The notes below the pieces were generated by a model. That model saw nothing but the letters and a program-made list of their open reading frames with translations, did no database searches and had not been told where the DNA came from. Below are positions 1-64,000 of a DNA stretch of 64,000 nucleotides, in pieces (the stretch's first letter is position 1; each line of letters opens with the position of its first letter). The DNA is taken from the NCBI GenBank assembly GCA_001600815.1, contig BCKZ01000012.1:1-64000 (forward strand), read 5' to 3'. The translations under genes and the position numbers were made by a program. The stretch comes from Alloascoidea hylecoeti. Its lineage: Eukaryota.

Positions 1-519
1 TTGACCAATGTATCCGGTTACAGACATTGTGTTGCCGTCGAATGTTTGATTCATCAATTCATGAAGTAGTTGACGAGCTGAAATGTCCGGTTTTACACCA
101 CTAATAATGTTGTCAAATGATACTTTTGCACCATATACTAAGTCTATGAAGTCATTTTGGATGGCTTTATCTGTTGTAGTCATTAGTATATTCATGACAG
201 TATCATGTTCTTGCAACTGAGTATCGTTAAGTACATCTTCAGTTGGAAGATCATCATATATTTTTGCGTCCAGGATGTATTCTGATAAGTTCAGTCTTCT
301 TAATGTTGATCTTATCAGGTATTCCCAAGTTTTGAATGATTGGGGGGAACAATCAATTGTTAATTTTGGTAGCATTGATAATTCTACCGAATTGATTGTC
401 GTCTTTTTGTTTCCGGTGACAGCGATCCTATTACCCTTACTTGTCTCTGGTACCGCGCCGCTACCATGTTGGGTTATGGGCTCATCAGTGGCGATGTCCT
501 TGAATTGTTTCGGAGGCAT
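1..519 (-). CDS. Ty1/copia Gag N-terminus (runs off window edge)
   Basis: Open frame from ATG 519 to base 1 (MPPKQFKDIATDEPITQHGSGA...SFKTWEYLIRSTLRRLNLSEYILD...). The F-x-x-W...L-x-x-x-x-L-x-x-Y-I pattern is typical of copia Gag. The ATG lies inside the LTR and the PBS inside the ORF, as in Ty1. Confidence 0.75.
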   Translation of the reverse strand, partial: MPPKQFKDIATDEPITQHGSGAVPETSKGNRIAVTGNKKTTINSVELSMLPKLTIDCSPQSFKTWEYLIRSTLRRLNLSEYILDAKIYDDLPTEDVLNDTQLQEHDTVMNILMTTTDKAIQNDFIDLVYGAKVSFDNIISGVKPDISARQLLHELMNQTFDGNTMSVTGYIGQ

Positions 520-1061
520 AGTTGGTAATAAATTTATATTATAAAGAACGTGTGTTTTTCTAAAACTAAATAATGTGGCAACTCGCTAATATATAAGGGA
601 AATGAAGATCTTCATAAATATCACCCCATATATATGAAACTATGTAATAACAAAAACTATTCTAATTTAATTATATAACTATATATCCAATACTATTGGC
701 CGTATATCTACTTGTTTCTTCAATTCTAATTATCTTATTTACAGTTATTAATACCTTTAGTTCGTGTATTAATTAATATAAGTTTATTAATAATATTGAT
801 GTTAAATTTTAGTATTGAAGTGGAGTCCAAATATCTATCGAACTATTTACATATATATTGTTGTGTCAATTTGCACTGACTTCATTGGTCAACATAATTT
901 TACTTTAAAAACTTTTAATTGTATAAGGTGAACGTTAACATAGTTCTTATCTGTTTATTTATTTATATATATATATATCTGCTCTATCAAAACAAGCAGA
1001 AATAGCTAACTATATATAGTAACTTCTAAATATCGATCCTTGCTTAATATAGAATCCAACA
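459..1061 (-). mobile_element. Ty1-like 5' LTR and tRNAi-Met primer-binding site
   Basis: Minus strand reads ...CCCAACA|TGGTAGCG (LTR end at 467, PBS 466-459, complementary to the tRNAi-Met 3' end). The outer LTR boundary is ambiguous: TGTTG starts at 894 or TGTTGG at 1061. Confidence 0.65.
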
Positions 1062-1578
1062 AAACTTAATACACAACACCTTATTTCCGACATCATATAT
1101 GCAGGACATTTTTATCATCATTATCTTCTTAAACTTCTTAACTACTTATTAAAACTTTCCCTCTCATATCACTTAAGCTCAACTAGTAGAATATACTTAG
1201 AAATAATAATCTACTACTTATAGTCATTACAGTTTTCAACCTTCATACCATTTATCACAAATGTTGTAGGAGCTGCTATAGTAGTTTTAAAAGTTATTAC
1301 TGGAGTTCTTCACTAGAGGACATACCAAACTATATGTTTAGCTAAACTTCCTTCAATTACGTAAGATATCTGTATCATATATTTCAATCTGTACACCAAA
1401 GGTGTGATTCATAAATGACCTTTATCATATATTATTAAATCAGTATCTACTAGATAGTTCAGTTCATCGTTTTTGGTTGAGTTATTGATTATAGAGTTTT
1501 CGACTACAGAGACATTTTTGTTAGTCTGTGTTTTCTTTTGTTAGTTGTTGTCCCCTTTCACCTTTTGTTTATAAACTT

Positions 1579-2051
1579 TTACGTCATAAATTCTAATAAT
1601 CTCACTCGTAATCTTCTCAAAATAACAGGAATTGGTTTATCTAAAACTATTAAACATTCAAGAGAGAGAGTTTCAATATCCCAAATTCTTTTTGTACCAT
1701 CGTATGAACCAGTTAAAATCCAGTTTTTGAAATATTTAACACTAGATACGTTGGCGGTTCCACAACTTAATTTATGCTGTATAAAATTATCATTTTTCCA
1801 ATTCAAATCCAAAAGGTATCGTTATTTAAATAATTCATACCAAGAGTCAGTTTTTGAATTATAACTATTTTATTCCCAAGATTCTTATTCTTGAAACTTT
1901 GATTTCCATATATCATCATCATCAGCTATATGTTTCCAAGTATTAGATACTCCTCTACAACTAACTAAAGCTTTTTTTTGTAAATTTCTGAAGATTAAAT
2001 CGTTTCATCAGGGAAATATTCGACAAAATCGATTCTGGTTTCAAAATTCAT
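1579..2051 (-). pseudogene. F-box/WD40 protein pseudogene fragment
   Basis: MNFETRIDFVEYFPDE /frameshift/ IFRNLQKKALVSCRGVSNTWKHIADDDDIWKSKFQE*ESWE*...WYELFK*RYLLDLNWKND...NWILTGSYDGTKRIWD: an F-box plus first WD repeat, with three stops and a frameshift. Confidence 0.75.
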
Positions 2052-2672
2052 ATGTAAGAAGACAAGTTTCTATTTAGCGATACGGAATACTTCTCTTTAT
2101 ATGCTTTGATCAAATAAAAAAAGCGCTCTTTAATCTCAGCATTGCTCCCTGTCTTGAAAATTTCTTCGAAACCTTAGGTCAATTCGATATCACATGCTCT
2201 ACTATGGCATTCAACAACTTAATATGCGAATAAAAATTATTATCAATAGTAGGCTCGAGACCAAATCTCAGGCGAAAATTCATAACAAAATGCTTTCCTC
2301 GACCTAATCCTGCTTCATCGTAATTCCCTGAACTTGGGGAATATTATCCTTTATATTTGTCAAGTAATAGGAGCATTACTCAATCTGTAAGATAATAAGC
2401 TTCCTGGAACACATCTCCATAATGAACATCAATATGTATGTGCAAAGTCACTCAGGTACAAACTAATCAAACTTGGGTGTACGGATGTATTTTGAATTCT
2501 TTTAAGGAACATCTCACTGGATTTTCGAACGCAGAAGGTTAGGTCCCCAATTATAATGGGTCTAGTAATAGGAGTATTTGGGACAAAAATTGAAATTTAA
2601 CCAGAATAAATACATATCCCATCAAACTTATTCTATCTCAGGATTACATCTCATTCAGTTTGAGTTAACATC

Positions 2673-3537
2673 ATGAAGTAGGTATTTAAATATCATTCCA
2701 CTAATCAAATTCTGTTTTACTAATGATTTTATTTTCAGCGCGGGTCTATTATATGAGTCTCTTTCTGATTCCGATAAGAATTTGCTCAAAGAATTGAATA
2801 TTTCTTACTATGCTAGAAGGGGTCTTGTTTTCAATAACAACCTAAAAGAATTTATATATCCTCTCCCACGTATATTGAAGCTCGACTTTAAAATGAATCT
2901 AAAAGATCCAAGATACAAAGAGCTCTGGAGTATCTTCAGGTCATTACACATCATTGATGAAGACTTGACACCATCAAGCTCCCACCAAATCCTCCTTACT
3001 GCCACAACAATGGAGAAGGTAGATGAGTTAGAAATTTATACATTACATCAATGTTCGTGTGGGAAGTTTTACAAAAACAATAAGTATTTTTATAGCCATA
3101 GAAATACGGAAGATGGTAACCACGAACGTGGTACTAAAGCGTATCTTGGCCATAAACCATTTGGGAATAAACGAGGTGCACGATTAATACCAATCGAGCC
3201 TCCACAAGAAGAAATGTCGGAACAAGATGCAATCTCCGAGCAGGAATCATTGTCCGAACAGGAATCATTGTCCGAACAGGAATCATTGTCCGAACAGGAA
3301 TCATTGGCCGAACAGGAAGCATTGTCCGAACAGGAAGCATTGGCCGAACAGGAAGCATTGGCCGAACAGGAAACATTGGCCGAACAAGAGGATTCATCCA
3401 ACAACAGAGCCCAACAAACATCTACTCCGGATATCAAAGAAGTGCTTATGATGTTAATTTCTGAGTTGAGAGCCGGTAGGGAAACTTCTATCCAACAACA
3501 CCAGGAGTTCATGGAAGAGTTACGCTCATTACACTAA
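2673..3537 (+). CDS. Zinc-finger protein (C2H2-like, possibly DUF3505-related) with acidic hexapeptide repeats; element copy 1
   Basis: ATGAA (2673-2677), then intron 2678-2738 (GTAGGT...TACTAAT...CAG), joins in frame to the 251-aa ORF. Motif HQCSCGKFYKNNKYFYSHRNTEDGNH. Confidence 0.55.
3214..3393 (+). repeat. 18-bp coding minisatellite, about 10 units (LSEQES/LAEQEA)
   Basis: The unit gtccgaacaggaatcatt and variants are tandemly repeated. Confidence 0.95.
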
Positions 3538-5398
3538 TTCATCCTCAGATATTTGGTGACAGTATTAGTATTTTATCAGCAGAAGATGACAGTGTTTGTA
3601 TGTAAGTATGTAATGTAGTAGTTGTTATGCAAGGTCCTTTTTTTAAAGCAGATCCATTATTTCCACAACTAATGAATGTATAAATCATTGTTGACAGTCT
3701 GAAAGACCCATCTTGAAAAATGAAACGGGGTTTTGAAAACAGACAGTTTGGCACAAAAAAGCCTAAGAAGTGATGGTTATCAGATGGCTCTCCTTGGTAT
3801 TGAAAATATTGGTTCCATCTCTCCTGTAATATATAAAAATGTGAACTCAACCTTACACATCCATTTTCCCCCCGCACTCGATTCTTATAAATTATTTGTG
3901 TAATATCTTCTAAATCTTTCTTATCTAATTATAAAAACAGCTCAGCCTATAAATGCAATATTATATATGAGCTTATATTATGGTTCTTTTGAGTGAAACT
4001 AGGATGGTTGTTATTACGGAGTTTAGTACCTTTGGAATAGAGAATCCAGCATATTGAGTTTTTGATCTACACAGGTGACATATCTGATCCACAAGCTACT
4101 ATAGAAGAGTCGTGATATTGGACAATCGAGAGAGTACTTTCTTTTTGGTTAGGTTATTAATTCTTGCGTTTTCAGAAAGGAGATTGTATCAAAAGGATTG
4201 TGTATAGACTCTTCTACCAAAGGAGAGTAAAAACTACAGTCTTCATTTTATAGAACTCGATTTCCTCTCGTGCAACGTTTCACAAGTATTGACCTCAAAG
4301 GTTTTATTTATTTCTAAAGCCACCACTAAATCACCACCAGTATTTGAAATGGCACGTACAAGAGAGATAATGAATGAAAATTATTATATAAGAACAGGCT
4401 CATACTCCCAGATAACAAAGATAAGAGAAAACACATAAAAGTATCTCATGTGAAAGTTGCGAACAAAATTCATAATCGACTCTTCATTATCACAGAAATT
4501 CAAAAGTTGATAAACAAAATACATCAATCACTAGATACTTGTACCAATAATTGTAAAATTATTGAAGTGTTGCCAGTATTATGGTTCCCAATTATAAAAA
4601 ACGATGATATGCAGTCAACGAATAATTCTTCACGATCAATGGAGTACCAATGTAAGAATCAAGAAAGATGGTTTATGTTAATCGGTACATTTCATTATTA
4701 TGTGTCAAGTCAATTCAAAGCTATCATTTTTCTACTAATCAAAAAAAGTCCCACTACTAACTAATTATCATATTCCTTCAGATGTTAAAGTACTAGAAAT
4801 GGCATACAAGTGGTAAATATCTACTCTTTTATTCTTAAAATTAAAAGTTTTTCCATAGTTTTTAAAGGGCGGCAATCATATTCTTTTTGCTTACTAATTT
4901 TGAAACACATCGTGAAAGTAGAATAAAATCCCAATAGCCACCAACTAAAGAAGTGAAAGTTACAAACTTCTTCATTTCTAACTCTACATATAAATAGTTA
5001 ACCCTGTAACAACAAAAGTTTTAATTGACACATACTCTTGTTACTTATCACCTAATAAAACTGTAGGTAATAGGTATCATTTTTATGAACTCCTTCCTTT
5101 CTCATACATGTCCACAGATCCCATACTAAGAGAAGCATAATCCTTAATTCCTTCTTGGAAAAACATATAGTTATCTAATTATCGTAAACCGTAAACCCTT
5201 TCTATCATCTCATAGGAAAATAGACCCTAAGTTTGCAAATAACTAACTCACTATTATCTATAATTTAGAGGCATCACACAGATATTCTTGATTATAAATA
5301 CAGCTATCTATCTCGGGTGATGGCAATTGAAAATATATCTATTATAAGATTTAGTTGTCATTAATGGTTATATGGTATCAAACCTTCTTTATGTTCCC

Positions 5399-6874
5399 TT
5401 ATGTTTTGCTTTTAGATGGTTTTTTATTTTTTTTAATCCCTTTGAGTTTTTCAACTAATTTATCTTCAAGTTCGGAATCCCTAATGATAGTGAATGAGGC
5501 TGATAGATATTTTGATAGCTTATTCAAGGAAGATAACTCATGATTAATTACACACTCAGCAGCTGCCTGTTTAAATTGGGGAGAGTTTGAATTGAAGCCA
5601 TTTAAAGGACCAGAAAGTTTTGCTATCTTTCCACTCAGGATAGGATTTTCTTCTTTATATTGTTGAGTTCTAAGATCTGCTGCTTTTTCAAGTAAAAATT
5701 TAGCTCCTTCTGTGAGTTTAGAAGATTCGATAGATTTCAGGACGATTTCATATATAACTAATAGATTTCTTGTGTGCTTCTTTGTAGCTTTAATTTCGAC
5801 TTTAGTGAGACATAAGATGGTTAAAAATTGGGCAAAAACAACAGCTTCATTTAAAATTGAACCATCAGAATAGATATCATAAAATTCCATCATGATCTCT
5901 TCATCAATGTTTTCAACTAAAAAATCTGTGCATTTATCACAGTACTCTTCGGTAGCTATTGGTGCAAATTGTGAGCAAGCAGCAGCAATAATATGCTCTG
6001 GGTTGATCTCCGCTAAATCATATTCCGATCCTGACCATTCGACATAACCATAGCGTCTAAGTAACTCGCTATTGGGATGATCACCATATGTGTTGTAAAT
6101 TTGCTCATTAGCTTTAATTTCTTTAGTAGATTTCATAACTAATCGATCAGGTGTATAAATAAGATTGGCATTACACAGGTTTGTGTCCGCATTTAATAAA
6201 TCCGCTAATGGCACCATGGATTTAAAGTATCCATCTCTTGAAACGTCTTTATTAGTTTCTCCTTCTGGTATTTCAATTTCATCCTCTTCGAGATCACTAT
6301 CAACTTCTACCATATCGGAATGCTCAACGTCAAAACTATAAGATAAAATGACACTAGCAATCCTGTGAAATTCTTCTGTGGTCGTATTTTCCGTTTTCAT
6401 GTTTTTAAGGTCTACAGATTTCATTTCATCAAACATTTCTTCCGCCTCTTTTTTTCCAATTCTTTCAAGAACGAATGAAGGTTGAAGCAGTTCCAATTCT
6501 TTTTCATCCCACCACATCAGCTGCATAAATGAATTTGGTAATAAATCAATATAAGGTTTCCATTTACTTTTATCACCTTTTGAATATTCGAACAGTAGTG
6601 TTAAAATCAGACCTTCCCAATGACCCATACTTCTTAAGTTATTATGGTTTAGCTGGTTTTGAGATATAGAACCAGTATCAATATTTAAGATTAAATCCCT
6701 TGGGATTGTGAATAGTTCCTCATCTTCAGATATATCTGATGTTGCAATTAGTCCACGTCCCTGGTCTTGTGAACGGAGGTCTGAAATTTTTACCTTAGAG
6801 GATATTGTACCACCATTAGCTTGAAACCACTTAATAAACTTTGAAGATTTTTCATTGAATAAATCAGATTTCAT
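5399..6874 (-). CDS. RKM4: SET-domain ribosomal lysine N-methyltransferase (SETD6-like)
   Basis: QGRGLIAT, MVPLADLLNAD and IYNTYGDHPNSELLRRYGYV motifs. Confidence 0.88.
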   Translation of the reverse strand: MKSDLFNEKSSKFIKWFQANGGTISSKVKISDLRSQDQGRGLIATSDISEDEELFTIPRDLILNIDTGSISQNQLNHNNLRSMGHWEGLILTLLFEYSKGDKSKWKPYIDLLPNSFMQLMWWDEKELELLQPSFVLERIGKKEAEEMFDEMKSVDLKNMKTENTTTEEFHRIASVILSYSFDVEHSDMVEVDSDLEEDEIEIPEGETNKDVSRDGYFKSMVPLADLLNADTNLCNANLIYTPDRLVMKSTKEIKANEQIYNTYGDHPNSELLRRYGYVEWSGSEYDLAEINPEHIIAAACSQFAPIATEEYCDKCTDFLVENIDEEIMMEFYDIYSDGSILNEAVVFAQFLTILCLTKVEIKATKKHTRNLLVIYEIVLKSIESSKLTEGAKFLLEKAADLRTQQYKEENPILSGKIAKLSGPLNGFNSNSPQFKQAAAECVINHELSSLNKLSKYLSASFTIIRDSELEDKLVEKLKGIKKNKKPSKSKT

Positions 6875-6939
6875 TTCGATTTATAATAATACCAAGAATT
6901 TTTTTTATTTAATTTCCATAATCCGTTGACATTACCCGG

Positions 6940-7560
6940 ATTGTCAAAATTGTTTATTAGAGAGATGTGTGATATAATCTACTCCTGTTCTCAGTTATAC
7001 TATAGATTAGTTTCTGTAGTCTTGTTGATAGCTTTGCTCTAGTTTTCCCCACACTTCCCACAGATTACCCATTATCAGGTTATGAGCCCTGTGAACGAGT
7101 CATAATAATCTACAACAAACCAATTTTTTAACAAATAAATTTTTTCAGCAACAGCCTCAACTTTTCAATATTCAACCCTAACTTCGTATTCTTGGTTATA
7201 ATTCAATATGTTCCACCATGCAATGCAGTATATTTGGGCCACATAATACACGAATATTCCGCGATTATGATAAATAAGTATCGATAATTTTAAGCACTAA
7301 GTATTCGTCTACTGGTAGGTAATATATTTAAAAAATTGATACAATCTCCATCAACAACGCCCAGGGCGTCGAAAATGCAACAATTAATAACCTAATCAAA
7401 AATAAAGAACTCTCAATTGTCTACTTACGACTCTTCTATAGTGACTTATTGGGGATCAAATATTAAGCTTGTCCAGATCAAAAAGAAGAACTTAATATGC
7501 TTAACTCTCCATTGAAAATGTACTAAACACCAATTCCAACCACATGTATAGCGTATACTA
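6940..7560 (+). mobile_element. Ty5-type retrotransposon relic (partial LTR, half-tRNA PBS, decayed internal region)
   Basis: ...ATTATCA (7077) is immediately followed by GGTTATGAGCCCTG (7078-7091), complementary to the tRNAi-Met anticodon arm, the Ty5-type PBS. Outer boundaries are approximate. Confidence 0.65.
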
Positions 7561-7689
7561 CATTTTCAAGAGGCGTTTTGTACTTTCGCTCGGTTTTCAG
7601 TCAAATAACCATACACTCGTATAAAGTATTGTCTTAGTAGACTGATTTCTCGAAAATCCATTGTGAGCCTGTTCTTTAAAATTGGATAT

Positions 7690-8568
7690 GAGAAAGATTG
7701 AAATGAGATGATAAATGCATTTATAAGAACGTCGAATGTGGTTGGAAAAAATGGATGTATAGAGTTTTCATTTTTATATATCAACAGAGAGATGGAACCA
7801 TTTTTTTCAATACCAAGGAAAGTTATCCGATAACCGTCATTTCCTAGGAACTTTTGTGCCATAAAACATGTTTTTTAAACATTTTTCGAGATAGATCTTG
7901 CAGACAGTACTAATCAGCAACGTTTTATACATTCCTTCGTTGAGGAAATGGATCTGCTTTAAAAAAAGGATCTCGCATACAAACTCTGTTATAATCTGTT
8001 GATAAAGTTCTATTGCAATTGTTATCTGAGGGTGAATTAGGGTGATGAGCGTAACTCTTCCATGAACTCCTGGTGTTGTTGGATAGAAGTTGCCTTACCG
8101 GCTCTCAACTCAGAAATCAACATCATAAGCACTTCTTTGATATCCGGGGTAGTTGGGCTCTGTTGTTAGATGAATCCTCTTGCTCGGCCAATGCTTCCTG
8201 TTCGGACATTGAATCGCGTTCGGGCATTGGTTCTTCTTCAAGCGATGCTTCATATTCGGACACTTTTTCCGACATTTCTTCATGTGGAGGCTCGATTGGT
8301 ATTAATCGTGCACCTTGTTTATTCCCAAATGGTCTATGGCCAAGATACGCTTTAGTACCACGTTCGTGGTTACCATCTTCCGTGTTTCTATGGCTATAAA
8401 AATACTTATTGTTTTTGTAAAACTTCACACACGAACATTGATGTATTGTATGAAATTATAACTCATTTATCTTCTGCATTGTAGTGGCAGTAAGGAGGAT
8501 ATGGTGGGAACTTGGCAGTGTCAAGCCTTCATCAATTAAGAGTAACGACCTGAAGATACTCCAGAGCC
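7690..8568 (-). pseudogene. Inverted, 5'-truncated second copy of the zinc-finger element
   Basis: Homologous to ~2921-3930 with a near-identical KFYKNNKYFYSHRNTEDGNHERGTKAYLGH. It has an in-frame TAA, a frameshift and only ~2 repeat units. Homology continues ~350 bp past the stop. Confidence 0.85.
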
Positions 8569-8849
8569 CTCCTCTTAATTAGATAATAACATATCGTATC
8601 AAAATATAAATTTAATATAGCTAAAAACTTTTCTGCGCGATCACTAATTATTTATCAGAAAATTTAATCAATTACCAAACTTGGCTGGAGGATATTGCTT
8701 AATATTTTGTGGAGGGTGAGTTTTAGATTGTGTCCTCCAATTGTAAACTTAAAGCTGTGTATATTACTTTCATATTCACCATCGTTTTCATACTTACTAT
8801 TGTTTTCTTACTTACTATTCTTTTAAAATTCACCATTGCATTTATATCT

Positions 8850-9900
8850 TTCATAGTATAAATAACTAGTATAGTGTTTACCACAATCCAAGCAAACAGA
8901 ATTCCTACACTTCAACCTGATACTTTTTCGCACCAAAGAGAATCATCCTATTGGTATGGACAGCTTGATATAAAGGAAACGTATAACCATATTTGCAAAC
9001 ACCAAGCCTTAAGTCAAATGGTGTGAAGGCAACAGCCGAATTCAACATTATCCAAGTAATAATACCAACCCCTACTAATGGTGTGAAGCCAACAGGAGCA
9101 CACATAGTTAGTCAATTCATCATCCAGTATACCACGAATCCACCCCTTCCATATTTATGAGTGAAGTCAACCTGAAACGCTAAAGAAATAATTGAATATG
9201 CCAGTGAAAAGAAGAAATATGAAACGATATTAATAAATATTTTATAAAGAATATATTCAAAAATGGGACCTTTCCTACCATTATCATATGAATTTGATGA
9301 AATAAAATTGGAGGAATCTGATAACAATCGTGAAGACAGGACCAGTTAAAACCATAAGTGTCACATCACCGTAAAAAGGAAGAACATCAACAGTAGTTAG
9401 ACTACCAGGATTTGATATTAGTTATGGCAGTTCCCTTAGAAGTCTTGCTCTGAATCCGTAAAATCTTCTGTAAAATTTGAGCTAAACTCCTTATTAATTG
9501 ACTCGACAAATACTACAACTTAAAGAATTAACTTGAGATAAGATAGTAGCATGTGTCATCTCTAATTGTGCTTGGGCATAGATATACCGTATCGCAACTC
9601 CGAAGTAAACGAGGAATTGAATGTTTCCCTAGCGGAGAGAATAGCCTAAGTAGCGTTACGATTTATAACAATTTCACCCTATGCCTCTTCCTCAATCATA
9701 ACGTGCCGAATCATTTGTAAACCATCTTCAGTATTGTTAACATTTTTAATTTGATAGTGAATATTGCTATCTCTGGTGAAATATTTTGTGGTTGCAACTA
9801 AATTAGGACCAACATTTGAATCTATACTCTTTATTCTCATACGAACGCATAGTTCTAATTTGCCTCAATTCTTAGGTTATTTTGAGGTAAATAACATTAT
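8850..9900 (-). pseudogene. SNG1: SNG1-like (DUF3533) membrane protein pseudogene
   Basis: Ordered fragments VGPNLV..EEEA*GEIVINRNAT*, SLAYSIISLAFQVDFTHKYGRGGFVVYWMMN*LTM and CKYGYTFPLYQAV, with several stops and frameshifts. Confidence 0.75.
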
Positions 9901-10197
9901 ACACAATTTCCTAAGCTTGAGTTATGGGTCTAGTTTTAAACACTTTTGTTGGTTTTAGTTCAATCATACATCTTATAATATCATGATCGGGATAAATTTT
10001 TGTTTCCATTTTTATATTTGCTATTAGAGAAGTACACATACTCTACTGGTAGATATCTTATAACTATACTAATATTTAATTTATTTATAAGTTTGACTAC
10101 AAAGTCACTAATCACTATTCGAAAACAATATAATTATATGGCTAATCAGCTGCGATATATCAGAATTTAACTGATGTTTATGTTAACATTAAACAAT

Positions 10198-11220
10198 CTA
10201 AAAAGAAAGTTTTAATCTCCTGCAACCACCACTAGCCTTGCAAACATCTTGATGAATAGACATTTGTCTTTGAGCATCCAAAGGATCCTTAACTTCTTCT
10301 GGTTCAGGCCATGACAAATATTTATTTGTATAGTTAGATTTGAAATCTTGAGGAACAATTTCTAATCTCTTTCCATAATTAGTAACTTTTCTCCAATCAC
10401 GGTGAACATTATAACAAGATTCAGAGAAATAAGCAAATGATCTCTCAAATATTCTTTTATTCAAAACTGATGACATGCGTGGCTTTATAGCAATATACTC
10501 ATCATAGGCTTCCTTTGGTTCCTGAATGATAAAGTCGGTAGCCCTCTTAATAGCCTTCATGAATCTTGGGGCAACAGTAGGATTTGCGGCTAAAAATTTA
10601 TCATTTGCAATGTACAAAATAGTACAAAAACAACAGCATCCTAATTCAGCAAGTTTATCAATTCTCAACATTTTAGCCTCGTTAATATCACGACCTTCAG
10701 ATCTCAAAAATTCTTCAAGTTCAACTTGTTGAACACATTCAATACCGATCCCACCATCGATCTTTCCTTCTATGATATATCTAGCAACATTCATACCACA
10801 TCTAACTGCAATATAATCATCCGGAGTCATTCCGTAATGTTTGGTTAATTCATCCAATTGAATTTTACCAAACTCTCCCACGTATCCAATTCTTTTACCT
10901 TTCAATGATTGAAAATCAGTAGTGATTCCAGATCCTTCCAAGTACAGAACTCCGGTAAACGGTTCGTCCAATAGTGAGCCAATAGAGGTTACTGGATAAC
11001 CACGGGCTTTAGCAGCTAGAGTATGAATCATTGCTTTTAATCCCATGTCAACCTTTCCAGATCCAATGAGTTCAGTAACATCTGAAGGATTTCCCGGTTC
11101 CAGAATTGCAATATCTAAATTATTCTCCTTAAAATAACCACGATGTTGAGCCAAGTAAATAGGAATATGATAAGGGGTAGCTTCCCAGTTAAGAGAGAAA
11201 GTGATTTTCTTAGTTGTCAT
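10198..11220 (-). CDS. THI5: HMP-P synthase (thiamine pyrimidine synthesis, NMT1/THI5 family)
   Basis: [29 protein letters not shown] and LGCCCFC signature motifs. Confidence 0.97.
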
Positions 11221-11451
11221 AGCTAATGAATAGAAGTTTTGAAGGGTTATGAAAGTTTAAATAATTATCAAATTGATGATACTAATTTAAAATCATATTT
11301 TGGAAGAGAAAAAGGGTCTATATATATATCAGTTTTTCATGATGATGAAAAGTCATAACTCTGAATCTAATTAATGATAATTATAATCTGATTTTTAATT
11401 AACCTTGAAAATAGTTACTATATTATTAGAAGAAAGCTAAGAAATTTCAAA

Positions 11452-11792
11452 CAAAAGATGGATATTTAGTTAATTCAAAGAAGATCTTGTCAATCGTCAT
11501 ATAATTATCGGGATTCATTCTATTTTATGGATTTATGACTACTTCAACGTAGTAATATTACCTTAAACGGGGAACCCAGGGCAATTAGAGGTCATTTAAG
11601 TCGTTCATCTTGTAGTTTGATTTTCAAAAGATGGATATTTAGTTAAAAATCAAAGAAAATCTTGCCAATCGTTATATAATTACTGGGATTCATTGTGTAT
11701 TATGANTACATCTTCGTAATAGTATGACCTTNAGCGGGAATTCCNTGTCAAATAGAAGTCATTTAAATCNAGTATCTTCTAGTTTAATTCTT
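11452..11792. repeat. Diverged tandem duplication (period 173 bp) in the THI5 upstream region
   Basis: caaaagatggatatttagtta at 11452 and 11625, with collinear similarity throughout. Confidence 0.85.
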
Positions 11793-11862
11793 GGNAGATA
11801 GCTATACGTAGTACTTAGACTTCTCCGACTCAGTAAAATTACTTAAGGTATAATTTATTATC

Positions 11863-12440
11863 ATCTGAATTGGGAAATAAATCTCAGATTTGATTCCGAG
11901 TCATGCAATAATCCAATAGGATATTCAAAATGTAAAACAATATAAAAATTTATTCAAGAATTGTTCAATCGATTCATGAACCAGATAGCATACCGAGATG
12001 GATAATCAAATGTATTGCCTATGATTATAGCACTGTGGGGTCTGTCAAGATTATTATTGTAGGTTACTTTTATAATTATCGGTACTAAACACTACAAAAA
12101 GATATAGATATACATGTATTACTTTAAACGGTAATGCTAGATCAATTAAGATGTTGTTGAGTCGTGTATCTTTTAATTTGATTGTCGGAAGAAATAATGC
12201 TCCAGATCCGAACCAACTCGGTAAAAGTACTAAATGTAATTTAATGCAATGCATATATAAATTAACATTAATATCTGAATTGGGAAATAATGCTCATGAT
12301 GTGATTCTGAGTCATTCATTGAATGAATAAAAAACCAGTCAATAAGTATTCACAATTAAATCTCCAGCAACGAGTTAAAAATTCAATACTGTTCAATCGA
12401 TTTATAAACCCGAAATATAATGCTGAGATAAATAGTCATA
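11863..12440. repeat. Dispersed ~150-170 bp diverged direct repeat (11863-12010 and 12273-12440)
   Basis: atctgaattgggaaataa...gagtcat...tgttcaatcgatt is shared by both copies. Confidence 0.75.
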
Positions 12441-13750
12441 TAAGGTGTGTGCACCCTGCATGGTCTTGATGTTTTCTTGGCTGAGGGAAACACATCTCCA
12501 AAATTTATATATGTAGCGCGTAAAACTTACTCTCTTCTTAAACCATGAAAAGCATGTGTGGTCAATTCACAGAGCTTTTAATGTCAATGGAAAAGATGAT
12601 GACTCAAATGTAAGACTCAACGTATGGAGGGGCGAACGTGTAGGTTAAATGAGTTTGTGATCTGCCTACAATTGCAAACATGAAGAGGACATTCGCAAAG
12701 AAGTTAACTGGCGATTTGTAAGTACTTGGGCTCTTACCAGTACGTACATTTGAATCTAGTTTCCTAACTCCTTATAATAACATATACTTGATCCGTGTAA
12801 TATGTGCTATATTTCCACATAAATTAGGAGAGATGTCAACCTGGTAATATTTTTCATTCTATAACGCTCATATTCATTAAATTTACGTTTTTCCAACCCG
12901 AAATATAGCTCTGCATAGCGAGAGTAGCTATGAGAAATGAAATTGATCATGGCAAATTTCTTGTAACTGAGTCTTACAATTATCATTTTAATATTAATTA
13001 ATTGTAATCATAATAGGAAAAAAAAAGAGTAAAAATTACTTATAATTAGATAAATTTACGTTTGAGACCACTGGCATAATTATAGTGTTTACATAAATTA
13101 CATTACTGTCGCATCACACCTGATTTCAAATAGTATTTCCACTCTGAACTTAATATGTTAGAAGGGAGCTTAAAAGATATTGAATTAATATATATATTAA
13201 AACTCTAGCTGTTTTTTGTCCTCTTGTATGTATGTAATAGAAAAGACAACAAATATTAATTTGCCAGTAGTTATGATCCTTTAAAATTGAACAATCATCA
13301 GATATATATCGATCTAGATTCAAATCATACGTAATGTAAGCTTAAATAAAGTAACCAATTTATTAATTTTAACTAATTAAAAGATGTATAAAAATATAAA
13401 GTCAACTGAAACGCATCCTTTTACTCGTTATGGGATAAAATTATATGAAAGTGGTACATGTAAGCTTATAAGATTATATCATTTAGAAGTTAAAACTAAA
13501 GACGATGATTAATATATTAAATTACCATATATGGTGTAGTATATCATACATAATACAGTGCAAAAGTTTACAATTAGAATATTAATACAATCAGGACCAA
13601 CCAATTTCAAATTAAAACCAAGAGAAACGTTATCGTGTTTAAAATAAAGAAAATATCTGATATGAACCACAAGGTTTTAGTTAAAGCTGAGCATGATTAT
13701 TAATGATGATAATATATCATTAAGGTTGAATTGAAAATATAATAAAAGAC

Positions 13751-13951
13751 TTAGGCAATGATACAGTTGTGTGGAATATGATAATTGGGTACATATACAA
13801 CTTCTATAATGATAAATTATTGTTAGTTAGTGTATATGATTATAAAATTAATAGATTATGTCAACTTACCTGTGTGGTGGTCTTTGTCTTGAATGATTGC
13901 GGATTTCTTGTTTGAAGCTGAGAATTTGGTTTGAGAGATAGTGTTAGCCAT
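13751..13951 (-). CDS. MFA: a-factor-like lipopeptide mating pheromone precursor (2 exons, 44 aa)
   Basis: Exons 13951-13870 and 13803-13751; intron GTAAGT...ACTAAC...TAG. Product MANTISQTKFSASNKKSAIIQDKDHHTEVVYVPNYHIPHNCIIA* ends in a CAAX box. Confidence 0.85.
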
Positions 13952-14014
13952 TGTTAAGTAATAGTAAAGAGTGAATGTGAATGATATTGACAAATTGAAG
14001 GAAATTTGCCTTCC

Positions 14015-14479
14015 TTTTATAGTCAACTCTCGTCTATAACTTTGAATCAGGATGGTTTCCAATATTTCCTTATATAATTAATTATAACCCCAGAAAAGCA
14101 TAATAAACATTACAATGCCAGTACCATAGCCAGCTAGATAAAGTAATATTAAACTTTAGGATATCTCTGTTTCAACTCTTAAACTTTCGGAACCTTAACT
14201 ATTATCTACCGCATATGGTATATTTTTTAATTATATATTACATCTATATATATATATGAATTTAAATAAAACCATATATATGGTATATCTGATAATGTTA
14301 CAAAAATTCATTCTTTCAAATCTTGATAGTGAAATTGATACAAACTAGTAATAAAGTTATAAACTTCGAACTTATGGAATCGATATCAAACTTCATGAGG
14401 AGTGAGTCATGTTCTAAAGAAGGATAACCTTCAGTTATTTGTGACAACCCATTTGATTTTCAAACTGGTATGTGTTTCA
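14015..14479 (-). promoter_or_regulatory. Pheromone gene promoter: TATA, Ste12-type PREs, Mcm1-like site
   Basis: TATAAAA at 14021-14015; TGAAACA at 14174-14168 and 14479-14473; TACC-N6-GGTA at 14207-14220. Confidence 0.5.
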
Positions 14480-15603
14480 TTATTAATTATAACCATCAGT
14501 TAAGCTACCATCTCACAACTTTTATATATGCATATGTGTGTGTCAAATTTGTCAATATGCATAGATTTCAAGCAGGTCTGAAATTTTACCTTTATATTTC
14601 ACTAAATCCTACTTTCAAAGTGAACCAACCACATTTGAAACATTATAACCTATTTGGAATAGATGGAGAAGCAGAAGACCGATATCTACTTTATAGTTAG
14701 ATGTAGAGCGTGTGCCGTGCGCCGTTTAGCCGTATATGCCGTATTTCCACCGTAAATTATTTGTACAAATGAAAATTGTTTGGCAAAATATCAGCGGCTA
14801 GAAATACCAAACAAATGTGAAAAACTTGGGAAAATATGAGATCTTAACTTATTACGTATATTATCAGCAAAATTTTTCTTTTAATACTATAAACAAACGA
14901 ATGAATACTTTTAAATGTAAGGTTTTCCATCATAAAAACAATTGTACCCCATTTAATAACAATTTAAAAATGAAAGAAGGAAAAAAAAAAACAATATATT
15001 AAAAACACCTTTTCTTCATTTGTCATTTGTCTTGGATATCTATATTCAATCTAGGTCTCAAACAAATCCAAATATATATATCTATATATCAATTAAGAAC
15101 AACTTCCTTTGTACCGGCCAGTAAATTGACATGCAAATATTAACCGCTTGTATTCATTAAATAAATGAAGATAATGCGTATTTTGTTTTGTTTAAGTATG
15201 TAGTTATTATATAACTGGAAACCAAAGGTGGTTTGTTCCTTTAATTGATAGATGTTTAATCTAGAATTGAGTATAAAACATAATAAATGCTGTAAATATT
15301 GATGAACAAGAATATCTCGTAGTTGCAACTCTAGAGTAAAATTAATATAACTCGTTATGGAAATTGCAATCTAAATAAATAAAAAAAAAAAACAAATAAA
15401 AGATTAGGTACAAAGATAAAAGAGATAACAAAATGTATCTATATATAAAAAAATAATGTCTGTGTCTTTGATTTTCATAGTTGCGATTGAAAATATAATT
15501 ATGATTGATCTTGTAAAGCAATTGTATATCTATGATGGTAAGCAAATTTTTTAAGCATGTAAGGATTAATATACCGACAAACCATAATTAATCACAATAT
15601 AAA

Positions 15604-15643
15604 TTTTGTTTTGTTTTGTTTTGTTTTGTTTTGTTTTGTTTTG
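15604..15643. repeat. (TTTTG)8 microsatellite
   Basis: Direct reading. Confidence 0.9.
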
Positions 15644-16631
15644 TCATTATTTTCGTTTTTTAAAGAAAAATTGATTATTAAAGCTACCGAGATTTATCAA
15701 GTTTATCTGTTATTTTTATTCCTAATATGAAATATTTTTAATAATAACTTAAACTTTTAATCTTAATCTTTAATAATCCTTTATTTTCTGGATTTAGTGT
15801 TTCAGCATAATGAATTATAATTTTCATAGATAAATTTGTAATCAAATGAGTTAACATTTGCGAATTAGATGCAATGCAAAGCTTTATTATCATTAACATG
15901 TAATTGCGCATTATAACTAGAATTCTAAGAAGAAGAAAAAATGGTTAATTTTGTTGTTGTAATTTTTGATTTCTCTTTTGTTTCATAGAGGAAGGATACT
16001 AATTGCGATATAAAGGGGTTAACAAAGTAAAGATAAAATAAAAAAATAAAAAAATAACAACGATAATAAAAAGATAATAAAATTAAAAAATTAATTGATT
16101 ATTTTCATAGATTGAAAACCCCAAATTATAACGTAATCAATTATAAACAGAGAATCCAATAAAAAAAAGAACAAAAATATAAAAACATAAAGTTATTAAG
16201 ATAAATAAACAATAACGAAACATAAAAACAACGATGATATATATATATTTATAAATAGAAAAAGCAATAATAACAATAACAAGTAGCAAATAATTATAAC
16301 AATACATATAAAGCAATCATATTTATAATGAGATCTATAAATTTTTAAAACAGATTACAAATTAATAGATATCTTGCTATATTCTTTTTCAAATTAAATG
16401 ATATATATATCAATCAATTATTTCTGTTTCCCCATAATAAAAAAGCAAAAATAAAAAATATTAATAGTAAAAGTATAAACAGAAATAAAAATAGCGAGAA
16501 TAGCAAAAAAAAATTATAGTAAAAAAAAGTTCTGATCAATCAAAGAAATAAACTGAGTTCCTAATTACCCCAATAGAATTTTCAGTTTAAATACTTTTTA
16601 TTTGTATAATTTCAAAAGTTTTATTCTTATA

Positions 16632-19019
16632 TTAACAAGAACATAACCATTGAAACCCTCCATTATTATGATAATCATTCAGTATAACAAACCCAACAAC
16701 ACCACATATAACATATAATAAAGCAGTGAGTAATAAATGCATGAAATTCTTAATTATTAGTAAATCTCCAAACTTTTTAATATTTTCCGTCAGAAATTTC
16801 ATCTTCTGGATGTCTTTGCCAACAGTAGTATCATTTTTAATTTTAGTCTGTATTAATGAAGATCTATCCTTTAGTTTTAAATTTGATGTTGGAGATGATT
16901 CAGCTGATAAAATAGAATATGAAGTTGAAGAAGAAGAATAAGATGCATTTGAATTTGAATCATTTGAACCATTTGAACCATTTGAATTTTCACTTGGATG
17001 AAGAGGGGTTGAAAGTTCAGTATCTATTAATGGTGATGGTGATAAATGTTTCCCCCGCTTAGATCCATTAACATTAACACTAAGATTATCATTTTTATGA
17101 TCACTGCATTGTAATTTATTTTCATAATCTTGACATTTCTTTTGTAATGATGCATTTTTCTTTGAATATTCAAAAGTTATATTTTCAGCACTTTTAACTC
17201 TTTCATGATATAATTTGACATGACATTTATATTGTTCTAATTGAGTCATTAATAAACTTAAATGATTTGAATCAATTAATTCCATTCCAGCTGTTGATGA
17301 TTTCCTATTTCTTAACTTTAGATCTAAACCAGAACTAGAATCTTCTTCATTTTCATTTTCATTCTCATCATTATCTGATTTTTGTGGTTGATTAAAAGAA
17401 GAAATAATTGTTTTTCTTTTATTATTATTCAAAGATGGTAAATATTTATTCCTGTGTATTAATGATCTTGTTCTTGAATTTCTAAAATTTTTATAATTAT
17501 CATCATCATTATCATCATGATTTTGTGATATTGGTGAATCGATACTTGGTAATTCAGGTTCATTAATTGACTTACTAACAATCAATTGCTGTTCATCATC
17601 ACTTATTTCTTCAAATTCATCACTATCAGAAATTGGTTCTAAATTAGGAATAATATCTTGATCAATTTCATCATACATATAAGAAGATCTAGAAGATAAA
17701 ATTTCATTAGTAGATGAATATCTAAAAGTCTGAGTTTCTTCATCAGCAAATGGAGAATTATTATGTAATTTTAATTTTAATTTTAGTGAATTAATTTCTT
17801 CTTTATAATTTTTTTCTTTTTCAATAAATTGTTCATTTAATAAATTTATAATTTTCTTTTGTTTATTAATTAAATTTTTTGATTCTTCAAAATCAGATTG
17901 TTTATTAAATAAATTGTCATTTAATAATTCAATTTTTGAATTTTTTTTATCAATTTCAATTTTTAATAAATTTAAATTTTCTTTTAAAATCTTTTCATTT
18001 TCTAAAATTTCTTGAATTTTTAAATTTTTATTTGTTTGATTATTTTTAAATGATGTTAAAAATGTTTGTAAATTTTCAAATTTTGCATTTTCAAGTCTAG
18101 ATGAATGAATTTGGGATATTAATAGTCTTATTGTTGTTTCTAATTGGGACGAAGTACCAATTCCTGAATTCATAAATAAACCTGCAATGTTGCCCGTCGG
18201 TATACCTAGTGCTAAATCATCTAGTTGAGGATCATTTGATTGAAATACAGCGGAATCGAAAGCCTCTTTTTTCATTAATAATTTCTTGTTGTTAGCTAGA
18301 TCAGTATACGAACCGTTCGTTGTTATCGGATCTGCTTGTTGCTGTTGCTGTGGTTGTTGCTGTGGTTGGGAAAGAGGTGAAGAGGAAGGATCTGATAAAG
18401 AAATAAGATCAATAGATTCAACTCTAGCTGCTATCTTTTTGTGAGCCAAAGTTTTTTGGTCGTCATTTTTAATATCTATACCTAATTCTAAAATATCACC
18501 AGCTTTTAAAATAAAAGGATCACTTTCACAATTATCAGGACTTAACCTTTTACCATTAATATAAGTACCATTAGATGATTTACAATCTTTGATGAAAACT
18601 TGACCTGTTTGCTTGTTAACCCAGCATTCTGCATGCTGACGAGATAAGACCCGGGAATCGAAATACCCATTAGACGGATCTGGAACAGTTTGATGATTTG
18701 TCTGACGACCCAACTTCAAAACCTGGGGGAAAAAGGGTAATATAAGAGATTTGTAAGTGAAGGTATCATTTAGTGAAATTAATTTTAAAACAGTAGCGTG
18801 TTGAAGGCGAGATGGAGAGTTTGTAATGGTTGAAACTGAGGAACGTGAGTTTGCACGAGCTCGAGGGCGACCAGCACCAGCAGGGGCAGCGACGCCACCC
18901 CCAACGTTAGCAGTAGCCACTGGGCCTGAATTTTGCTGCTGTGAGTTCATGGACGGGAGGGACGGGAGGGCGAAAGATTCTACAGCTGTGCCTGAGTAAT
19001 GTTGGTTTTGTGCGAGCAT
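16632..19019 (-). CDS. VPS64: FHA-domain, coiled-coil, tail-anchored STRIPAK/Far complex subunit (Far9/Vps64-Far10, SLMAP-like)
   Basis: LKLGRQ..NGYFDSRVLSRQHA..IKDCKSSNGTYING FHA domain, a coiled coil and a C-terminal TM segment. First ATG at 19019. Confidence 0.85.
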   Translation of the reverse strand: MLAQNQHYSGTAVESFALPSLPSMNSQQQNSGPVATANVGGGVAAPAGAGRPRARANSRSSVSTITNSPSRLQHATVLKLISLNDTFTYKSLILPFFPQVLKLGRQTNHQTVPDPSNGYFDSRVLSRQHAECWVNKQTGQVFIKDCKSSNGTYINGKRLSPDNCESDPFILKAGDILELGIDIKNDDQKTLAHKKIAARVESIDLISLSDPSSSPLSQPQQQPQQQQQADPITTNGSYTDLANNKKLLMKKEAFDSAVFQSNDPQLDDLALGIPTGNIAGLFMNSGIGTSSQLETTIRLLISQIHSSRLENAKFENLQTFLTSFKNNQTNKNLKIQEILENEKILKENLNLLKIEIDKKNSKIELLNDNLFNKQSDFEESKNLINKQKKIINLLNEQFIEKEKNYKEEINSLKLKLKLHNNSPFADEETQTFRYSSTNEILSSRSSYMYDEIDQDIIPNLEPISDSDEFEEISDDEQQLIVSKSINEPELPSIDSPISQNHDDNDDDNYKNFRNSRTRSLIHRNKYLPSLNNNKRKTIISSFNQPQKSDNDENENENEEDSSSGLDLKLRNRKSSTAGMELIDSNHLSLLMTQLEQYKCHVKLYHERVKSAENITFEYSKKNASLQKKCQDYENKLQCSDHKNDNLSVNVNGSKRGKHLSPSPLIDTELSTPLHPSENSNGSNGSNDSNSNASYSSSSTSYSILSAESSPTSNLKLKDRSSLIQTKIKNDTTVGKDIQKMKFLTENIKKFGDLLIIKNFMHLLLTALLYVICGVVGFVILNDYHNNGGFQWLCSC

Positions 19020-19227
19020 GATGGAGGTTTGCAATTTCTAGATTTGTTGTTTCAAAACAAGCTGAGGCGAATTCCCGGAGATTGAATCCCGTAACTTGCG
19101 GGACATAGCAACACAGTAAAGGCGTGTCACAAGAGGGTCCAATCTTCTTGGGCCAAACAGTTTATGTTTATAATCTAATCAAAATCTATTTCTAATGCTA
19201 ATTTTAATGTCTAATGATAATGTCTGA

Positions 19228-19965
19228 TTATATTATCTCTGTATCATGATACTCCTTTTCTATCTTATCACATCCTAATAATTCACCCATCTTACCAACA
19301 AATAAATCTCCAACATGATCAACACTAACATCATATCCTTCTGTAATTCCTTTTCCATTCAATTCTTTAACAATGCTCGTCATTTTTTTATCCGGTAATC
19401 CACATGCAACTATTCTATCAAAATAACGTAAATCTGTATTAATATTCAACCCAATCCCATGACTCGTTATAAATCGTCTACAATGAACTCCAATTGATGC
19501 AATTTTATTATCATCATCAATCCAAACTCCTGTATTTTCTGTAACTCTTCCATTTAAATCATATTCTTTTAATGTAGATATTATACTTTTTTCAAGCATA
19601 GATATATAACATCTAATTCTTGAATGTGGTTGTAAATAATGCCTTAGATTTATAATCGGATAACAAACTAATTGCCCAGGTCCATGAAATGTCGTTTGTC
19701 CACCTCTTTGTGCTGAAACATACTCTGCACTTCCAAAAGATTTTAAATCATTTATTTCTTCTTGTGTCATTAATTTAGCTTGCCTTCTACCTGTTGTATA
19801 AACTGGTTGAAACTCAAATGTATAAAAAGTTGGATTTGGTTCTATAATATCATTATTATTTTGAAGATGATCTAAAAATTGTCGAACTTTTGTTTCTTGT
19901 ATTGAAGAAGCTTGAAGATAATGAATCGGTGATTCAAAATGAATATGTTTGATGATTTTATTCAT
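19228..19965 (-). CDS. LIP2: Octanoyltransferase (LipB)
   Basis: PVYTTGRR, RGGQTTFHGPGQLVCYP, KIASIGVH and IVACGL motifs. Confidence 0.95.
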   Translation of the reverse strand: MNKIIKHIHFESPIHYLQASSIQETKVRQFLDHLQNNNDIIEPNPTFYTFEFQPVYTTGRRQAKLMTQEEINDLKSFGSAEYVSAQRGGQTTFHGPGQLVCYPIINLRHYLQPHSRIRCYISMLEKSIISTLKEYDLNGRVTENTGVWIDDDNKIASIGVHCRRFITSHGIGLNINTDLRYFDRIVACGLPDKKMTSIVKELNGKGITEGYDVSVDHVGDLFVGKMGELLGCDKIEKEYHDTEII

Positions 19966-20662
19966 TATAACTTTTTGTTCTGTAATTCTATTAAGTACAA
20001 TGAGCGCTCAAGTCGGATTATGTAATTCGTTCTCATTATGCAGTAGTTCCACTTAATTTAGACCAAACTGTTTAATCGGCTCTCAGCATTTTATTCTCGG
20101 CCGAATTTAGTACCAAATTCCTTGTCATACCGGTAATATTGCCGTCGGAATTTAATTTGGAAACAGCGGATAATTAATGGTTATAATGGCCTAAATTAAG
20201 TGAAACTACTATATAATGAAATATTCCATAAACATTTTGAACTTCCAAAGGATGAACAAATCTTTTAATCACCATGCGTGGAATTATCGGGATGGATCAT
20301 CTTGCGTTTTAAGTCTGCCTTTTCACCAGCTAACGTGTTAGAGGAGATGGGACCATCTATCTACATCTTAGTGAAAAACTTTGATAATTAACCCCATAAT
20401 CTGCCCTGGGCAATGCAACCTGGAGATCCTCTTTGTTATAATTAAAGATTACATCTACGAAATAGATTGAACAAAATTGACGAACGATGATCTCTCTGCC
20501 ATGCCGGCTCTGATTTGTATGTTACCATACCTATATCGTAATATTTTAAATTTAACTATAGACATATATTTATAGCTTTATCTGTTTTAAATTTAAATAA
20601 AATGTTAATCATATATTCAGATATATAAAAACATTTGCATTGACAATATTGATGGATTATAT

Positions 20663-21906
20663 TTACCATAATTCTTTCAAATAAGTATTACCATCCTTTT
20701 CATAAAAAACCACATCAGCATGCTGAAAACGAACAGTATTAATATGTTCAGGATCAATTATACCTTTAAATTGAATAATTCCTTGTAATTGATCATTATT
20801 CCCGTTTGATTTTGGACTATTTTTAACTTCAATTTTACCAGTTAAAAGTATATTATAATCAACATATTTTTTTTTATTTTTATCTCTAATTGGCTTAATT
20901 TCATGATAAGTTTTAGTATCATTTGCACCTGTTGTTGAACCAATTCCAATTGGTGTTAACAATTTCCGAAATGGTTCTTCAAATGATATTGATTTACTTT
21001 CCCATGAAAAATGAGGAGATGTTGGAGATATACGGACTCCCCAAACTCGAGGTTGCTCTTCTCTAGATTTAAATAAAACTATTAGATTCAAAAATAAACA
21101 TTTTTGTGAAATTAAAACTTAATCCTTACATTGAAATATGAAGCTCTGTTATTAAACCAAGACTGATTGGTAATCCAAATGTTTCCCTAGATGATTCATT
21201 CATTGATAATTTTTCCAATAATCTTAACGTTATAAGTTCTATAATATTATAAAAATGATTAATATAATAATACCAATAATGATAAATTAAATAATAATTT
21301 AAAATTGATACCTTTTATTCTTTCAATATCAATCTCTCCAGGAGCAGGAGATCTAACTATTCCTTTATACCATAATGGTATAAAAACCTGTTTTTTTGCA
21401 TTTATTACTTGATAAGTAATAGTTGATCCTAAAATTGTAAAAAGCGTACCTAATATAATTAATGTCATCATTGTAATACTTGGTCCTGATGATTCTCTTT
21501 CGTGAATTGCATTTTGTAGCCCATTTACTAATATTTGTCGTTGTTTATTCAAAAAAATCCTTTTTTCTTCTTCTGCTTTATTTAAATACCTATCATTATA
21601 TCGTAATTTACTATTTGTTGTAAAACTTCTTTTATTATTGATTTTCGAGGTTAAGCTTAAGTTTATAGGTGGATTGAATGTTAACGGGATTTTTTGAGAT
21701 TGCTTTTGAATTCCAAAATTATATCTATTAGAAATACAATGATCGTGTATATCGGAATTGTGATGATAACCGGTACTTATTGATTGTGTTGATTCACCAT
21801 ACCTCAAAGAAATAAGAAATGGCACATTTCTTATCGTATTAACACTCAAAGTATTTAAAGATAGATTTAAATTTGATAAGGTTGGAAGGCCCATAAATTT
21901 AGCCAT
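20663..21906 (-). CDS. AIM39: Mitochondrial Aim39-like membrane protein (3 exons)
   Basis: Introns 21311-21239 and 21129-21063 join the two ORFs via LLEKLSMNESSRETFGLPISLG. TM segment followed by VFIPLW. Confidence 0.65.
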
Positions 21907-22151
21907 GTGTTAAGACTTGCTTCCAATTGCAATTGAAGGTTTGTTGATAGCTGTTACCTGTTAATGTATTTAACACCTTAACATCTACTACAGTTTATAA
22001 TTATAATTATTAACTTGTACCAATTAATTACATTAAATTTTATATCATAAATGTTTGTTATATTCATATAGATTATATATATAGGTCCTTAATATCATTA
22101 TTAATATCATTATTAATATACAATAAATGTTTAGAAAAATGTATTTGTTGT

Positions 22152-23042
22152 TTAAAGATCATCTTCATCATCTGTATCATCGGCCCAATTAAACTTTTTA
22201 TTTCGAAATGATAAAAGATCTTTTTTAAATTCTTCAGCCCTTTTTTCTTTTTCTTCTTTTGTTAATTCTTCTTCTTCTTTTGTTAATTTGGGTACTTCTT
22301 CAACTTTTGAAATCGGAATTCTCCTTTGTTTTGATTTATTATCAACATTTTGGTTATTATGTAACTGTCGATGATCATAATTAGAATCTTTATTTCTATT
22401 CGAACCATAATCTCGATTAGCAAATAAATCATCATTTGATAAATGTGGTTTTTTATCAGTGTCATTATTATTATATCGTGAAGGGTGTTGTTGATTGGTT
22501 GAAGTTGGTCCATTTCCAAAATCCCATTCTTTTTTATCAGAATTTAATTTCTTTAGTCTATAATATTCACGTAAATTTGATTTGTTACTGTTATTATTCC
22601 CATGCTTTTCATTTGATTGTGATTGTCCAAAACGTGATTCTAGCGTTTTTAAGTTACCTTTATTTTTAACTTTGTATCCACCTTTAATATTGTGATGACC
22701 ATCTTCTTCTTCTATTTCATTATCCAAATCATTCAAGTTTTCATTTGTTTTTACCCCCTCATGATCATTACTTCCTCCATTTGCAATAGGGCTTGGAAGT
22801 TTACCAAGACGTTGAGCAAATCTTTGTGCAGCAGGTGATAAATTGTGTAAATTACCTGGAGGTGATAAAGGAGACGATTCATGATCATTGACAATTGAAG
22901 TATTTAAATGGCTATTATCATCTTCTTCGTCGTTAGTTGATTTACATCGACCATTACCTTTTTGTGGTGATTTAAATTCTCTCTGTCGTCTTGATTTTCT
23001 ATTGCCTTTATTATTATTATTATTATTATGATTGTTATTATG

Positions 23043-23091
<49 letters not shown>

Positions 23092-23412
23092 GGTTTTGTA
23101 CCGCTCTTCTCATTGTTAATTGAGTTGTCTTTAGGCTGTTTATGGATGTCAATTGTGGCCATTCTCGAAGTAAGCGATTCTAATCCTCCACTCTTATCAT
23201 CATTATCATTATTTTTGGTTTTTCTTTGTAGTAAATGCTCATGTTTTTCTTTAGCTTCTTTAGCGATACGGTCTTGTTCGGACGCTTTTGCAACAAGACT
23301 TTCATTCGTAGCCCATCTTGAAACCAAACCCTAAACGGAAAAGAATAAAAAAAAGGTTAAAAATCGAAACAATTAAATGGAAAATTGTAAGAATTGGAAT
23401 ACATACGGTCAT
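22152..23412 (-). CDS. GFD1: Gfd1-like low-complexity protein (mRNA export)
   Basis: Exon 1 ATGACC, intron 23406-23331. N-terminal LVSRWA, C-terminal coiled coil and FNWADD, poly-Asn tract. Confidence 0.5.
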
Positions 23413-23542
23413 TTCTTATTTTTTTCTAGCAGTATTAAAGATTCGGAAAGTAGTAGCAACAAAATGATCATCGTATGATCATTTACCCGGACACCCATAT
23501 ATTTAGAGATAAGACGATTTTTAAAGTAATAATGAAACCACA

Positions 23543-25513
23543 ATGGTTAAAAAATCATTGATTAAAACTTTCAATGAAACTTTCAAATCAAATATAAATG
23601 TTTTTGAAAGGTTTCATAATTATAAGCATGAATTCAGGACATTTTACAAAACTACATTAACGCGGTCTTCTAATCGTACTTTTAATTATACGGGGTTTGG
23701 CCGTAGATGGTTATATTTAATGAATAATGGTGAGAATATCAATCGATTTATATTGTTTAGAAATTACAAATTTCAAGGTTATTCAGGTGCAAGAGGATTA
23801 GGATGTACTTTTGGCAGAAGAGGATTTAAAATAAAAAATAAAAGTGTTAATAATGGGGTAAAGATCAAGACCAACACTAACACTGAATCAAGAAGCAAAG
23901 GCCAATCATCTAGTAATTATAATACTAATATTCAATTTAAGTCATCAACAGAAGTAAAGGACGAAGAGTATGAAATCGATCCTATCACACTACATAAAAG
24001 AACTATTAAAAAAATTGAAAAACAACCAGAGGAGTATGAGATTGATCCAATAACTTTAAGGAAGAGACCAATTTTAAAAAGTGATGATTCAGTCAATTCC
24101 AAATCTAAGACGGGCCTAGAACAAAAAGATAAAATAGAGAAAGATGTAACACACGCCAAATCAAAAAAATCAGAAACAGTTCCGTTTGAAGATTTAAAGG
24201 TATCTAAATCCGAATCTAAACCCAACCATGTTGACACTAAACCGAAATCCGTAATTGATGATACTGAATCCAGATCCAACGATAAAAAAGATGTCACTAA
24301 ATCGGTTGATAAATCAAATCAATCAAACTTAAGACCTGACTCTATTTCAACTCCTAAAAGTGAACAGATCATAAACAAGGAACCAATTATAGACCCAAAA
24401 TCGACTAATCGTGATAGGCATATGGACTCAAAACCTCAACAAGCATCTATTAACAATCAACAAATTGAAATTAATGCAGACAAAAAAAAATTCCTTGATC
24501 CAAAAGATTTACCATTAATTAACTCAAGCAGTAATAATAAAAACAGTGATAAATTCCTTCAAATTGATAAACTTTTGTCATTTATGAATGATAATTCTTC
24601 AAATTCCAATCCATATAATCTTAAAAATGATAATGTTAATCAATTATTTAAACCTTCAACAAAAGATAGAATAAATGAAAAGGGTGAAAGGATTATTAAA
24701 GAAGATTTTGATATTGAGACTTTAATATCAGGTTTGAATTCTGAGAGAAATGGTAATAGTAATCCAATGAGTATTGATAGAAAATACACTCGTAAGACTT
24801 TGAAAAGAAAGACAAAAGAACCGTTATCTGAAATTGAAACGATTGTAAGATCTAAATCAAAATCATCAACAATAGCTGATGATGATAACTCAGAAATTAA
24901 AGAAGATAATAGAAATGAAATGTTTAGACAAAAAAATGCATATGAATGGAGTAAGCAACAAATCTCACCAAATCCTAGAACCATTGAACGTAATAATTTC
25001 TTTACACCAGTTCATGCATATGATTATGAATTATCATATCATCATAATACAAGTTTATTTCCAAAAATTTCAAATATAAATTCCAATTCCAAATCAAATT
25101 CAAATTCAAATATTAAAGAAAATAATTCAAAAGAATATTTAATTACAAATGATAAAGGAAAAATATCAAAATCATTACATTTCCCAATGTCAGATAAATA
25201 TAAAAAAGAAGATATTTTTACAATATTATCAAGATTATCAAATCCTGAAAAATATATTAATATAATTACAAGATTAGAAAAAAAAAACTGGAAATTAATT
25301 GGTGGTGGTGGTCCACAACAACTATTAGTTTATGAAAGAAATATTAATTTTAAATGGGTTAAAATTGGGAAATTTATTAGAAATTTTTTTGCAACTATTG
25401 GTGTTTTGTCAAGTATATTTATTGGTATGATGATTTATGTTGAAACAAGTGAAATTAAAAATGATGAAGTTGATTCTTTAAATAAACGATTCAAAAAAGT
25501 GAATAATATATAA
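23543..25513 (+). CDS. Uncharacterised probable mitochondrial membrane protein with two EEYEIDPITL repeats
   Basis: 656-aa ORF with an Arg/Lys-rich N-terminus and a C-terminal TM segment. Confidence 0.75.
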   Translation: MVKKSLIKTFNETFKSNINVFERFHNYKHEFRTFYKTTLTRSSNRTFNYTGFGRRWLYLMNNGENINRFILFRNYKFQGYSGARGLGCTFGRRGFKIKNKSVNNGVKIKTNTNTESRSKGQSSSNYNTNIQFKSSTEVKDEEYEIDPITLHKRTIKKIEKQPEEYEIDPITLRKRPILKSDDSVNSKSKTGLEQKDKIEKDVTHAKSKKSETVPFEDLKVSKSESKPNHVDTKPKSVIDDTESRSNDKKDVTKSVDKSNQSNLRPDSISTPKSEQIINKEPIIDPKSTNRDRHMDSKPQQASINNQQIEINADKKKFLDPKDLPLINSSSNNKNSDKFLQIDKLLSFMNDNSSNSNPYNLKNDNVNQLFKPSTKDRINEKGERIIKEDFDIETLISGLNSERNGNSNPMSIDRKYTRKTLKRKTKEPLSEIETIVRSKSKSSTIADDDNSEIKEDNRNEMFRQKNAYEWSKQQISPNPRTIERNNFFTPVHAYDYELSYHHNTSLFPKISNINSNSKSNSNSNIKENNSKEYLITNDKGKISKSLHFPMSDKYKKEDIFTILSRLSNPEKYINIITRLEKKNWKLIGGGGPQQLLVYERNINFKWVKIGKFIRNFFATIGVLSSIFIGMMIYVETSEIKNDEVDSLNKRFKKVNNI

Positions 25514-25533
25514 ATATATAAATGAGTAGTTAG

Positions 25534-26190
25534 TTAGTTATCAATATTCATTTGATTTATATCTTCATTATCAACATCCATATCTGTTTTACCCTCTACC
25601 TTTGTATGATAAATAGGTTCCGGTATTTCAGTAGTTGATTTTGAAATCCTTAATGAATTTATAAGGTTTAATCCTCCTGAATTTCCTTTCCATTCTCGTA
25701 ATGATTGAACAGTTTTAACATTACTTAGATCAGGTAATAAAAATCCAGTTTCAAATTCACTCTTATCATGTTTTATTTTCTCTTCAAGTATCGATAATCG
25801 ACTAGATGCTGGTCTACCAGGTCTTCTTTGATCTCTTAATTTTTTCAATTCATCATCATCTTTTGATATAAATCTAAAAACATACAAAAGTTAATGACAA
25901 TTCAAAAACGTTCAAAAAATGAAAACTTACGCTGTAATAAGTTCTTTCATCTCTTCTAAATTATAACTAACAATATCAGGATTCATATCCTTAACAATAG
26001 TCTGAAAAAATTTAACCCTTAATAAATCATGTTCACGTTGTGTATGTCTTGCATGCTTTCTTTCATTCATCTTTATATCTCTTAAAGTTGCTCTTGTTAA
26101 TTGTTTATATTTCCTTCCTTTTGGATGTAATTGAGAATTTGATCCTTTCAACTTCCTTTTCACTTTATTTAAATTTTTGATAAATGGCAT
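25534..26190 (-). CDS. TMA16: Translation machinery-associated protein 16 (2 exons)
   Basis: LHPKGRKYKQLTRATLR and RRPGRPASSR..EFETGFLLPDL motifs; intron 25930-25874. Confidence 0.92.
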
Positions 26191-26434
26191 CTTGTTATAA
26201 TGTTTAAATAAAAAATTGATAAAAAAGGGAAAGAAAATTTAAATTATTTTTGATATAAAATTTATATACACGTGACATTATATGAAAAAAAAGAGAGGAA
26301 AAAAAAACAGTTTCAAATCACAAAATCACAAATCAATTTTCACTAGGCTTGTCGTCGTCGAAATATCACTTATTCAAACATTATTATCATCAATCACAAC
26401 TATAACTTATATATATACAGACAAAAAAATCATA

Positions 26435-27223
26435 ATGGTTTCTTATACTCCTGAAGAATTAGTTGATATTGCAAAGACTGGATTTGTTGTTCCAAAGGCA
26501 ATTTCAACACAATACCTTAAGTTTGTATTTGGAGTAAAAGGTTCAGATGCAATTATTCATTCTATTACCATTGAAGAAGATGATTCCGTAGAAGATGATG
26601 AAAAAAATGATAATATTGAACAAGAAGAAGATGATGAAAATGCAATTGAAAGTTCCGACGATGAAGAAAATGATGATGAAGATGGAAATGAGTCTGATGC
26701 AGCTGATGTTGATATTACAGAACTAGCAAGTAAATATGGATCGTTTGTTAAACCAACTAGAAGAACATCACGTTCGAAAGATTTTGATGCTCGCGTTTTA
26801 AAATCAATCTCACATGGGAGAAGTCAAGTAAAAACAACAAATGAATCACAGGAAGATCCAATTGAAACTTATAAGAAACAACGTATTTCTTCATTAATAT
26901 CATTAATTGATAAAGTTCTTAATCCTTCTGATCCATATTCACGTGAAACTGAAGAAGAATTTCATCAAGTTAAACATCATAATCATTTAACTGCGGAAGT
27001 TGATGTTGATGGATGGACAAGTGTTCCTGCAAGACATGGAAGAAAAAGTTTCGGAGGAGAAGATGGTCATCATTCAAGAAAAGGATTTAGAGATGGTTTA
27101 AGAGGAGGTGGTTTCAGAGGAAGAGGAAGAGGTGGTTTTCAAAGAGGAAGAGGACAACCTCATCATGGAAATGGAGAACCAATTGATCTAGCAGCTGCTA
27201 GAACTCATCATGAGACTCAATGA
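26435..27223 (+). CDS. Caf20-like eIF4E-binding protein with acidic insert and RGG tail
   Basis: MVSYTPEELV fits Y-x4-L-phi at the extreme N-terminus. DVDGW motif. RGGGFRGRGRGGFQRGRG. Confidence 0.55.
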   Translation: MVSYTPEELVDIAKTGFVVPKAISTQYLKFVFGVKGSDAIIHSITIEEDDSVEDDEKNDNIEQEEDDENAIESSDDEENDDEDGNESDAADVDITELASKYGSFVKPTRRTSRSKDFDARVLKSISHGRSQVKTTNESQEDPIETYKKQRISSLISLIDKVLNPSDPYSRETEEEFHQVKHHNHLTAEVDVDGWTSVPARHGRKSFGGEDGHHSRKGFRDGLRGGGFRGRGRGGFQRGRGQPHHGNGEPIDLAAARTHHETQ

Positions 27224-27567
27224 TTATATAATTACAAAAACACTTTTCAACTCTGCCATTTTTTTGATTTTGAACTTTTGCTTATACATTTAAAAAGGGA
27301 AATTGAAATCTTTGAATATATGATTATGGACCTATTAATTATATAACTAGACGATTACTTATATAATTACAACTACAGCAAGAAAACAAGAACAGCAAAT
27401 ATGACAAGAGAAAACAGAGTATTTAACAAAATATTTAACAAAGTATTTACTTTTTTCAATACTTAGGCCTATAAAAGCAATTATGATTTTACACGTGATG
27501 TTAGTCACATGAATAGATTATGTAATCACTAAAATTTAAAGTAAACAAAAAAATATTATTATTTCAT

Positions 27568-28455
27568 ATGATTCGAGCTTTAGCAGTGATAAAACCAGTC
27601 TCTTCTTTGACATCTCTGGTGAAAGGAGAATTGGTACAATCCAAAGAAGTTTTTCCTATTCTTCCATATTCATTACGGTCTTTCCAACAATCTCGTACGA
27701 TTAAATCTACATCAAAGTATGAAACAACTGCTTTATTAACAAGCCGAAAAGGTAGTGAATTTGCTTTAATGTCCGTCGTTTCATTACGTAGTGAGTTGAA
27801 AAAAAGAGGATTAAAAGTTTCTGGTAGAAAAACACAATTAGTTGAAAGATTAGTTGGTTATGATATTGGTATGACTAGTGATCATGATCGGAAAATGATA
27901 TCATCAATTGCAATTAAGAATTTAAAAAAACAAGATCATATTCAAATATTTAATAACAATAATAAAAATATTTCAAAAAATATTCAAATTAGTTCTAAAA
28001 TTCTTACAAAAACTATCTCCACAACACCTATTATTAAAGCAAAAGGGGATGATTCAACAATTGATTTTTATAAAATTCCAACTAGAGTTTATACTGAAAC
28101 TCCATTAGAACCTCAAATTAAAATTCCATCTTTAGATATTAAATCTTCAAATGATAAGGTTTCAAACAATTTATTTATAAAAGAAGATAAAAAAATCATT
28201 CAAGTTTCTGGTGATAATGATATTGTTACTTCAATAAATGATACTGTTGACGCTGTATTAGAAAGTCCGAAATTGACTACAACAGAATCTGAATCTGAAT
28301 CTGAATCTAAATCTAATCCGAATTCTAAAGAAACACCTCCACATGAACCTGAAGAAGAATTCTCTAGTAAGGATAGGATATTCCTTTCATCGTTTTCAGT
28401 TACTGTACTTGCGTGGTGGCTTTTAGTACCAGGACGTAAACCAAAGGAAATTTGA
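27568..28455 (+). CDS. AIM34: Mitochondrial SAP-domain protein
   Basis: MSVVSLRSELKKRGLKVSGRKTQLVERL, GDDSTIDF and a C-terminal TM segment. Confidence 0.75.
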   Translation: MIRALAVIKPVSSLTSLVKGELVQSKEVFPILPYSLRSFQQSRTIKSTSKYETTALLTSRKGSEFALMSVVSLRSELKKRGLKVSGRKTQLVERLVGYDIGMTSDHDRKMISSIAIKNLKKQDHIQIFNNNNKNISKNIQISSKILTKTISTTPIIKAKGDDSTIDFYKIPTRVYTETPLEPQIKIPSLDIKSSNDKVSNNLFIKEDKKIIQVSGDNDIVTSINDTVDAVLESPKLTTTESESESESKSNPNSKETPPHEPEEEFSSKDRIFLSSFSVTVLAWWLLVPGRKPKEI

Positions 28456-28590
28456 CGGGACACAGAACAAATGATATTAGTGTTAATATATTGTCTATAT
28501 GCTTCTAAATTTAAATTGATTTCTATGATTTGACTTATGATATATATATACTTGAACTACTCTGTAGGCCGTAAGAAACGTTATGATGTA

Positions 28591-29721
28591 TTAAAAAGAC
28601 TTCACAGTTCCAAAAATTAAAGCAACAGTTGATATTATAGTACCAACAGTAACCAAAACTCCAAATGTAATTCCAGAACCCAATCGATGTTTTCTAACCA
28701 AAGGGCTATAAATATCATCGAATGACATTGAACCACTATATCCATTCCCATAACCATGATTTATACTATTCGTATTCTCAGCTTTTAATTTCCTACTTTT
28801 TGAACGAAGTTCATCATATTTTTTTTGATGTTGTAAATGTAAATCATAATCAAAATGTGGTACATCATTATTTAAACCAGTTTGTGGCATACCATTTAAA
28901 TTTGAATTATGTATTGTTCTTGAATATTTTTCAAAACCTCTACCTTGATCTCTTTCATCTCCATAATAAACTTTCCTCCTTCCGGTATTTGAAGTTGTAT
29001 TTGAATCTGTATTATTTGAATTTGTTGATGTATTATTTTCTTTATTAGCTGATGGGTTTGCATAATGATAATGATGTGATCTTGTCCTACTACGACTGTA
29101 GTAACTCCCCTTAGTTGCATTATTATAACTATATTGGCTTGAATCTGCATCATATGACTCAGAAGATGACCTATTTCTATTGTTTGATCCTAGTTTTGTA
29201 TCATATTCCGCTCGTGCTGTTTTATCACTAAGAGTTTCATAGGCATCTTTTATTTTTAGAAATCTTCTTCGAGAGGTTCTTCTAATGTCTAGTGATTTAT
29301 GACGATTCAAGTCAGGGTGATATTGCTTTGAAAGCTGGTGGAATTTTGAGCGAATTTCCTTTTCAGAAGCATTATGGGGAAGGCCTAATGATTCATAATG
29401 TGTTTTTCTTATTTGAATCAACGTAAGAGAAGTTGTAAATTGTATAGGATAGCTAGAAGATTGATGTAGATATATATTCTGAAGTCTATTGGATAACGGA
29501 GATAATGAGTGAGATAACGAATAGGTAGATATATCTTTGAACGCTTTCATCTTGCTATTTATCATATAAATCGACGAGAACGATATTCTACCATATAGTA
29601 AAATCGCTCCAGCTGGCCGTAATATCATATTTGGATATTGATATTGTTGTTGGTTTATATAAATATATTTATGGTGAAGAAATGAAATATGATTTTCAAA
29701 CTCCGTCCGGATAACAAACAA
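28591..29721 (-). CDS. J-domain (DnaJ) protein with C-terminal TM, probably mitochondrial; true start likely downstream
   Basis: THYESLGL..LSKQYHPD..AYETLSD..RAEYD; NDVPHFD. Confidence 0.85.
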   Translation of the reverse strand: MFVIRTEFENHISFLHHKYIYINQQQYQYPNMILRPAGAILLYGRISFSSIYMINSKMKAFKDISTYSLSHSLSPLSNRLQNIYLHQSSSYPIQFTTSLTLIQIRKTHYESLGLPHNASEKEIRSKFHQLSKQYHPDLNRHKSLDIRRTSRRRFLKIKDAYETLSDKTARAEYDTKLGSNNRNRSSSESYDADSSQYSYNNATKGSYYSRSRTRSHHYHYANPSANKENNTSTNSNNTDSNTTSNTGRRKVYYGDERDQGRGFEKYSRTIHNSNLNGMPQTGLNNDVPHFDYDLHLQHQKKYDELRSKSRKLKAENTNSINHGYGNGYSGSMSFDDIYSPLVRKHRLGSGITFGVLVTVGTIISTVALIFGTVKSF

Positions 29722-29787
29722 TTTTAATTGTGTGTCTCATTTTGAAGACAATATCCTTCCACCAGTAATTTTAATGGTAATACAAAA

Positions 29788-30556
29788 ATGTCAATACTCA
29801 CAAAACAAACATTTTCAATAACTCGACAAACAACTAATTTGTTCTGTTCAACAAGGCCTGTTTATTTAACTAAACGACCTTTTTTAACAAACTTGGCCGC
29901 TTTAAAAAAATCACTAAACAATACTAATGTTCAAACATATGAAATTACAAGACGTCTAAAGTAAATACACCTTCTTTTTCTCTTGTTTGGAAATTATCAT
30001 TTATCGTAATATATACTGATTACATAAATCTAGTCATCCCCCGGAAATCTTCTTCAAAGTTGCTTCTGGTGTTGAGTACTATCAAGATTTTCTTCCTTTT
30101 TGTCTATCATCAATAGTCACTGAACGGGACCCAACCACAAATCTACCAACTATAGGCATATTACGAGTTGGTTGGAAGGCATTTGATGAGACATTTGAGA
30201 GTAAAGTTGATTGTATTGCTCCTCATACGGTCACTGTATGTTTCTATAGATTCCTAATCCATTACTACTTGATATACTAACTTGATACTTACAATGAATA
30301 GGCAGAATCAATATCTCATGATGTTTTCGAAACATTAACAACAAAATGGACAATTCTTCCATTTGAGAAAAAGCCAAACGAATCGAATGTTACAATACAA
30401 TTGAAATATTGTTTTAAGAGTTCTCTGTATAATCAAGTTACTTCCAATTTTGCACCAACTGTTGCAAAAATGATGATCGAATGTTTTGAGAAAAGAGCGG
30501 TTGAACTACGAATGGAATTGCAGAGGAAAGATATTTCTCAAAAAAGCAGTAAATGA
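29788..30556 (+). CDS. COQ10: Coenzyme Q-binding START-domain protein (3 exons; absent from ORF track)
   Basis: Introns 29961-30033 and 30236-30301 give VASGVEYYQDFLPFC..LRVGWKAFDETFESKV..FETLTTKW..FEKRA. Confidence 0.92.
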
Positions 30557-30736
30557 ATGAATTAAATATTTATGAAGATTTATATACCGATTATTTCTTG
30601 TAAATAGAACCCAAACATCCATACACACACACTTCGACGCGAAACCTCCTTAAATTTCCACTTTTCTTTATTTACCCATTTTTATTATCTACTCATTAGC
30701 TATCCAAAGACGACGTGTTCCAAATTTTGATATAAA

Positions 30737-33700
30737 ATGGCTATTGGTGTACAACTGCGGAAGTTGAAATTTAACCAACAAATTGTACCATCTCCCGGTC
30801 GTTCCATTTCTACAAAAGAACTATTGAACAGATTTAAGATTCTACAAGATGAATTAGCCTCATTACCACAAGAAGAAGTTGATCTTGATACTATTAGAAA
30901 AATTGCAAAAGATTTAACTCATAAGAATATTCTTCATAATAAAGATATTGGTATTAAAGCATATGCTGCTTGTTGTTTAGCTGATATCTTAAGAATCTTT
31001 GCACCAGACGCGCCATATACTGGTCATAAATTAACTGAAATTTTTAATTTTTTCTTTGAACAATTAAAACATGTTTCAATTAATTCAGAATCAAATTATA
31101 CTTATTTTAATCAATTATTTTATTTATTAAGATCTTTATCTGAAGTAAGAAGTATTGTTTTAGTAACTGATTTACCTCATTCTGATGAATTAATTAAATC
31201 AATTTTTGATAAATTATATGAAGCTGCAAATAAAGGTATTCCAAAACAACTAGAACCTTTATGTGCTGATATATTATCTGCAATTATTGAAGAGTCTGAA
31301 GAAATTCCATCTGAAATATTAAAAAAAATCCTCTTTTATTTCTTAAAAGGTGAAAAACATTCAAATATAAATTCAAATATTACACAATCTAATGGTAATG
31401 GTAATGGAAATGGTAAATCAGGTTCAGTAACACAACAAATGAATGTTAGATATACAGGTTATAATTTTTCAACTATTATTTGTGATCAAAATGCTGATAG
31501 AATGACACGACAAATAACTCAATATTTCTCTGAAACTTTATTTGAAAATACTCAAATTGAAAAAGATGGTTTTGATATTGAAAAATCAAAAAAAAATTTA
31601 TCAACAATACATAGATTAGCAATTGAAATATGGAGAGCTGTTCCTGAATTATTAACTTCTGTAATGGGTTTATTAAATGATGAATTGACAACTGAAGATT
31701 CAATGATTAGAATTTTAGCAACTGATACCGTTGGTGCAATTTTAGGAATTTCTCCATCAAGGGTTGATTTTGTTTCTCAACATCATGATACCTGGAATAA
31801 TTGGATGAATAGAATATCTGACAAATCTCCATTGGTAAGAGAAAGATGGACTATGAAATCTTGTACCGTTCTTGCCAATAGAGTTGATGTTATTAAAGAA
31901 GTTTCTAATGGTTTAACCAAATGTTTAATCGATACTGATAGAAAAGTTAGATTGGCTGCTTGTAAAACAGTTTCATTATTATTATCTGAACATTTATTAC
32001 TTACAAAAATCAGAAATAAAACATTACTTGAAACTTTAGGTAGTTTAACAAGAGAACGTGATCCAACTATTAGAAATACAGTTATTGATATACTGGGACA
32101 ATTGTATAATGAAATTTTTAAAGATTTATATTCTGGTAATGATGATGAACTTGATTCATTAGTTGGTTGGATACCAACAAATATTTTACAACTTATTTAT
32201 GTTAATGATAAACAAATTAATTTTAAAATGGATAAAGTTTTATTTGAACAAATTTTACCATTTGAAATTAATAATGAAATTCGTGTTAATAGATTATTAA
32301 CTGTTATAAAAAATATCAATGATTCAAAATCAAAAACTTCATTTTTATCAATTGGTAAAAGACAACAACAATTATCATCATTTTTAGAACAATTTATAAC
32401 ATTATGTGAAAATTACAATTCTGGTTCACCAATTGATGATAAAGAAACTACTACATCAATTGAACAAAAATTAAATAAAGCTAAAAAGTGGTTTTCTGCT
32501 TTATTTCCTGATGATATGGATGTTGAAAGATTATTAACAGAATTTATTAATAAAAATGATAAAAGATGGTATACATTAATCAAAATTTGTATTAATCCTG
32601 AAGCTGATTATGAAACAATTAGAAGATCAATTGTTGAATTATTAAATAAAACTGGTTTATACAATAAAGATCTTCAATCATTTATAAAAATATTAATGTA
32701 TCGATCAAGTCTTATTCTATATAATAAAAGTAATATTCCTGAATTGGTTAAAATTTCAAGAAATTTAAATCATCCTTTACATTCAACATCGCATGAATTA
32801 GTTACAGAAATATCAAATGTTACACCAAGTTTATTTAAAAGTCATATTTCTGAATTAATTGAAGTTATTAAAACAAATAATCCAGGGTTTGATGGTTCAT
32901 GTCATACATTAAAAACAATTTTACAATTTACAAGAAAATTTTTAGATTTAGTACCAAGTGATAAATTATATTTTGAATCATTAAAAAATTTTGCAACAAA
33001 TGGATCACCAGAAGAAGCAAAATTATCAATTAAAATTCTTTCATTTTCAAAAAATAAAGAAATGTATTATCAACAAATCTTAAAAGATATATTACCATTA
33101 AATAAAAAAAATCCAAAATTTGTTACTTATATTTCTGCTTTAGCTTCATTATATATATCATTACCTGAAATAATTGGTATAAAAGAAAATGAAGAAATAA
33201 CTGCATATCTTATTAANAATGTTCTTTTAAAAAATGATACTCAAATAGATGAAGAAAATGATCAATTATGGTTGAATGATGATGAAATTAANACAGAAAC
33301 TNTAGCNAAAATTTATGTTTTAAAATNATTTGTTAATCGTTTAAAAATTTATGAAGAATCTTCTGAAGATGCAACACAACAAGCTGATCCTGTTTTTAAA
33401 ATTTTAATTTCATTAATTGGACATGGTGGTGAGATATCAACAACTAAAAATGGTTTAACTCCTTCATACACAAGATCAAGATTAAGGCTACAGGCAGGAT
33501 TATTATTACTCAAATTAGCAAAGTCCCCATTATACCATTCTATGATTACTGCAAATCACATTAATCGGCTTATTTTTATTGTTCAAGATGAATGTTTACA
33601 GGTTCGAACACAATTTGTGGATACACTAAAACGATATATAAATTTGGAAGTTATTTCAGATAGATTCTTACCATTAGTATTTTTCATTGCACATGAACCA

Positions 33701-34636
33701 ACAACAGAACTAAAGAATAGTACATTAACTTGGATTAAAGCTTCATTTGCGCGTCAGAAAAAATTACACTCAAAAGACCTAATATATGAAAAATCTTTTG
33801 CAAGACTACTTCAAATGATTGCACATCATGAAGATTTTATGAGTGCTATAGAAGAAGCATTAGATAAATCTTCAAATGATAAAGATAAAGATGAAAATGA
33901 CAGTGACAAGGAAAATAATAATACTGAAGATCCAAGCGCAAGACTTTTTGTTGCATTTCAATTAGCAGTTGAATTTATAAATGTTTATGTTCAATCGATT
34001 GCAAATAAAAACAATATATCCTTACTTTATTACATTTCACAACGTGTTAAAATGTTCCGTGATAAACTAACAGAAGATATGGATATTAATTCATTAGCTG
34101 CAACCAATCTCTATCGAGTTTCTGATATTGCACAACTTGTTTTAATGGAATTAAAGAATTTATCCAAAGATTGGTCGGTTGATGCATGGCCTGGGAAGTT
34201 ACAATTACCTGGTGATACATTTGCAGTTTTCAAAAGAGAAGAAAAAAGTGCTGGTGATAAAATAATAACAACAAATTTCATTCCAGATGTGATTTTAGAT
34301 CGATTTAAAGAATATATTTCTAAGAAATTGACAAGAGCTTTCTCTAAAAGAGCTCTAAACGTTACGAAAAGAATTGTAGTGAAAGAAGAAAACAATGGTA
34401 TCTCTACTAAAACCATGCCATTGAAGAGAAAACAATCGATCTCAAAAAGAGGGCCAAAACGAGTAAAAGCAAATAAGCAATTACCAAAGGAAAAGGGTGC
34501 CACAAGAAGAAGTACTCGTAATAAAAATAGGTCTGTATCCTACACTTATGATTCTGATGAAAATGAGGAAGAAGAGGAGGTAAATATAGAGGATGAAGCT
34601 GATAGTGATGAAGAAATGGATGAAAGTATTTTGTAA
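30737..34636 (+). CDS. PDS5: Sister chromatid cohesion protein
   Basis: ACCLADILRIFAPDAPY, HEAT repeats, RLRLQAG and LLYYISQRVK motifs. An MCB/SCB-like GACGCGAAA lies upstream (~30636). Confidence 0.96.
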   Translation: MAIGVQLRKLKFNQQIVPSPGRSISTKELLNRFKILQDELASLPQEEVDLDTIRKIAKDLTHKNILHNKDIGIKAYAACCLADILRIFAPDAPYTGHKLTEIFNFFFEQLKHVSINSESNYTYFNQLFYLLRSLSEVRSIVLVTDLPHSDELIKSIFDKLYEAANKGIPKQLEPLCADILSAIIEESEEIPSEILKKILFYFLKGEKHSNINSNITQSNGNGNGNGKSGSVTQQMNVRYTGYNFSTIICDQNADRMTRQITQYFSETLFENTQIEKDGFDIEKSKKNLSTIHRLAIEIWRAVPELLTSVMGLLNDELTTEDSMIRILATDTVGAILGISPSRVDFVSQHHDTWNNWMNRISDKSPLVRERWTMKSCTVLANRVDVIKEVSNGLTKCLIDTDRKVRLAACKTVSLLLSEHLLLTKIRNKTLLETLGSLTRERDPTIRNTVIDILGQLYNEIFKDLYSGNDDELDSLVGWIPTNILQLIYVNDKQINFKMDKVLFEQILPFEINNEIRVNRLLTVIKNINDSKSKTSFLSIGKRQQQLSSFLEQFITLCENYNSGSPIDDKETTTSIEQKLNKAKKWFSALFPDDMDVERLLTEFINKNDKRWYTLIKICINPEADYETIRRSIVELLNKTGLYNKDLQSFIKILMYRSSLILYNKSNIPELVKISRNLNHPLHSTSHELVTEISNVTPSLFKSHISELIEVIKTNNPGFDGSCHTLKTILQFTRKFLDLVPSDKLYFESLKNFATNGSPEEAKLSIKILSFSKNKEMYYQQILKDILPLNKKNPKFVTYISALASLYISLPEIIGIKENEEITAYLIXNVLLKNDTQIDEENDQLWLNDDEIXTETXXKIYVLKXFVNRLKIYEESSEDATQQADPVFKILISLIGHGGEISTTKNGLTPSYTRSRLRLQAGLLLLKLAKSPLYHSMITANHINRLIFIVQDECLQVRTQFVDTLKRYINLEVISDRFLPLVFFIAHEPTTELKNSTLTWIKASFARQKKLHSKDLIYEKSFARLLQMIAHHEDFMSAIEEALDKSSNDKDKDENDSDKENNNTEDPSARLFVAFQLAVEFINVYVQSIANKNNISLLYYISQRVKMFRDKLTEDMDINSLAATNLYRVSDIAQLVLMELKNLSKDWSVDAWPGKLQLPGDTFAVFKREEKSAGDKIITTNFIPDVILDRFKEYISKKLTRAFSKRALNVTKRIVVKEENNGISTKTMPLKRKQSISKRGPKRVKANKQLPKEKGATRRSTRNKNRSVSYTYDSDENEEEEEVNIEDEADSDEEMDESIL

Positions 34637-35281
34637 TAATATATTATAGAAGCGGCAATTGCAATAAACTTGTTTTCGTTAACTTGTATTATGTATTATG
34701 ATGTTAGTAATTGATTGACTCTCTCTGTAGATCTACATTCTCGCTACAACTGTACCATACTGTACCAATAGTTACATATCCATATCAATATAAATATAAA
34801 TTACCACCATTAAAGAAGTAATCATGAAGAATGAAATTCAGATTCAAAAATTCAAAGAAAAAACATGGCACATATTATATTAATTAACAAAAAATCAACA
34901 ATACAAAAAATAAAAAGGAACAACCAACAACTCATTAGGAAAAAAAGGATTGAGTTTGCTCTTTAAAAATATCCATTTAATTACTCTTTATTCATCACCA
35001 AAATCATATCTTTAATATAAAAGCACATTTTAAATTTTGTTGTATTTTATGAGAATTGATCTTCTTTTTCCTGATATTGATTGTTTTAATTAAATTTGTT
35101 TATATTTCACCATATTACCCCATTTTTTTAAAAAAAGTATAGCTATATATCGCTATAGGATAATAGAGAAAACAAAGATTTTTGTGATGTCTTTCTATAC
35201 GCATTTTTGATCTGTTCTCACGTTTCTTTATTTTTGATACCCCCTTTTTTTAGACCTATTCTTTTATTATTCAAACCTTCA

Positions 35282-36223
35282 ATGGCCGGAATTAGAGGAG
35301 GACGAACGAGACGAAGAGTGGCTCTTTCTGAGATTTGACTCAGACGAGGAACAACACAAATCCAATACTTCAAATGTAACACATCAATCGATAGAGGTAG
35401 CTCATCTAGAACCTATTAAGTCCGTTAGTAAACCTGAACCAGACCTCAATTCTATAAATCATGAAAAGGAAAATAACATAACTACTAATGATGTTACAGA
35501 TGACACAAATTCTGTGAATAAAACACCGGATACCCAGATAGAAGTTGATCCACCACTAGTTGAAGAACCAGTGATTTCTACTCAACTAATCGAAACAAAT
35601 CCGTCGCGTCTTGTAATTAAAAAGTTAGTTCTTACGAATTTCAAATCATATGCTGGTGTTCAGGAAATTGGACCTTTTGACAACTCTTTTTCTGTTATCG
35701 TTGGACCTAACGGTTCTGGTAAATCAAATGTAATCGATTCACTATTTGTTTTTGAATTCAGGGCAAGTAAAATGGCACACGGAAAATTATCTACACTTAT
35801 TCATCAATCTGAAGCTCACCCGGATCTAGACTTTTGTTCAGTTGATATGAATATTTAGAAGATATTATTGGTACATCTAAATACAAAAAACCTATTGAAG
35901 AATCATTGCAAAAAGTTGATATATTAAATAATCTCTGTCGTGAAAAGGAACAAAGATTCTCAATTGTTGAGAAAGAAAAAGATGCTTTAGAAGATAAAAA
36001 AGATGTTGTTCTTGAGTTTTTCACTACTGAAAATGAATTAACAAGAAAGAAAGCTGCACTTTATCAATTATTAGGTTATGAAAAACAACAAAATATTGAA
36101 CTGTGTGCCAAAGTGGTTGAAGAATTGAGAGCAAAGCTGGAACAAGAACGAGAAAATTACAAAGGTTCAATTGAACAGATGTCGGAAGTTGTTAAAACAC
36201 TAAAGAAAAAACAAAACCCATAG
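35282..36223 (+). pseudogene. SMC4: Truncated, internally deleted SMC4 (condensin) copy
   Basis: LTNFKSYAG..IVGPNGSGKSNVIDS..FRASKM then jumps with a frameshift to EYLEDIIGTSKY and stops early in the coiled coil. Also an N-terminal stop or frameshift. Confidence 0.85.
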
Positions 36224-36419
36224 TTATATACGTCTTTAAAATGTCATTTAATGTTGATTTAAAAATGGGTGTTCATTTTAGATGATTGCTAACATATACA
36301 TATTATTATAGCTAAAATTAATTTTATTATTTTGATTCTGAATTATATCATTTAGATGTAAGAAGTCTTATATCAATGTTTTATGTGTTTCAAGAATTAT
36401 ACATAATTAACATACGAAT

Positions 36420-38675
36420 TTAAAATAAAAATATCATTCCAATAATACTAGCGATCCAAAGAGTAAATCTACTTTCATATTTAGAAGCTCCGCTACCCAA
36501 ATCAACCGTGCTTACAGTAGCGACACCAGAAGTAGCGGCTGTGGAAGTAATAGCAGTAAAGGCTTCTCCGGATAAATCAGTATGTACGGAAGTCGATGTT
36601 TGTGTTGCAGATTGGACCACCTCAATTGTAGCACTCTCACGTACTTCAGTTGTTCCTGTAGAGCAAGCGTTGCCGGAACAGCTAGCAATACCATATGAAG
36701 TAGTAGAATAAACAATTTCACTTCCAGACGATGTTGATGTGACTTCAACAACTGTTGGTTTTACGGAAACAATAGAACTTCCTGAAATCTTAGCATATGG
36801 AAGATAGGTGGAATAAACTGAGGTTACAGCTTCTCCGGATATAGTCGATGTAGTAGTAACATCAGAAGCTGTCAACAAGTAAGATCCAGAAACAGGAACT
36901 TCTGAAGTAACTGCTGTAACAATCGTTTTACTTCCAACTTTGGTAGTTTTTGATAAGACAACAGAGCTAATTGTAGCTGATTCGGTGACTGTACTAGCAA
37001 CATATGAAGTAGATTGCACTATAATTGTACTACCAGAAGATGTAGATGTTACTTCAACAACTGTAGGCTGAACAGAAATTGTGCTGCTTCCAGAGACCTT
37101 TGCATATGGACAATAAGTAGTATAAACAGTGACAAAGGTTTCACCTGATACCGTTGCAGTACTAGTAACATCAGAAGCTGTCAACAAGTAAGATCCAGAA
37201 ACAGGAACTTCTGAAGTAACTGCTGTAACAATCGTTTTACTTCCAACTTTGGTAGTTTTTGATAAGACAACAGAGCTAATTGTAGCTGATTCGGTGACTG
37301 TACTAGCAACATATGAAGTAGATTGCACTATAATTGTACTACCAGAAGATGTAGATGTTACTTCAACAACTGTAGGCTGAACAGAAATTGTGCTGCTTCC
37401 AGAGACCTTTGCATATGGACAATAAGTAGTATAAACAGTGACAAAGGTTTCACCTGATACCGTTGCAGTACTAGTAACATCAGAAGCTGTCAATAAGTAA
37501 GATCCAGAAACAGGAACATCTGAAGTCAGTAGAGTGGTATAAGTACTATTACCAACTTCAGTTACCTTTGAAACGACAACAGAACTCAATGAAACAGAAG
37601 AAGTTTGAGCTACAGCTTCAACACTGGTTTTAACGTAAGTTGAGCTGATAACAGAACAAGCATTTGTAGTAGCAATAGATTCACTTCCTGAAATCGTTGT
37701 TGTATAAGTAATATCACCACATACACTTGAGGAGGAAACAATTGTTGTAACGATAGAAGTTTTACTTTCAGTAGCCAGACCAGTAGGAACTGTAGAAGTT
37801 TTAACATAAGTTGAGCTGACAATAGAACAAGCATTTGTAGTAGCAATAGATTCACTTCCTGAAATCGTTGTTGTATAAGTAATATCACCACATACACTTG
37901 ATGAGGATACAATTGTAGTTTCACTTTCAGCAGCTAGGCTAGTAGGAACTTTAGAAGAACTTGAACCAGATGCAGATGTGGTGAAAGATGCTGAAGTAAT
38001 AAAACTTTCAGAACCAGATGATTTGATGATAGTTGAAGAGGAAATGATTTCTTCCGATGAGCTAACAGCCTCAGTAGATGTTTGAGGAACTGCTTCTTCT
38101 GATGAGCTGACAGCTTCAGCAGATGTTTGAGGAACCGATCCCACTGACGAACTTGATTCAACTAGGGTTATACTTGAGGAGCTAGATTCCGACCAACACC
38201 AAGTAGGACTAGATGCACCACTATCACATCCTGTTCTATAGTCTCCGCTATTAAAGTAATTATTTGACCAGTCATATTGATAATTAATCTGGGAACCACA
38301 AATTAGACCATCAGAGTTAGTAGTAGTACTTGAATCTGTAACTGTATAGCTGTAAGAGAATGGATTTTGATCACTATTAGTTATTCCAACATTGTTATTA
38401 GAGTAGAAGATTTTAGTCTCGGGAGCCGTAATTTTGTATTCCCAAACATTCGATAATGTAGCGCTACCAGTATTTGACAAAGTAAAAGAATAAGTCAAAT
38501 CATATGAGCCATCAGAATTCTTTTCAACGTTTGTCAAAGTGATACTACCTGTAGGCTGGCTTGAGCTTGCGCTTGAAGAGTCAAGAGTACATGATGCCTC
38601 AATTGAGTAATCTGCTAGAACAGTTGAAACATAAAACGAAATAAAAAAAAGATAATAACGAATGGAACTCAGCAT
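36420..38675 (-). CDS. GPI-anchored Ser/Thr-rich adhesin with Flo11-type N-terminal domain
   Basis: Signal peptide, WEYKI..FYSNN..C..QYDW..GCD domain, TTYCP repeats and a hydrophobic GPI signal. Confidence 0.85.
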   Translation of the reverse strand: MLSSIRYYLFFISFYVSTVLADYSIEASCTLDSSSASSSQPTGSITLTNVEKNSDGSYDLTYSFTLSNTGSATLSNVWEYKITAPETKIFYSNNNVGITNSDQNPFSYSYTVTDSSTTTNSDGLICGSQINYQYDWSNNYFNSGDYRTGCDSGASSPTWCWSESSSSSITLVESSSSVGSVPQTSAEAVSSSEEAVPQTSTEAVSSSEEIISSSTIIKSSGSESFITSASFTTSASGSSSSKVPTSLAAESETTIVSSSSVCGDITYTTTISGSESIATTNACSIVSSTYVKTSTVPTGLATESKTSIVTTIVSSSSVCGDITYTTTISGSESIATTNACSVISSTYVKTSVEAVAQTSSVSLSSVVVSKVTEVGNSTYTTLLTSDVPVSGSYLLTASDVTSTATVSGETFVTVYTTYCPYAKVSGSSTISVQPTVVEVTSTSSGSTIIVQSTSYVASTVTESATISSVVLSKTTKVGSKTIVTAVTSEVPVSGSYLLTASDVTSTATVSGETFVTVYTTYCPYAKVSGSSTISVQPTVVEVTSTSSGSTIIVQSTSYVASTVTESATISSVVLSKTTKVGSKTIVTAVTSEVPVSGSYLLTASDVTTTSTISGEAVTSVYSTYLPYAKISGSSIVSVKPTVVEVTSTSSGSEIVYSTTSYGIASCSGNACSTGTTEVRESATIEVVQSATQTSTSVHTDLSGEAFTAITSTAATSGVATVSTVDLGSGASKYESRFTLWIASIIGMIFLF
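36690..37930 (-). repeat. Adhesin intragenic repeats: 309-bp units and 171-bp units
   Basis: agtaacatcagaagctgtcaa at 36855, 37164 and 37473; aatatcaccacatacacttga at 37710 and 37881. Confidence 0.92.
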
Positions 38676-41179
38676 TTCAAACTATCAAATACTATATTAA
38701 GGAAAGGAGGAATTGAAATGCTTTTTTGCTTAAAAACAAAAATAGAGACACAGGACACTTTTACTATTTATATACCCGTAGGTATTATGTTTTTATTAAT
38801 ACGAGTAACATTTTGGGAAGAAAAAAAAGATTAACTGATCAAACATGAAACAAGAATGTATTCGGATCATTTCATGATATAATATGTTGATTTTTTTCTC
38901 TAATTATTATATGCATATGCATCTACCTATAGATGGTAATTATACTAAGACAAACTTCATTAATTGTAGACCGTATAGTTATAAGTTATTATAATTTTAA
39001 ACTAAGTTAGCATATAACATCCGGCCATAAATAATTAGAATTGCAGATTTGACAGTTCCTAAGTTATCCTAATTAACTTCAAATATGAATGAATTAATTG
39101 TGCAACAGAAAAAATAACAATATTCATCGCAATTTCAAACTGAACTCGAGAATCGAATATTTTGCAATTGTATTATGCATATTATATACTATATAGATTT
39201 TAATGTTGTGCTTTCAGAATATCGCTTTTAATTATGCTAAAAATAGCTTTGTATATATCTTTAGACTTATAAATATTCATTATATGCATATATGATTTAA
39301 ATTTGATTTTTCTCGTTGATCCGTTAATATTTGAAACACATTTTTAATGGTCCATATATACCTATAAATTATTTACAAGCTAATTATAAACATTTGTGCT
39401 ATCAATAGCATTGAACATTATATAGGCCTATATACCTATATATATGAATGGAAATTTTTATGAAATTTTCCTGCTAAAAGAAAGCATAAGAGAAGAGTTT
39501 AAATTTATAATTATATCACATAAAAGAGAACTAAGTATTCTTAATTAAGTATTCCTAGTTATATATTAATAACATATCTGGACCCTCAACTAACTAGCAA
39601 TTATTTAGTACAATTTCAAAATTCTTTATATATTTTCTCATATAACCATATTACAATATAAATATATGAACATGAGGCGACATTCATATGATTAAGTTAT
39701 GCAGGGTGGTTTCCATTTGAAGGTGTCATAGTATGCATTGCATACAGTAAATTTTTATAAAACAATACAACCCAAATTCAAATTTAAGCTTATTAATTTT
39801 GGCAATAGATCACACCAATTGAAATTTCAACGAGCATGCATGTATTATACGTAGTATTACGTACATCTGTAAGGAAAGGTCTATGGCGAGTGGAATAACA
39901 CGTTAACCTACCCCGAGTTCAGAAAATCATCTCTACGTCATATATTGTATGCGTGGTAGACGCCGAAGAACCGGATGTAAGCATGCTAGGAACCACAACA
40001 TTGTTCTGTTGCAACCACGATTCACAAAACCTGCAACAGAACATATTATATTATAGATACCAAGACTTAAATCTACTTAATCTCATTATATGATAATAGT
40101 TTAGTTTTTTTGGTAATTTTTTTCTGTGATGTGAGCTCAGTATACTTATGCATATTAATAGTATTCATAGAACGCATTTTTTATCATGCCACGATTAGTT
40201 GAAGGTTGCCATCTGGATATCATAAGCTCCCTCTATGATTGAAGAATAGTGTAGATGATTTTTTAAAGCAGTTATCGTAATGTATTATGAAAATTGAGAA
40301 AATCTGTAAATCCTGGACCACTAACCCAAGATACACAAAAATTCCCAAATCACTGAAACCCAAAAACTCAGTTTTTAAAACAACCACTAGCTAAATCACT
40401 ACCAGAATTCAAAATGGTATGTACAAGAGCTCTAATGAATGAGGATGATCATAATGACAAGCACGCATACCCCTCGCCGTTCAACATTAAAAATGATATA
40501 GGAAGATGTCGTATACGAAAGTCGCCAACAAAATTTGGTATATCAAAATTGACTCTTCACGATCATTTTCACAGTTGAACATCAAGACAGGACACCCACT
40601 AAAATCGAAGGCTTTTTACTACTCTTGAGGAGCAATATCTCGTTCAATGACTTTTCTTTAGTGCAAACATGCTTATGCCGTTAATATAATGCAATTTTGT
40701 GAGTTGTTTGATAAGAGGATACCGTCTCAACTCCAAAGAAATGAAATATACCCATGTATTATGCCTAACTGTAATTATAAGATCTTATACCTATCATAGT
40801 GCGACCAGGTGGATACTTATTACTTTCCCAAAACGATCCAACTAATATGTTATTTTACAACTATAGAAATCTGACTAGTCACCAGCTGGAGCTAGAGATA
40901 TAATTTACCGGATTTATACCTATAAGCTAGCTATTATGCTGGCTTATGGTTCAATTAGTTTTCATAACGTAAGAGTTGCAATTAACTATACTAAAATTTA
41001 TAAAAATAAACAAAAACAAAACAATTTTCTTTTAAATAATCAAAATAATCAAAATAATCAAAATAATTGCAAATATTGAAAGAATCTATAGTAATCTACA
41101 ATATATAGTCAATGCGTAGACCAATCGTTTAAGGTCTCCAATGTTTGTGATGTCCCAAATATTATATGTTTAGTGAAAA

Positions 41180-44100
41180 TTAGTTATTCCTATGGAGTAA
41201 TCCTCCAACAAAAGACTTTCTGTGATCATGATTCTTATTTCTAAAAAACTTATACTTACCTTCAACAATGTATCTAATACCAAGTTGAATTAAGTAAAGC
41301 GATGATCCAATTGCTCTGAAAGCAGCAAGAACAGCTACACTCCACAAGATAAACTTCAAATAAACATTGCTAGAGGTACTGTAAGGCTCGTATATTTGAG
41401 TGATGATCATAACTAAGAGCATGTTTGCAATCAACCAACCTAGCACGACTCTTGTTCTAATATCTCTATAGTAATCTTCAGCACTCTGCTCAGTAGATTC
41501 TTCTGGTTTAGCGGTATTTGCTCTCCTATCTCTCAAATTACATAAGACTTCCTCATAACCACTATCGATATCAAGTTGTTCTGATGGTATCTCAACTTCA
41601 ACAATATCCTTCCCTAAATGATTTTTAACAATGGCAGAACCAAGATTGGCTTTCGGATCATTGTCACCTTTAGTACCCCATGAAACATCATGTGTATTAC
41701 AAAAAGCGTAAATTTGTAAAGTACAAACATAAAATGGAATCAACATGAAATATTGAGGAGCACAAGTAAAAATATGCCAAGGATCCATATACAAGAAGGA
41801 CATGATGATATAAATACCATATGTTGAAAGCATTGATATAACAATATTTGTGAATACGTTATCTCCTAGTTCAGAACCATTGCCTTTTTGTTTCAAAGTT
41901 TTGATGACAAAGTAGAATCCAACACAAGTAGCATATAAGAATACAATAACTAGAATAATCATAGTAGTAACAAATAAATGTTTCGCACCCTGAGGCCGAT
42001 TACCCATTGATATTATAAAAATCGAAGCCAAGTCACAGAGCAGTAAGTACTTTGCGATAGTAAACAGCCAGAAGCCACCCCTATGCGGAATAACATTGTC
42101 ATCGTCACCACTAATGCTACCAGCAATAAAGTAAAATGTCAAATAAAAGTTACCTAAAGAGAAAACAGAGAAAAGAAGTTGAATGAATTGATAAAAGAAC
42201 TCAATGTTTAGAAATATTTTCCTAGCATATGAATGGTCAGTTTTCCATATTTTTCCACAATTCATCAAAGAATAAACAGCAGCAAAAAGAGCACCATTAA
42301 GCCATCTCCTTCTTTGACTAATAAATTCAGGAATTGAATCGGGAACATCTGTTTCACCAGTAGCATTTCTAACATATTTTAGAACCCATTTTTCTTTCTT
42401 TTTGGAAATTAACTCCCAACATAAGATACGATCTTCGGCAAGATACATATTTGCAGTGAATACTGTAGTGTCGGGGCCTTCAAGTTTTTCTCCTCTAAAG
42501 TAAGCTTCCAAGGGTCCAGTACCATCCTCATGATTAGTCAATGCCCTATATCTATATGCTGATAAAGCACCTGGCAAAACACTAATATACCCAAACACAC
42601 TTTCCAAAGGTTTATCAAGAATATTTGACATTTTATATTCAAAATTTTGGGTTGCAACTAATGGGTTTAATAAATATTTCCAATTTTTTCCTTTGATAGC
42701 TTTGATTTCACCACACGCACCGGCGACGTTTGAATCATTATCGAAGGCCTTCCATAAATTATACATTGCGGCATGATCAGGTTTAGTACCAACATCCAAC
42801 AAAATACAAACATTAGGGTTTAAAGGAGGGCAAAGACCATTAAATAGCCATCTGTGGGAGTTAATTTTTTTAGCGTTCTTTTCTTTTAAACAAAATAAAA
42901 CTTGAACTGGAACCAAACCTTTTTCTGCCCCTTCAAATTTCAATTCTTCATTTATTGAAACTTGTGTTGTATATTCAAACAAATGGGCTTGTACTTCTTT
43001 TGAATTGACAAAACTCTTAGCGATACCATCCTGATAAATACCCATTGCAGCTAAAACTTCCAAAACACCAGGTGCAATTTTAGCACGACCATCAGAAACA
43101 ATAACAACTTGAACTTTCTTCCAACCATCTTTACCCCAAACACGACTTTTATTTCTTGAAACCAGATAAGCTACATTTTTCATGACACCATGCATCGTTC
43201 TTGCAAAAGATCTCTCGTCTTCATTATACATGGTAATACAAATACATAGTTGAATCTCTCTTTCATAAATTGCTGAACGTAAAGTAAAACCATTTTGACT
43301 AAAATCATCGGCATCACAAGTAACAGCAGTATATCTCATATATAAGAATTCATCATCATCACGACGTGGAAGAAAACTAGATAATTTTGTGGGGACAGGA
43401 CAATCTAAAATAAGGTTCCCATGTACCAGCTTAACCTGTTTTCTTGACATGGATTTATGTCTTCTTGGTTGCGCATTCTTTGGAGCGGCATGTACTCGTT
43501 TATCTAAAGTCTGATTTATAGAAGATCCCGAAGAGCTTTCGTTAATCTGAAGATTTGGTATTTTTTCGCCTATATTACCTTCTTCATATTCATAACCATA
43601 TTCATCCCCATTATAAAGGTTATTGTTCTGTAAAGTTTCGAGAGTACTAAATCGTTCATCTTTGTAAACAGTCGATGTACTACCGGTCATCCTAGATTCC
43701 GATGCATCTGGATTCCAATATATATTTTCATCGTCTTCATGCGAAGGAGGGAAAATGTCTGAGTTGAAGGCAGGTTGTGGGTGCTGGAGCATCTCAATGT
43801 CGTTGGGCGAACCGGATCTTAAAGGCGATCCGGAAAGATAATCTTGTTGAGGAGGTAATTGTGGTATTCCATTACTAAACCCTGAAGTGTCAATATTATC
43901 ACGATAATCGTCGATAGTGATAGAACTATTTCTATCATGTTTCGGTGATTCTAATCTCATCCATTCAGCTTTTGGTGTGGTATTTAAATTAGTACTGAAA
44001 CGTCCTGGCGAAGAGTTTCTCTCCGGCGAATATGCACTTCTATCCCCAAATGCCACCCTAGGGGATCTTCGTAAAGCACTTGAAGTGTTGTATTCATCGG

Positions 44101-44318
44101 ATTCTATATATCGAATACAAATTGTTAGTGGAAACAAAAGAGGTAAGAATGAAAGAAATAAACAGTCACATACCATCCGCGAAGGGCATAGGATGATATC
44201 TTGTTGGAGATCCGGGGGTTGAAGCCACAGCATCGGGGTGAGATAGCAAAGGAGTTGAGTATGGACGTTTTCTTCGTCTGCTATCGAAGAGAGAGTCTTC
44301 AAAAGGATTTTTACTCAT
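41180..44318 (-). CDS. CHS2: Chitin synthase, class II (2 exons)
   Basis: Exon 1 MSKNPFED..., intron 44173-44104. TMYNED, LAEDRIL and QRRRW motifs. Confidence 0.9.
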
Positions 44319-44688
44319 TCTTCAAAAAAATGAGTACTAGTATAGTCTATAATGCGGATATTCAGCAGTAAATGGAAATGTAAAAGTACTAAAAGCAAAT
44401 GGAGCTTCAATCAGAAGTTATGTATAATTATGATTAAATCGATTCCGGGTTTATAAAATGAAACAGAAATTTTAGAAGTGAAAATAAATTTAAAGATTCT
44501 TAAATGTGTAAAATATGTAGTGTTTACATATTACTTAATTGGGTAATGACAGCAGTTTGACCTGCCAATGTCACCCAGACAATCATATACATATAATTAT
44601 AATCTTAATACCATTTTGGTTTTAGAAGAAAAAAATATTTAAATTTCGTTTTCACTAACAGTAATAATATTTAACACATATCATCCGA

Positions 44689-46134
44689 TTAGTTCTTACC
44701 AGCACCGGCTCTAAAGTAAATGATGTCTCCGTCTTCAACAACATAATCCTTACCCTTTTGTAAAAGCTTACCATGAGCCTTAACTGCAGTGTCATCTCCA
44801 AATTCTATAAGGTCATGATATTTGGTAACTTGAGCAAGGATAAAAGTGTGCATAAGATCGTTATGAATAACACCTGCCGCTTGAGGAGCCTTTGTACCAT
44901 TTCTAATCGTCCATTCTCTAACCTCATCAGCTCCACAAGTGAAGAAGGAGATAAGATTAAGAGTTTTACGCATGCTAATAGTAATTTTTGGCAAGGCACT
45001 TTCCATTCCAAGAGTCTTACACTCTTCTTCTCTTTCAGCATCAGTTTCCATGTGTGAAAGTCTCTCTTCAAAACTGACACTAAATGGGATGATTGCATCA
45101 CCAGGGGAAAATTTATCAACCCATTGTTTAATACCTAAAAGATGCTTATTCTTCTTTCTCTTGTAGTCCTTTTCAGACAAGTTAATGAGATATATTGATG
45201 GTTTAGCCGTTAACAATAACATAGTATTGATGACTTCTACTTCTTTAAAAGTCCACGTTTGATTAGCAACTCTTCCACCACTTTCCAAAAGATCTATAAC
45301 TTTCTGAACTGTAATGGCTTCATCCTTTTTAGCCTTAACTTCCAAGGATTGTCCACCTCTTTTGACGATTTTCTCAACCGTTTCAAGATGATTCTTAGCA
45401 AATTCAATATCTTTTAATCTCAACTCTTCATTAATAATTTCCAAATCTCTGACTGGATTGACATCACCTTCAATATGAATGATGTCAGCATCGTCAAAGC
45501 ATCTGACAACTTGGTAAATAGCATCAACAGCTCTAATATTTGAAAGGAAGGCATTTCCCAATCCTTCACCCTTTGAAGCACCTTTAGTTAAACCTGCAAT
45601 ATCAAAGACGGTAATATGAGCTGGGACTTTGGATGCCGGTTTGTACATCTCACATAATTTTTCAAATCTTGGAGATGGAACAATGACTCTTGCCTCTTCA
45701 GGTTCAATGGTAGCAAATGGATAATTGGCAGGCTGGAATTTTTTAAAAATTAGCAAAAGGCTCTAAAGTGATAGGGTATTCAACAATTGCAACAGTTTGT
45801 ACTTACGTTTCCAAGGGGACATCTTGTGATTGCTTGAAAAAAAGTTGATTTACCAACCTAATTATAACGTCAGCTTAAGCAGAAAGATGTTAACGACTCA
45901 ATTAAACAATTCTTACATTAGCAAGACCAACAATACCACTCTTAAAAAAAAGTTAAAGATAAATTAATATTCATATTCATGACAATTCCTATGGATCATA
46001 ACTTTTGGAAGCGAAAATCCCAAATTTTCACAACGATGTAGATCAGCAAAATAAGACAACGAGCATACCTTCAAATTGTTTCCTGGTCTTCCCAACAAAA
46101 TTTTCTTTTCTTCAACCTTCTTCTTTGGTGGCAT
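44689..46134 (-). CDS. OLA1: Obg-like ATPase (4 exons)
   Basis: Introns 46068-45941, 45916-45858 and 45806-45733 give GIVGLANVGKST..NYPFATIEP..DIAGL. Confidence 0.97.
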
Positions 46135-46526
46135 TTTTTAAATGATAATAGATACTTTTTACAAAAGAAAAGGAGAAAAAAAGATTTGATTTTTTGGCAT
46201 CCATGGATCTATAAGCGTATATATCAGAACCGTAGAGTATATTTGAGAATCAACAGTGTAACAATTGAAACCCGATGTTTTTTTTGGGTAACTTCATAGA
46301 TTCCCTTCTTTGTTCTCAAATGGTTTAAGCTACAAAAGAGGACGGAGACCTAACACATTATTAGGTTGAGATGATTTAAACATCTGGTAATCGTGTTTCA
46401 AAACATACTCGTTTTTATATTTTCGTGGTACATTATATAATTAAAAGTGTAGACTAACGACTTCCACTCACTGGAATTCCACTACCCGAGCTTTAATAGA
46501 AAATACTAATAACAATTGTAATTACT

Positions 46527-47925
46527 CTATTCTTCGTTTTCCAACCAATCGCCAAACTTTTCAGCCCGGCTTCCACTATTTTCGTCCTTTTTCTTCCTGT
46601 ATTTCACAACTCCATCATAAAGAGATGCCTCAAGTGTTCTTCCTCCGAAGAATCTCCCATTCATTTTCTAAATTCCAAATATCAATTAGCCTTAAGCTTT
46701 AAAAGCTTCTGAAATCAGAATATGTTCAAATAACGTACCTGAATGCATTTAATTGCCTCTTCTTTAGTCGAAAACCTCACACTTACAACTCCTTCTGATT
46801 CCAAATCAAATAAGACCGTATTTTTGACTTCTCCAATTTCATTACATCCTGTCCTTATATCCTCTTCAATATCGTTTGCTGCATTTTCATCGTTCTATTA
46901 GAGGTTAGTAAAAATCAATCTTTTTTCCTTCCAAATGTTAACTCAATTGATGCGTACCTCAAGTTCATCAAGGGTAAACACATGCTTTAGTATGACAACT
47001 TTATCCCATCGTTTGTAGAGATCTTTTTCTTTTTCTTTCTTTATTGCAACATCATCATCATCATCCCAGTCTTCAAGTTTGCTATTTAAATTAATATAGT
47101 TAGTGACACTTAGTTTTGAAACTGCCGATCAACAGGTAAAACATACTTATGTAATTTTTGAAACCGTTTTTGGATTGCTTTCTTCTCTTTTAAAGACCTT
47201 TCTGGAATCACATCCTTTTTATATTCGCCTCCGTTTTCAGTCTGTTTATGCGAGAAGTCAGCTTTCTGGACTTTTATCTTTACTGGATTTTTTGTATCTT
47301 CTATTCGTAAAGTACTATCATCAAGCATTTCAATCGCTAAATGCACGCTTTCTTCTCTAAAATACACCACAAGCGCGTCTCCTTTAAAATTATTTGTTTT
47401 TTTATCTCTATAAAGCCGAATTTTCTTTTTACCGGTTATCAGATCTTCTGCAATAACGCCATATTTAGAGAACACATCTTCCAATTCTTCCTCTGTTGTA
47501 TCAATGGGTAAATTCGATACATAAACAGCAGTATTCCTTATCGGTTTCTTCTGCTTTTCATTTGTCATTTTCTTAGATTTCTTCTTATCTTCTTGAGATG
47601 TATTTTCTTCATTATGATTAGGTTTTCTCCTTTTATTTCTTTTTCTTTCCTCTTTTATCCTTTCCCAATCTTCTTCTGTAAGATCCTCAACCTCTTCCCC
47701 TTCATTTAGATACGCTTTCCTTTGTAGTTTTATAGCTTGCTCATTCAAAATTGGGATCCATTGTTTTGCAACTGTATTAAATTCATATTCCAACCCCGTT
47801 TCTTCATCTTCAATGATGTATCTTCCGGTATTGTTATCAAGTGCTACACGAGGATCTTTTATGAACTCTAAATGATCAGTAGATAGAGAAGATAAAAAGT
47901 TTGCTTCATTATTAGAAGATGTCAT
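46527..47925 (-). CDS. CUS2: U2 snRNP-associated RRM/UHM protein (Tat-SF1) (4 exons)
   Basis: NTAVYVSNLP..FKGDALVVY; introns 47146-47082, 46957-46895 and 46738-46668; MNGRFFGGR. Confidence 0.92.
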
Positions 47926-49079
47926 AATTTCTAATAATTTAACCTACACAGTATAAAGATTTTATTAAATTAGCTTCAAAGTCAGGGTAATTATTATATG
48001 GTAGGATTCTTGCAACTTTTTTTCGGCCAAAAAATATGCATGTATCTGTATCTTTACATATATTACGCTATGTGGAAATAGAGTACCATACATATGCATA
48101 CACTTATTTGTTCAAAGTAGAATCGCAGTTTCGCCATTACTGGTAGTTTAATCAAATGTAACCCTATTTCAAACTATTTGTATGGCCGCTTAATCTGGAG
48201 GTTTAAGTATACAATACTATACAGATTAAGTAAAAGGGAAAAATAATCACACAGAGAAATGCAACAAAAATTAATTTGAAATGAAGAGATTTACACTTGC
48301 CATTTATGTACCTCCCGGTTGTCTTCAATACATAATGGAAGTGATTTTGGTGGTGTGGGTACTGTTCCGCGAGGAGTGTTGAGATTCTTTTCATTTATCT
48401 ATAAGTTGTTCATTTTAAGTGACCCACACCATACCTGAAAGGACTAGAAATTGATGAAAAATCAATTTTGAGATTCGTATAGGTATCATATTTACATCTT
48501 TGAGACCAATATCGATAAAGAAAACAATCAGACAAGTTATATCGATACAATAAGGTTACAGAATAATTGATATCTGGAGTGAATATGCATTGACTTTATA
48601 AAAATTTGTTTTGAGTGTACATTTATGCCATTTCATAAGAAAGGTTTGGTGGATGAAGAACCCCGTTAAGCTTTAAACCAGTACCGTGAAAAATGTCCGA
48701 TATCGAAATCTAAAGAGTTTCTCGGGGGTCCATTTGTGGTACTATGAGTTCCCTTATAATTTTGAAAAATTATATATCTTATTCAATAATATGGGTAAAA
48801 GGACTGATTGTCTGTTACTAATATAACAGGTGATTCAACACATGTTCATACTCTATTTCATTTCTGTTCAAAATCACAACTAGACAACATATTGCGATCT
48901 GCTGGATGGGTCGAAAATAATCTACAGTGAGTTATATACTAATATTATTAGTTAACTATAAATTTAGGCCCAGTGTATATTCTAGATCTATTTAAGTTTA
49001 TTATTGTGTAATTAACTTATATATGGTACAGTTATTGGAATTGCGATTGAAGATTTGAAAATAGTAAATTAAATAGTTA

Positions 49080-51704
49080 CTAAGAATGTTTTACAAGGTT
49101 AGCAATTTTCAAACGTTCAGTCCCATCTTTAGCACCCTTCTCTCCGCAGACCTTCTTAGAAAGATCATCCTCTATATACCACGAGCGCCTCTTATCATCA
49201 TCATCATCATCATCATCATCGTCATCATCATTATCATCACCGTCATCATCTATATCCATGTCATCATCAAAGTTGTCTGATGAGGCTTTTTCTTTACCTT
49301 TGGAGCCGCTGGTGGTCCTTTGATCAGATGTATCCATAACACTGACTGAATTATTACTTGCAATAACAGTATCTGATTTACTTGAACTTGATTCACTAAC
49401 ACTATTACGTTCAGGATTTTGCACGATTTTCGAAATGGCTTTTTCTAATTTTCCTGATTTAATTACCTGAGAAAAGTAATTTAACTTATTAGCTTTGTCT
49501 CCACAATATTTTAGCCTTTGAGAATCCATAAATATGACGGATTGATTTTGTGACCAATTGCACTTTTTCATAATCTCCCTTGTTTTGTCGATGATCACCT
49601 TTCTTCTTCGATAAAACACTCTTATATCACCACTATTACGCCATTTATTCTTATAGCGGTTATCTAGATATGTAATTGAAAGCCGTGTACCGTCAGGAAA
49701 TGCTGCATAACCTTCAAACCATTCATACCACAGTTCTGCAACACTATAAATGTCACGTCTCATTCTATATAAAGGAGGGTCAAGGGGATCTTTGGGAAAG
49801 TCAAAAGATTGAATTGGTGTATTGGAAGATGTGGAGTGTGATGAAGTATGTATAAGATTAGATGTTACAACTGTCGCCTTCTCAAGTTTATCCATCATTT
49901 TCGTGAGATTGTTTAAAGAGACGGTTAATAATGAATCACGGGTATTCATCCGCTTAATATTTCGGTTAAATTGTGATTTGAAAGAAACCATTTCCGATTT
50001 AAACTCGTTAAGTTTACTTATAGTCTGCCTATTTTGGATTGCCATTGAGGTCTGAAGGTTAGAAACCTGCGATTGAAGTTCTTTGTTATTTAGTATGAGT
50101 TCATATAGTTGGTCCTCGACATCCGGCCGTGCAAGTATTGATAGTATATCTTGAGGATCATCAGGAATAAGACATTCTTCCAGAGATCTCCCAAAATCGT
50201 TAAATCGCCTACACCTAAAAATTGGGTGGGTGAAAATAATATTGTCGGGAAACATTTTTTTCAGTATAACAGCATCTTGTAAAATACAGATTCTAAGATA
50301 TTTGCAAAGTTTCAAGAATGAATCAGAGGCTACAAAAGATGAAGAAGGATTGTCGGCCATCTCCTCCTCCATTTCTTCGATCTCGGGCCAAATTTCCATT
50401 TGTAACTCCACTGGAGGAACCAATCCGGCACGGCAGATATTATAATTATGGTTTGTTGTCGGATCAAACCCTGACATTGCCTTAAGCCATTCCAATGGCA
50501 TTAGTTTGCGATATTCATTTTCAATTCCATTCAATTCCCAAATCCCCGATTCTTTAACTTGCGCACCTGTAAAATCTTTCAGTTCAATTACCTTAGCTTT
50601 TATTGAAGGTGAAAAATAACTCGGGAAGGAGGGAGTTTTATTAAACGAGTTTTCAACACTTGTAAGCCAATAGGCCTGGGTTGTGTAATCTAATGTGCCA
50701 TCTTCATTGCTTCCTTTTAGGAGAGGTAAAGTGAGCCACTCTGGACTATTCACTTTAGGAAATGGTTCCTTATCTAATGTGAACCTCACAAAAAAATAAA
50801 AGGCAAGCTTGGAAACAGGGCATAATCGTACATCTTTGTTCCTTACCATTGCTCCCAACTCAGTTCTTCCGTACCCGTCAGGTTTTTCTTTTTGAACCAA
50901 AAGGCATACTGCCTTTGCCTCAGAAGAGCCCTGATCACCAAGATCTACTATTGCTAAATCAGATAATTGAGCAGCACGCCTCTTTCGACCATCTAACAAC
51001 ATATAATGGCGTAATATAAAATCTAGAGAAGTTCTGTAGTTTTCTTGAAAATGGAATTCTACCCTCCAAGGTTTTTCAGCAAAATGCAAAAATTCACTTT
51101 CTTGAGAACCCAATAAAATTGTTGATAGTCTCTTACCAGTGTACCGTTTTTTATTGTAAATCATTTGATTTCGCTTTACTGTTTCGATTAAAGACATTAA
51201 GCCTGGGCCCTTTGGATCTTTGATACCCTCTTGGTAAGCTTTTTGTCGGTTATAAAGAGAATCCAGGCAAGTAACAATTGAGGCAACAGTAACGTATTTG
51301 GGATGTTTTGGTATTATCTCCTCCTGTAAATAGGCAACTATTTTTCTCTCGGATACCAGGTAATCGAAACCTTTTTTGTCGCAGTAAGAGTAATAAGATT
51401 TTAGCTTATCGTCGAAAGAGAACACCGACGGAGCTTTCAGAGGCTCCGCTGGATTTCTTGTCATCCATAATGAGTGTTTCGTCCTCATCCCTAAGTGCGT
51501 TCCAAATGTCTCGTTGCATGTGAGTCGTTCAAACTGAAAATCGGGTGAAATGCCATCTGTGATCGGTAGGGTAGTTAGTGCACCTCTCTCTAAAGCCAAG
51601 TTCTCTGGATCTGGAAGGGGTTCAGCTAGGTTACTTAGATTCTCTGATATCTCTAGAAATTTATCTGGAACATATTCTTTATTTTTATAGATAATAGGTT
51701 CCAT
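49080..51704 (-). CDS. Crypton-derived protein: Ndc10-type tyrosine-recombinase-like domain plus Gcr1 C-terminal DNA-binding domain
   Basis: AQLSDL..GAMVRNKDVRLCPVSKLAFYFFVRF..LKAMSGF..PPVELQMEIWP..YLRICILQDAVIL...YRMRRDIYSVAELWYEWFEG..LDNRYKNKWR..FYRRRKVII. First ATG at 51704. Confidence 0.85.
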   Translation of the reverse strand: MEPIIYKNKEYVPDKFLEISENLSNLAEPLPDPENLALERGALTTLPITDGISPDFQFERLTCNETFGTHLGMRTKHSLWMTRNPAEPLKAPSVFSFDDKLKSYYSYCDKKGFDYLVSERKIVAYLQEEIIPKHPKYVTVASIVTCLDSLYNRQKAYQEGIKDPKGPGLMSLIETVKRNQMIYNKKRYTGKRLSTILLGSQESEFLHFAEKPWRVEFHFQENYRTSLDFILRHYMLLDGRKRRAAQLSDLAIVDLGDQGSSEAKAVCLLVQKEKPDGYGRTELGAMVRNKDVRLCPVSKLAFYFFVRFTLDKEPFPKVNSPEWLTLPLLKGSNEDGTLDYTTQAYWLTSVENSFNKTPSFPSYFSPSIKAKVIELKDFTGAQVKESGIWELNGIENEYRKLMPLEWLKAMSGFDPTTNHNYNICRAGLVPPVELQMEIWPEIEEMEEEMADNPSSSFVASDSFLKLCKYLRICILQDAVILKKMFPDNIIFTHPIFRCRRFNDFGRSLEECLIPDDPQDILSILARPDVEDQLYELILNNKELQSQVSNLQTSMAIQNRQTISKLNEFKSEMVSFKSQFNRNIKRMNTRDSLLTVSLNNLTKMMDKLEKATVVTSNLIHTSSHSTSSNTPIQSFDFPKDPLDPPLYRMRRDIYSVAELWYEWFEGYAAFPDGTRLSITYLDNRYKNKWRNSGDIRVFYRRRKVIIDKTREIMKKCNWSQNQSVIFMDSQRLKYCGDKANKLNYFSQVIKSGKLEKAISKIVQNPERNSVSESSSSKSDTVIASNNSVSVMDTSDQRTTSGSKGKEKASSDNFDDDMDIDDDGDDNDDDDDDDDDDDDKRRSWYIEDDLSKKVCGEKGAKDGTERLKIANLVKHS

Positions 51705-53141
51705 AGCTTTTTGTGGTCGAAAATAATAAAAAAAGGATGAGTTGAAGATAAGCAGACTGAAGGATGTATCTGAACTTTTTGAAGTATGCTGGGTGGGTAG
51801 CCAAGCCAAATCTAAAGTTGCTTTTTTCGGGTTACTACTCCAAAAAAATAAAAATGAGTAACCGTTCCTAAAAAGTGGATAATATTGCGTAAATTATAGA
51901 TAATCCAGTCCAAATTAGATGGCATTTTAAGCTTGATATTCATATTACTGTTAAGGCCATTATCATCATATGCACCCTAGCTACGAGGGCATGAAGTATT
52001 AGGAATTTAGGATCTCCAACTACACTGCTATACCTACATGTAGGGCCGCCTTTCCAAATTACATCCCATATCATAAGATTGACGGACTCAGACTTCCTAT
52101 ATATGGCTATAATTACTGTATCGACTGACGTCATTGAATACAATACCGGAATTTGATACACCACCCTTTCAGCACATTAGAAGGCAGGGTTATTGGAAAT
52201 TCTCTTTACCGTGAACTGTACAGTTGAAGGATTACCATAATATTATATGTCTACCTATTTCGGCAATTAAGAACACATGCTTACTCAAATTACATATTTC
52301 AATCTGCTTCGATGGTTGCGACTGCTTTTTAGGACTACAACCACCTGAAATCTCGCTTAATCCCATTCTAGAAGCTTTTTCTATGGGAATATAACTAAGC
52401 TTTGTAAGCTTCTTATATAAGCTCGGTGGACATACAACGCTCTCAGGTAAATCTTCATATAAAATGAGCTTTTCCTCAAATATTTTTACCTTTTTTCCCG
52501 TCTAATATCTTCTGGGGACAAAAAAGATAAATTCCAGTTTCTGCAAAGCTAGATTGAAGATTTTTAGGGTTATAACTTCATCGCTTGCCTTCTGGTGTAT
52601 TGTAATAAACTTCCTTTTGGAGGCCAGTGACCGGGGGGACTTGTTACTACCTTTTCGTTGTAGATACTTTCCAACCTCGTCTTTGATGATAGATCTTTGG
52701 CGATTGGAATGAATTGAACAGGTATGAATCTCTCAGGATTCAGCTTAACATAACTACCAATTTCTGACTCTCCTGTTTTAAAAAGGATATATACAGGAGC
52801 TTGAAATAAACAGAAGCGAAAATCTCCAAAGGGTCAACACAGATGTTCTATCTATCATAATTATGGAACTGATCGGTGTTATAGCTCAATTTGAGTTTCT
52901 TAATATTAGAAATAATCATTACATTGTTAAAATATATACCTACAGTAAAATAGATAAAAAGGCTAGCCATAAAATGAAGTGGGGTTTCCCCAAAGCAAAC
53001 AAAAAAGTCTTTCGAATTCTATTCAGATGCAGAGAGAAAAATTAAAAAGAAAAGTTAGAAACCCTATCAACTGGCAATCAATTTTAGATAACAGTATTAT
53101 ATATAATGAAGATGAACTGTTATGATATTATATTATATATC

Positions 53142-54338
53142 TCATTCATAAGATTCTGATAAATTCACCAACAGTTGAGCTAAGCATCTTTTTGTAGCAG
53201 CATCATCTCTTAATACAATACTGAAAGTGGCATCACGTAAAGGTTCGGGCAAATATTGTCTTAAAGCTTTTCTAGCTTCTGGATTATCTGAAAGTCTCAG
53301 GTAGCACCTAACGACATGCTTCAATAATCTTACTGTTTGTTGATCTACCAATTGTTTAACCATATTAGCTAACACATTAGCCACGGCAGAAAATCGTTCA
53401 TAGGTTTGACAAACGTAGTTTAACCCCGCATCATCCATGATAATCTTTTGAACAATGAATATCGCAACAGTTTTCGATAATTCAGAGGATGCTTCCATGA
53501 TTCGTAAACAAAGAGGTATTATTTCAGTTGTTAATAAAAAGTTAATGACTTCTGGGGAATCGTTTTTAACCAATGCTCCAATAACCCCCAAAGAGGTTAG
53601 TCTAAGGTATTCGAAAGGTCGTTGTTTGGATTCCGTGTTTAAGAAGGGATATAAATACAACGGAATATGAGCATTTAGAAACAAACTCCTTGTATCGTTA
53701 TGAGATGCAACACATTGCAATAATGCCAATGCATTACAGACACGATTTGAAGCTGTGGCTGATAAAGTAGGAGGACTCAGCATAGGATAAACAAAAATTA
53801 TTTCTTCTAATAAAGCTGTCATAACCCCAAATGAATGCCATAAAATTAATGCCAAATCCTCATACTGTTCCCTTTTTTTTCCTAATTCCAATAAAGCTTG
53901 TTCTCGTTCACGGTTGGGCCCGTAGACCAGATCAACTATCCATTGATAAACTTTGTCATCTTCTAGTGATTTGATAACTCCACCAGTCATTTCACTCATA
54001 GTACTAGGTCTTTTGCTATTTTGTTTCGCCATACTGCTATTTAAAGAGGCAAGCATTTGCTGTTGCTGAGTTGGTTGGGGAGGCTGAATTTGTCCTTGGG
54101 CTTGCTGCTGACCTTGCTGACCTTGCTGTGATTGTTGTTGTTGGTGTTGTTGAATAGCAGCTAAAGACAATGAATTTGAATTCGAGTTTCCCAAGTATGA
54201 TTGACCATATTGAGAATTGAATCCGAGAGATTGTTGTCTCTGCTGCTGTTGTTGCTGTTGTTGCTGCTGTTGTTGCTGCTGTTGTTGCTGTTGGGCCTGA
54301 GCTTGAGCTTGATTGAGATAGGCAGACTGAGAATACAT
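53142..54338 (-). CDS. CAF40: CCR4-NOT subunit Caf40/Rcd1 with poly-Gln N-terminus
   Basis: [30 protein letters not shown] and [19 protein letters not shown] motifs. Confidence 0.97.
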
Positions 54339-56088
54339 ACTTTTTGGAATTATTTTTTCTTTATTAAAATGAAGAAAGCAACTAGTTATATTATTTGTGT
54401 GATAATAAATTTGGATGTATAGATTGTAAGTGTACCTCTGTACCCTTGTAGGCGGAGAAAAAGTGGAAAAGGGTGTTGGGACGTTACCAATCATAACGCA
54501 ATTGTCTAGACTGCTGGAAATTGGAAATTGCTACCATCATTATCATTATACCTTCAGTCAAGAGGATCTCATACATCAGCTATAATCCCGAGAGACGCTC
54601 CAAATACGAAAAAAGTACCATAAACCGGTCTCTTTTAGCTGTAATATGCGTCCCCAGATTTAAGTTCTATATTGGTGCGAAAAAAGAAGTATACTCGAAA
54701 TATAATAGTCGACTCATAAAATGATTCGCACTTTTTCTAATACAATTCACATGTACACACAGTAACACATACCTAGTGTACTTTCTGATGAAAAGAGTGT
54801 TTAATAATATTGCTTATTTGTTGCATATGTTTGGGTCCTATCGGCGCTACTTCATTAGCTGTGTCAGAGCTACGGAAAGCACTCAATACACTGGAAAACT
54901 TGAATGAGCCATCTTTTAGACTTAATTCAGGTATAAGGAGTCTTATCAAGATTTTAAAACCTATTCTTAACATTTATAGAACCGTGGAAATGGTGAATTA
55001 TACGGTAAATAGACATATACCTCTCTATCTTTACGAGGTATTCCACTGTTGAACAACGCCAAAGATTCCCAAAAGCTAAAAAAAGGCCAGGTTCTCCCGT
55101 GTCTCATCCAATATGAGCACATTTTATATAAACAATATATAAATTTGTTAAATTTAAAAAATGCTTTAGTTTTTGTGTTTCTTATGGTGAAGGTGTGCCG
55201 GCGGTTAACACACATAATGCTGACTATGATATAGATTATAGAACCATATTAAAAAATTATGCCCAAGCTTATAAAGATATATCACTTTATATCTCTTTAT
55301 TGAGAGAATCTGATATTGGATTTTGAGTTCAGTGTACCCCCGTTTAAATCCATTAGCTGTAGTTGTCGTTAACCGAGTAGTGGATGATGTGATTGAAGAT
55401 CTTGTTTCATTTAATAATAGATCGAAAGGATTCTTTACCACAATGCCCATGCACGATTTAGAGATTTATATAACGAGATATTTTTCCTATCTGAGATTCA
55501 TTGCAATTTTACATACACTAGCCCTACAGTAATCTTTCCAACATTCACCAAATTTCACCGATTTTCATACAGCTCTCAGTGACCGAGCCACGACCTACGT
55601 GCTGGGAAAAACATTTACTCAATTGAATAAATGATAGTCATTCCGCTTAATTTTGGCCATGCTGATTATCAATTATTGGCCACACACATAACATAAGTAT
55701 CTAATTTTGGGCTCCATTATGACCGGTATAACCGTTAATTTGCACAGTATGGAACCAACCCCGGCCGAAAATAGTTATGGAGATGGCCTAAATCAAGTGA
55801 AATCTGTGTGTCAAAAGAAAAACAAAAATAAACGGAATTCAAACAAGCTTAATTATAAGATAATAAGCAAAAATGGTAAACTTTTATAAAATTTTAATTA
55901 TCACGTAACTTATATATGTAATAATTTTACTGTTATTCATTATAATTCCTTCTTTTTCTTTTTCTTTTTAACTATGATTATGTGAGATACGTGTAGTATG
56001 TGTGTCCGTTTGATAAATATGAGAGATAAAGACAAAAAGGAAAAAGAAAAAAATACCAAATCTATTACTATTATATTATGGAAGTTGT

Positions 56089-57726
56089 TTACATTTCTTC
56101 CAAAGGAGCTTCATCACCATAATCTATATCTTCATCATCAATACCAGCATCTTGATATTGTTGATATTCACTAATTAAATCATTCATATTTGATTCAGCT
56201 TCAGTAAATTCCATTTCATCCATACCTTCATCAGTATACCAATACAAAAAGGCCTTTCTTCTAAACATAACACTAAACTGATCACCAATTCTTTTAAATA
56301 TTTCTTGGATTGAGGTTGAATTACCAATAAAAGTAGCAGCCATATCAAGATCAACAGGAGGTACAGAACAGACGGCAGATTGTACATTATTTGGTATCCA
56401 TTCAACAAAATAAGCTGAATTTTTAGTCTGAACATTTAACATTTGATCTTCAACTTCTTTAACAGAAACTTTACCTCTGAAAAAAGTAGCAACAGTTAAA
56501 TATCTACCATTTTTGGGGTCAGCGGCAGCCATCATATTCTTTGAATCAAATAATTGTTGAGTTAATTCAGGAACAGTTAAAGCTCTAAATTGTTGAGAAC
56601 TTAGGGCAGTTAATGGAGCATAACCAACCATGAAAAAATGTAAACGTGGGAAAGGTACTAAATTAACAGCCAATTTTCTTAAATCAGAATTTAATTCACC
56701 AGGATATCTTAAAGAAGTTGTAACACCAGACATCACAGAAGAAACCAAACCATTTAAATCTTCCATTGAAGGTAAATTTAATTTTAAAGTACGTTGACAA
56801 ATATCATATAAAGCATCATTATCAATACAAAAAGTTTCATCAGAATTTTCAACCAATTGATGAATTGATAAAGTAGCATTATAAGGCTCAATAACTGTAT
56901 CACTGACTTTCGGAGAAGGCAATACGGAGAAAGTAGCCATCATTCTATCAGGATATTCTTCTCTGATTTTAGAAATTAATAAAGTACCCATACCTGAACC
57001 AGTACCACCACCTAGAGAATGGGTGATTTGAAAGCCTTGTAAGGAGTCACAACCTTCAACTTCTCTACGAACAACATCTAATACCTGATCGACTAATTCA
57101 GCACCTTCGGTATAATGACCTTTTGCCCATACATTACCGGCACTTGCTTGACCGTAAATGAAGTTATCAGGACGGAATAAATTACCAAAAGGGCCAGAAC
57201 GAACAACATCAATGGTACCAGGTTCTAAATCAATAAGTAGAGAACGAGGAACATATTTACCTCCATTGGCCTATGATTCTAAAGTTAATTTTCATAACTA
57301 TTGAAGAGAAACAAGATTACAAACATACTTCATTAAAGTAGACATCTAGACGGTCTTTTTGAAGATTGGAAGTTCCTTTATAGCTATATCAATATGTTAA
57401 TAAAGTAATAAAGTAGGGAAGATCTGCATTTGATTTACATACGTTCCAGATTGGTCTATACCGTGTTCTGAGCAAATAGTTTGCCTGTACGATGGGGGTG
57501 GTCAGAAATGATATTTAAAAGATAAAAGATAAAAGATAATTACCAGAAAGCAGCACCCTTGAAATGAAATGGAAAAAGTTAGGATCTTGAGAAATTTTGT
57601 ACACAGAAATTATAAAAAAAACATACGATTTGATTACCGCATTGACCGGTTGACAGATGAACCTGAAAAATGGTTAGTAGCTGAGTGGAGGGATGAGGAT
57701 CTGGTGAAGCTTACGATTTCTCTCAT
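56089..57726 (-). CDS. TUB2: Beta-tubulin (6 exons)
   Basis: [21 protein letters not shown]; introns 57714-57663, 57626-57558, 57543-57485, 57442-57384 and 57328-57271. Confidence 0.98.
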
Positions 57727-58144
57727 ATTTGTAGATTGAGGAGTTGAGAAGAGAAAATGAAAAGGAGGAAACGACAACAAATCGGGGTGGTTGCCGGGGA
57801 GACAAACACGGGGGTATAACGTGATCCGTTTTCACAGTAACATTAATTGATTATTAGATTTGAATCAATACACACTTTTTTATTGAAACCAAAATCCCGG
57901 GAATCATACATTTCTGATTAATCGGAATACTGTATCTTTTAAATCTTGAAATGGATTAACTTTTATTTTCAGTTTTATTATGCATAATCATTTTTGTCTA
58001 ATACCTTATTTGAATTTTTAATGCAATCGACGAATACATATAAGCCTCTAAAATCTCATACATTAATATTAACTCTTATAATTATAGTATTGTGCCTAGA
58101 TAAAAATTATATATTATACATATTTTCTATAAAACTTTGGGGTT

Positions 58145-59373
58145 TCAAACTCTTCTAGCATTAAGAAGAATATTAAGATTTTCATTGAGTAAATCATCTG
58201 TATAAAAATCTGAACGACGAACAGTTTCTTCATTATAACCTTCATCACTAGTAAGAACTTTTAAATTTCTTGATTGTACATCAACCCATTTATTTAAGAA
58301 ATCAATTGGATTTTCAGACAATTGATTGAAAAATTCATATTTTAATCTTGCAGTATTGGTGGCAGCAGCACTCAATGCAATCTTATTATCCAATGTCAGT
58401 ATTTCACTATCATTATCATTCCAATGTTGTAAAATTTCTAATGGTTCTCTACGAGCTGGGTCTTCAATCTGAACCTCCAAATCGTAAGAAACATCTCCAA
58501 CAGTCGAAGAAATATCAGTTCGAATGGTGTAGTTGATAATAATAGGTTCTCTCTTTGTTGTATAACGCGCTAACAAATCAAATACCTGTGGGAATGCAAA
58601 TTGAGGAACACCAAAAGCTTTAGATAATGCCTCATTACAATTCACTATCCTTTTATCATCTTGATTCTGAAGATTATGAAATCTAACATATTGCCATAAA
58701 GCAGAAACAATTTCATTTTGTGTCCCTTCTTCCATACCTAATACATTTGCTAATCCTGGTGATAATTTGGAGACAGAAGGAAATTCTTTAGGTTGTAATG
58801 TGATTGTGGCATTCACGTTTGTAGTTCCTTTTCTTTTAACGTCTAAACCATCAAATTCCACCGAATGTGGTGCTTCTGGTGCTGATTCATGCCATTCAAC
58901 CAAACTACCTTCTGGAAATGGCTCACCATGCGGTGAAGATAATTCGACAATAATACCCGTGAAAAAAGAACTGAATTTTCGCCTGCCTGGTGCATCGGCT
59001 GCTTCATCATTGACAAGACGTCCTTCAACGCGTAAAGTCCAACTTGGATCTGATTCGAAACTTTGGCTCGTAGTCGATGTTTGCCATGGTTGACTAGCAC
59101 AAGTACTTGAGATAAATAATCGCAACGTTCCTCTTTTCTAATTACAAAGATGAACTGTTAGTCAGTTAAAAAAAAGATTGACAGATAAAACAAAATACTA
59201 ACACTGCTCATCCGTGCGGCGGTATCTTGAACATCTAAATACTTTCGTGATATAAGCGTATCAAGCTTCTTTTCCGCTGCCTGGAGTTTTCGATACAAGT
59301 CCACTTCAGGAACAATCTGGGCAACACGTTGTGAGATGTGTGTATCTGTTGGTTTGTAAGAATACTGTTGCAT
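58145..59373 (-). CDS. SNF12: SWI/SNF-RSC SWIB-domain subunit (Snf12/Rsc6)
   Basis: KPTD..LRLFIS..WTLRVEGRL..LWQYVRFHNLQ; intron 59202-59138 with a GTTAGT donor. Confidence 0.9.
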
Positions 59374-59493
59374 TGCTTGTGATGCTACTCTTTTTGGTGA
59401 AGTTGAAAGAAGAAGGTGTGTTAGGTTGGGTGTTCCGAAATGTACTTACAGCAGGTATGACAGATACTCTGACCTGACCCTTTTTAAATAACC

Positions 59494-59515
59494 ACGCGTT
59501 TTTGACTTTTCGCGT
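59494..59515. promoter_or_regulatory. MCB elements in the short divergent SNF12/HAT2 promoter
   Basis: ACGCGT at 59494-59499 and TCGCGT at ~59510. Confidence 0.5.
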
Positions 59516-59535
59516 TACAACATTAATTATTCAAC

Positions 59536-60958
59536 ATGACAGATGGTATGGAGATAATTGATACCAGTGGCGATGAAAGTGACGTCTCAAAGGGTATGTC
59601 TTGTTGTTGCAGTCGTTTCTTAAAAAATACTAATGTTTAACAGACGAAGCTGAAACCGTTGAAGAAGAATATCAAACATGGAAGAAAAACTGTCCTTACA
59701 TGTATAATTGGGTATCTGAATCTGCATTGACCTGGCCATCTTTAACTATTCAATGGAGTCAAACATTTAACGAGTAAGTACCAGCTATCTTACTTTTTCA
59801 ATTCTATTGGTTCTAACGATATTATATAAATTGTTAGAACTGCTGATGGAGCCATTCAAGCCGAACTTTTATTGGGAACAAACTCCTCCGGATCCGATCA
59901 GGATTATCTAATTGTTGGTCAAACATCTTTTCATAAATCTCTCCTTGGTCCAACAACACCAAAAATCTTACCAGGCTATATAGATTCTAAAATTAAGCCC
60001 ATCAAAAGTTTCAAACATGTTGGCGAAGTAAATAGAGCAAGGTATCTACCTCAAGATCCTAATATTGTTGCAACGATGGGAAATTCAGGTGATGGATTCA
60101 TTTATAATATTAGTGAAGATCCAGAGACTTTTGAGGCTACAAAACTACAGTTTCATACGGAAAATGGGTAAGTTTGTATTTTCTACTTCCTCTCAATCTA
60201 TATTTATATTAAAATTGTTTTTTAGTTATGGTGTTTCTTGGAATCCCACAGCTAAAGGCTCTCTTTTAACGGCCTCTGATGATAAAAAGATTGCACTGTG
60301 GACAATTACAGACGAATCAACTAATTCTAAAATATTAAAACCAACAAGTATAATTTCATCACATTCAGAAATTGTAAACGATATTCGGTGGCATCAAACA
60401 GACCCTAATTTATTCGCTTCAGTTTCAGATGATAAAGAACTTCATATTCATGATATTAGATCATCCAATTTATCCACTATTCCTTCACTCTTAACTAAAG
60501 CTCACGATGGAGCTGTTAATTCAGTATCTTTTAGTCCTTTTAGTAAAAATTTACTCGCAACTGCATCAGAGGACAGTACAATTGGACTTTTTGATTTACG
60601 CAACTTAAGCACAAAACTTCATTCCCTTATGGGTCATAATAATTCAGTTACAGGTCTAGATTGGTCTCCACATCATGACGGATTTCTAGCTAGTTCAGGT
60701 TTAGATCGCCGTGTTATATTATGGAACATTTTTAAAATTGGTAAAGAACAAACTCAAGATGATGCTGAAGATGGAGCACCCGAATTATTTTTCATGCATG
60801 GGGGTCATACTAGTGAGGTTACTGATTTTTCATGGAATCCTAATTTACCTTGGTTATTAGGAAGTTGTGCCGATGATAATATTGTACAGTTATGGAGCGT
60901 TAATAGAACGATAACCGAAGAAGAAGAAGATGTTCCAGATCTTAAAGATTTGGAATAA
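59536..60958 (+). CDS. HAT2: Histone-binding WD40 protein (RbAp48 family) (4 exons)
   Basis: EEYQTWKKNCPYMY..LTWPSLT; GEVNRARYLPQ; DAEDGAPELFFMHGGH; introns 59594-59643, 59774-59837 and 60168-60225. Confidence 0.92.
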
Positions 60959-60996
60959 AATCAATTTTATTTATATAGCTTAAAAGTATAACATAA

Positions 60997-61659
60997 TTAA
61001 TCTTCTCTTCGTTTTTTTGCAATTGATGTTTCTTCCTGGCTTTGATTCAGTTGTTGATTAAACGCTCCTTGTAGAAACCTTTGAAGACCCTCTTCTGGAT
61101 TCTCACTATTTAAAATCTTCTCTACTCGTTTCTTCTGCTCTGGGTCGAATTCGCCCATGCTTGATTCATTTTGAAATGTATAGTGTATTTGTTCTGAGGA
61201 GCTGGGTAGTGAAAGATCACTTATTAAATCATTAATGCTATTACCATTAGACTCTTGTTTCTGTTTTAGATCGTCTACTATCTTTTCATATCCTAATCCT
61301 TTTAAATATTTAATAATTTCAGGATATTCATCCTCTTCCTCCATATATTTCAGCACTGTTTGACCTTCATTATTTTTTATCGTATAATCTGCTTTAAATT
61401 CCTCAATAAGAGCTTTCACAGTATCAACATCCTCCGCATAATGTAAAGGAGTCTCACCATCATTATCTTGGATATTTATATCACCTCCATTACTTATAAG
61501 GAATCGCAATAATTCAAGATGACCGTACGACGAGGCTGCATGTATTGGGGTATAACCATTCGGATCCTTTGAGTTTGAAGTGAAGTTTCCAGAGTTTATA
61601 TATTGTTGAACAACTGAAAGTTCGCCATCAGAAGCTGCAATCCAAATATTTTTAGCCAT
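60997..61659 (-). CDS. Ankyrin-repeat protein (YCR051W-like)
   Basis: NIWIAASDG..KDPNGYTPIHAASSYGH..DNDGETPLH. Confidence 0.88.
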   Translation of the reverse strand: MAKNIWIAASDGELSVVQQYINSGNFTSNSKDPNGYTPIHAASSYGHLELLRFLISNGGDINIQDNDGETPLHYAEDVDTVKALIEEFKADYTIKNNEGQTVLKYMEEEDEYPEIIKYLKGLGYEKIVDDLKQKQESNGNSINDLISDLSLPSSSEQIHYTFQNESSMGEFDPEQKKRVEKILNSENPEEGLQRFLQGAFNQQLNQSQEETSIAKKRRED

Positions 61660-61817
61660 TTTATGTTTGATATCGATATTTCTTTGGTCTTTTATCTTTT
61701 TCTACTTGAAAATTTTCATCCATACACCTCTTGGAATCTTATTCTTTAATCCGCGATTTGCATATATTCATCTATAAATATCATAAATAAATATACGGTC
61801 ATCATAGAGTTAATAAA

Positions 61818-62594
61818 ATGAAGGATAAAACCAACTCTACCCCATTACCCGAGGATCTCTCAGCATCAACATCCACTTCTTCAAATAACTCTGCTTTTAA
61901 TTGGTGGAGACGGACATTATCATATCAAACGGGATTGGGTCTGACCGAACAAGAAAAGCTGAAATATGAACAAGAAGCAAAAATAAAAAAAGAAAAATCC
62001 CAGTGTACCCGATGTGATGAATATAGAGATTGGATGCTAACTTTCAGTATGTTAAATGTTTTTCATTTATTTATAATTAATTGATTAATTACTAATTCAA
62101 TGTTATGAAAAGGCCCTACTGTTATTTTCTTAAAAGATCATGTTACAAAACTTGGTGGAAACATCAATAAGAAAACCATCCAATGTCAACTATGTGATGA
62201 ATGGCGTGGTGGTGGCTTTAGTCCTGAATCAGGCATTCTTTTATGTGCAAACCGGATATATAGTAAATGGCACTTAGAAGATACCCTAGCGCATGAATTA
62301 ATACACGCATACGATTTCGTTAAATTTGATTTTAACCCAATGAATCTTAGACATGCTGCCTGTTCAGAAATCAGAGCTTCGAGTTTATCCGGTGAATGTA
62401 GAATGTCCTTGAGGTGGAATCAATTAGAAGGTACTTTTGCAAGAGGTCATCAAGAATGTGTCAAAAGAAGAGCTGTTTTATCTTTAAAATCTCATCCAGA
62501 ATGCAAAGATGAATCAGAGGCCAAAAGGTTGGTTAACGAAGTCTGGGACTCATGTTTTAATGATACACGTCCTTTTGATCATATTTATAAATGA
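61818..62594 (+). CDS. ATP23: Mitochondrial metalloprotease (2 exons)
   Basis: Intron 62047-62112; HELIHAYD, RHAACSEIRASSLSGEC and CFNDTRPFD motifs. Confidence 0.95.
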
Positions 62595-62705
62595 ACTTCG
62601 AATTCTCTGTACAAAATACTGTATATAGCATACAAATATATATTCACTACGAAATTAAACATAGTTACTGGATCATGATCTGGCCGTATTATTAATATTG
62701 TTTGA

Positions 62706-63665
62706 TCAAGCTATATTCAACAACGGGGTTCTCTCATCAACAACCGGTGATGCAATCATTATTCTGTTATTTTTGTTTGTGCATATGCTAGTATCCTTCG
62801 AGATCTCAATAACTTTTCTTTTGCAATTGCTTCCCTTGCCCATAATATCAAACCAAATATACTGTCCAATAATACTAATATCACAAATCAAAGATCCAAC
62901 ATAACAACCAATAAACGCAATTTGTTCTTTCCAAAATACACTAACATCGGATCCACCAGCTTGAGCTCTTGGTGAAAATACCATGGCAAATATATTAAAT
63001 ATGTTTGCAATAATTATACATCCAAAAAGACCCTTTGAAATTCCCTCTGTGGATCTGTGCCTGTAATTATGGTATAGCTGTGGCAAACGAGCAATAATAT
63101 AAATTATAGTACAGAGATATAAAAACAGCGTTCCAATTGCAAATCTGAAGTTAAAGAAATCTGAATTATTCGAGATCAGATTGGTCGTTTCTTGATTAAT
63201 TCCAATTGGCATAGAATTTACCGTAGTTGCCAAAACATTTGAAAAGATCAATCCATTCGCTAAAGTATTTGAAGAATAATGAGGCAAACTTCTATATGCA
63301 TAGTTAACCTCTCCCATATGCATGCTTCCCAAATCATCGTTATTTCTATCCACTTGCATTTGTCTTTCTTCTTCCTCTTCTCTTTTCCTATGTATATCAA
63401 GTCTTGAATAATAGATATATTGTGATCCTTGAATTATATCAACAATCCAAAACATATAAGATGCACACATTTTTTGAAAAAATAACTTTCCTGTTAAAAA
63501 GCATCCTGCCATATTTAAAAAGTCAGCACTTATCCAACAACAGAGATATATTGGATTAACACCAGTTACCGATTTGATTTTATAATTTAATCGTGGCTGA
63601 CATGTTCCAGCAATTATCGTGCTAACAATGGAACTAATTGTACAAATTGCAAAGATATTTATCAT
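62706..63665 (-). CDS. PQ-loop vacuolar amino-acid transporter (Ypq family)
   Basis: ARLPQLYHNYRHRSTEGIS, a degenerate first PQ loop, 7 TM segments and a C-terminal ERTPLL dileucine signal. Confidence 0.85.
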   Translation of the reverse strand: MINIFAICTISSIVSTIIAGTCQPRLNYKIKSVTGVNPIYLCCWISADFLNMAGCFLTGKLFFQKMCASYMFWIVDIIQGSQYIYYSRLDIHRKREEEEERQMQVDRNNDDLGSMHMGEVNYAYRSLPHYSSNTLANGLIFSNVLATTVNSMPIGINQETTNLISNNSDFFNFRFAIGTLFLYLCTIIYIIARLPQLYHNYRHRSTEGISKGLFGCIIIANIFNIFAMVFSPRAQAGGSDVSVFWKEQIAFIGCYVGSLICDISIIGQYIWFDIMGKGSNCKRKVIEISKDTSICTNKNNRIMIASPVVDERTPLLNIA

Positions 63666-64000
63666 ACTATAATTAGTTAATAGATGATATCAATATTTCT
63701 ATAGTTTATTGAAATTTTAATTAAAGTCGTGAAAGATTATTTCAAGATATCGATAGTTAATTGAATATTTCAATTGCAATGTTCTCCGGATTAGTGTTAC
63801 TTCTTATCTTTTTATAAATTGACAATTTCAGCTTGAGGTTTACATGGTGATTAATTTTTCAATATTTTAAGTCAGCTACAGCAATAGATTATGTTTTGTT
63901 CTTTATATAGTACCGTTTCCTTGATTATAATTATAATGATATTATAACAGATGATTTTGAATAAAAAATATACAATTATTAGAATTTGTGTTTTTATAAC

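Follow-up and report, generated by a model that had tools for sequence, protein, structure and literature searches.

A candidate intron-split gene for a farnesylated mating pheromone in an intron-rich budding yeast

A putative intron-split 44-codon frame between a THI5-like and an FHA-domain gene

The 64-kb stretch of DNA analysed here (in the following called the window) has a G+C content of 31.7% and, apart from the locus described below, the appearance of an ordinary yeast chromosome. Two Pfam scans gave matches in 4 of 8 and in 14 of 16 long ORFs, with families that include PDS5, class I/II chitin synthase, beta-tubulin, Rcd1, DnaJ, a Flo11 domain and the combination of NDC10_II and GCR1_C. 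The Flo11 adhesin domain lies at the N-terminus of a 751-aa ORF (36420-38675, minus strand), while NDC10_II (domain 2 of a centromere CBF3 subunit) and GCR1_C are joined in an 874-aa ORF (49080-51704, minus strand). No tRNA gene was found in the 64-kb window. Ten isolated single N bases, ambiguous or masked in the record, fall into two groups of five (11706-11795 and 33217-33327), the second of which lies within the PDS5 ORF.

The locus of interest occupies a gap between two genes that were assigned by Pfam scan:

10198-11220: THI5/NMT1-like gene, one flank of the gap
16632-19019: FHA-domain gene, other flank of the gap

The initial annotation had described this gap as poor in ORFs, and this is borne out: between the THI5-like and the FHA-domain ORFs (11220-16632) the longest ATG-initiated ORFs have 66 and 76 aa, and the longest frame from stop to stop has 90 aa. 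Judged by eye, the stop-to-stop frames resemble low-complexity translations of AT-rich DNA. A search for Rfam families in 11000-17000 gave no match. The candidate gene thus stands alone in a 5.4-kb stretch without any other plausible gene. It is a two-exon ORF on the minus strand (13951-13751) that, translated from the window sequence after splicing, comprises 44 codons and ends in Cys-Ile-Ile-Ala-stop. Its parts are as follows:

13870-13951, minus strand: exon 1, with the start codon at 13951-13949, 27 codons and the first base of codon 28; 40% G+C
13804-13869, minus strand: intron of 66 nt in phase 1, with donor CAG|GTAAGT and acceptor TAG; 18% G+C
13751-13803, minus strand: exon 2, with bases 2 and 3 of codon 28, codons 29 to 44 and the stop codon TAA at 13753-13751
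13786-13781, minus strand: Asn34-Tyr35, the predicted cut site within exon 2
13783-13763, minus strand: Tyr35-Cys41, the mature peptide predicted by the Asn-X rule (10.1101/2021.09.28.462209)
13765-13754, minus strand: CaaX box Cys-Ile-Ile-Ala, directly before the stop codon TAA

The intron-split ORF had been proposed in the initial annotation, and the details given there are correct, from the exact 13870/13803 junction and the 66-nt intron with GTAAGT, ACTAAC and TAG to the 44 codons that end in CIIA-stop. The branch motif ACTAAC occurs twice in overlapping copies, starting at 13831 and 13827 (span 13831-13822), and the acceptor TAG is the first AG past the branch site, at a distance of 18-22 nt. 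If the intron is retained, the same frame ends after 31 codons at an in-frame stop within the intron, so that the unspliced transcript indeed stops ahead of the CaaX exon, as had been stated. Between a TATAAAAG box upstream and the start codon at 13951 there is no other ATG; the start codon has an A at position -3, and codon 2 is GCT. As judged from the translation, the pro-region encoded by exon 1 is rich in Ser, Thr, Lys, Asp, Asn and Gln and contains no hydrophobic or signal-peptide-like stretch. We also considered a larger multi-exon gene that includes both exons and rejected it: exon 2 ends in TAA without a consensus donor ahead of it, and no protein-like frame follows.

Upstream of the start codon, the following motifs were identified:

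14014-14021, minus strand: TATAAAAG (TATA) box, 63-70 nt upstream of the ATG
14168-14174, minus strand: TGAAACA, proximal copy, ~220 nt upstream of the ATG
14473-14479, minus strand: TGAAACA, second copy, ~525 nt upstream of the ATG
14636-14642, plus strand (opposite orientation): TGAAACA, third copy, ~690 nt upstream of the ATG
14149-14190, minus strand: CCNAAAGTTTAA in two exact copies at a spacing of 30 nt, which flank the proximal TGAAACA on both sides

The TATAAAAG box is one of eight occurrences in the window, four on each strand. TGAAACA corresponds to the consensus of the Ste12-type pheromone response element, which we assume to hold in this distant lineage as well. Across the window its frequency is as expected (23 observed, 21.2 expected); within 700 bp upstream of the ATG there are three copies against 0.25 expected (Poisson P ~0.002, in a test chosen post hoc). 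Two clusters of three TGAAACA per 700 bp exist in the window. The other one, at 41681-42356, lies inside the chitin-synthase ORF and is probably coincidental. The 12-mer CCNAAAGTTTAA is present in two copies against 0.14 expected, a number reached in 1 of 100 shuffles, and has no further exact copy in the window. Its pair around the proximal TGAAACA may serve a lineage-specific regulator as a binding site. A single CATTGT motif (HMG-type site) at 14112 was discarded as promoter evidence, with 36 copies of it in the window.

The intron in the context of its host genome and of chance

The window comes from a budding yeast of an isolated lineage, with AT-rich DNA, many introns and the standard genetic code. 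The THI5-like protein is 75-77% identical to its homologs in many budding yeasts, with one match at 96%. For the less conserved PDS5, the best named matches, from Lipomyces, Wickerhamomyces, Dipodascopsis and Komagataella, reach only 37-39%, which suggests that this budding yeast stands in an isolated lineage. Together, the THI5-like and PDS5 genes carry four CTG codons, three of which occupy columns dominated by Leu (in 59 of 59, 52 of 59 and 21 of 24 aligned homologs), from which we conclude that the standard code is in use. The N-terminus that contains the fourth aligns poorly. No CTG codon occurs in the candidate gene itself.

The richness in introns became evident from the beta-tubulin gene, whose 5′ part we rebuilt (57726-56089, minus strand). 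Removal of five introns of 52, 69, 59, 59 and 58 nt yields a continuous ORF of 446 codons. All of these very short introns fall within the first ~70 codons, with a micro-exon of 14 nt (57557-57544) among them, and such a gene marks its host as a budding yeast rich in introns. The N-terminus restored in this way appears tubulin-like, and the Pfam match supports the 3′ exon only. The donors are GTAAGC, GTATGT and GTAATT, and the branch motifs ACTAAC, CCTAAC and TCTGAC, or none that matched; GTAAGC and GTAATT as well as CCTAAC and TCTGAC deviate from the strict yeast consensus. A strict scan of the window yielded eight full-consensus donors, at three of which (47146, 44173 and 30236) introns of 65-70 nt can be delineated. 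Two of them would extend the frames of long ORFs:

44104-44173, minus strand: candidate intron of 70 nt, whose splicing would place 49 further codons ahead of the chitin-synthase frame
47082-47146, minus strand: candidate intron of 65 nt, whose splicing carries the frame of an RRM protein beyond the end of its 271-aa ORF

A further RRM-like frame downstream suggests a second intron in the RRM-protein gene.

Given the 52-69 nt of the beta-tubulin introns and the 65-70 nt of the three candidates, an intron of 66 nt is typical here, and in an intron-rich genome an intron in a pheromone gene is unremarkable. The initial annotation had suggested that splicing could gate the production of the pheromone. 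We found no support for this suggestion. In a genome full of introns, this one is short like the others and carries strong consensus signals, and intron-containing genes of this type are known in S. pombe and Y. lipolytica. We consider it very unlikely that conditional splicing, depending on mating type, starvation or pheromone, switches the output of the pheromone, with a product, a farnesylated heptapeptide, below the length of all characterised fungal lipopeptide pheromones.

Base composition follows the proposed exon-intron structure, with 40% G+C in exon 1, 18% in the intron and 27% in the surrounding gap. Codon use was also compared. Among codons of two-fold families ending in a pyrimidine, those ending in C make up 9 of 14 in the candidate gene (7 of 7 in exon 1 alone) and 454 of 2486 (18%) in the 23 long ORFs of the window, a difference with a post hoc P of ~2e-4. 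The share of C-ending codons over the six frames of the gap is 25%. No such preference is seen in two putatively well-expressed genes, those for tubulin (7%) and the THI5-like protein (24%), and what appears as a codon signal in the candidate may be no more than local composition.

Could intron-like signals in AT-rich intergenic DNA have joined, by chance, two short frames that happen to end in a CaaX motif, with no gene at the locus at all? As a null, a third-order Markov model of the window was used to produce 12.8 Mb of sequence, corresponding to 100 windows, which we searched for GTA[AT]GT, ACTAAC within 200 nt of the donor and the first YAG, allowing introns of up to ~260 nt and spliced ATG-ORFs of 25-60 aa. 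Intron-like triples alone are common, with 107 in these 100 window equivalents or about one per window, and this keeps the chance explanation alive. They led to 32 spliced ATG-ORFs of 25-60 aa, none of which (0 of 32) ended in CaaX. Among the 8833 stops of the window itself, 6 are preceded by a strict and 76 by a relaxed CaaX motif, from which ~2e-4 chance cases are expected per 64-kb window for strict and ~3e-3 for relaxed CaaX, or ~0.04 strict cases per 12-Mb genome. The joint event is thus rare. The genome does, however, use looser splice signals (GTAAGC and GTAATT as donors, CCTAAC and TCTGAC as branch sites), which offers more ways to find an intron than the strict null allowed; by our own rough estimate, accepting them would give roughly ten-fold more chances. 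For comparison, we estimate that a real intron-split copy would be present in any given 64-kb window with a prior probability of ~1e-3, assuming one to a few genes per genome and, in an intron-rich lineage, an intron in perhaps a tenth to a third of them.

For a chance origin, the TATA box, the cluster of three TGAAACA copies, a first ATG with A at -3, the contrast in G+C between exon and intron and the Asn-Tyr site would all have to be coincidences as well. Apart from the G+C contrast, every one of these adds weight to the reading as a real gene, and we regard a chance assembly as unlikely.

Predicted maturation and comparison with known pheromone genes

For CaaX peptides ending in Ala, farnesylation, loss of the last three residues and methylation of the C-terminus are established, and it is the terminal Ala that directs the addition of a farnesyl and not of a geranylgeranyl group. 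The features of the locus suggest the following path for its product. Transcription would be driven by the TATA-containing promoter with its Ste12-type sites, of which the motifs are observed and their use is proposed. The 66-nt intron would be removed constitutively, joining the 27 codons of the pro-region to the pheromone exon. As its C-terminal motif implies, the 44-residue cytosolic precursor would be farnesylated on Cys41, trimmed of its last three residues and methylated at the new C-terminus. Its N-terminal extension would then be removed, with the final cut most likely after Asn34, which gives a predicted mature peptide of seven residues, Tyr35-Cys41. As an alternative, a longer mature form may begin near residue 28. 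The lipopeptide would be secreted by an ABC exporter of the Ste6 type and sensed by a Ste3-type receptor on cells of the opposite type.

The predicted cut after Asn34 follows from the one systematic sieve for farnesylated pheromones of budding yeasts, which combines a short ORF, CaaX-stop and an Asn-X site, the last defined as Asn followed by an aromatic or uncharged residue with 5-20 residues left to the Cys (10.1101/2021.09.28.462209). All three are present in the candidate: a short ORF, CaaX directly before the stop, and Asn34-Tyr35 with seven residues from Tyr35 to Cys41. With 44 codons and a single pheromone copy, the precursor also lies inside the range of roughly 30-45 residues of this class. 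The initial annotation had placed a mature peptide of 14 residues here, where the Asn-Tyr rule indicates the seven residues Tyr35-Cys41. A search for this 7-residue string in the literature available gave no match.

The annotation had moreover called the locus an a-factor-like pheromone gene. In favour of this stand the short ORF, the CaaX box, the Asn-X site, the promoter motifs and the fitting intron, and it is from these that we infer the pheromone function. Taken together, they make it likely that the locus is a functional two-exon gene for the precursor of a farnesylated, carboxymethylated pheromone of the a-factor/M-factor type. For a budding yeast, little is gained by the further statement that such a gene implies a sexual cycle.

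A spliced micro-gene with a prenylated product other than a pheromone, for instance a small membrane-anchored regulatory peptide, is a reading we judge most improbable. It draws on the fact that function is assigned here from motifs alone, and on a length of 44 residues and a possible 7-residue product that are outside the characterised ranges. The Asn-aromatic site and the Ste12-type sites, in contrast, are specific expectations for pheromone genes, and besides the mating pheromones, no class of fungal CaaX peptides with ~40 residues is known to us.

Among the known systems, the plan of the putative pheromone gene matches the M-factors of S. pombe and S. octosporus especially well. The genes mfm1-3 of S. 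pombe and So-mfm1-6 of S. octosporus likewise encode short precursors with one pheromone copy directly before the CaaX box and contain introns. The M-factors YTPKVPYMC and YQPKPPAMC are farnesylated and methylated peptides of nine residues (PMC6342294). Both start with Tyr and contain Pro, and the predicted Tyr35-Cys41 likewise has a Tyr start and an internal Pro. There is, however, no detectable sequence homology to these M-factors, whose hosts belong to the Taphrinomycotina and not, like ours, to the budding yeasts, and the nine residues and three to six redundant copies of the M-factor genes contrast with seven predicted residues and the one copy seen in the window.

Within the budding yeasts, a close parallel in gene structure is YlMFA4 of Yarrowia lipolytica, an a-factor gene described as having its ORF split by one intron with the canonical signals of that species, for which reason it was missed by the ORF-based search (10.1101/2021.09.28.462209). 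YlMFA4 was revealed by its intron-less paralogs and confirmed by a quadruple deletion, whereas the present candidate was recognised from its sequence.

S. cerevisiae MFA1 and MFA2 and C. albicans MFA1 share with the candidate the common plan of a hydrophilic N-terminal extension, a single mature peptide and a CaaX box and mature in the cytosol with a final cut C-terminal to Asn, as is predicted here. They differ from it in several respects. The mature a-factor of S. cerevisiae is given as 12 residues and the predicted mature peptide of C. albicans MFA1 as 14 residues (AVRSVSTGNCCSTC; PMC7151012), compared with seven predicted for the candidate. No intron is mentioned for these genes in the text consulted, and they were recovered by an algorithm that uses ORFs only, whereas the candidate is split by an intron. 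Their mature part has no sequence similarity to that of the candidate. The Saccharomycetaceae precursors are reported to have 32-38 residues (PMC3161974), so that the candidate, with 44, is longer.

A product of seven residues would be below the characterised forms of nine and 12 residues and the predicted form of 14 residues; cleavage at the Asn-Tyr pair, should it occur, would carry the lower limit of pheromone size in this class to seven residues. The initial annotation had called the mature peptide unfamiliar. As MFA genes are described as short, highly divergent and mobile (PMC3161974), an unfamiliar mature sequence is what one would expect.

Intron-containing lipopeptide pheromone genes are already known from fission yeast and Yarrowia, and the candidate adds an example from an isolated lineage, leaving the understanding of farnesylated pheromone systems unchanged. 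Its value lies in the search for such genes. Farnesylated pheromone genes are too short and too divergent for homology searches, and copies with introns are invisible to the systematic finder for budding yeasts. According to published accounts, intron-carrying pheromone genes escape both annotation and this ORF-based finder, which left many budding-yeast species without a candidate (10.1101/2021.09.28.462209). An intron-split candidate in an isolated, intron-rich yeast lineage shows the need for intron-aware searches.

Searches for transcripts, relatives and further copies, and a second strain

No RNA run on record contains the stretch. We compared four runs, two of DNA (X3 and X4) and two in the form of metatranscriptome contigs (X7 and X8), and no splice joint was found in any of them. 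The X8 contigs contained nothing matching. In X7, a match of 35 nt with five mismatches within the AT-rich intron was treated as spurious.

Searching for relatives of the precursor, we compared the 31-residue unspliced ORF, which lacks the CaaX exon, by phmmer with 1.84 billion representative sequences and obtained no match. A degenerate pattern of the last seven pheromone residues followed by C-a-a-X-stop matched no stretch in metagenome contigs; this contig collection seems to lack even the present species. We further used the THI5-like gene as an anchor for a synteny search, which yielded 19 loci (22-82% identity) from other yeasts or more distant organisms, with no close relative and no comparable ORF among them. 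Three short ORFs ending in CaaX in these loci were rejected, as none was hydrophilic or similar to the candidate.

The 64-kb window contains no paralog of the candidate gene, and in Pfam scans of the window we found no gene for Ste3, Ste6, farnesyltransferase, Ste14, Ste24/Rce1 or Axl1/Ste23. Lipopeptide pheromone genes usually exist in several copies with rapid turnover of copy number (PMC3161974; 10.1101/2021.09.28.462209). Together with their movement within genomes and the one copy seen here, this would suit a disused copy, that is, a decaying or silent pheromone-type gene with working copies elsewhere in the genome. Against this, the ATG context, donor, branch site, acceptor, CaaX box and TATA box are all intact and near consensus, and all of them are kept in a second strain. 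We therefore consider a disused copy very unlikely, and a functional pheromone gene remains the preferred reading.

The second strain is represented by X4, a DNA run from a wood-decay metagenome, which differs from the window by four substitutions and two indels in 1201 nt. Within the gene, the sole change is at 13939 and causes a conservative replacement, Ile5Val, in the pro-region. The two strains agree throughout the intron, with its splice signals, and throughout the pheromone exon. With only four substitutions in 1201 nt, this support carries little weight. Natural variation in S. pombe is described as lying in prosequences and introns and not in the mature part (PMC6342294). The change confined to the pro-region in the X4 strain echoes this pattern of the M-factor genes, with little weight given the few differences here.

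The two indels of the X4 strain, a 4-nt insertion and a 2-nt deletion (14299 and 14326), lie near a TA-rich stretch at 14223-14269 and represent simple-sequence variation between strains. Several X4 contigs begin or end within this TA-rich stretch, beyond which their sequence is unrelated.

Follow-up and report, generated by a model that had tools for sequence, protein, structure and literature searches.

A probable Crypton-derived host gene of Alloascoidea hylecoeti with a degenerate tyrosine-recombinase active site and an Ndc10-like predicted fold

Domesticated Crypton recombinases gave budding yeasts the kinetochore founder Ndc10 and the transcription factors Gcr1 and Msn1/Hot1; at stake are the number of such domestications and the role of Ndc10 before point centromeres. 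A candidate for such a gene lies at 49080..51704 on the minus strand (the strand of all gene features below) of the analysed stretch of 64,000 nucleotides ("the window"). The locus raises the question of whether it encodes a working transposase, the remnant of one or a host protein and, if a host protein, whether it shares the domestication that produced Ndc10. It was read here as probably a gene of the host that derives from a tyrosine-recombinase transposon of CryptonF type, in the class of Ndc10/Cbf2, Gcr1 and Cdg1. The initial annotation had proposed an intact, domesticated Crypton gene of Ndc10/Gcr1 type, and Pfam searches (NDC10_II and GCR1_C), alignment and column conservation support that proposal.

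The ORF extends over 874 codons from an ATG to a TAG stop and is uninterrupted, as first described (~874 aa). The DNA of the locus is ~35% G+C, and the longest ORF in its other five frames is of at most 64 aa. NCBI protein P0002 (873 aa) lacks one Asp and is otherwise identical, and in the second assembly, to which this record belongs, the ORF is likewise uninterrupted. The RSCU correlation of the ORF with the other 21 ORFs of the window was 0.80 (their range, 0.44-0.95), lower than the values for most long genes around it (CHS, 0.92; PDS5, 0.95; a 795-aa ORF, 0.94); one 751-aa ORF also gave 0.80. This middling fit is what an immobilised, decaying Crypton copy without host function, still open by chance, might show, but 874 open codons at such a base composition, against at most 64 in the other frames, and an intact ORF in two assemblies are not.

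The gene was located between genes for an RRM protein (47110-47925) and an Rcd1/CAF40 protein (53142-54494; PF04078, E 2e-121), the latter being the CAF40 neighbour named at the outset, with housekeeping genes nearby (chitin synthase, YchF, tubulin and PDS5). Multiple copies, which had been given as a sign against a host gene, were not encountered: neither tblastn nor blastn found a second copy in the 64-kb window, and the 90% protein cluster of the 874-aa protein (annotated proteins) had one member on one contig. An active CryptonF element would be expected in several copies, with short terminal direct repeats as recognisable ends. Searches for flanking repeats gave only short, chance-level matches, at a resolution where repeats of 6 bp would be indistinguishable from chance. 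Rfam, at the gathering threshold over the whole window, gave 0 matches.

Relatives were sought in protein and metagenome collections. Among 1.84 billion representatives no protein more than ~31% identical to the 874-aa protein was found (next-best, 30%), and a word-indexed search of 5.8 billion clusters with the whole protein and with aa 130-530 returned its own record and P0003 (25% identity). The closest family sequence was P0004 (30% identity, E 1.4e-53). A metagenome scan with the single 874-aa protein gave no matches; with a six-sequence profile it gave 19 loci, whose best segments were 20-32% identical except at locus L017 (40% over a 48-residue segment), and the signature of the 874-aa protein was present in 0/19 of them. 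The same profile gave no matches in viral contigs.

Both domains expected from the initial reading were detected with Pfam: NDC10_II at aa 220-501 (E 7.2e-49; 167 bits, cut-off 26.3) and GCR1_C (PF12550) at aa 646-730 (E 1e-16; 61.4 bits, cut-off 23; profile positions 1-80 of 80). The protein opens with an N-terminal extension (aa 1-95; 51420..51704) that is predicted to be disordered (block pLDDT 33-63, mostly <50) and that the family lacks; 142 aa precede the first conserved column of the family, against a median of 54 (85 rows). A helical N-terminal domain follows (aa 96-215; 51060..51419; block pLDDT mostly 80-97, falling to 56 at aa 191-200), the counterpart of the tyrosine-recombinase core-binding domain and of Ndc10 D1, with conserved family columns at 150-199. 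The catalytic-fold domain (NDC10_II, aa 216-513; 50166..51059), identified by Pfam and structure match, is catalytically degenerate. Next comes a long helix predicted by AlphaFold2 (aa 517-587; 49944..50156; block pLDDT 61-87), which is a possible self-association element. A coiled coil had been described in this region; the single long helix stands, but its heptad periodicity was not above chance (664/5000 shuffles reached the observed power). The predicted self-association score of aa 505-600 was 0.40, with one control at 0.21, which counts neither for nor against pairing.

The GCR1_C DNA-binding domain (Pfam) is compact and helical in the model (aa 646-765; 49410..49769; block pLDDT 83-98). 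It is followed by a disordered, lineage-specific tail (aa 766-840; 49185..49409), Ser-rich and then poly-Asp; the acidic tail seen earlier is thus present, with 22 Asp within aa 812-837, including a run of 12. The 874-aa protein has 133 aa after GCR1_C, against a median of 17 (85 rows), and is the sole case of a D/E run of at least 8 among those rows. The underlying DNA holds a triplet repeat (49183-49269) whose GAT run differs in length between assemblies (one Asp relative to P0002). The C-terminal end (aa 841-874; 49083..49184) contains two helices (H846-852, H861-873) of low to middling pLDDT.

For the active site, the 874-aa protein and 104 homologues were aligned with MAFFT (105 rows), after 45 sequences shorter than 450 aa had been dropped from the 149 non-self matches listed. 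The first catalytic Arg is replaced by D238 (GAT, 50991..50993) in a column that is R in 84/90 rows and D in 1/89 others, so that aa 236-239 read LLDG in place of LLRG; column 239 is G in 80 of the 90 filled rows. The family motif G-K-T-N reads E273-K274-P275-D276 (50877..50888), with the Lys kept (K in 94/98) and with E and D present at 273 and 276 in 0/97 and 1/97 others. Box II HxxR is lost: S362-Y363-F364-S365-P366 (50607..50621) stands at the family motif T-H-x-x-R (H in 92/103, R in 98/104; P366 in 0/103 others), and an H..R string is absent from the entire protein. The G-x-W motif is kept as G387-I388-W389 (50538..50546; G and W each in 100/104), as is Y398 at the nucleophile-Tyr column (50511..50513; Y in 100/103), although the model around Y398 is of low confidence (aa 394-400, pLDDT <50). 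R243, R288 and R425 are also kept. At the level of codons, Arg to Asp (GAT) at 238 takes at least two base changes. At a relaxed site, the substitutions G to E, N to D and H to Y each need only a single base change and may be convergent; H to Y at 363 was also seen in P0091 and P0127.

Conservation was then counted by column. Where at least 90% of rows agree, 26 of 31 columns are kept, and where at least 95% agree, 17 of 18; the five losses at the lower threshold (R238D, N276D, T362S, H363Y and R366P) all sit within the active-site pocket. The full nine-residue set R-R-K-R-H-R-W-Y-R was present in 66 of the 105 aligned rows. The catalytic series R...H-x-x-R...Y of an active CryptonF transposase is not intact in the 874-aa protein, and the order of such a transposase, YR domain then GCR1_C, is present. 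The initial annotation had named LLDG, the missing HxxR and the retained GIW and downstream Tyr, and had read from them a disabled recombinase active site; each of these points was upheld by the alignment, in which intact catalytic residues would have told against that reading.

CryptonF transposon proteins were reportedly described by Goodwin et al. in 2003. The 874-aa protein resembles them in combining YR and GCR1_C domains, and putative CryptonF proteins gave the highest sequence similarity found (~30% identity, E down to 1.4e-53). It differs from most family members, in which R, K, H, R, W and Y are retained, by lacking R, H and R. It also stands as a single copy in the window among housekeeping genes, no element ends having been found around it, and it has additional sequence at both termini. 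Cre, Flp and lambda Int need both catalytic arginines, and loss of either abolishes activity in the tyrosine recombinases that have been studied. Because both are lost here, together with the histidine, the scissile phosphate would not be activated and DNA would not be cut and rejoined. A still-active recombinase or transposase with a non-canonical active site built on Lys, Trp and Tyr would be in keeping with the retained K274, W389 and Y398; it is highly improbable when both arginines and the histidine have become Asp, Pro and Tyr and when the gene is single in the window and no element termini were found. Judged from the retained Lys, Trp and Tyr residues, some residual DNA chemistry is formally possible.

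A decaying copy would share with a disabled host protein the loss of three catalytic residues. All of the losses fall within the catalytic pocket, however, and not in the scatter expected from decay. Sister copies were absent from the window, from the 1.84 billion representatives and from the protein clusters. In the trees built from the alignment (FastTree on 100 rows, 5 rows with <250 core residues having been dropped; IQ-TREE, LG+G4, on 46 chosen rows), the end branch of the 874-aa protein was the longest (1.69-1.73 changes per column), so that its divergence is not recent. Decay without host function is accordingly very unlikely, and a retained host protein is preferred.

Ndc10/Cbf2 is subunit A of CBF3, which it forms with Ctf13, Cep3 and Skp1; it binds CDEIII and recruits Scm3. 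The AlphaFold2 model, confident across aa 96-510, was compared with Ndc10 structures of S. cerevisiae and K. lactis (PDB 4aco, 6gyp, 6gys, 3sqi, 6p7x) and with other known structures, against which the two-domain tyrosine recombinase fold (helical core-binding domain plus catalytic domain) was recognised in it. VIA structure alignment placed model residues 96..513 on 44..507 of 4aco, and Z scores against S. cerevisiae Ndc10 were 24.5 (4aco), 23.2 and 22.9 (6gyp_E; rmsd 3.3 over 293 residues). K. lactis Ndc10 (3sqi_A) gave Z 20.5, within a range of 24.5 to 20.2 for Ndc10, and Foldseek matched the model to 4aco at E 1.1e-11. Lower VIA scores were obtained for Flp (Z 16.7), Cre or Xer (Z ~15; Cre rmsd 3.3-3.5 over 265-274 residues) and XerA, XerH and lambda Int (Z 10-15). 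The predicted fold thus best matches Ndc10, above Flp and Cre. The SPbeta prophage master regulator MrpR/YopR (PDB 8a0a, 8bj6), which is non-catalytic, shares the tyrosine-recombinase fold (Z 9.4-9.6); being bacterial or phage-borne, related at the level of fold only and without GCR1_C, it is an analogy for a dead recombinase and not kin.

The likeness to Ndc10 goes beyond NDC10_II and the structural ranking. Both proteins consist of a dead recombinase fold, a helical middle and a GCR1_C-like C-terminus, and the E-K-x-D and Y-F of the former active site correspond to E-K-K-D and E-Y-F-N-K in S. cerevisiae Ndc10. A true kinetochore Ndc10 orthologue, in a yeast in or sister to the orders with point or proto-point centromeres and with a CBF3-type complex, would explain why Ndc10 is the closest solved structure (Z 24.5 against at most 16.7 for true recombinases), why all Ndc10 regions have counterparts (D1-D2, long middle helix, GCR1_C-like C-terminus) and why rare residues are held in common. 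Yet identity to S. cerevisiae Ndc10 is only ~20-22%, and K. lactis Ndc10 gave no sequence match at E up to 1. The 874-aa protein keeps R288, Y398, R425, Q476 and D477, which S. cerevisiae Ndc10 has lost, has D238 and P366 at positions that are S and K in Ndc10, and adds the poly-Asp tail. Both domains were carried by 12/12 tested family members; the architecture is common to every CryptonF protein and therefore does not discriminate an Ndc10 orthologue. Kinetochore orthology is considered unlikely.

Shared descent short of orthology was examined by sequence. The family profile matched full-length S. cerevisiae Ndc10 in both halves (E 4.7e-37) and aligned the GCR1_C region to Ndc10 712-942 (E 1.6e-10). 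With phmmer, the 874-aa protein scored 40.1 bits over ~300 residues of S. cerevisiae Ndc10 (E 9.8e-10), and the five other family members tested gave 22, 21, 16.8 and 8.6 bits and no match, which makes it the most Ndc10-like of the six. The source yeasts of the 874-aa protein and of S. cerevisiae Ndc10 are both AT-rich, and the pairwise scores may be raised by this. Four states held in common with S. cerevisiae Ndc10 are rare in other rows: E273 and D276, with the counts given above, Y363 (2/102) and F364 (3/101). The four rare residues and the best Ndc10 score of the six together lean to shared ancestry, and the chance that the protein descends from the same old domestication as Ndc10, rather than from a separate event, may be put at a little under even.

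A separate event remains the main alternative to such shared descent. On that account a Crypton landed in the interval that separates the RRM gene from CAF40, in ancestors of the present yeast, and was co-opted there apart from Ndc10, Gcr1, Msn1/Hot1 and Cdg1. The protein is nearer P0004, a sequence of the catalytically intact type (E 1.4e-53), than Ndc10 (E 9.8e-10, from a far smaller database); the same nearness is also expected if its lineage evolved more slowly than Ndc10. It had no supported sister in either the FastTree or the IQ-TREE tree, the 1.84 billion representatives held no relative more than ~31% identical, the word-indexed clusters gave little beyond its own record, and its tail and N-terminus are unique. 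Set against these are the four pocket states and the best and longest Ndc10 match among six members, besides D238, Y363 and S365 in common with the yeast-type P0091. The AU test, too, did not reject one clade of the 874-aa protein with P0091, P0132 and P0137 (p 0.307).

Precedent bears on the same question. In Kojima and Jurka 2011 (PMC3212892), four separate Crypton domestications are inferred in yeasts, by which repeated co-option would be the norm. Cdg1 (Crypton-derived gene 1) is assigned there to Candida tropicalis, C. albicans, Pichia stipitis and P. guilliermondii, typified by C. tropicalis XP_002548716, and the central part of Gcr1 is given as YR-like with a catalytic site that is not preserved. 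Cdg1 resembles the present gene as a CryptonF-derived host gene of budding yeasts outside Saccharomycetaceae and differs in its CTG-clade hosts. In the present host CTG encodes Leu: in the NCBI record each of the 7 CTG codons of the ORF is translated Leu, and of the five in the host chitin synthase gene three align with Leu and 0 with Ser. The host therefore does not belong to the species from which Cdg1 was described, and identity with CTG-clade Cdg1 was rejected.

A second comparison was made with P0132 (Trichomonascus ciferrii TRICI_002073, UniRef label 'Transcription activator GCR1') and its relatives P0137, P0153, P0154 and P0091. These come from standard-code budding yeasts, are 790-860 aa long, and combine NDC10_II and GCR1_C with degenerate catalytic residues; they differ from the 874-aa protein in identity (21-23%), in not joining it in the free trees and in being without the acidic tail. 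Taken together, an independent domestication of this lineage is possible but doubtful. Suggested as a possibility in the initial annotation, it is unsupported as written there, because the Ndc10-shared residues and best-of-six score lean the other way; this leaning to Ndc10, drawn from residues and scores, is circumstantial. A further premise of the initial annotation, that point centromeres are not to be expected in this lineage, is likewise unsupported as written.

Within shared descent, a more specific account was considered, by which the protein would be an Ndc10-lineage member in a budding-yeast order without CBF3 or point centromeres, at an intermediate stage of active-site decay. This is offered tentatively. 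Just as tentatively, the Arg, His and Arg would have gone in this lineage, while the Lys, the Trp and the nucleophile Tyr would have stayed, as would several DNA-contact arginines that were later lost from Ndc10.

How a host protein of this kind would act can be outlined from its parts. A non-catalytic DNA-binding scaffold is envisaged, in which the recombinase-fold clamp (aa 96-513, with K274, R243, R288, W389, Y398 and R425) and GCR1_C (aa 646-765) would hold DNA. By analogy with Ndc10 and with recombinases, the long helix (aa 517-587) might pair two subunits. The poly-Asp tail could recruit partners, serving either for acidic activation of transcription or for the binding of histones or chaperones. 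S. cerevisiae Gcr1 binds the CT box and activates glycolytic genes; Gcr1, with Msn1/Hot1, is by description alike in its C-terminal GCR1_C, and an acidic tail would be in keeping with a transcription activator. For the cellular role, a transcription or chromatin regulator has about an even chance, an Ndc10-like centromere or chromatin-assembly factor a clearly smaller one, and some other role a smaller one still.

Ndc10-like genes have already been reported widely across budding yeasts in published work; in the supplements of PMC13017519, Ndc10 was found in a plasmid list only. The present gene is one more well-characterised member of a class already described and not a new kind of system. It is a clean and very divergent example, in which the fold and the DNA-binding modules have been kept, only the catalytic pocket has suffered losses and new tails have been gained. 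A hint that Ndc10 may have been domesticated before the point-centromere clade arose comes from the residues held in common, and it agrees with Haase et al. 2025/26. If the gene is indeed of the Ndc10 lineage in a yeast without CBF3 or point centromeres, it would show what Ndc10 did before its recruitment to the kinetochore, for example sequence-specific action on chromatin or transcription with the acidic tail as a recruiting element, and the pre-centromeric role of Ndc10 would become directly testable in this yeast.

The Crypton-derived gene (the query; residues are numbered along its protein) lies at 49080-51704 on the minus strand as a single open frame of 874 codons, from ATG to TAG; none of the remaining five frames at the locus exceeds 64 codons. 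The HMM check proposed in the initial annotation recovered the two expected Pfam matches: NDC10_II at aa 220-501 (E 7.2e-49; 167 bits, cut-off 26.3) and GCR1_C at aa 646-730 (E 1e-16, all 80 profile positions covered). The public NCBI protein of the gene (P0002, 873 aa, translated by the standard code) lacks one Asp of the poly-Asp run and is otherwise identical, so that a second assembly already has the gene annotated as a single intact ORF. The sole difference between the window and P0002 is the length of the GAT triplet run at 49183-49269 (aa 812-837). This one-codon length difference makes the run a polymorphic or assembly-variable coding microsatellite.

Homologues were collected by an exhaustive HMMER search of 1.84 billion representatives (1342 matches at E <=1e-3, 67 at E <=1e-30), in which the top non-self match was just 30% identical to the query and none of the matches listed exceeded about 31%. 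From the 149 non-self matches listed, 104 of at least 450 aa were aligned with the query (105 rows). At column 238 the family has R (84/90) and the query D; H at column 363 (92/103) is replaced by Y, and R at column 366 (98/104) by P. Retained were K at column 274 (94/98), W at column 389 (100/104) and Y at column 398 (100/103). The alignment, named beforehand as a possible source of refutation, thus shows three catalytic residues replaced, and the four details read from the sequence (LLDG, no HxxR, GIW and a downstream Tyr) are all correct. The full nine-residue pattern R-R-K-R-H-R-W-Y-R is present in 66 of the 105 rows, so that most relatives, unlike the query, appear competent for catalysis. 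Among columns conserved at 90% or more the query retains 26 of 31, the losses being R238D, N276D, T362S, H363Y and R366P, all five of which line the catalytic pocket; among those conserved at 95% or more it retains 17 of 18. Residue loss is selective and confined to the catalytic pocket. The change from Arg to Asp (GAT) at 238 requires a minimum of two base changes.

Outside the conserved domains the query carries an N-terminal stretch of 142 aa (median 54) and a tail of 133 aa after GCR1_C (median 17, 85 rows). The acidic tail described initially was borne out as a poly-Asp run, the only D/E run of at least 8 residues after GCR1_C in the 85 rows.

An AlphaFold2 model was built from the 105-sequence alignment (mean pLDDT 73.9). 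A two-domain core (aa 96-510) and a compact helical domain (aa 645-765) were modelled confidently, a single long helix spans aa 517-587, and aa 1-95, 589-639 and 769-859 are predicted to be disordered. The initially proposed coiled coil stands as a long predicted helix, but its heptad periodicity is no better than chance (664/5000 shuffles). Foldseek placed Ndc10 on top (4aco, E 1.1e-11; 6gyp_E, 6gys_E, and K. lactis 3sqi_A and 6p7x_E), followed by Cre (about 1e-5) and then Flp and XerH. VIA-align gave Z of 24.5, 23.2 and 22.9 against S. cerevisiae Ndc10 (6gyp_E, rmsd 3.3 over 293 residues), 20.5 against K. lactis Ndc10, 16.7 against Flp and about 15 against Cre and Xer. The family profile as a whole matched full-length S. 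cerevisiae Ndc10 at residues 20-498 (E 1.4e-24) and 712-942 (E 1.6e-10).

The neighbours of the query are ordinary genes, encoding an RRM protein, Rcd1/CAF40, a class I/II-type chitin synthase, a YchF GTPase, alpha-tubulin and PDS5. A second copy sought at the protein and DNA level within the 64-kb window was not found, and the 90% cluster holds one member on one contig; copy number, which the initial annotation had proposed to check, is thus single within the window. Element ends sought in the flanks yielded only short repeats at chance level. Codon usage correlated with that of the other 21 ORFs at r = 0.80 (their range 0.44-0.95), below most long genes. In each tree the query has the longest end branch, at 1.73 and 1.69 changes per column; its frame is nonetheless intact. 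Two metagenome scans returned distant relatives only (19 loci, best segment 20-32% identical except for one, L017, at 40% over a 48-residue segment); the query's signature is absent from all 19, and most of those covering the catalytic columns retain the catalytic set. Read together, context, copy number, metagenome relatives, flanks, codon usage, branch and added regions fit a long-resident gene that would have been selected for a non-catalytic role. A recent or decaying element does not fit these lines. With the Pfam domains and the selective loss of R/H/R, the host-gene context supports the original identification of a domesticated Crypton whose active site is disabled.

Several further features of the window and databases were recorded. 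Exactly one gene separates the RRM gene from CAF40 (47110-54494). The S. cerevisiae genes CUS2 (YNL286W) and CAF40 (YNL288W) are also one gene apart, with SEC21 (YNL287W) between them; should the RRM gene prove to be CUS2, this could be an ancient neighbourhood in which lineages differ in the gene lying between the two. The CAF40/Rcd1 protein (53142-54494) has a long poly-Gln-rich N-terminal extension with a run of about 24 Q, followed by the conserved Rcd1 domain (aa 185-445). The tubulin ORF (56089-56991) aligns to the Pfam Tubulin profile from position 127 onwards, and in the YchF ORF (44689-45648) the C-terminal domain alone passed the threshold used; upstream exons are probable for both genes, so that introns may be more numerous in the host than in Saccharomyces. 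The 751-aa ORF at 36420-38675 matches the Flo11 domain weakly (E 8.4e-06; 26.4 bits, cut-off 25) and probably encodes an adhesin-type wall protein, in keeping with a budding-yeast host. The 5.4 kb at 11221-16631 hold no ORF of at least 100 codons (longest 66 and 76), gave no Rfam match or clear repeats, fall to a G+C of 0.18-0.22 at 15500-16700 and carry scattered N at 11706-11795. Such a stretch is unusual where the yeast genome is otherwise compact; it could represent a degraded gene or non-coding DNA, centromere-like or other. An ESM Atlas cluster of 67 members (NDC10_II in 55%) is labelled 56% Viruses, with Uroviricota the most common; IMG/VR contigs scanned with the yeast-type profile gave no relative, and the label may reflect misassigned contigs.

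Four budding-yeast domestications (Hot1/Msn1, Gcr1, Cbf2/Ndc10 and Cdg1) are described in the available text of Kojima and Jurka (PMC3212892), where Crypton insertions were not found in Saccharomycotina and Cdg1 was described from C. tropicalis, C. albicans, P. stipitis and P. guilliermondii. In the A. hylecoeti chitin synthase, 3/5 CTG codons align to Leu and 0 to Ser of C. albicans Chs2 or S. cerevisiae Chs1; the host thus reads CTG as Leu and therefore lies outside the clade on which Cdg1 is based. The query has no supported sister by FastTree (100 rows) or IQ-TREE LG+G4 (46 rows). Three degenerate yeast-type library proteins (P0091, P0132 and P0137) form a clade with a fourth, P0142 (97% support); P0132 is Trichomonascus ciferrii TRICI_002073, labelled 'Transcription activator GCR1' in UniRef. 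The AU test did not reject a single clade uniting the query with P0091, P0132 and P0137 (p 0.307), and D238, Y363 and S365 are common to P0091 and the query. P0091 (849 aa) matches the query in its NDC10_II plus GCR1_C layout and in the rare states D, for the first Arg, and Y, for the His; the free trees place it with the T. ciferrii protein, not the query.

With phmmer against PDB the query scored 40.1 bits against S. cerevisiae Ndc10, the match spanning about 300 residues. Five other family members gave 22, 21, 16.8 and 8.6 bits and no match, the three significant matches being confined to a C-terminal block of 75-85 residues. In both HMMER alignments Ndc10 reads E-K-K-D where the query has E-K-P-D and the family G-K-T-N, and E-Y-F-N-K where the query has S-Y-F-S-P and the family T-H-x-x-R. 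The query states shared with Ndc10 are rare in other aligned members (E273 0/97, D276 1/97, Y363 2/102, F364 3/101). Pairwise score and shared rare residues lean the query towards Ndc10, at a little short of an even chance. The shared states are single-base changes at a relaxed site, and the two proteins are both from AT-rich yeasts; this is a lead and not proof. The first suggestion, that domestication occurred independently and in an unexpected lineage, is not established and, given this score and these residues, is somewhat disfavoured.

With recombinase fold and GCR1_C intact and R/H/R lost, the protein would bind DNA and not cut it. DNA would be held by the recombinase-fold clamp, like D1-D2 of Ndc10, together with GCR1_C; the long helix might pair two subunits, and the poly-Asp tail would recruit partners. 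We give a role in transcription or chromatin regulation an even chance; an Ndc10-like role in centromere or chromatin assembly is rather unlikely, and some other role improbable. Ndc10-like genes in budding yeasts were studied by Haase et al. (preprint, bioRxiv 10.1101/2025.04.25.647736; Nature version, PMC13017519), whose Fig. S7 and Table S4 may cover this species; nothing more specific was found in later literature on Crypton-derived yeast genes. The query is a very divergent further member of an already known class of Crypton-derived genes, and it would gain significance if it were proven to be a pre-kinetochore Ndc10.
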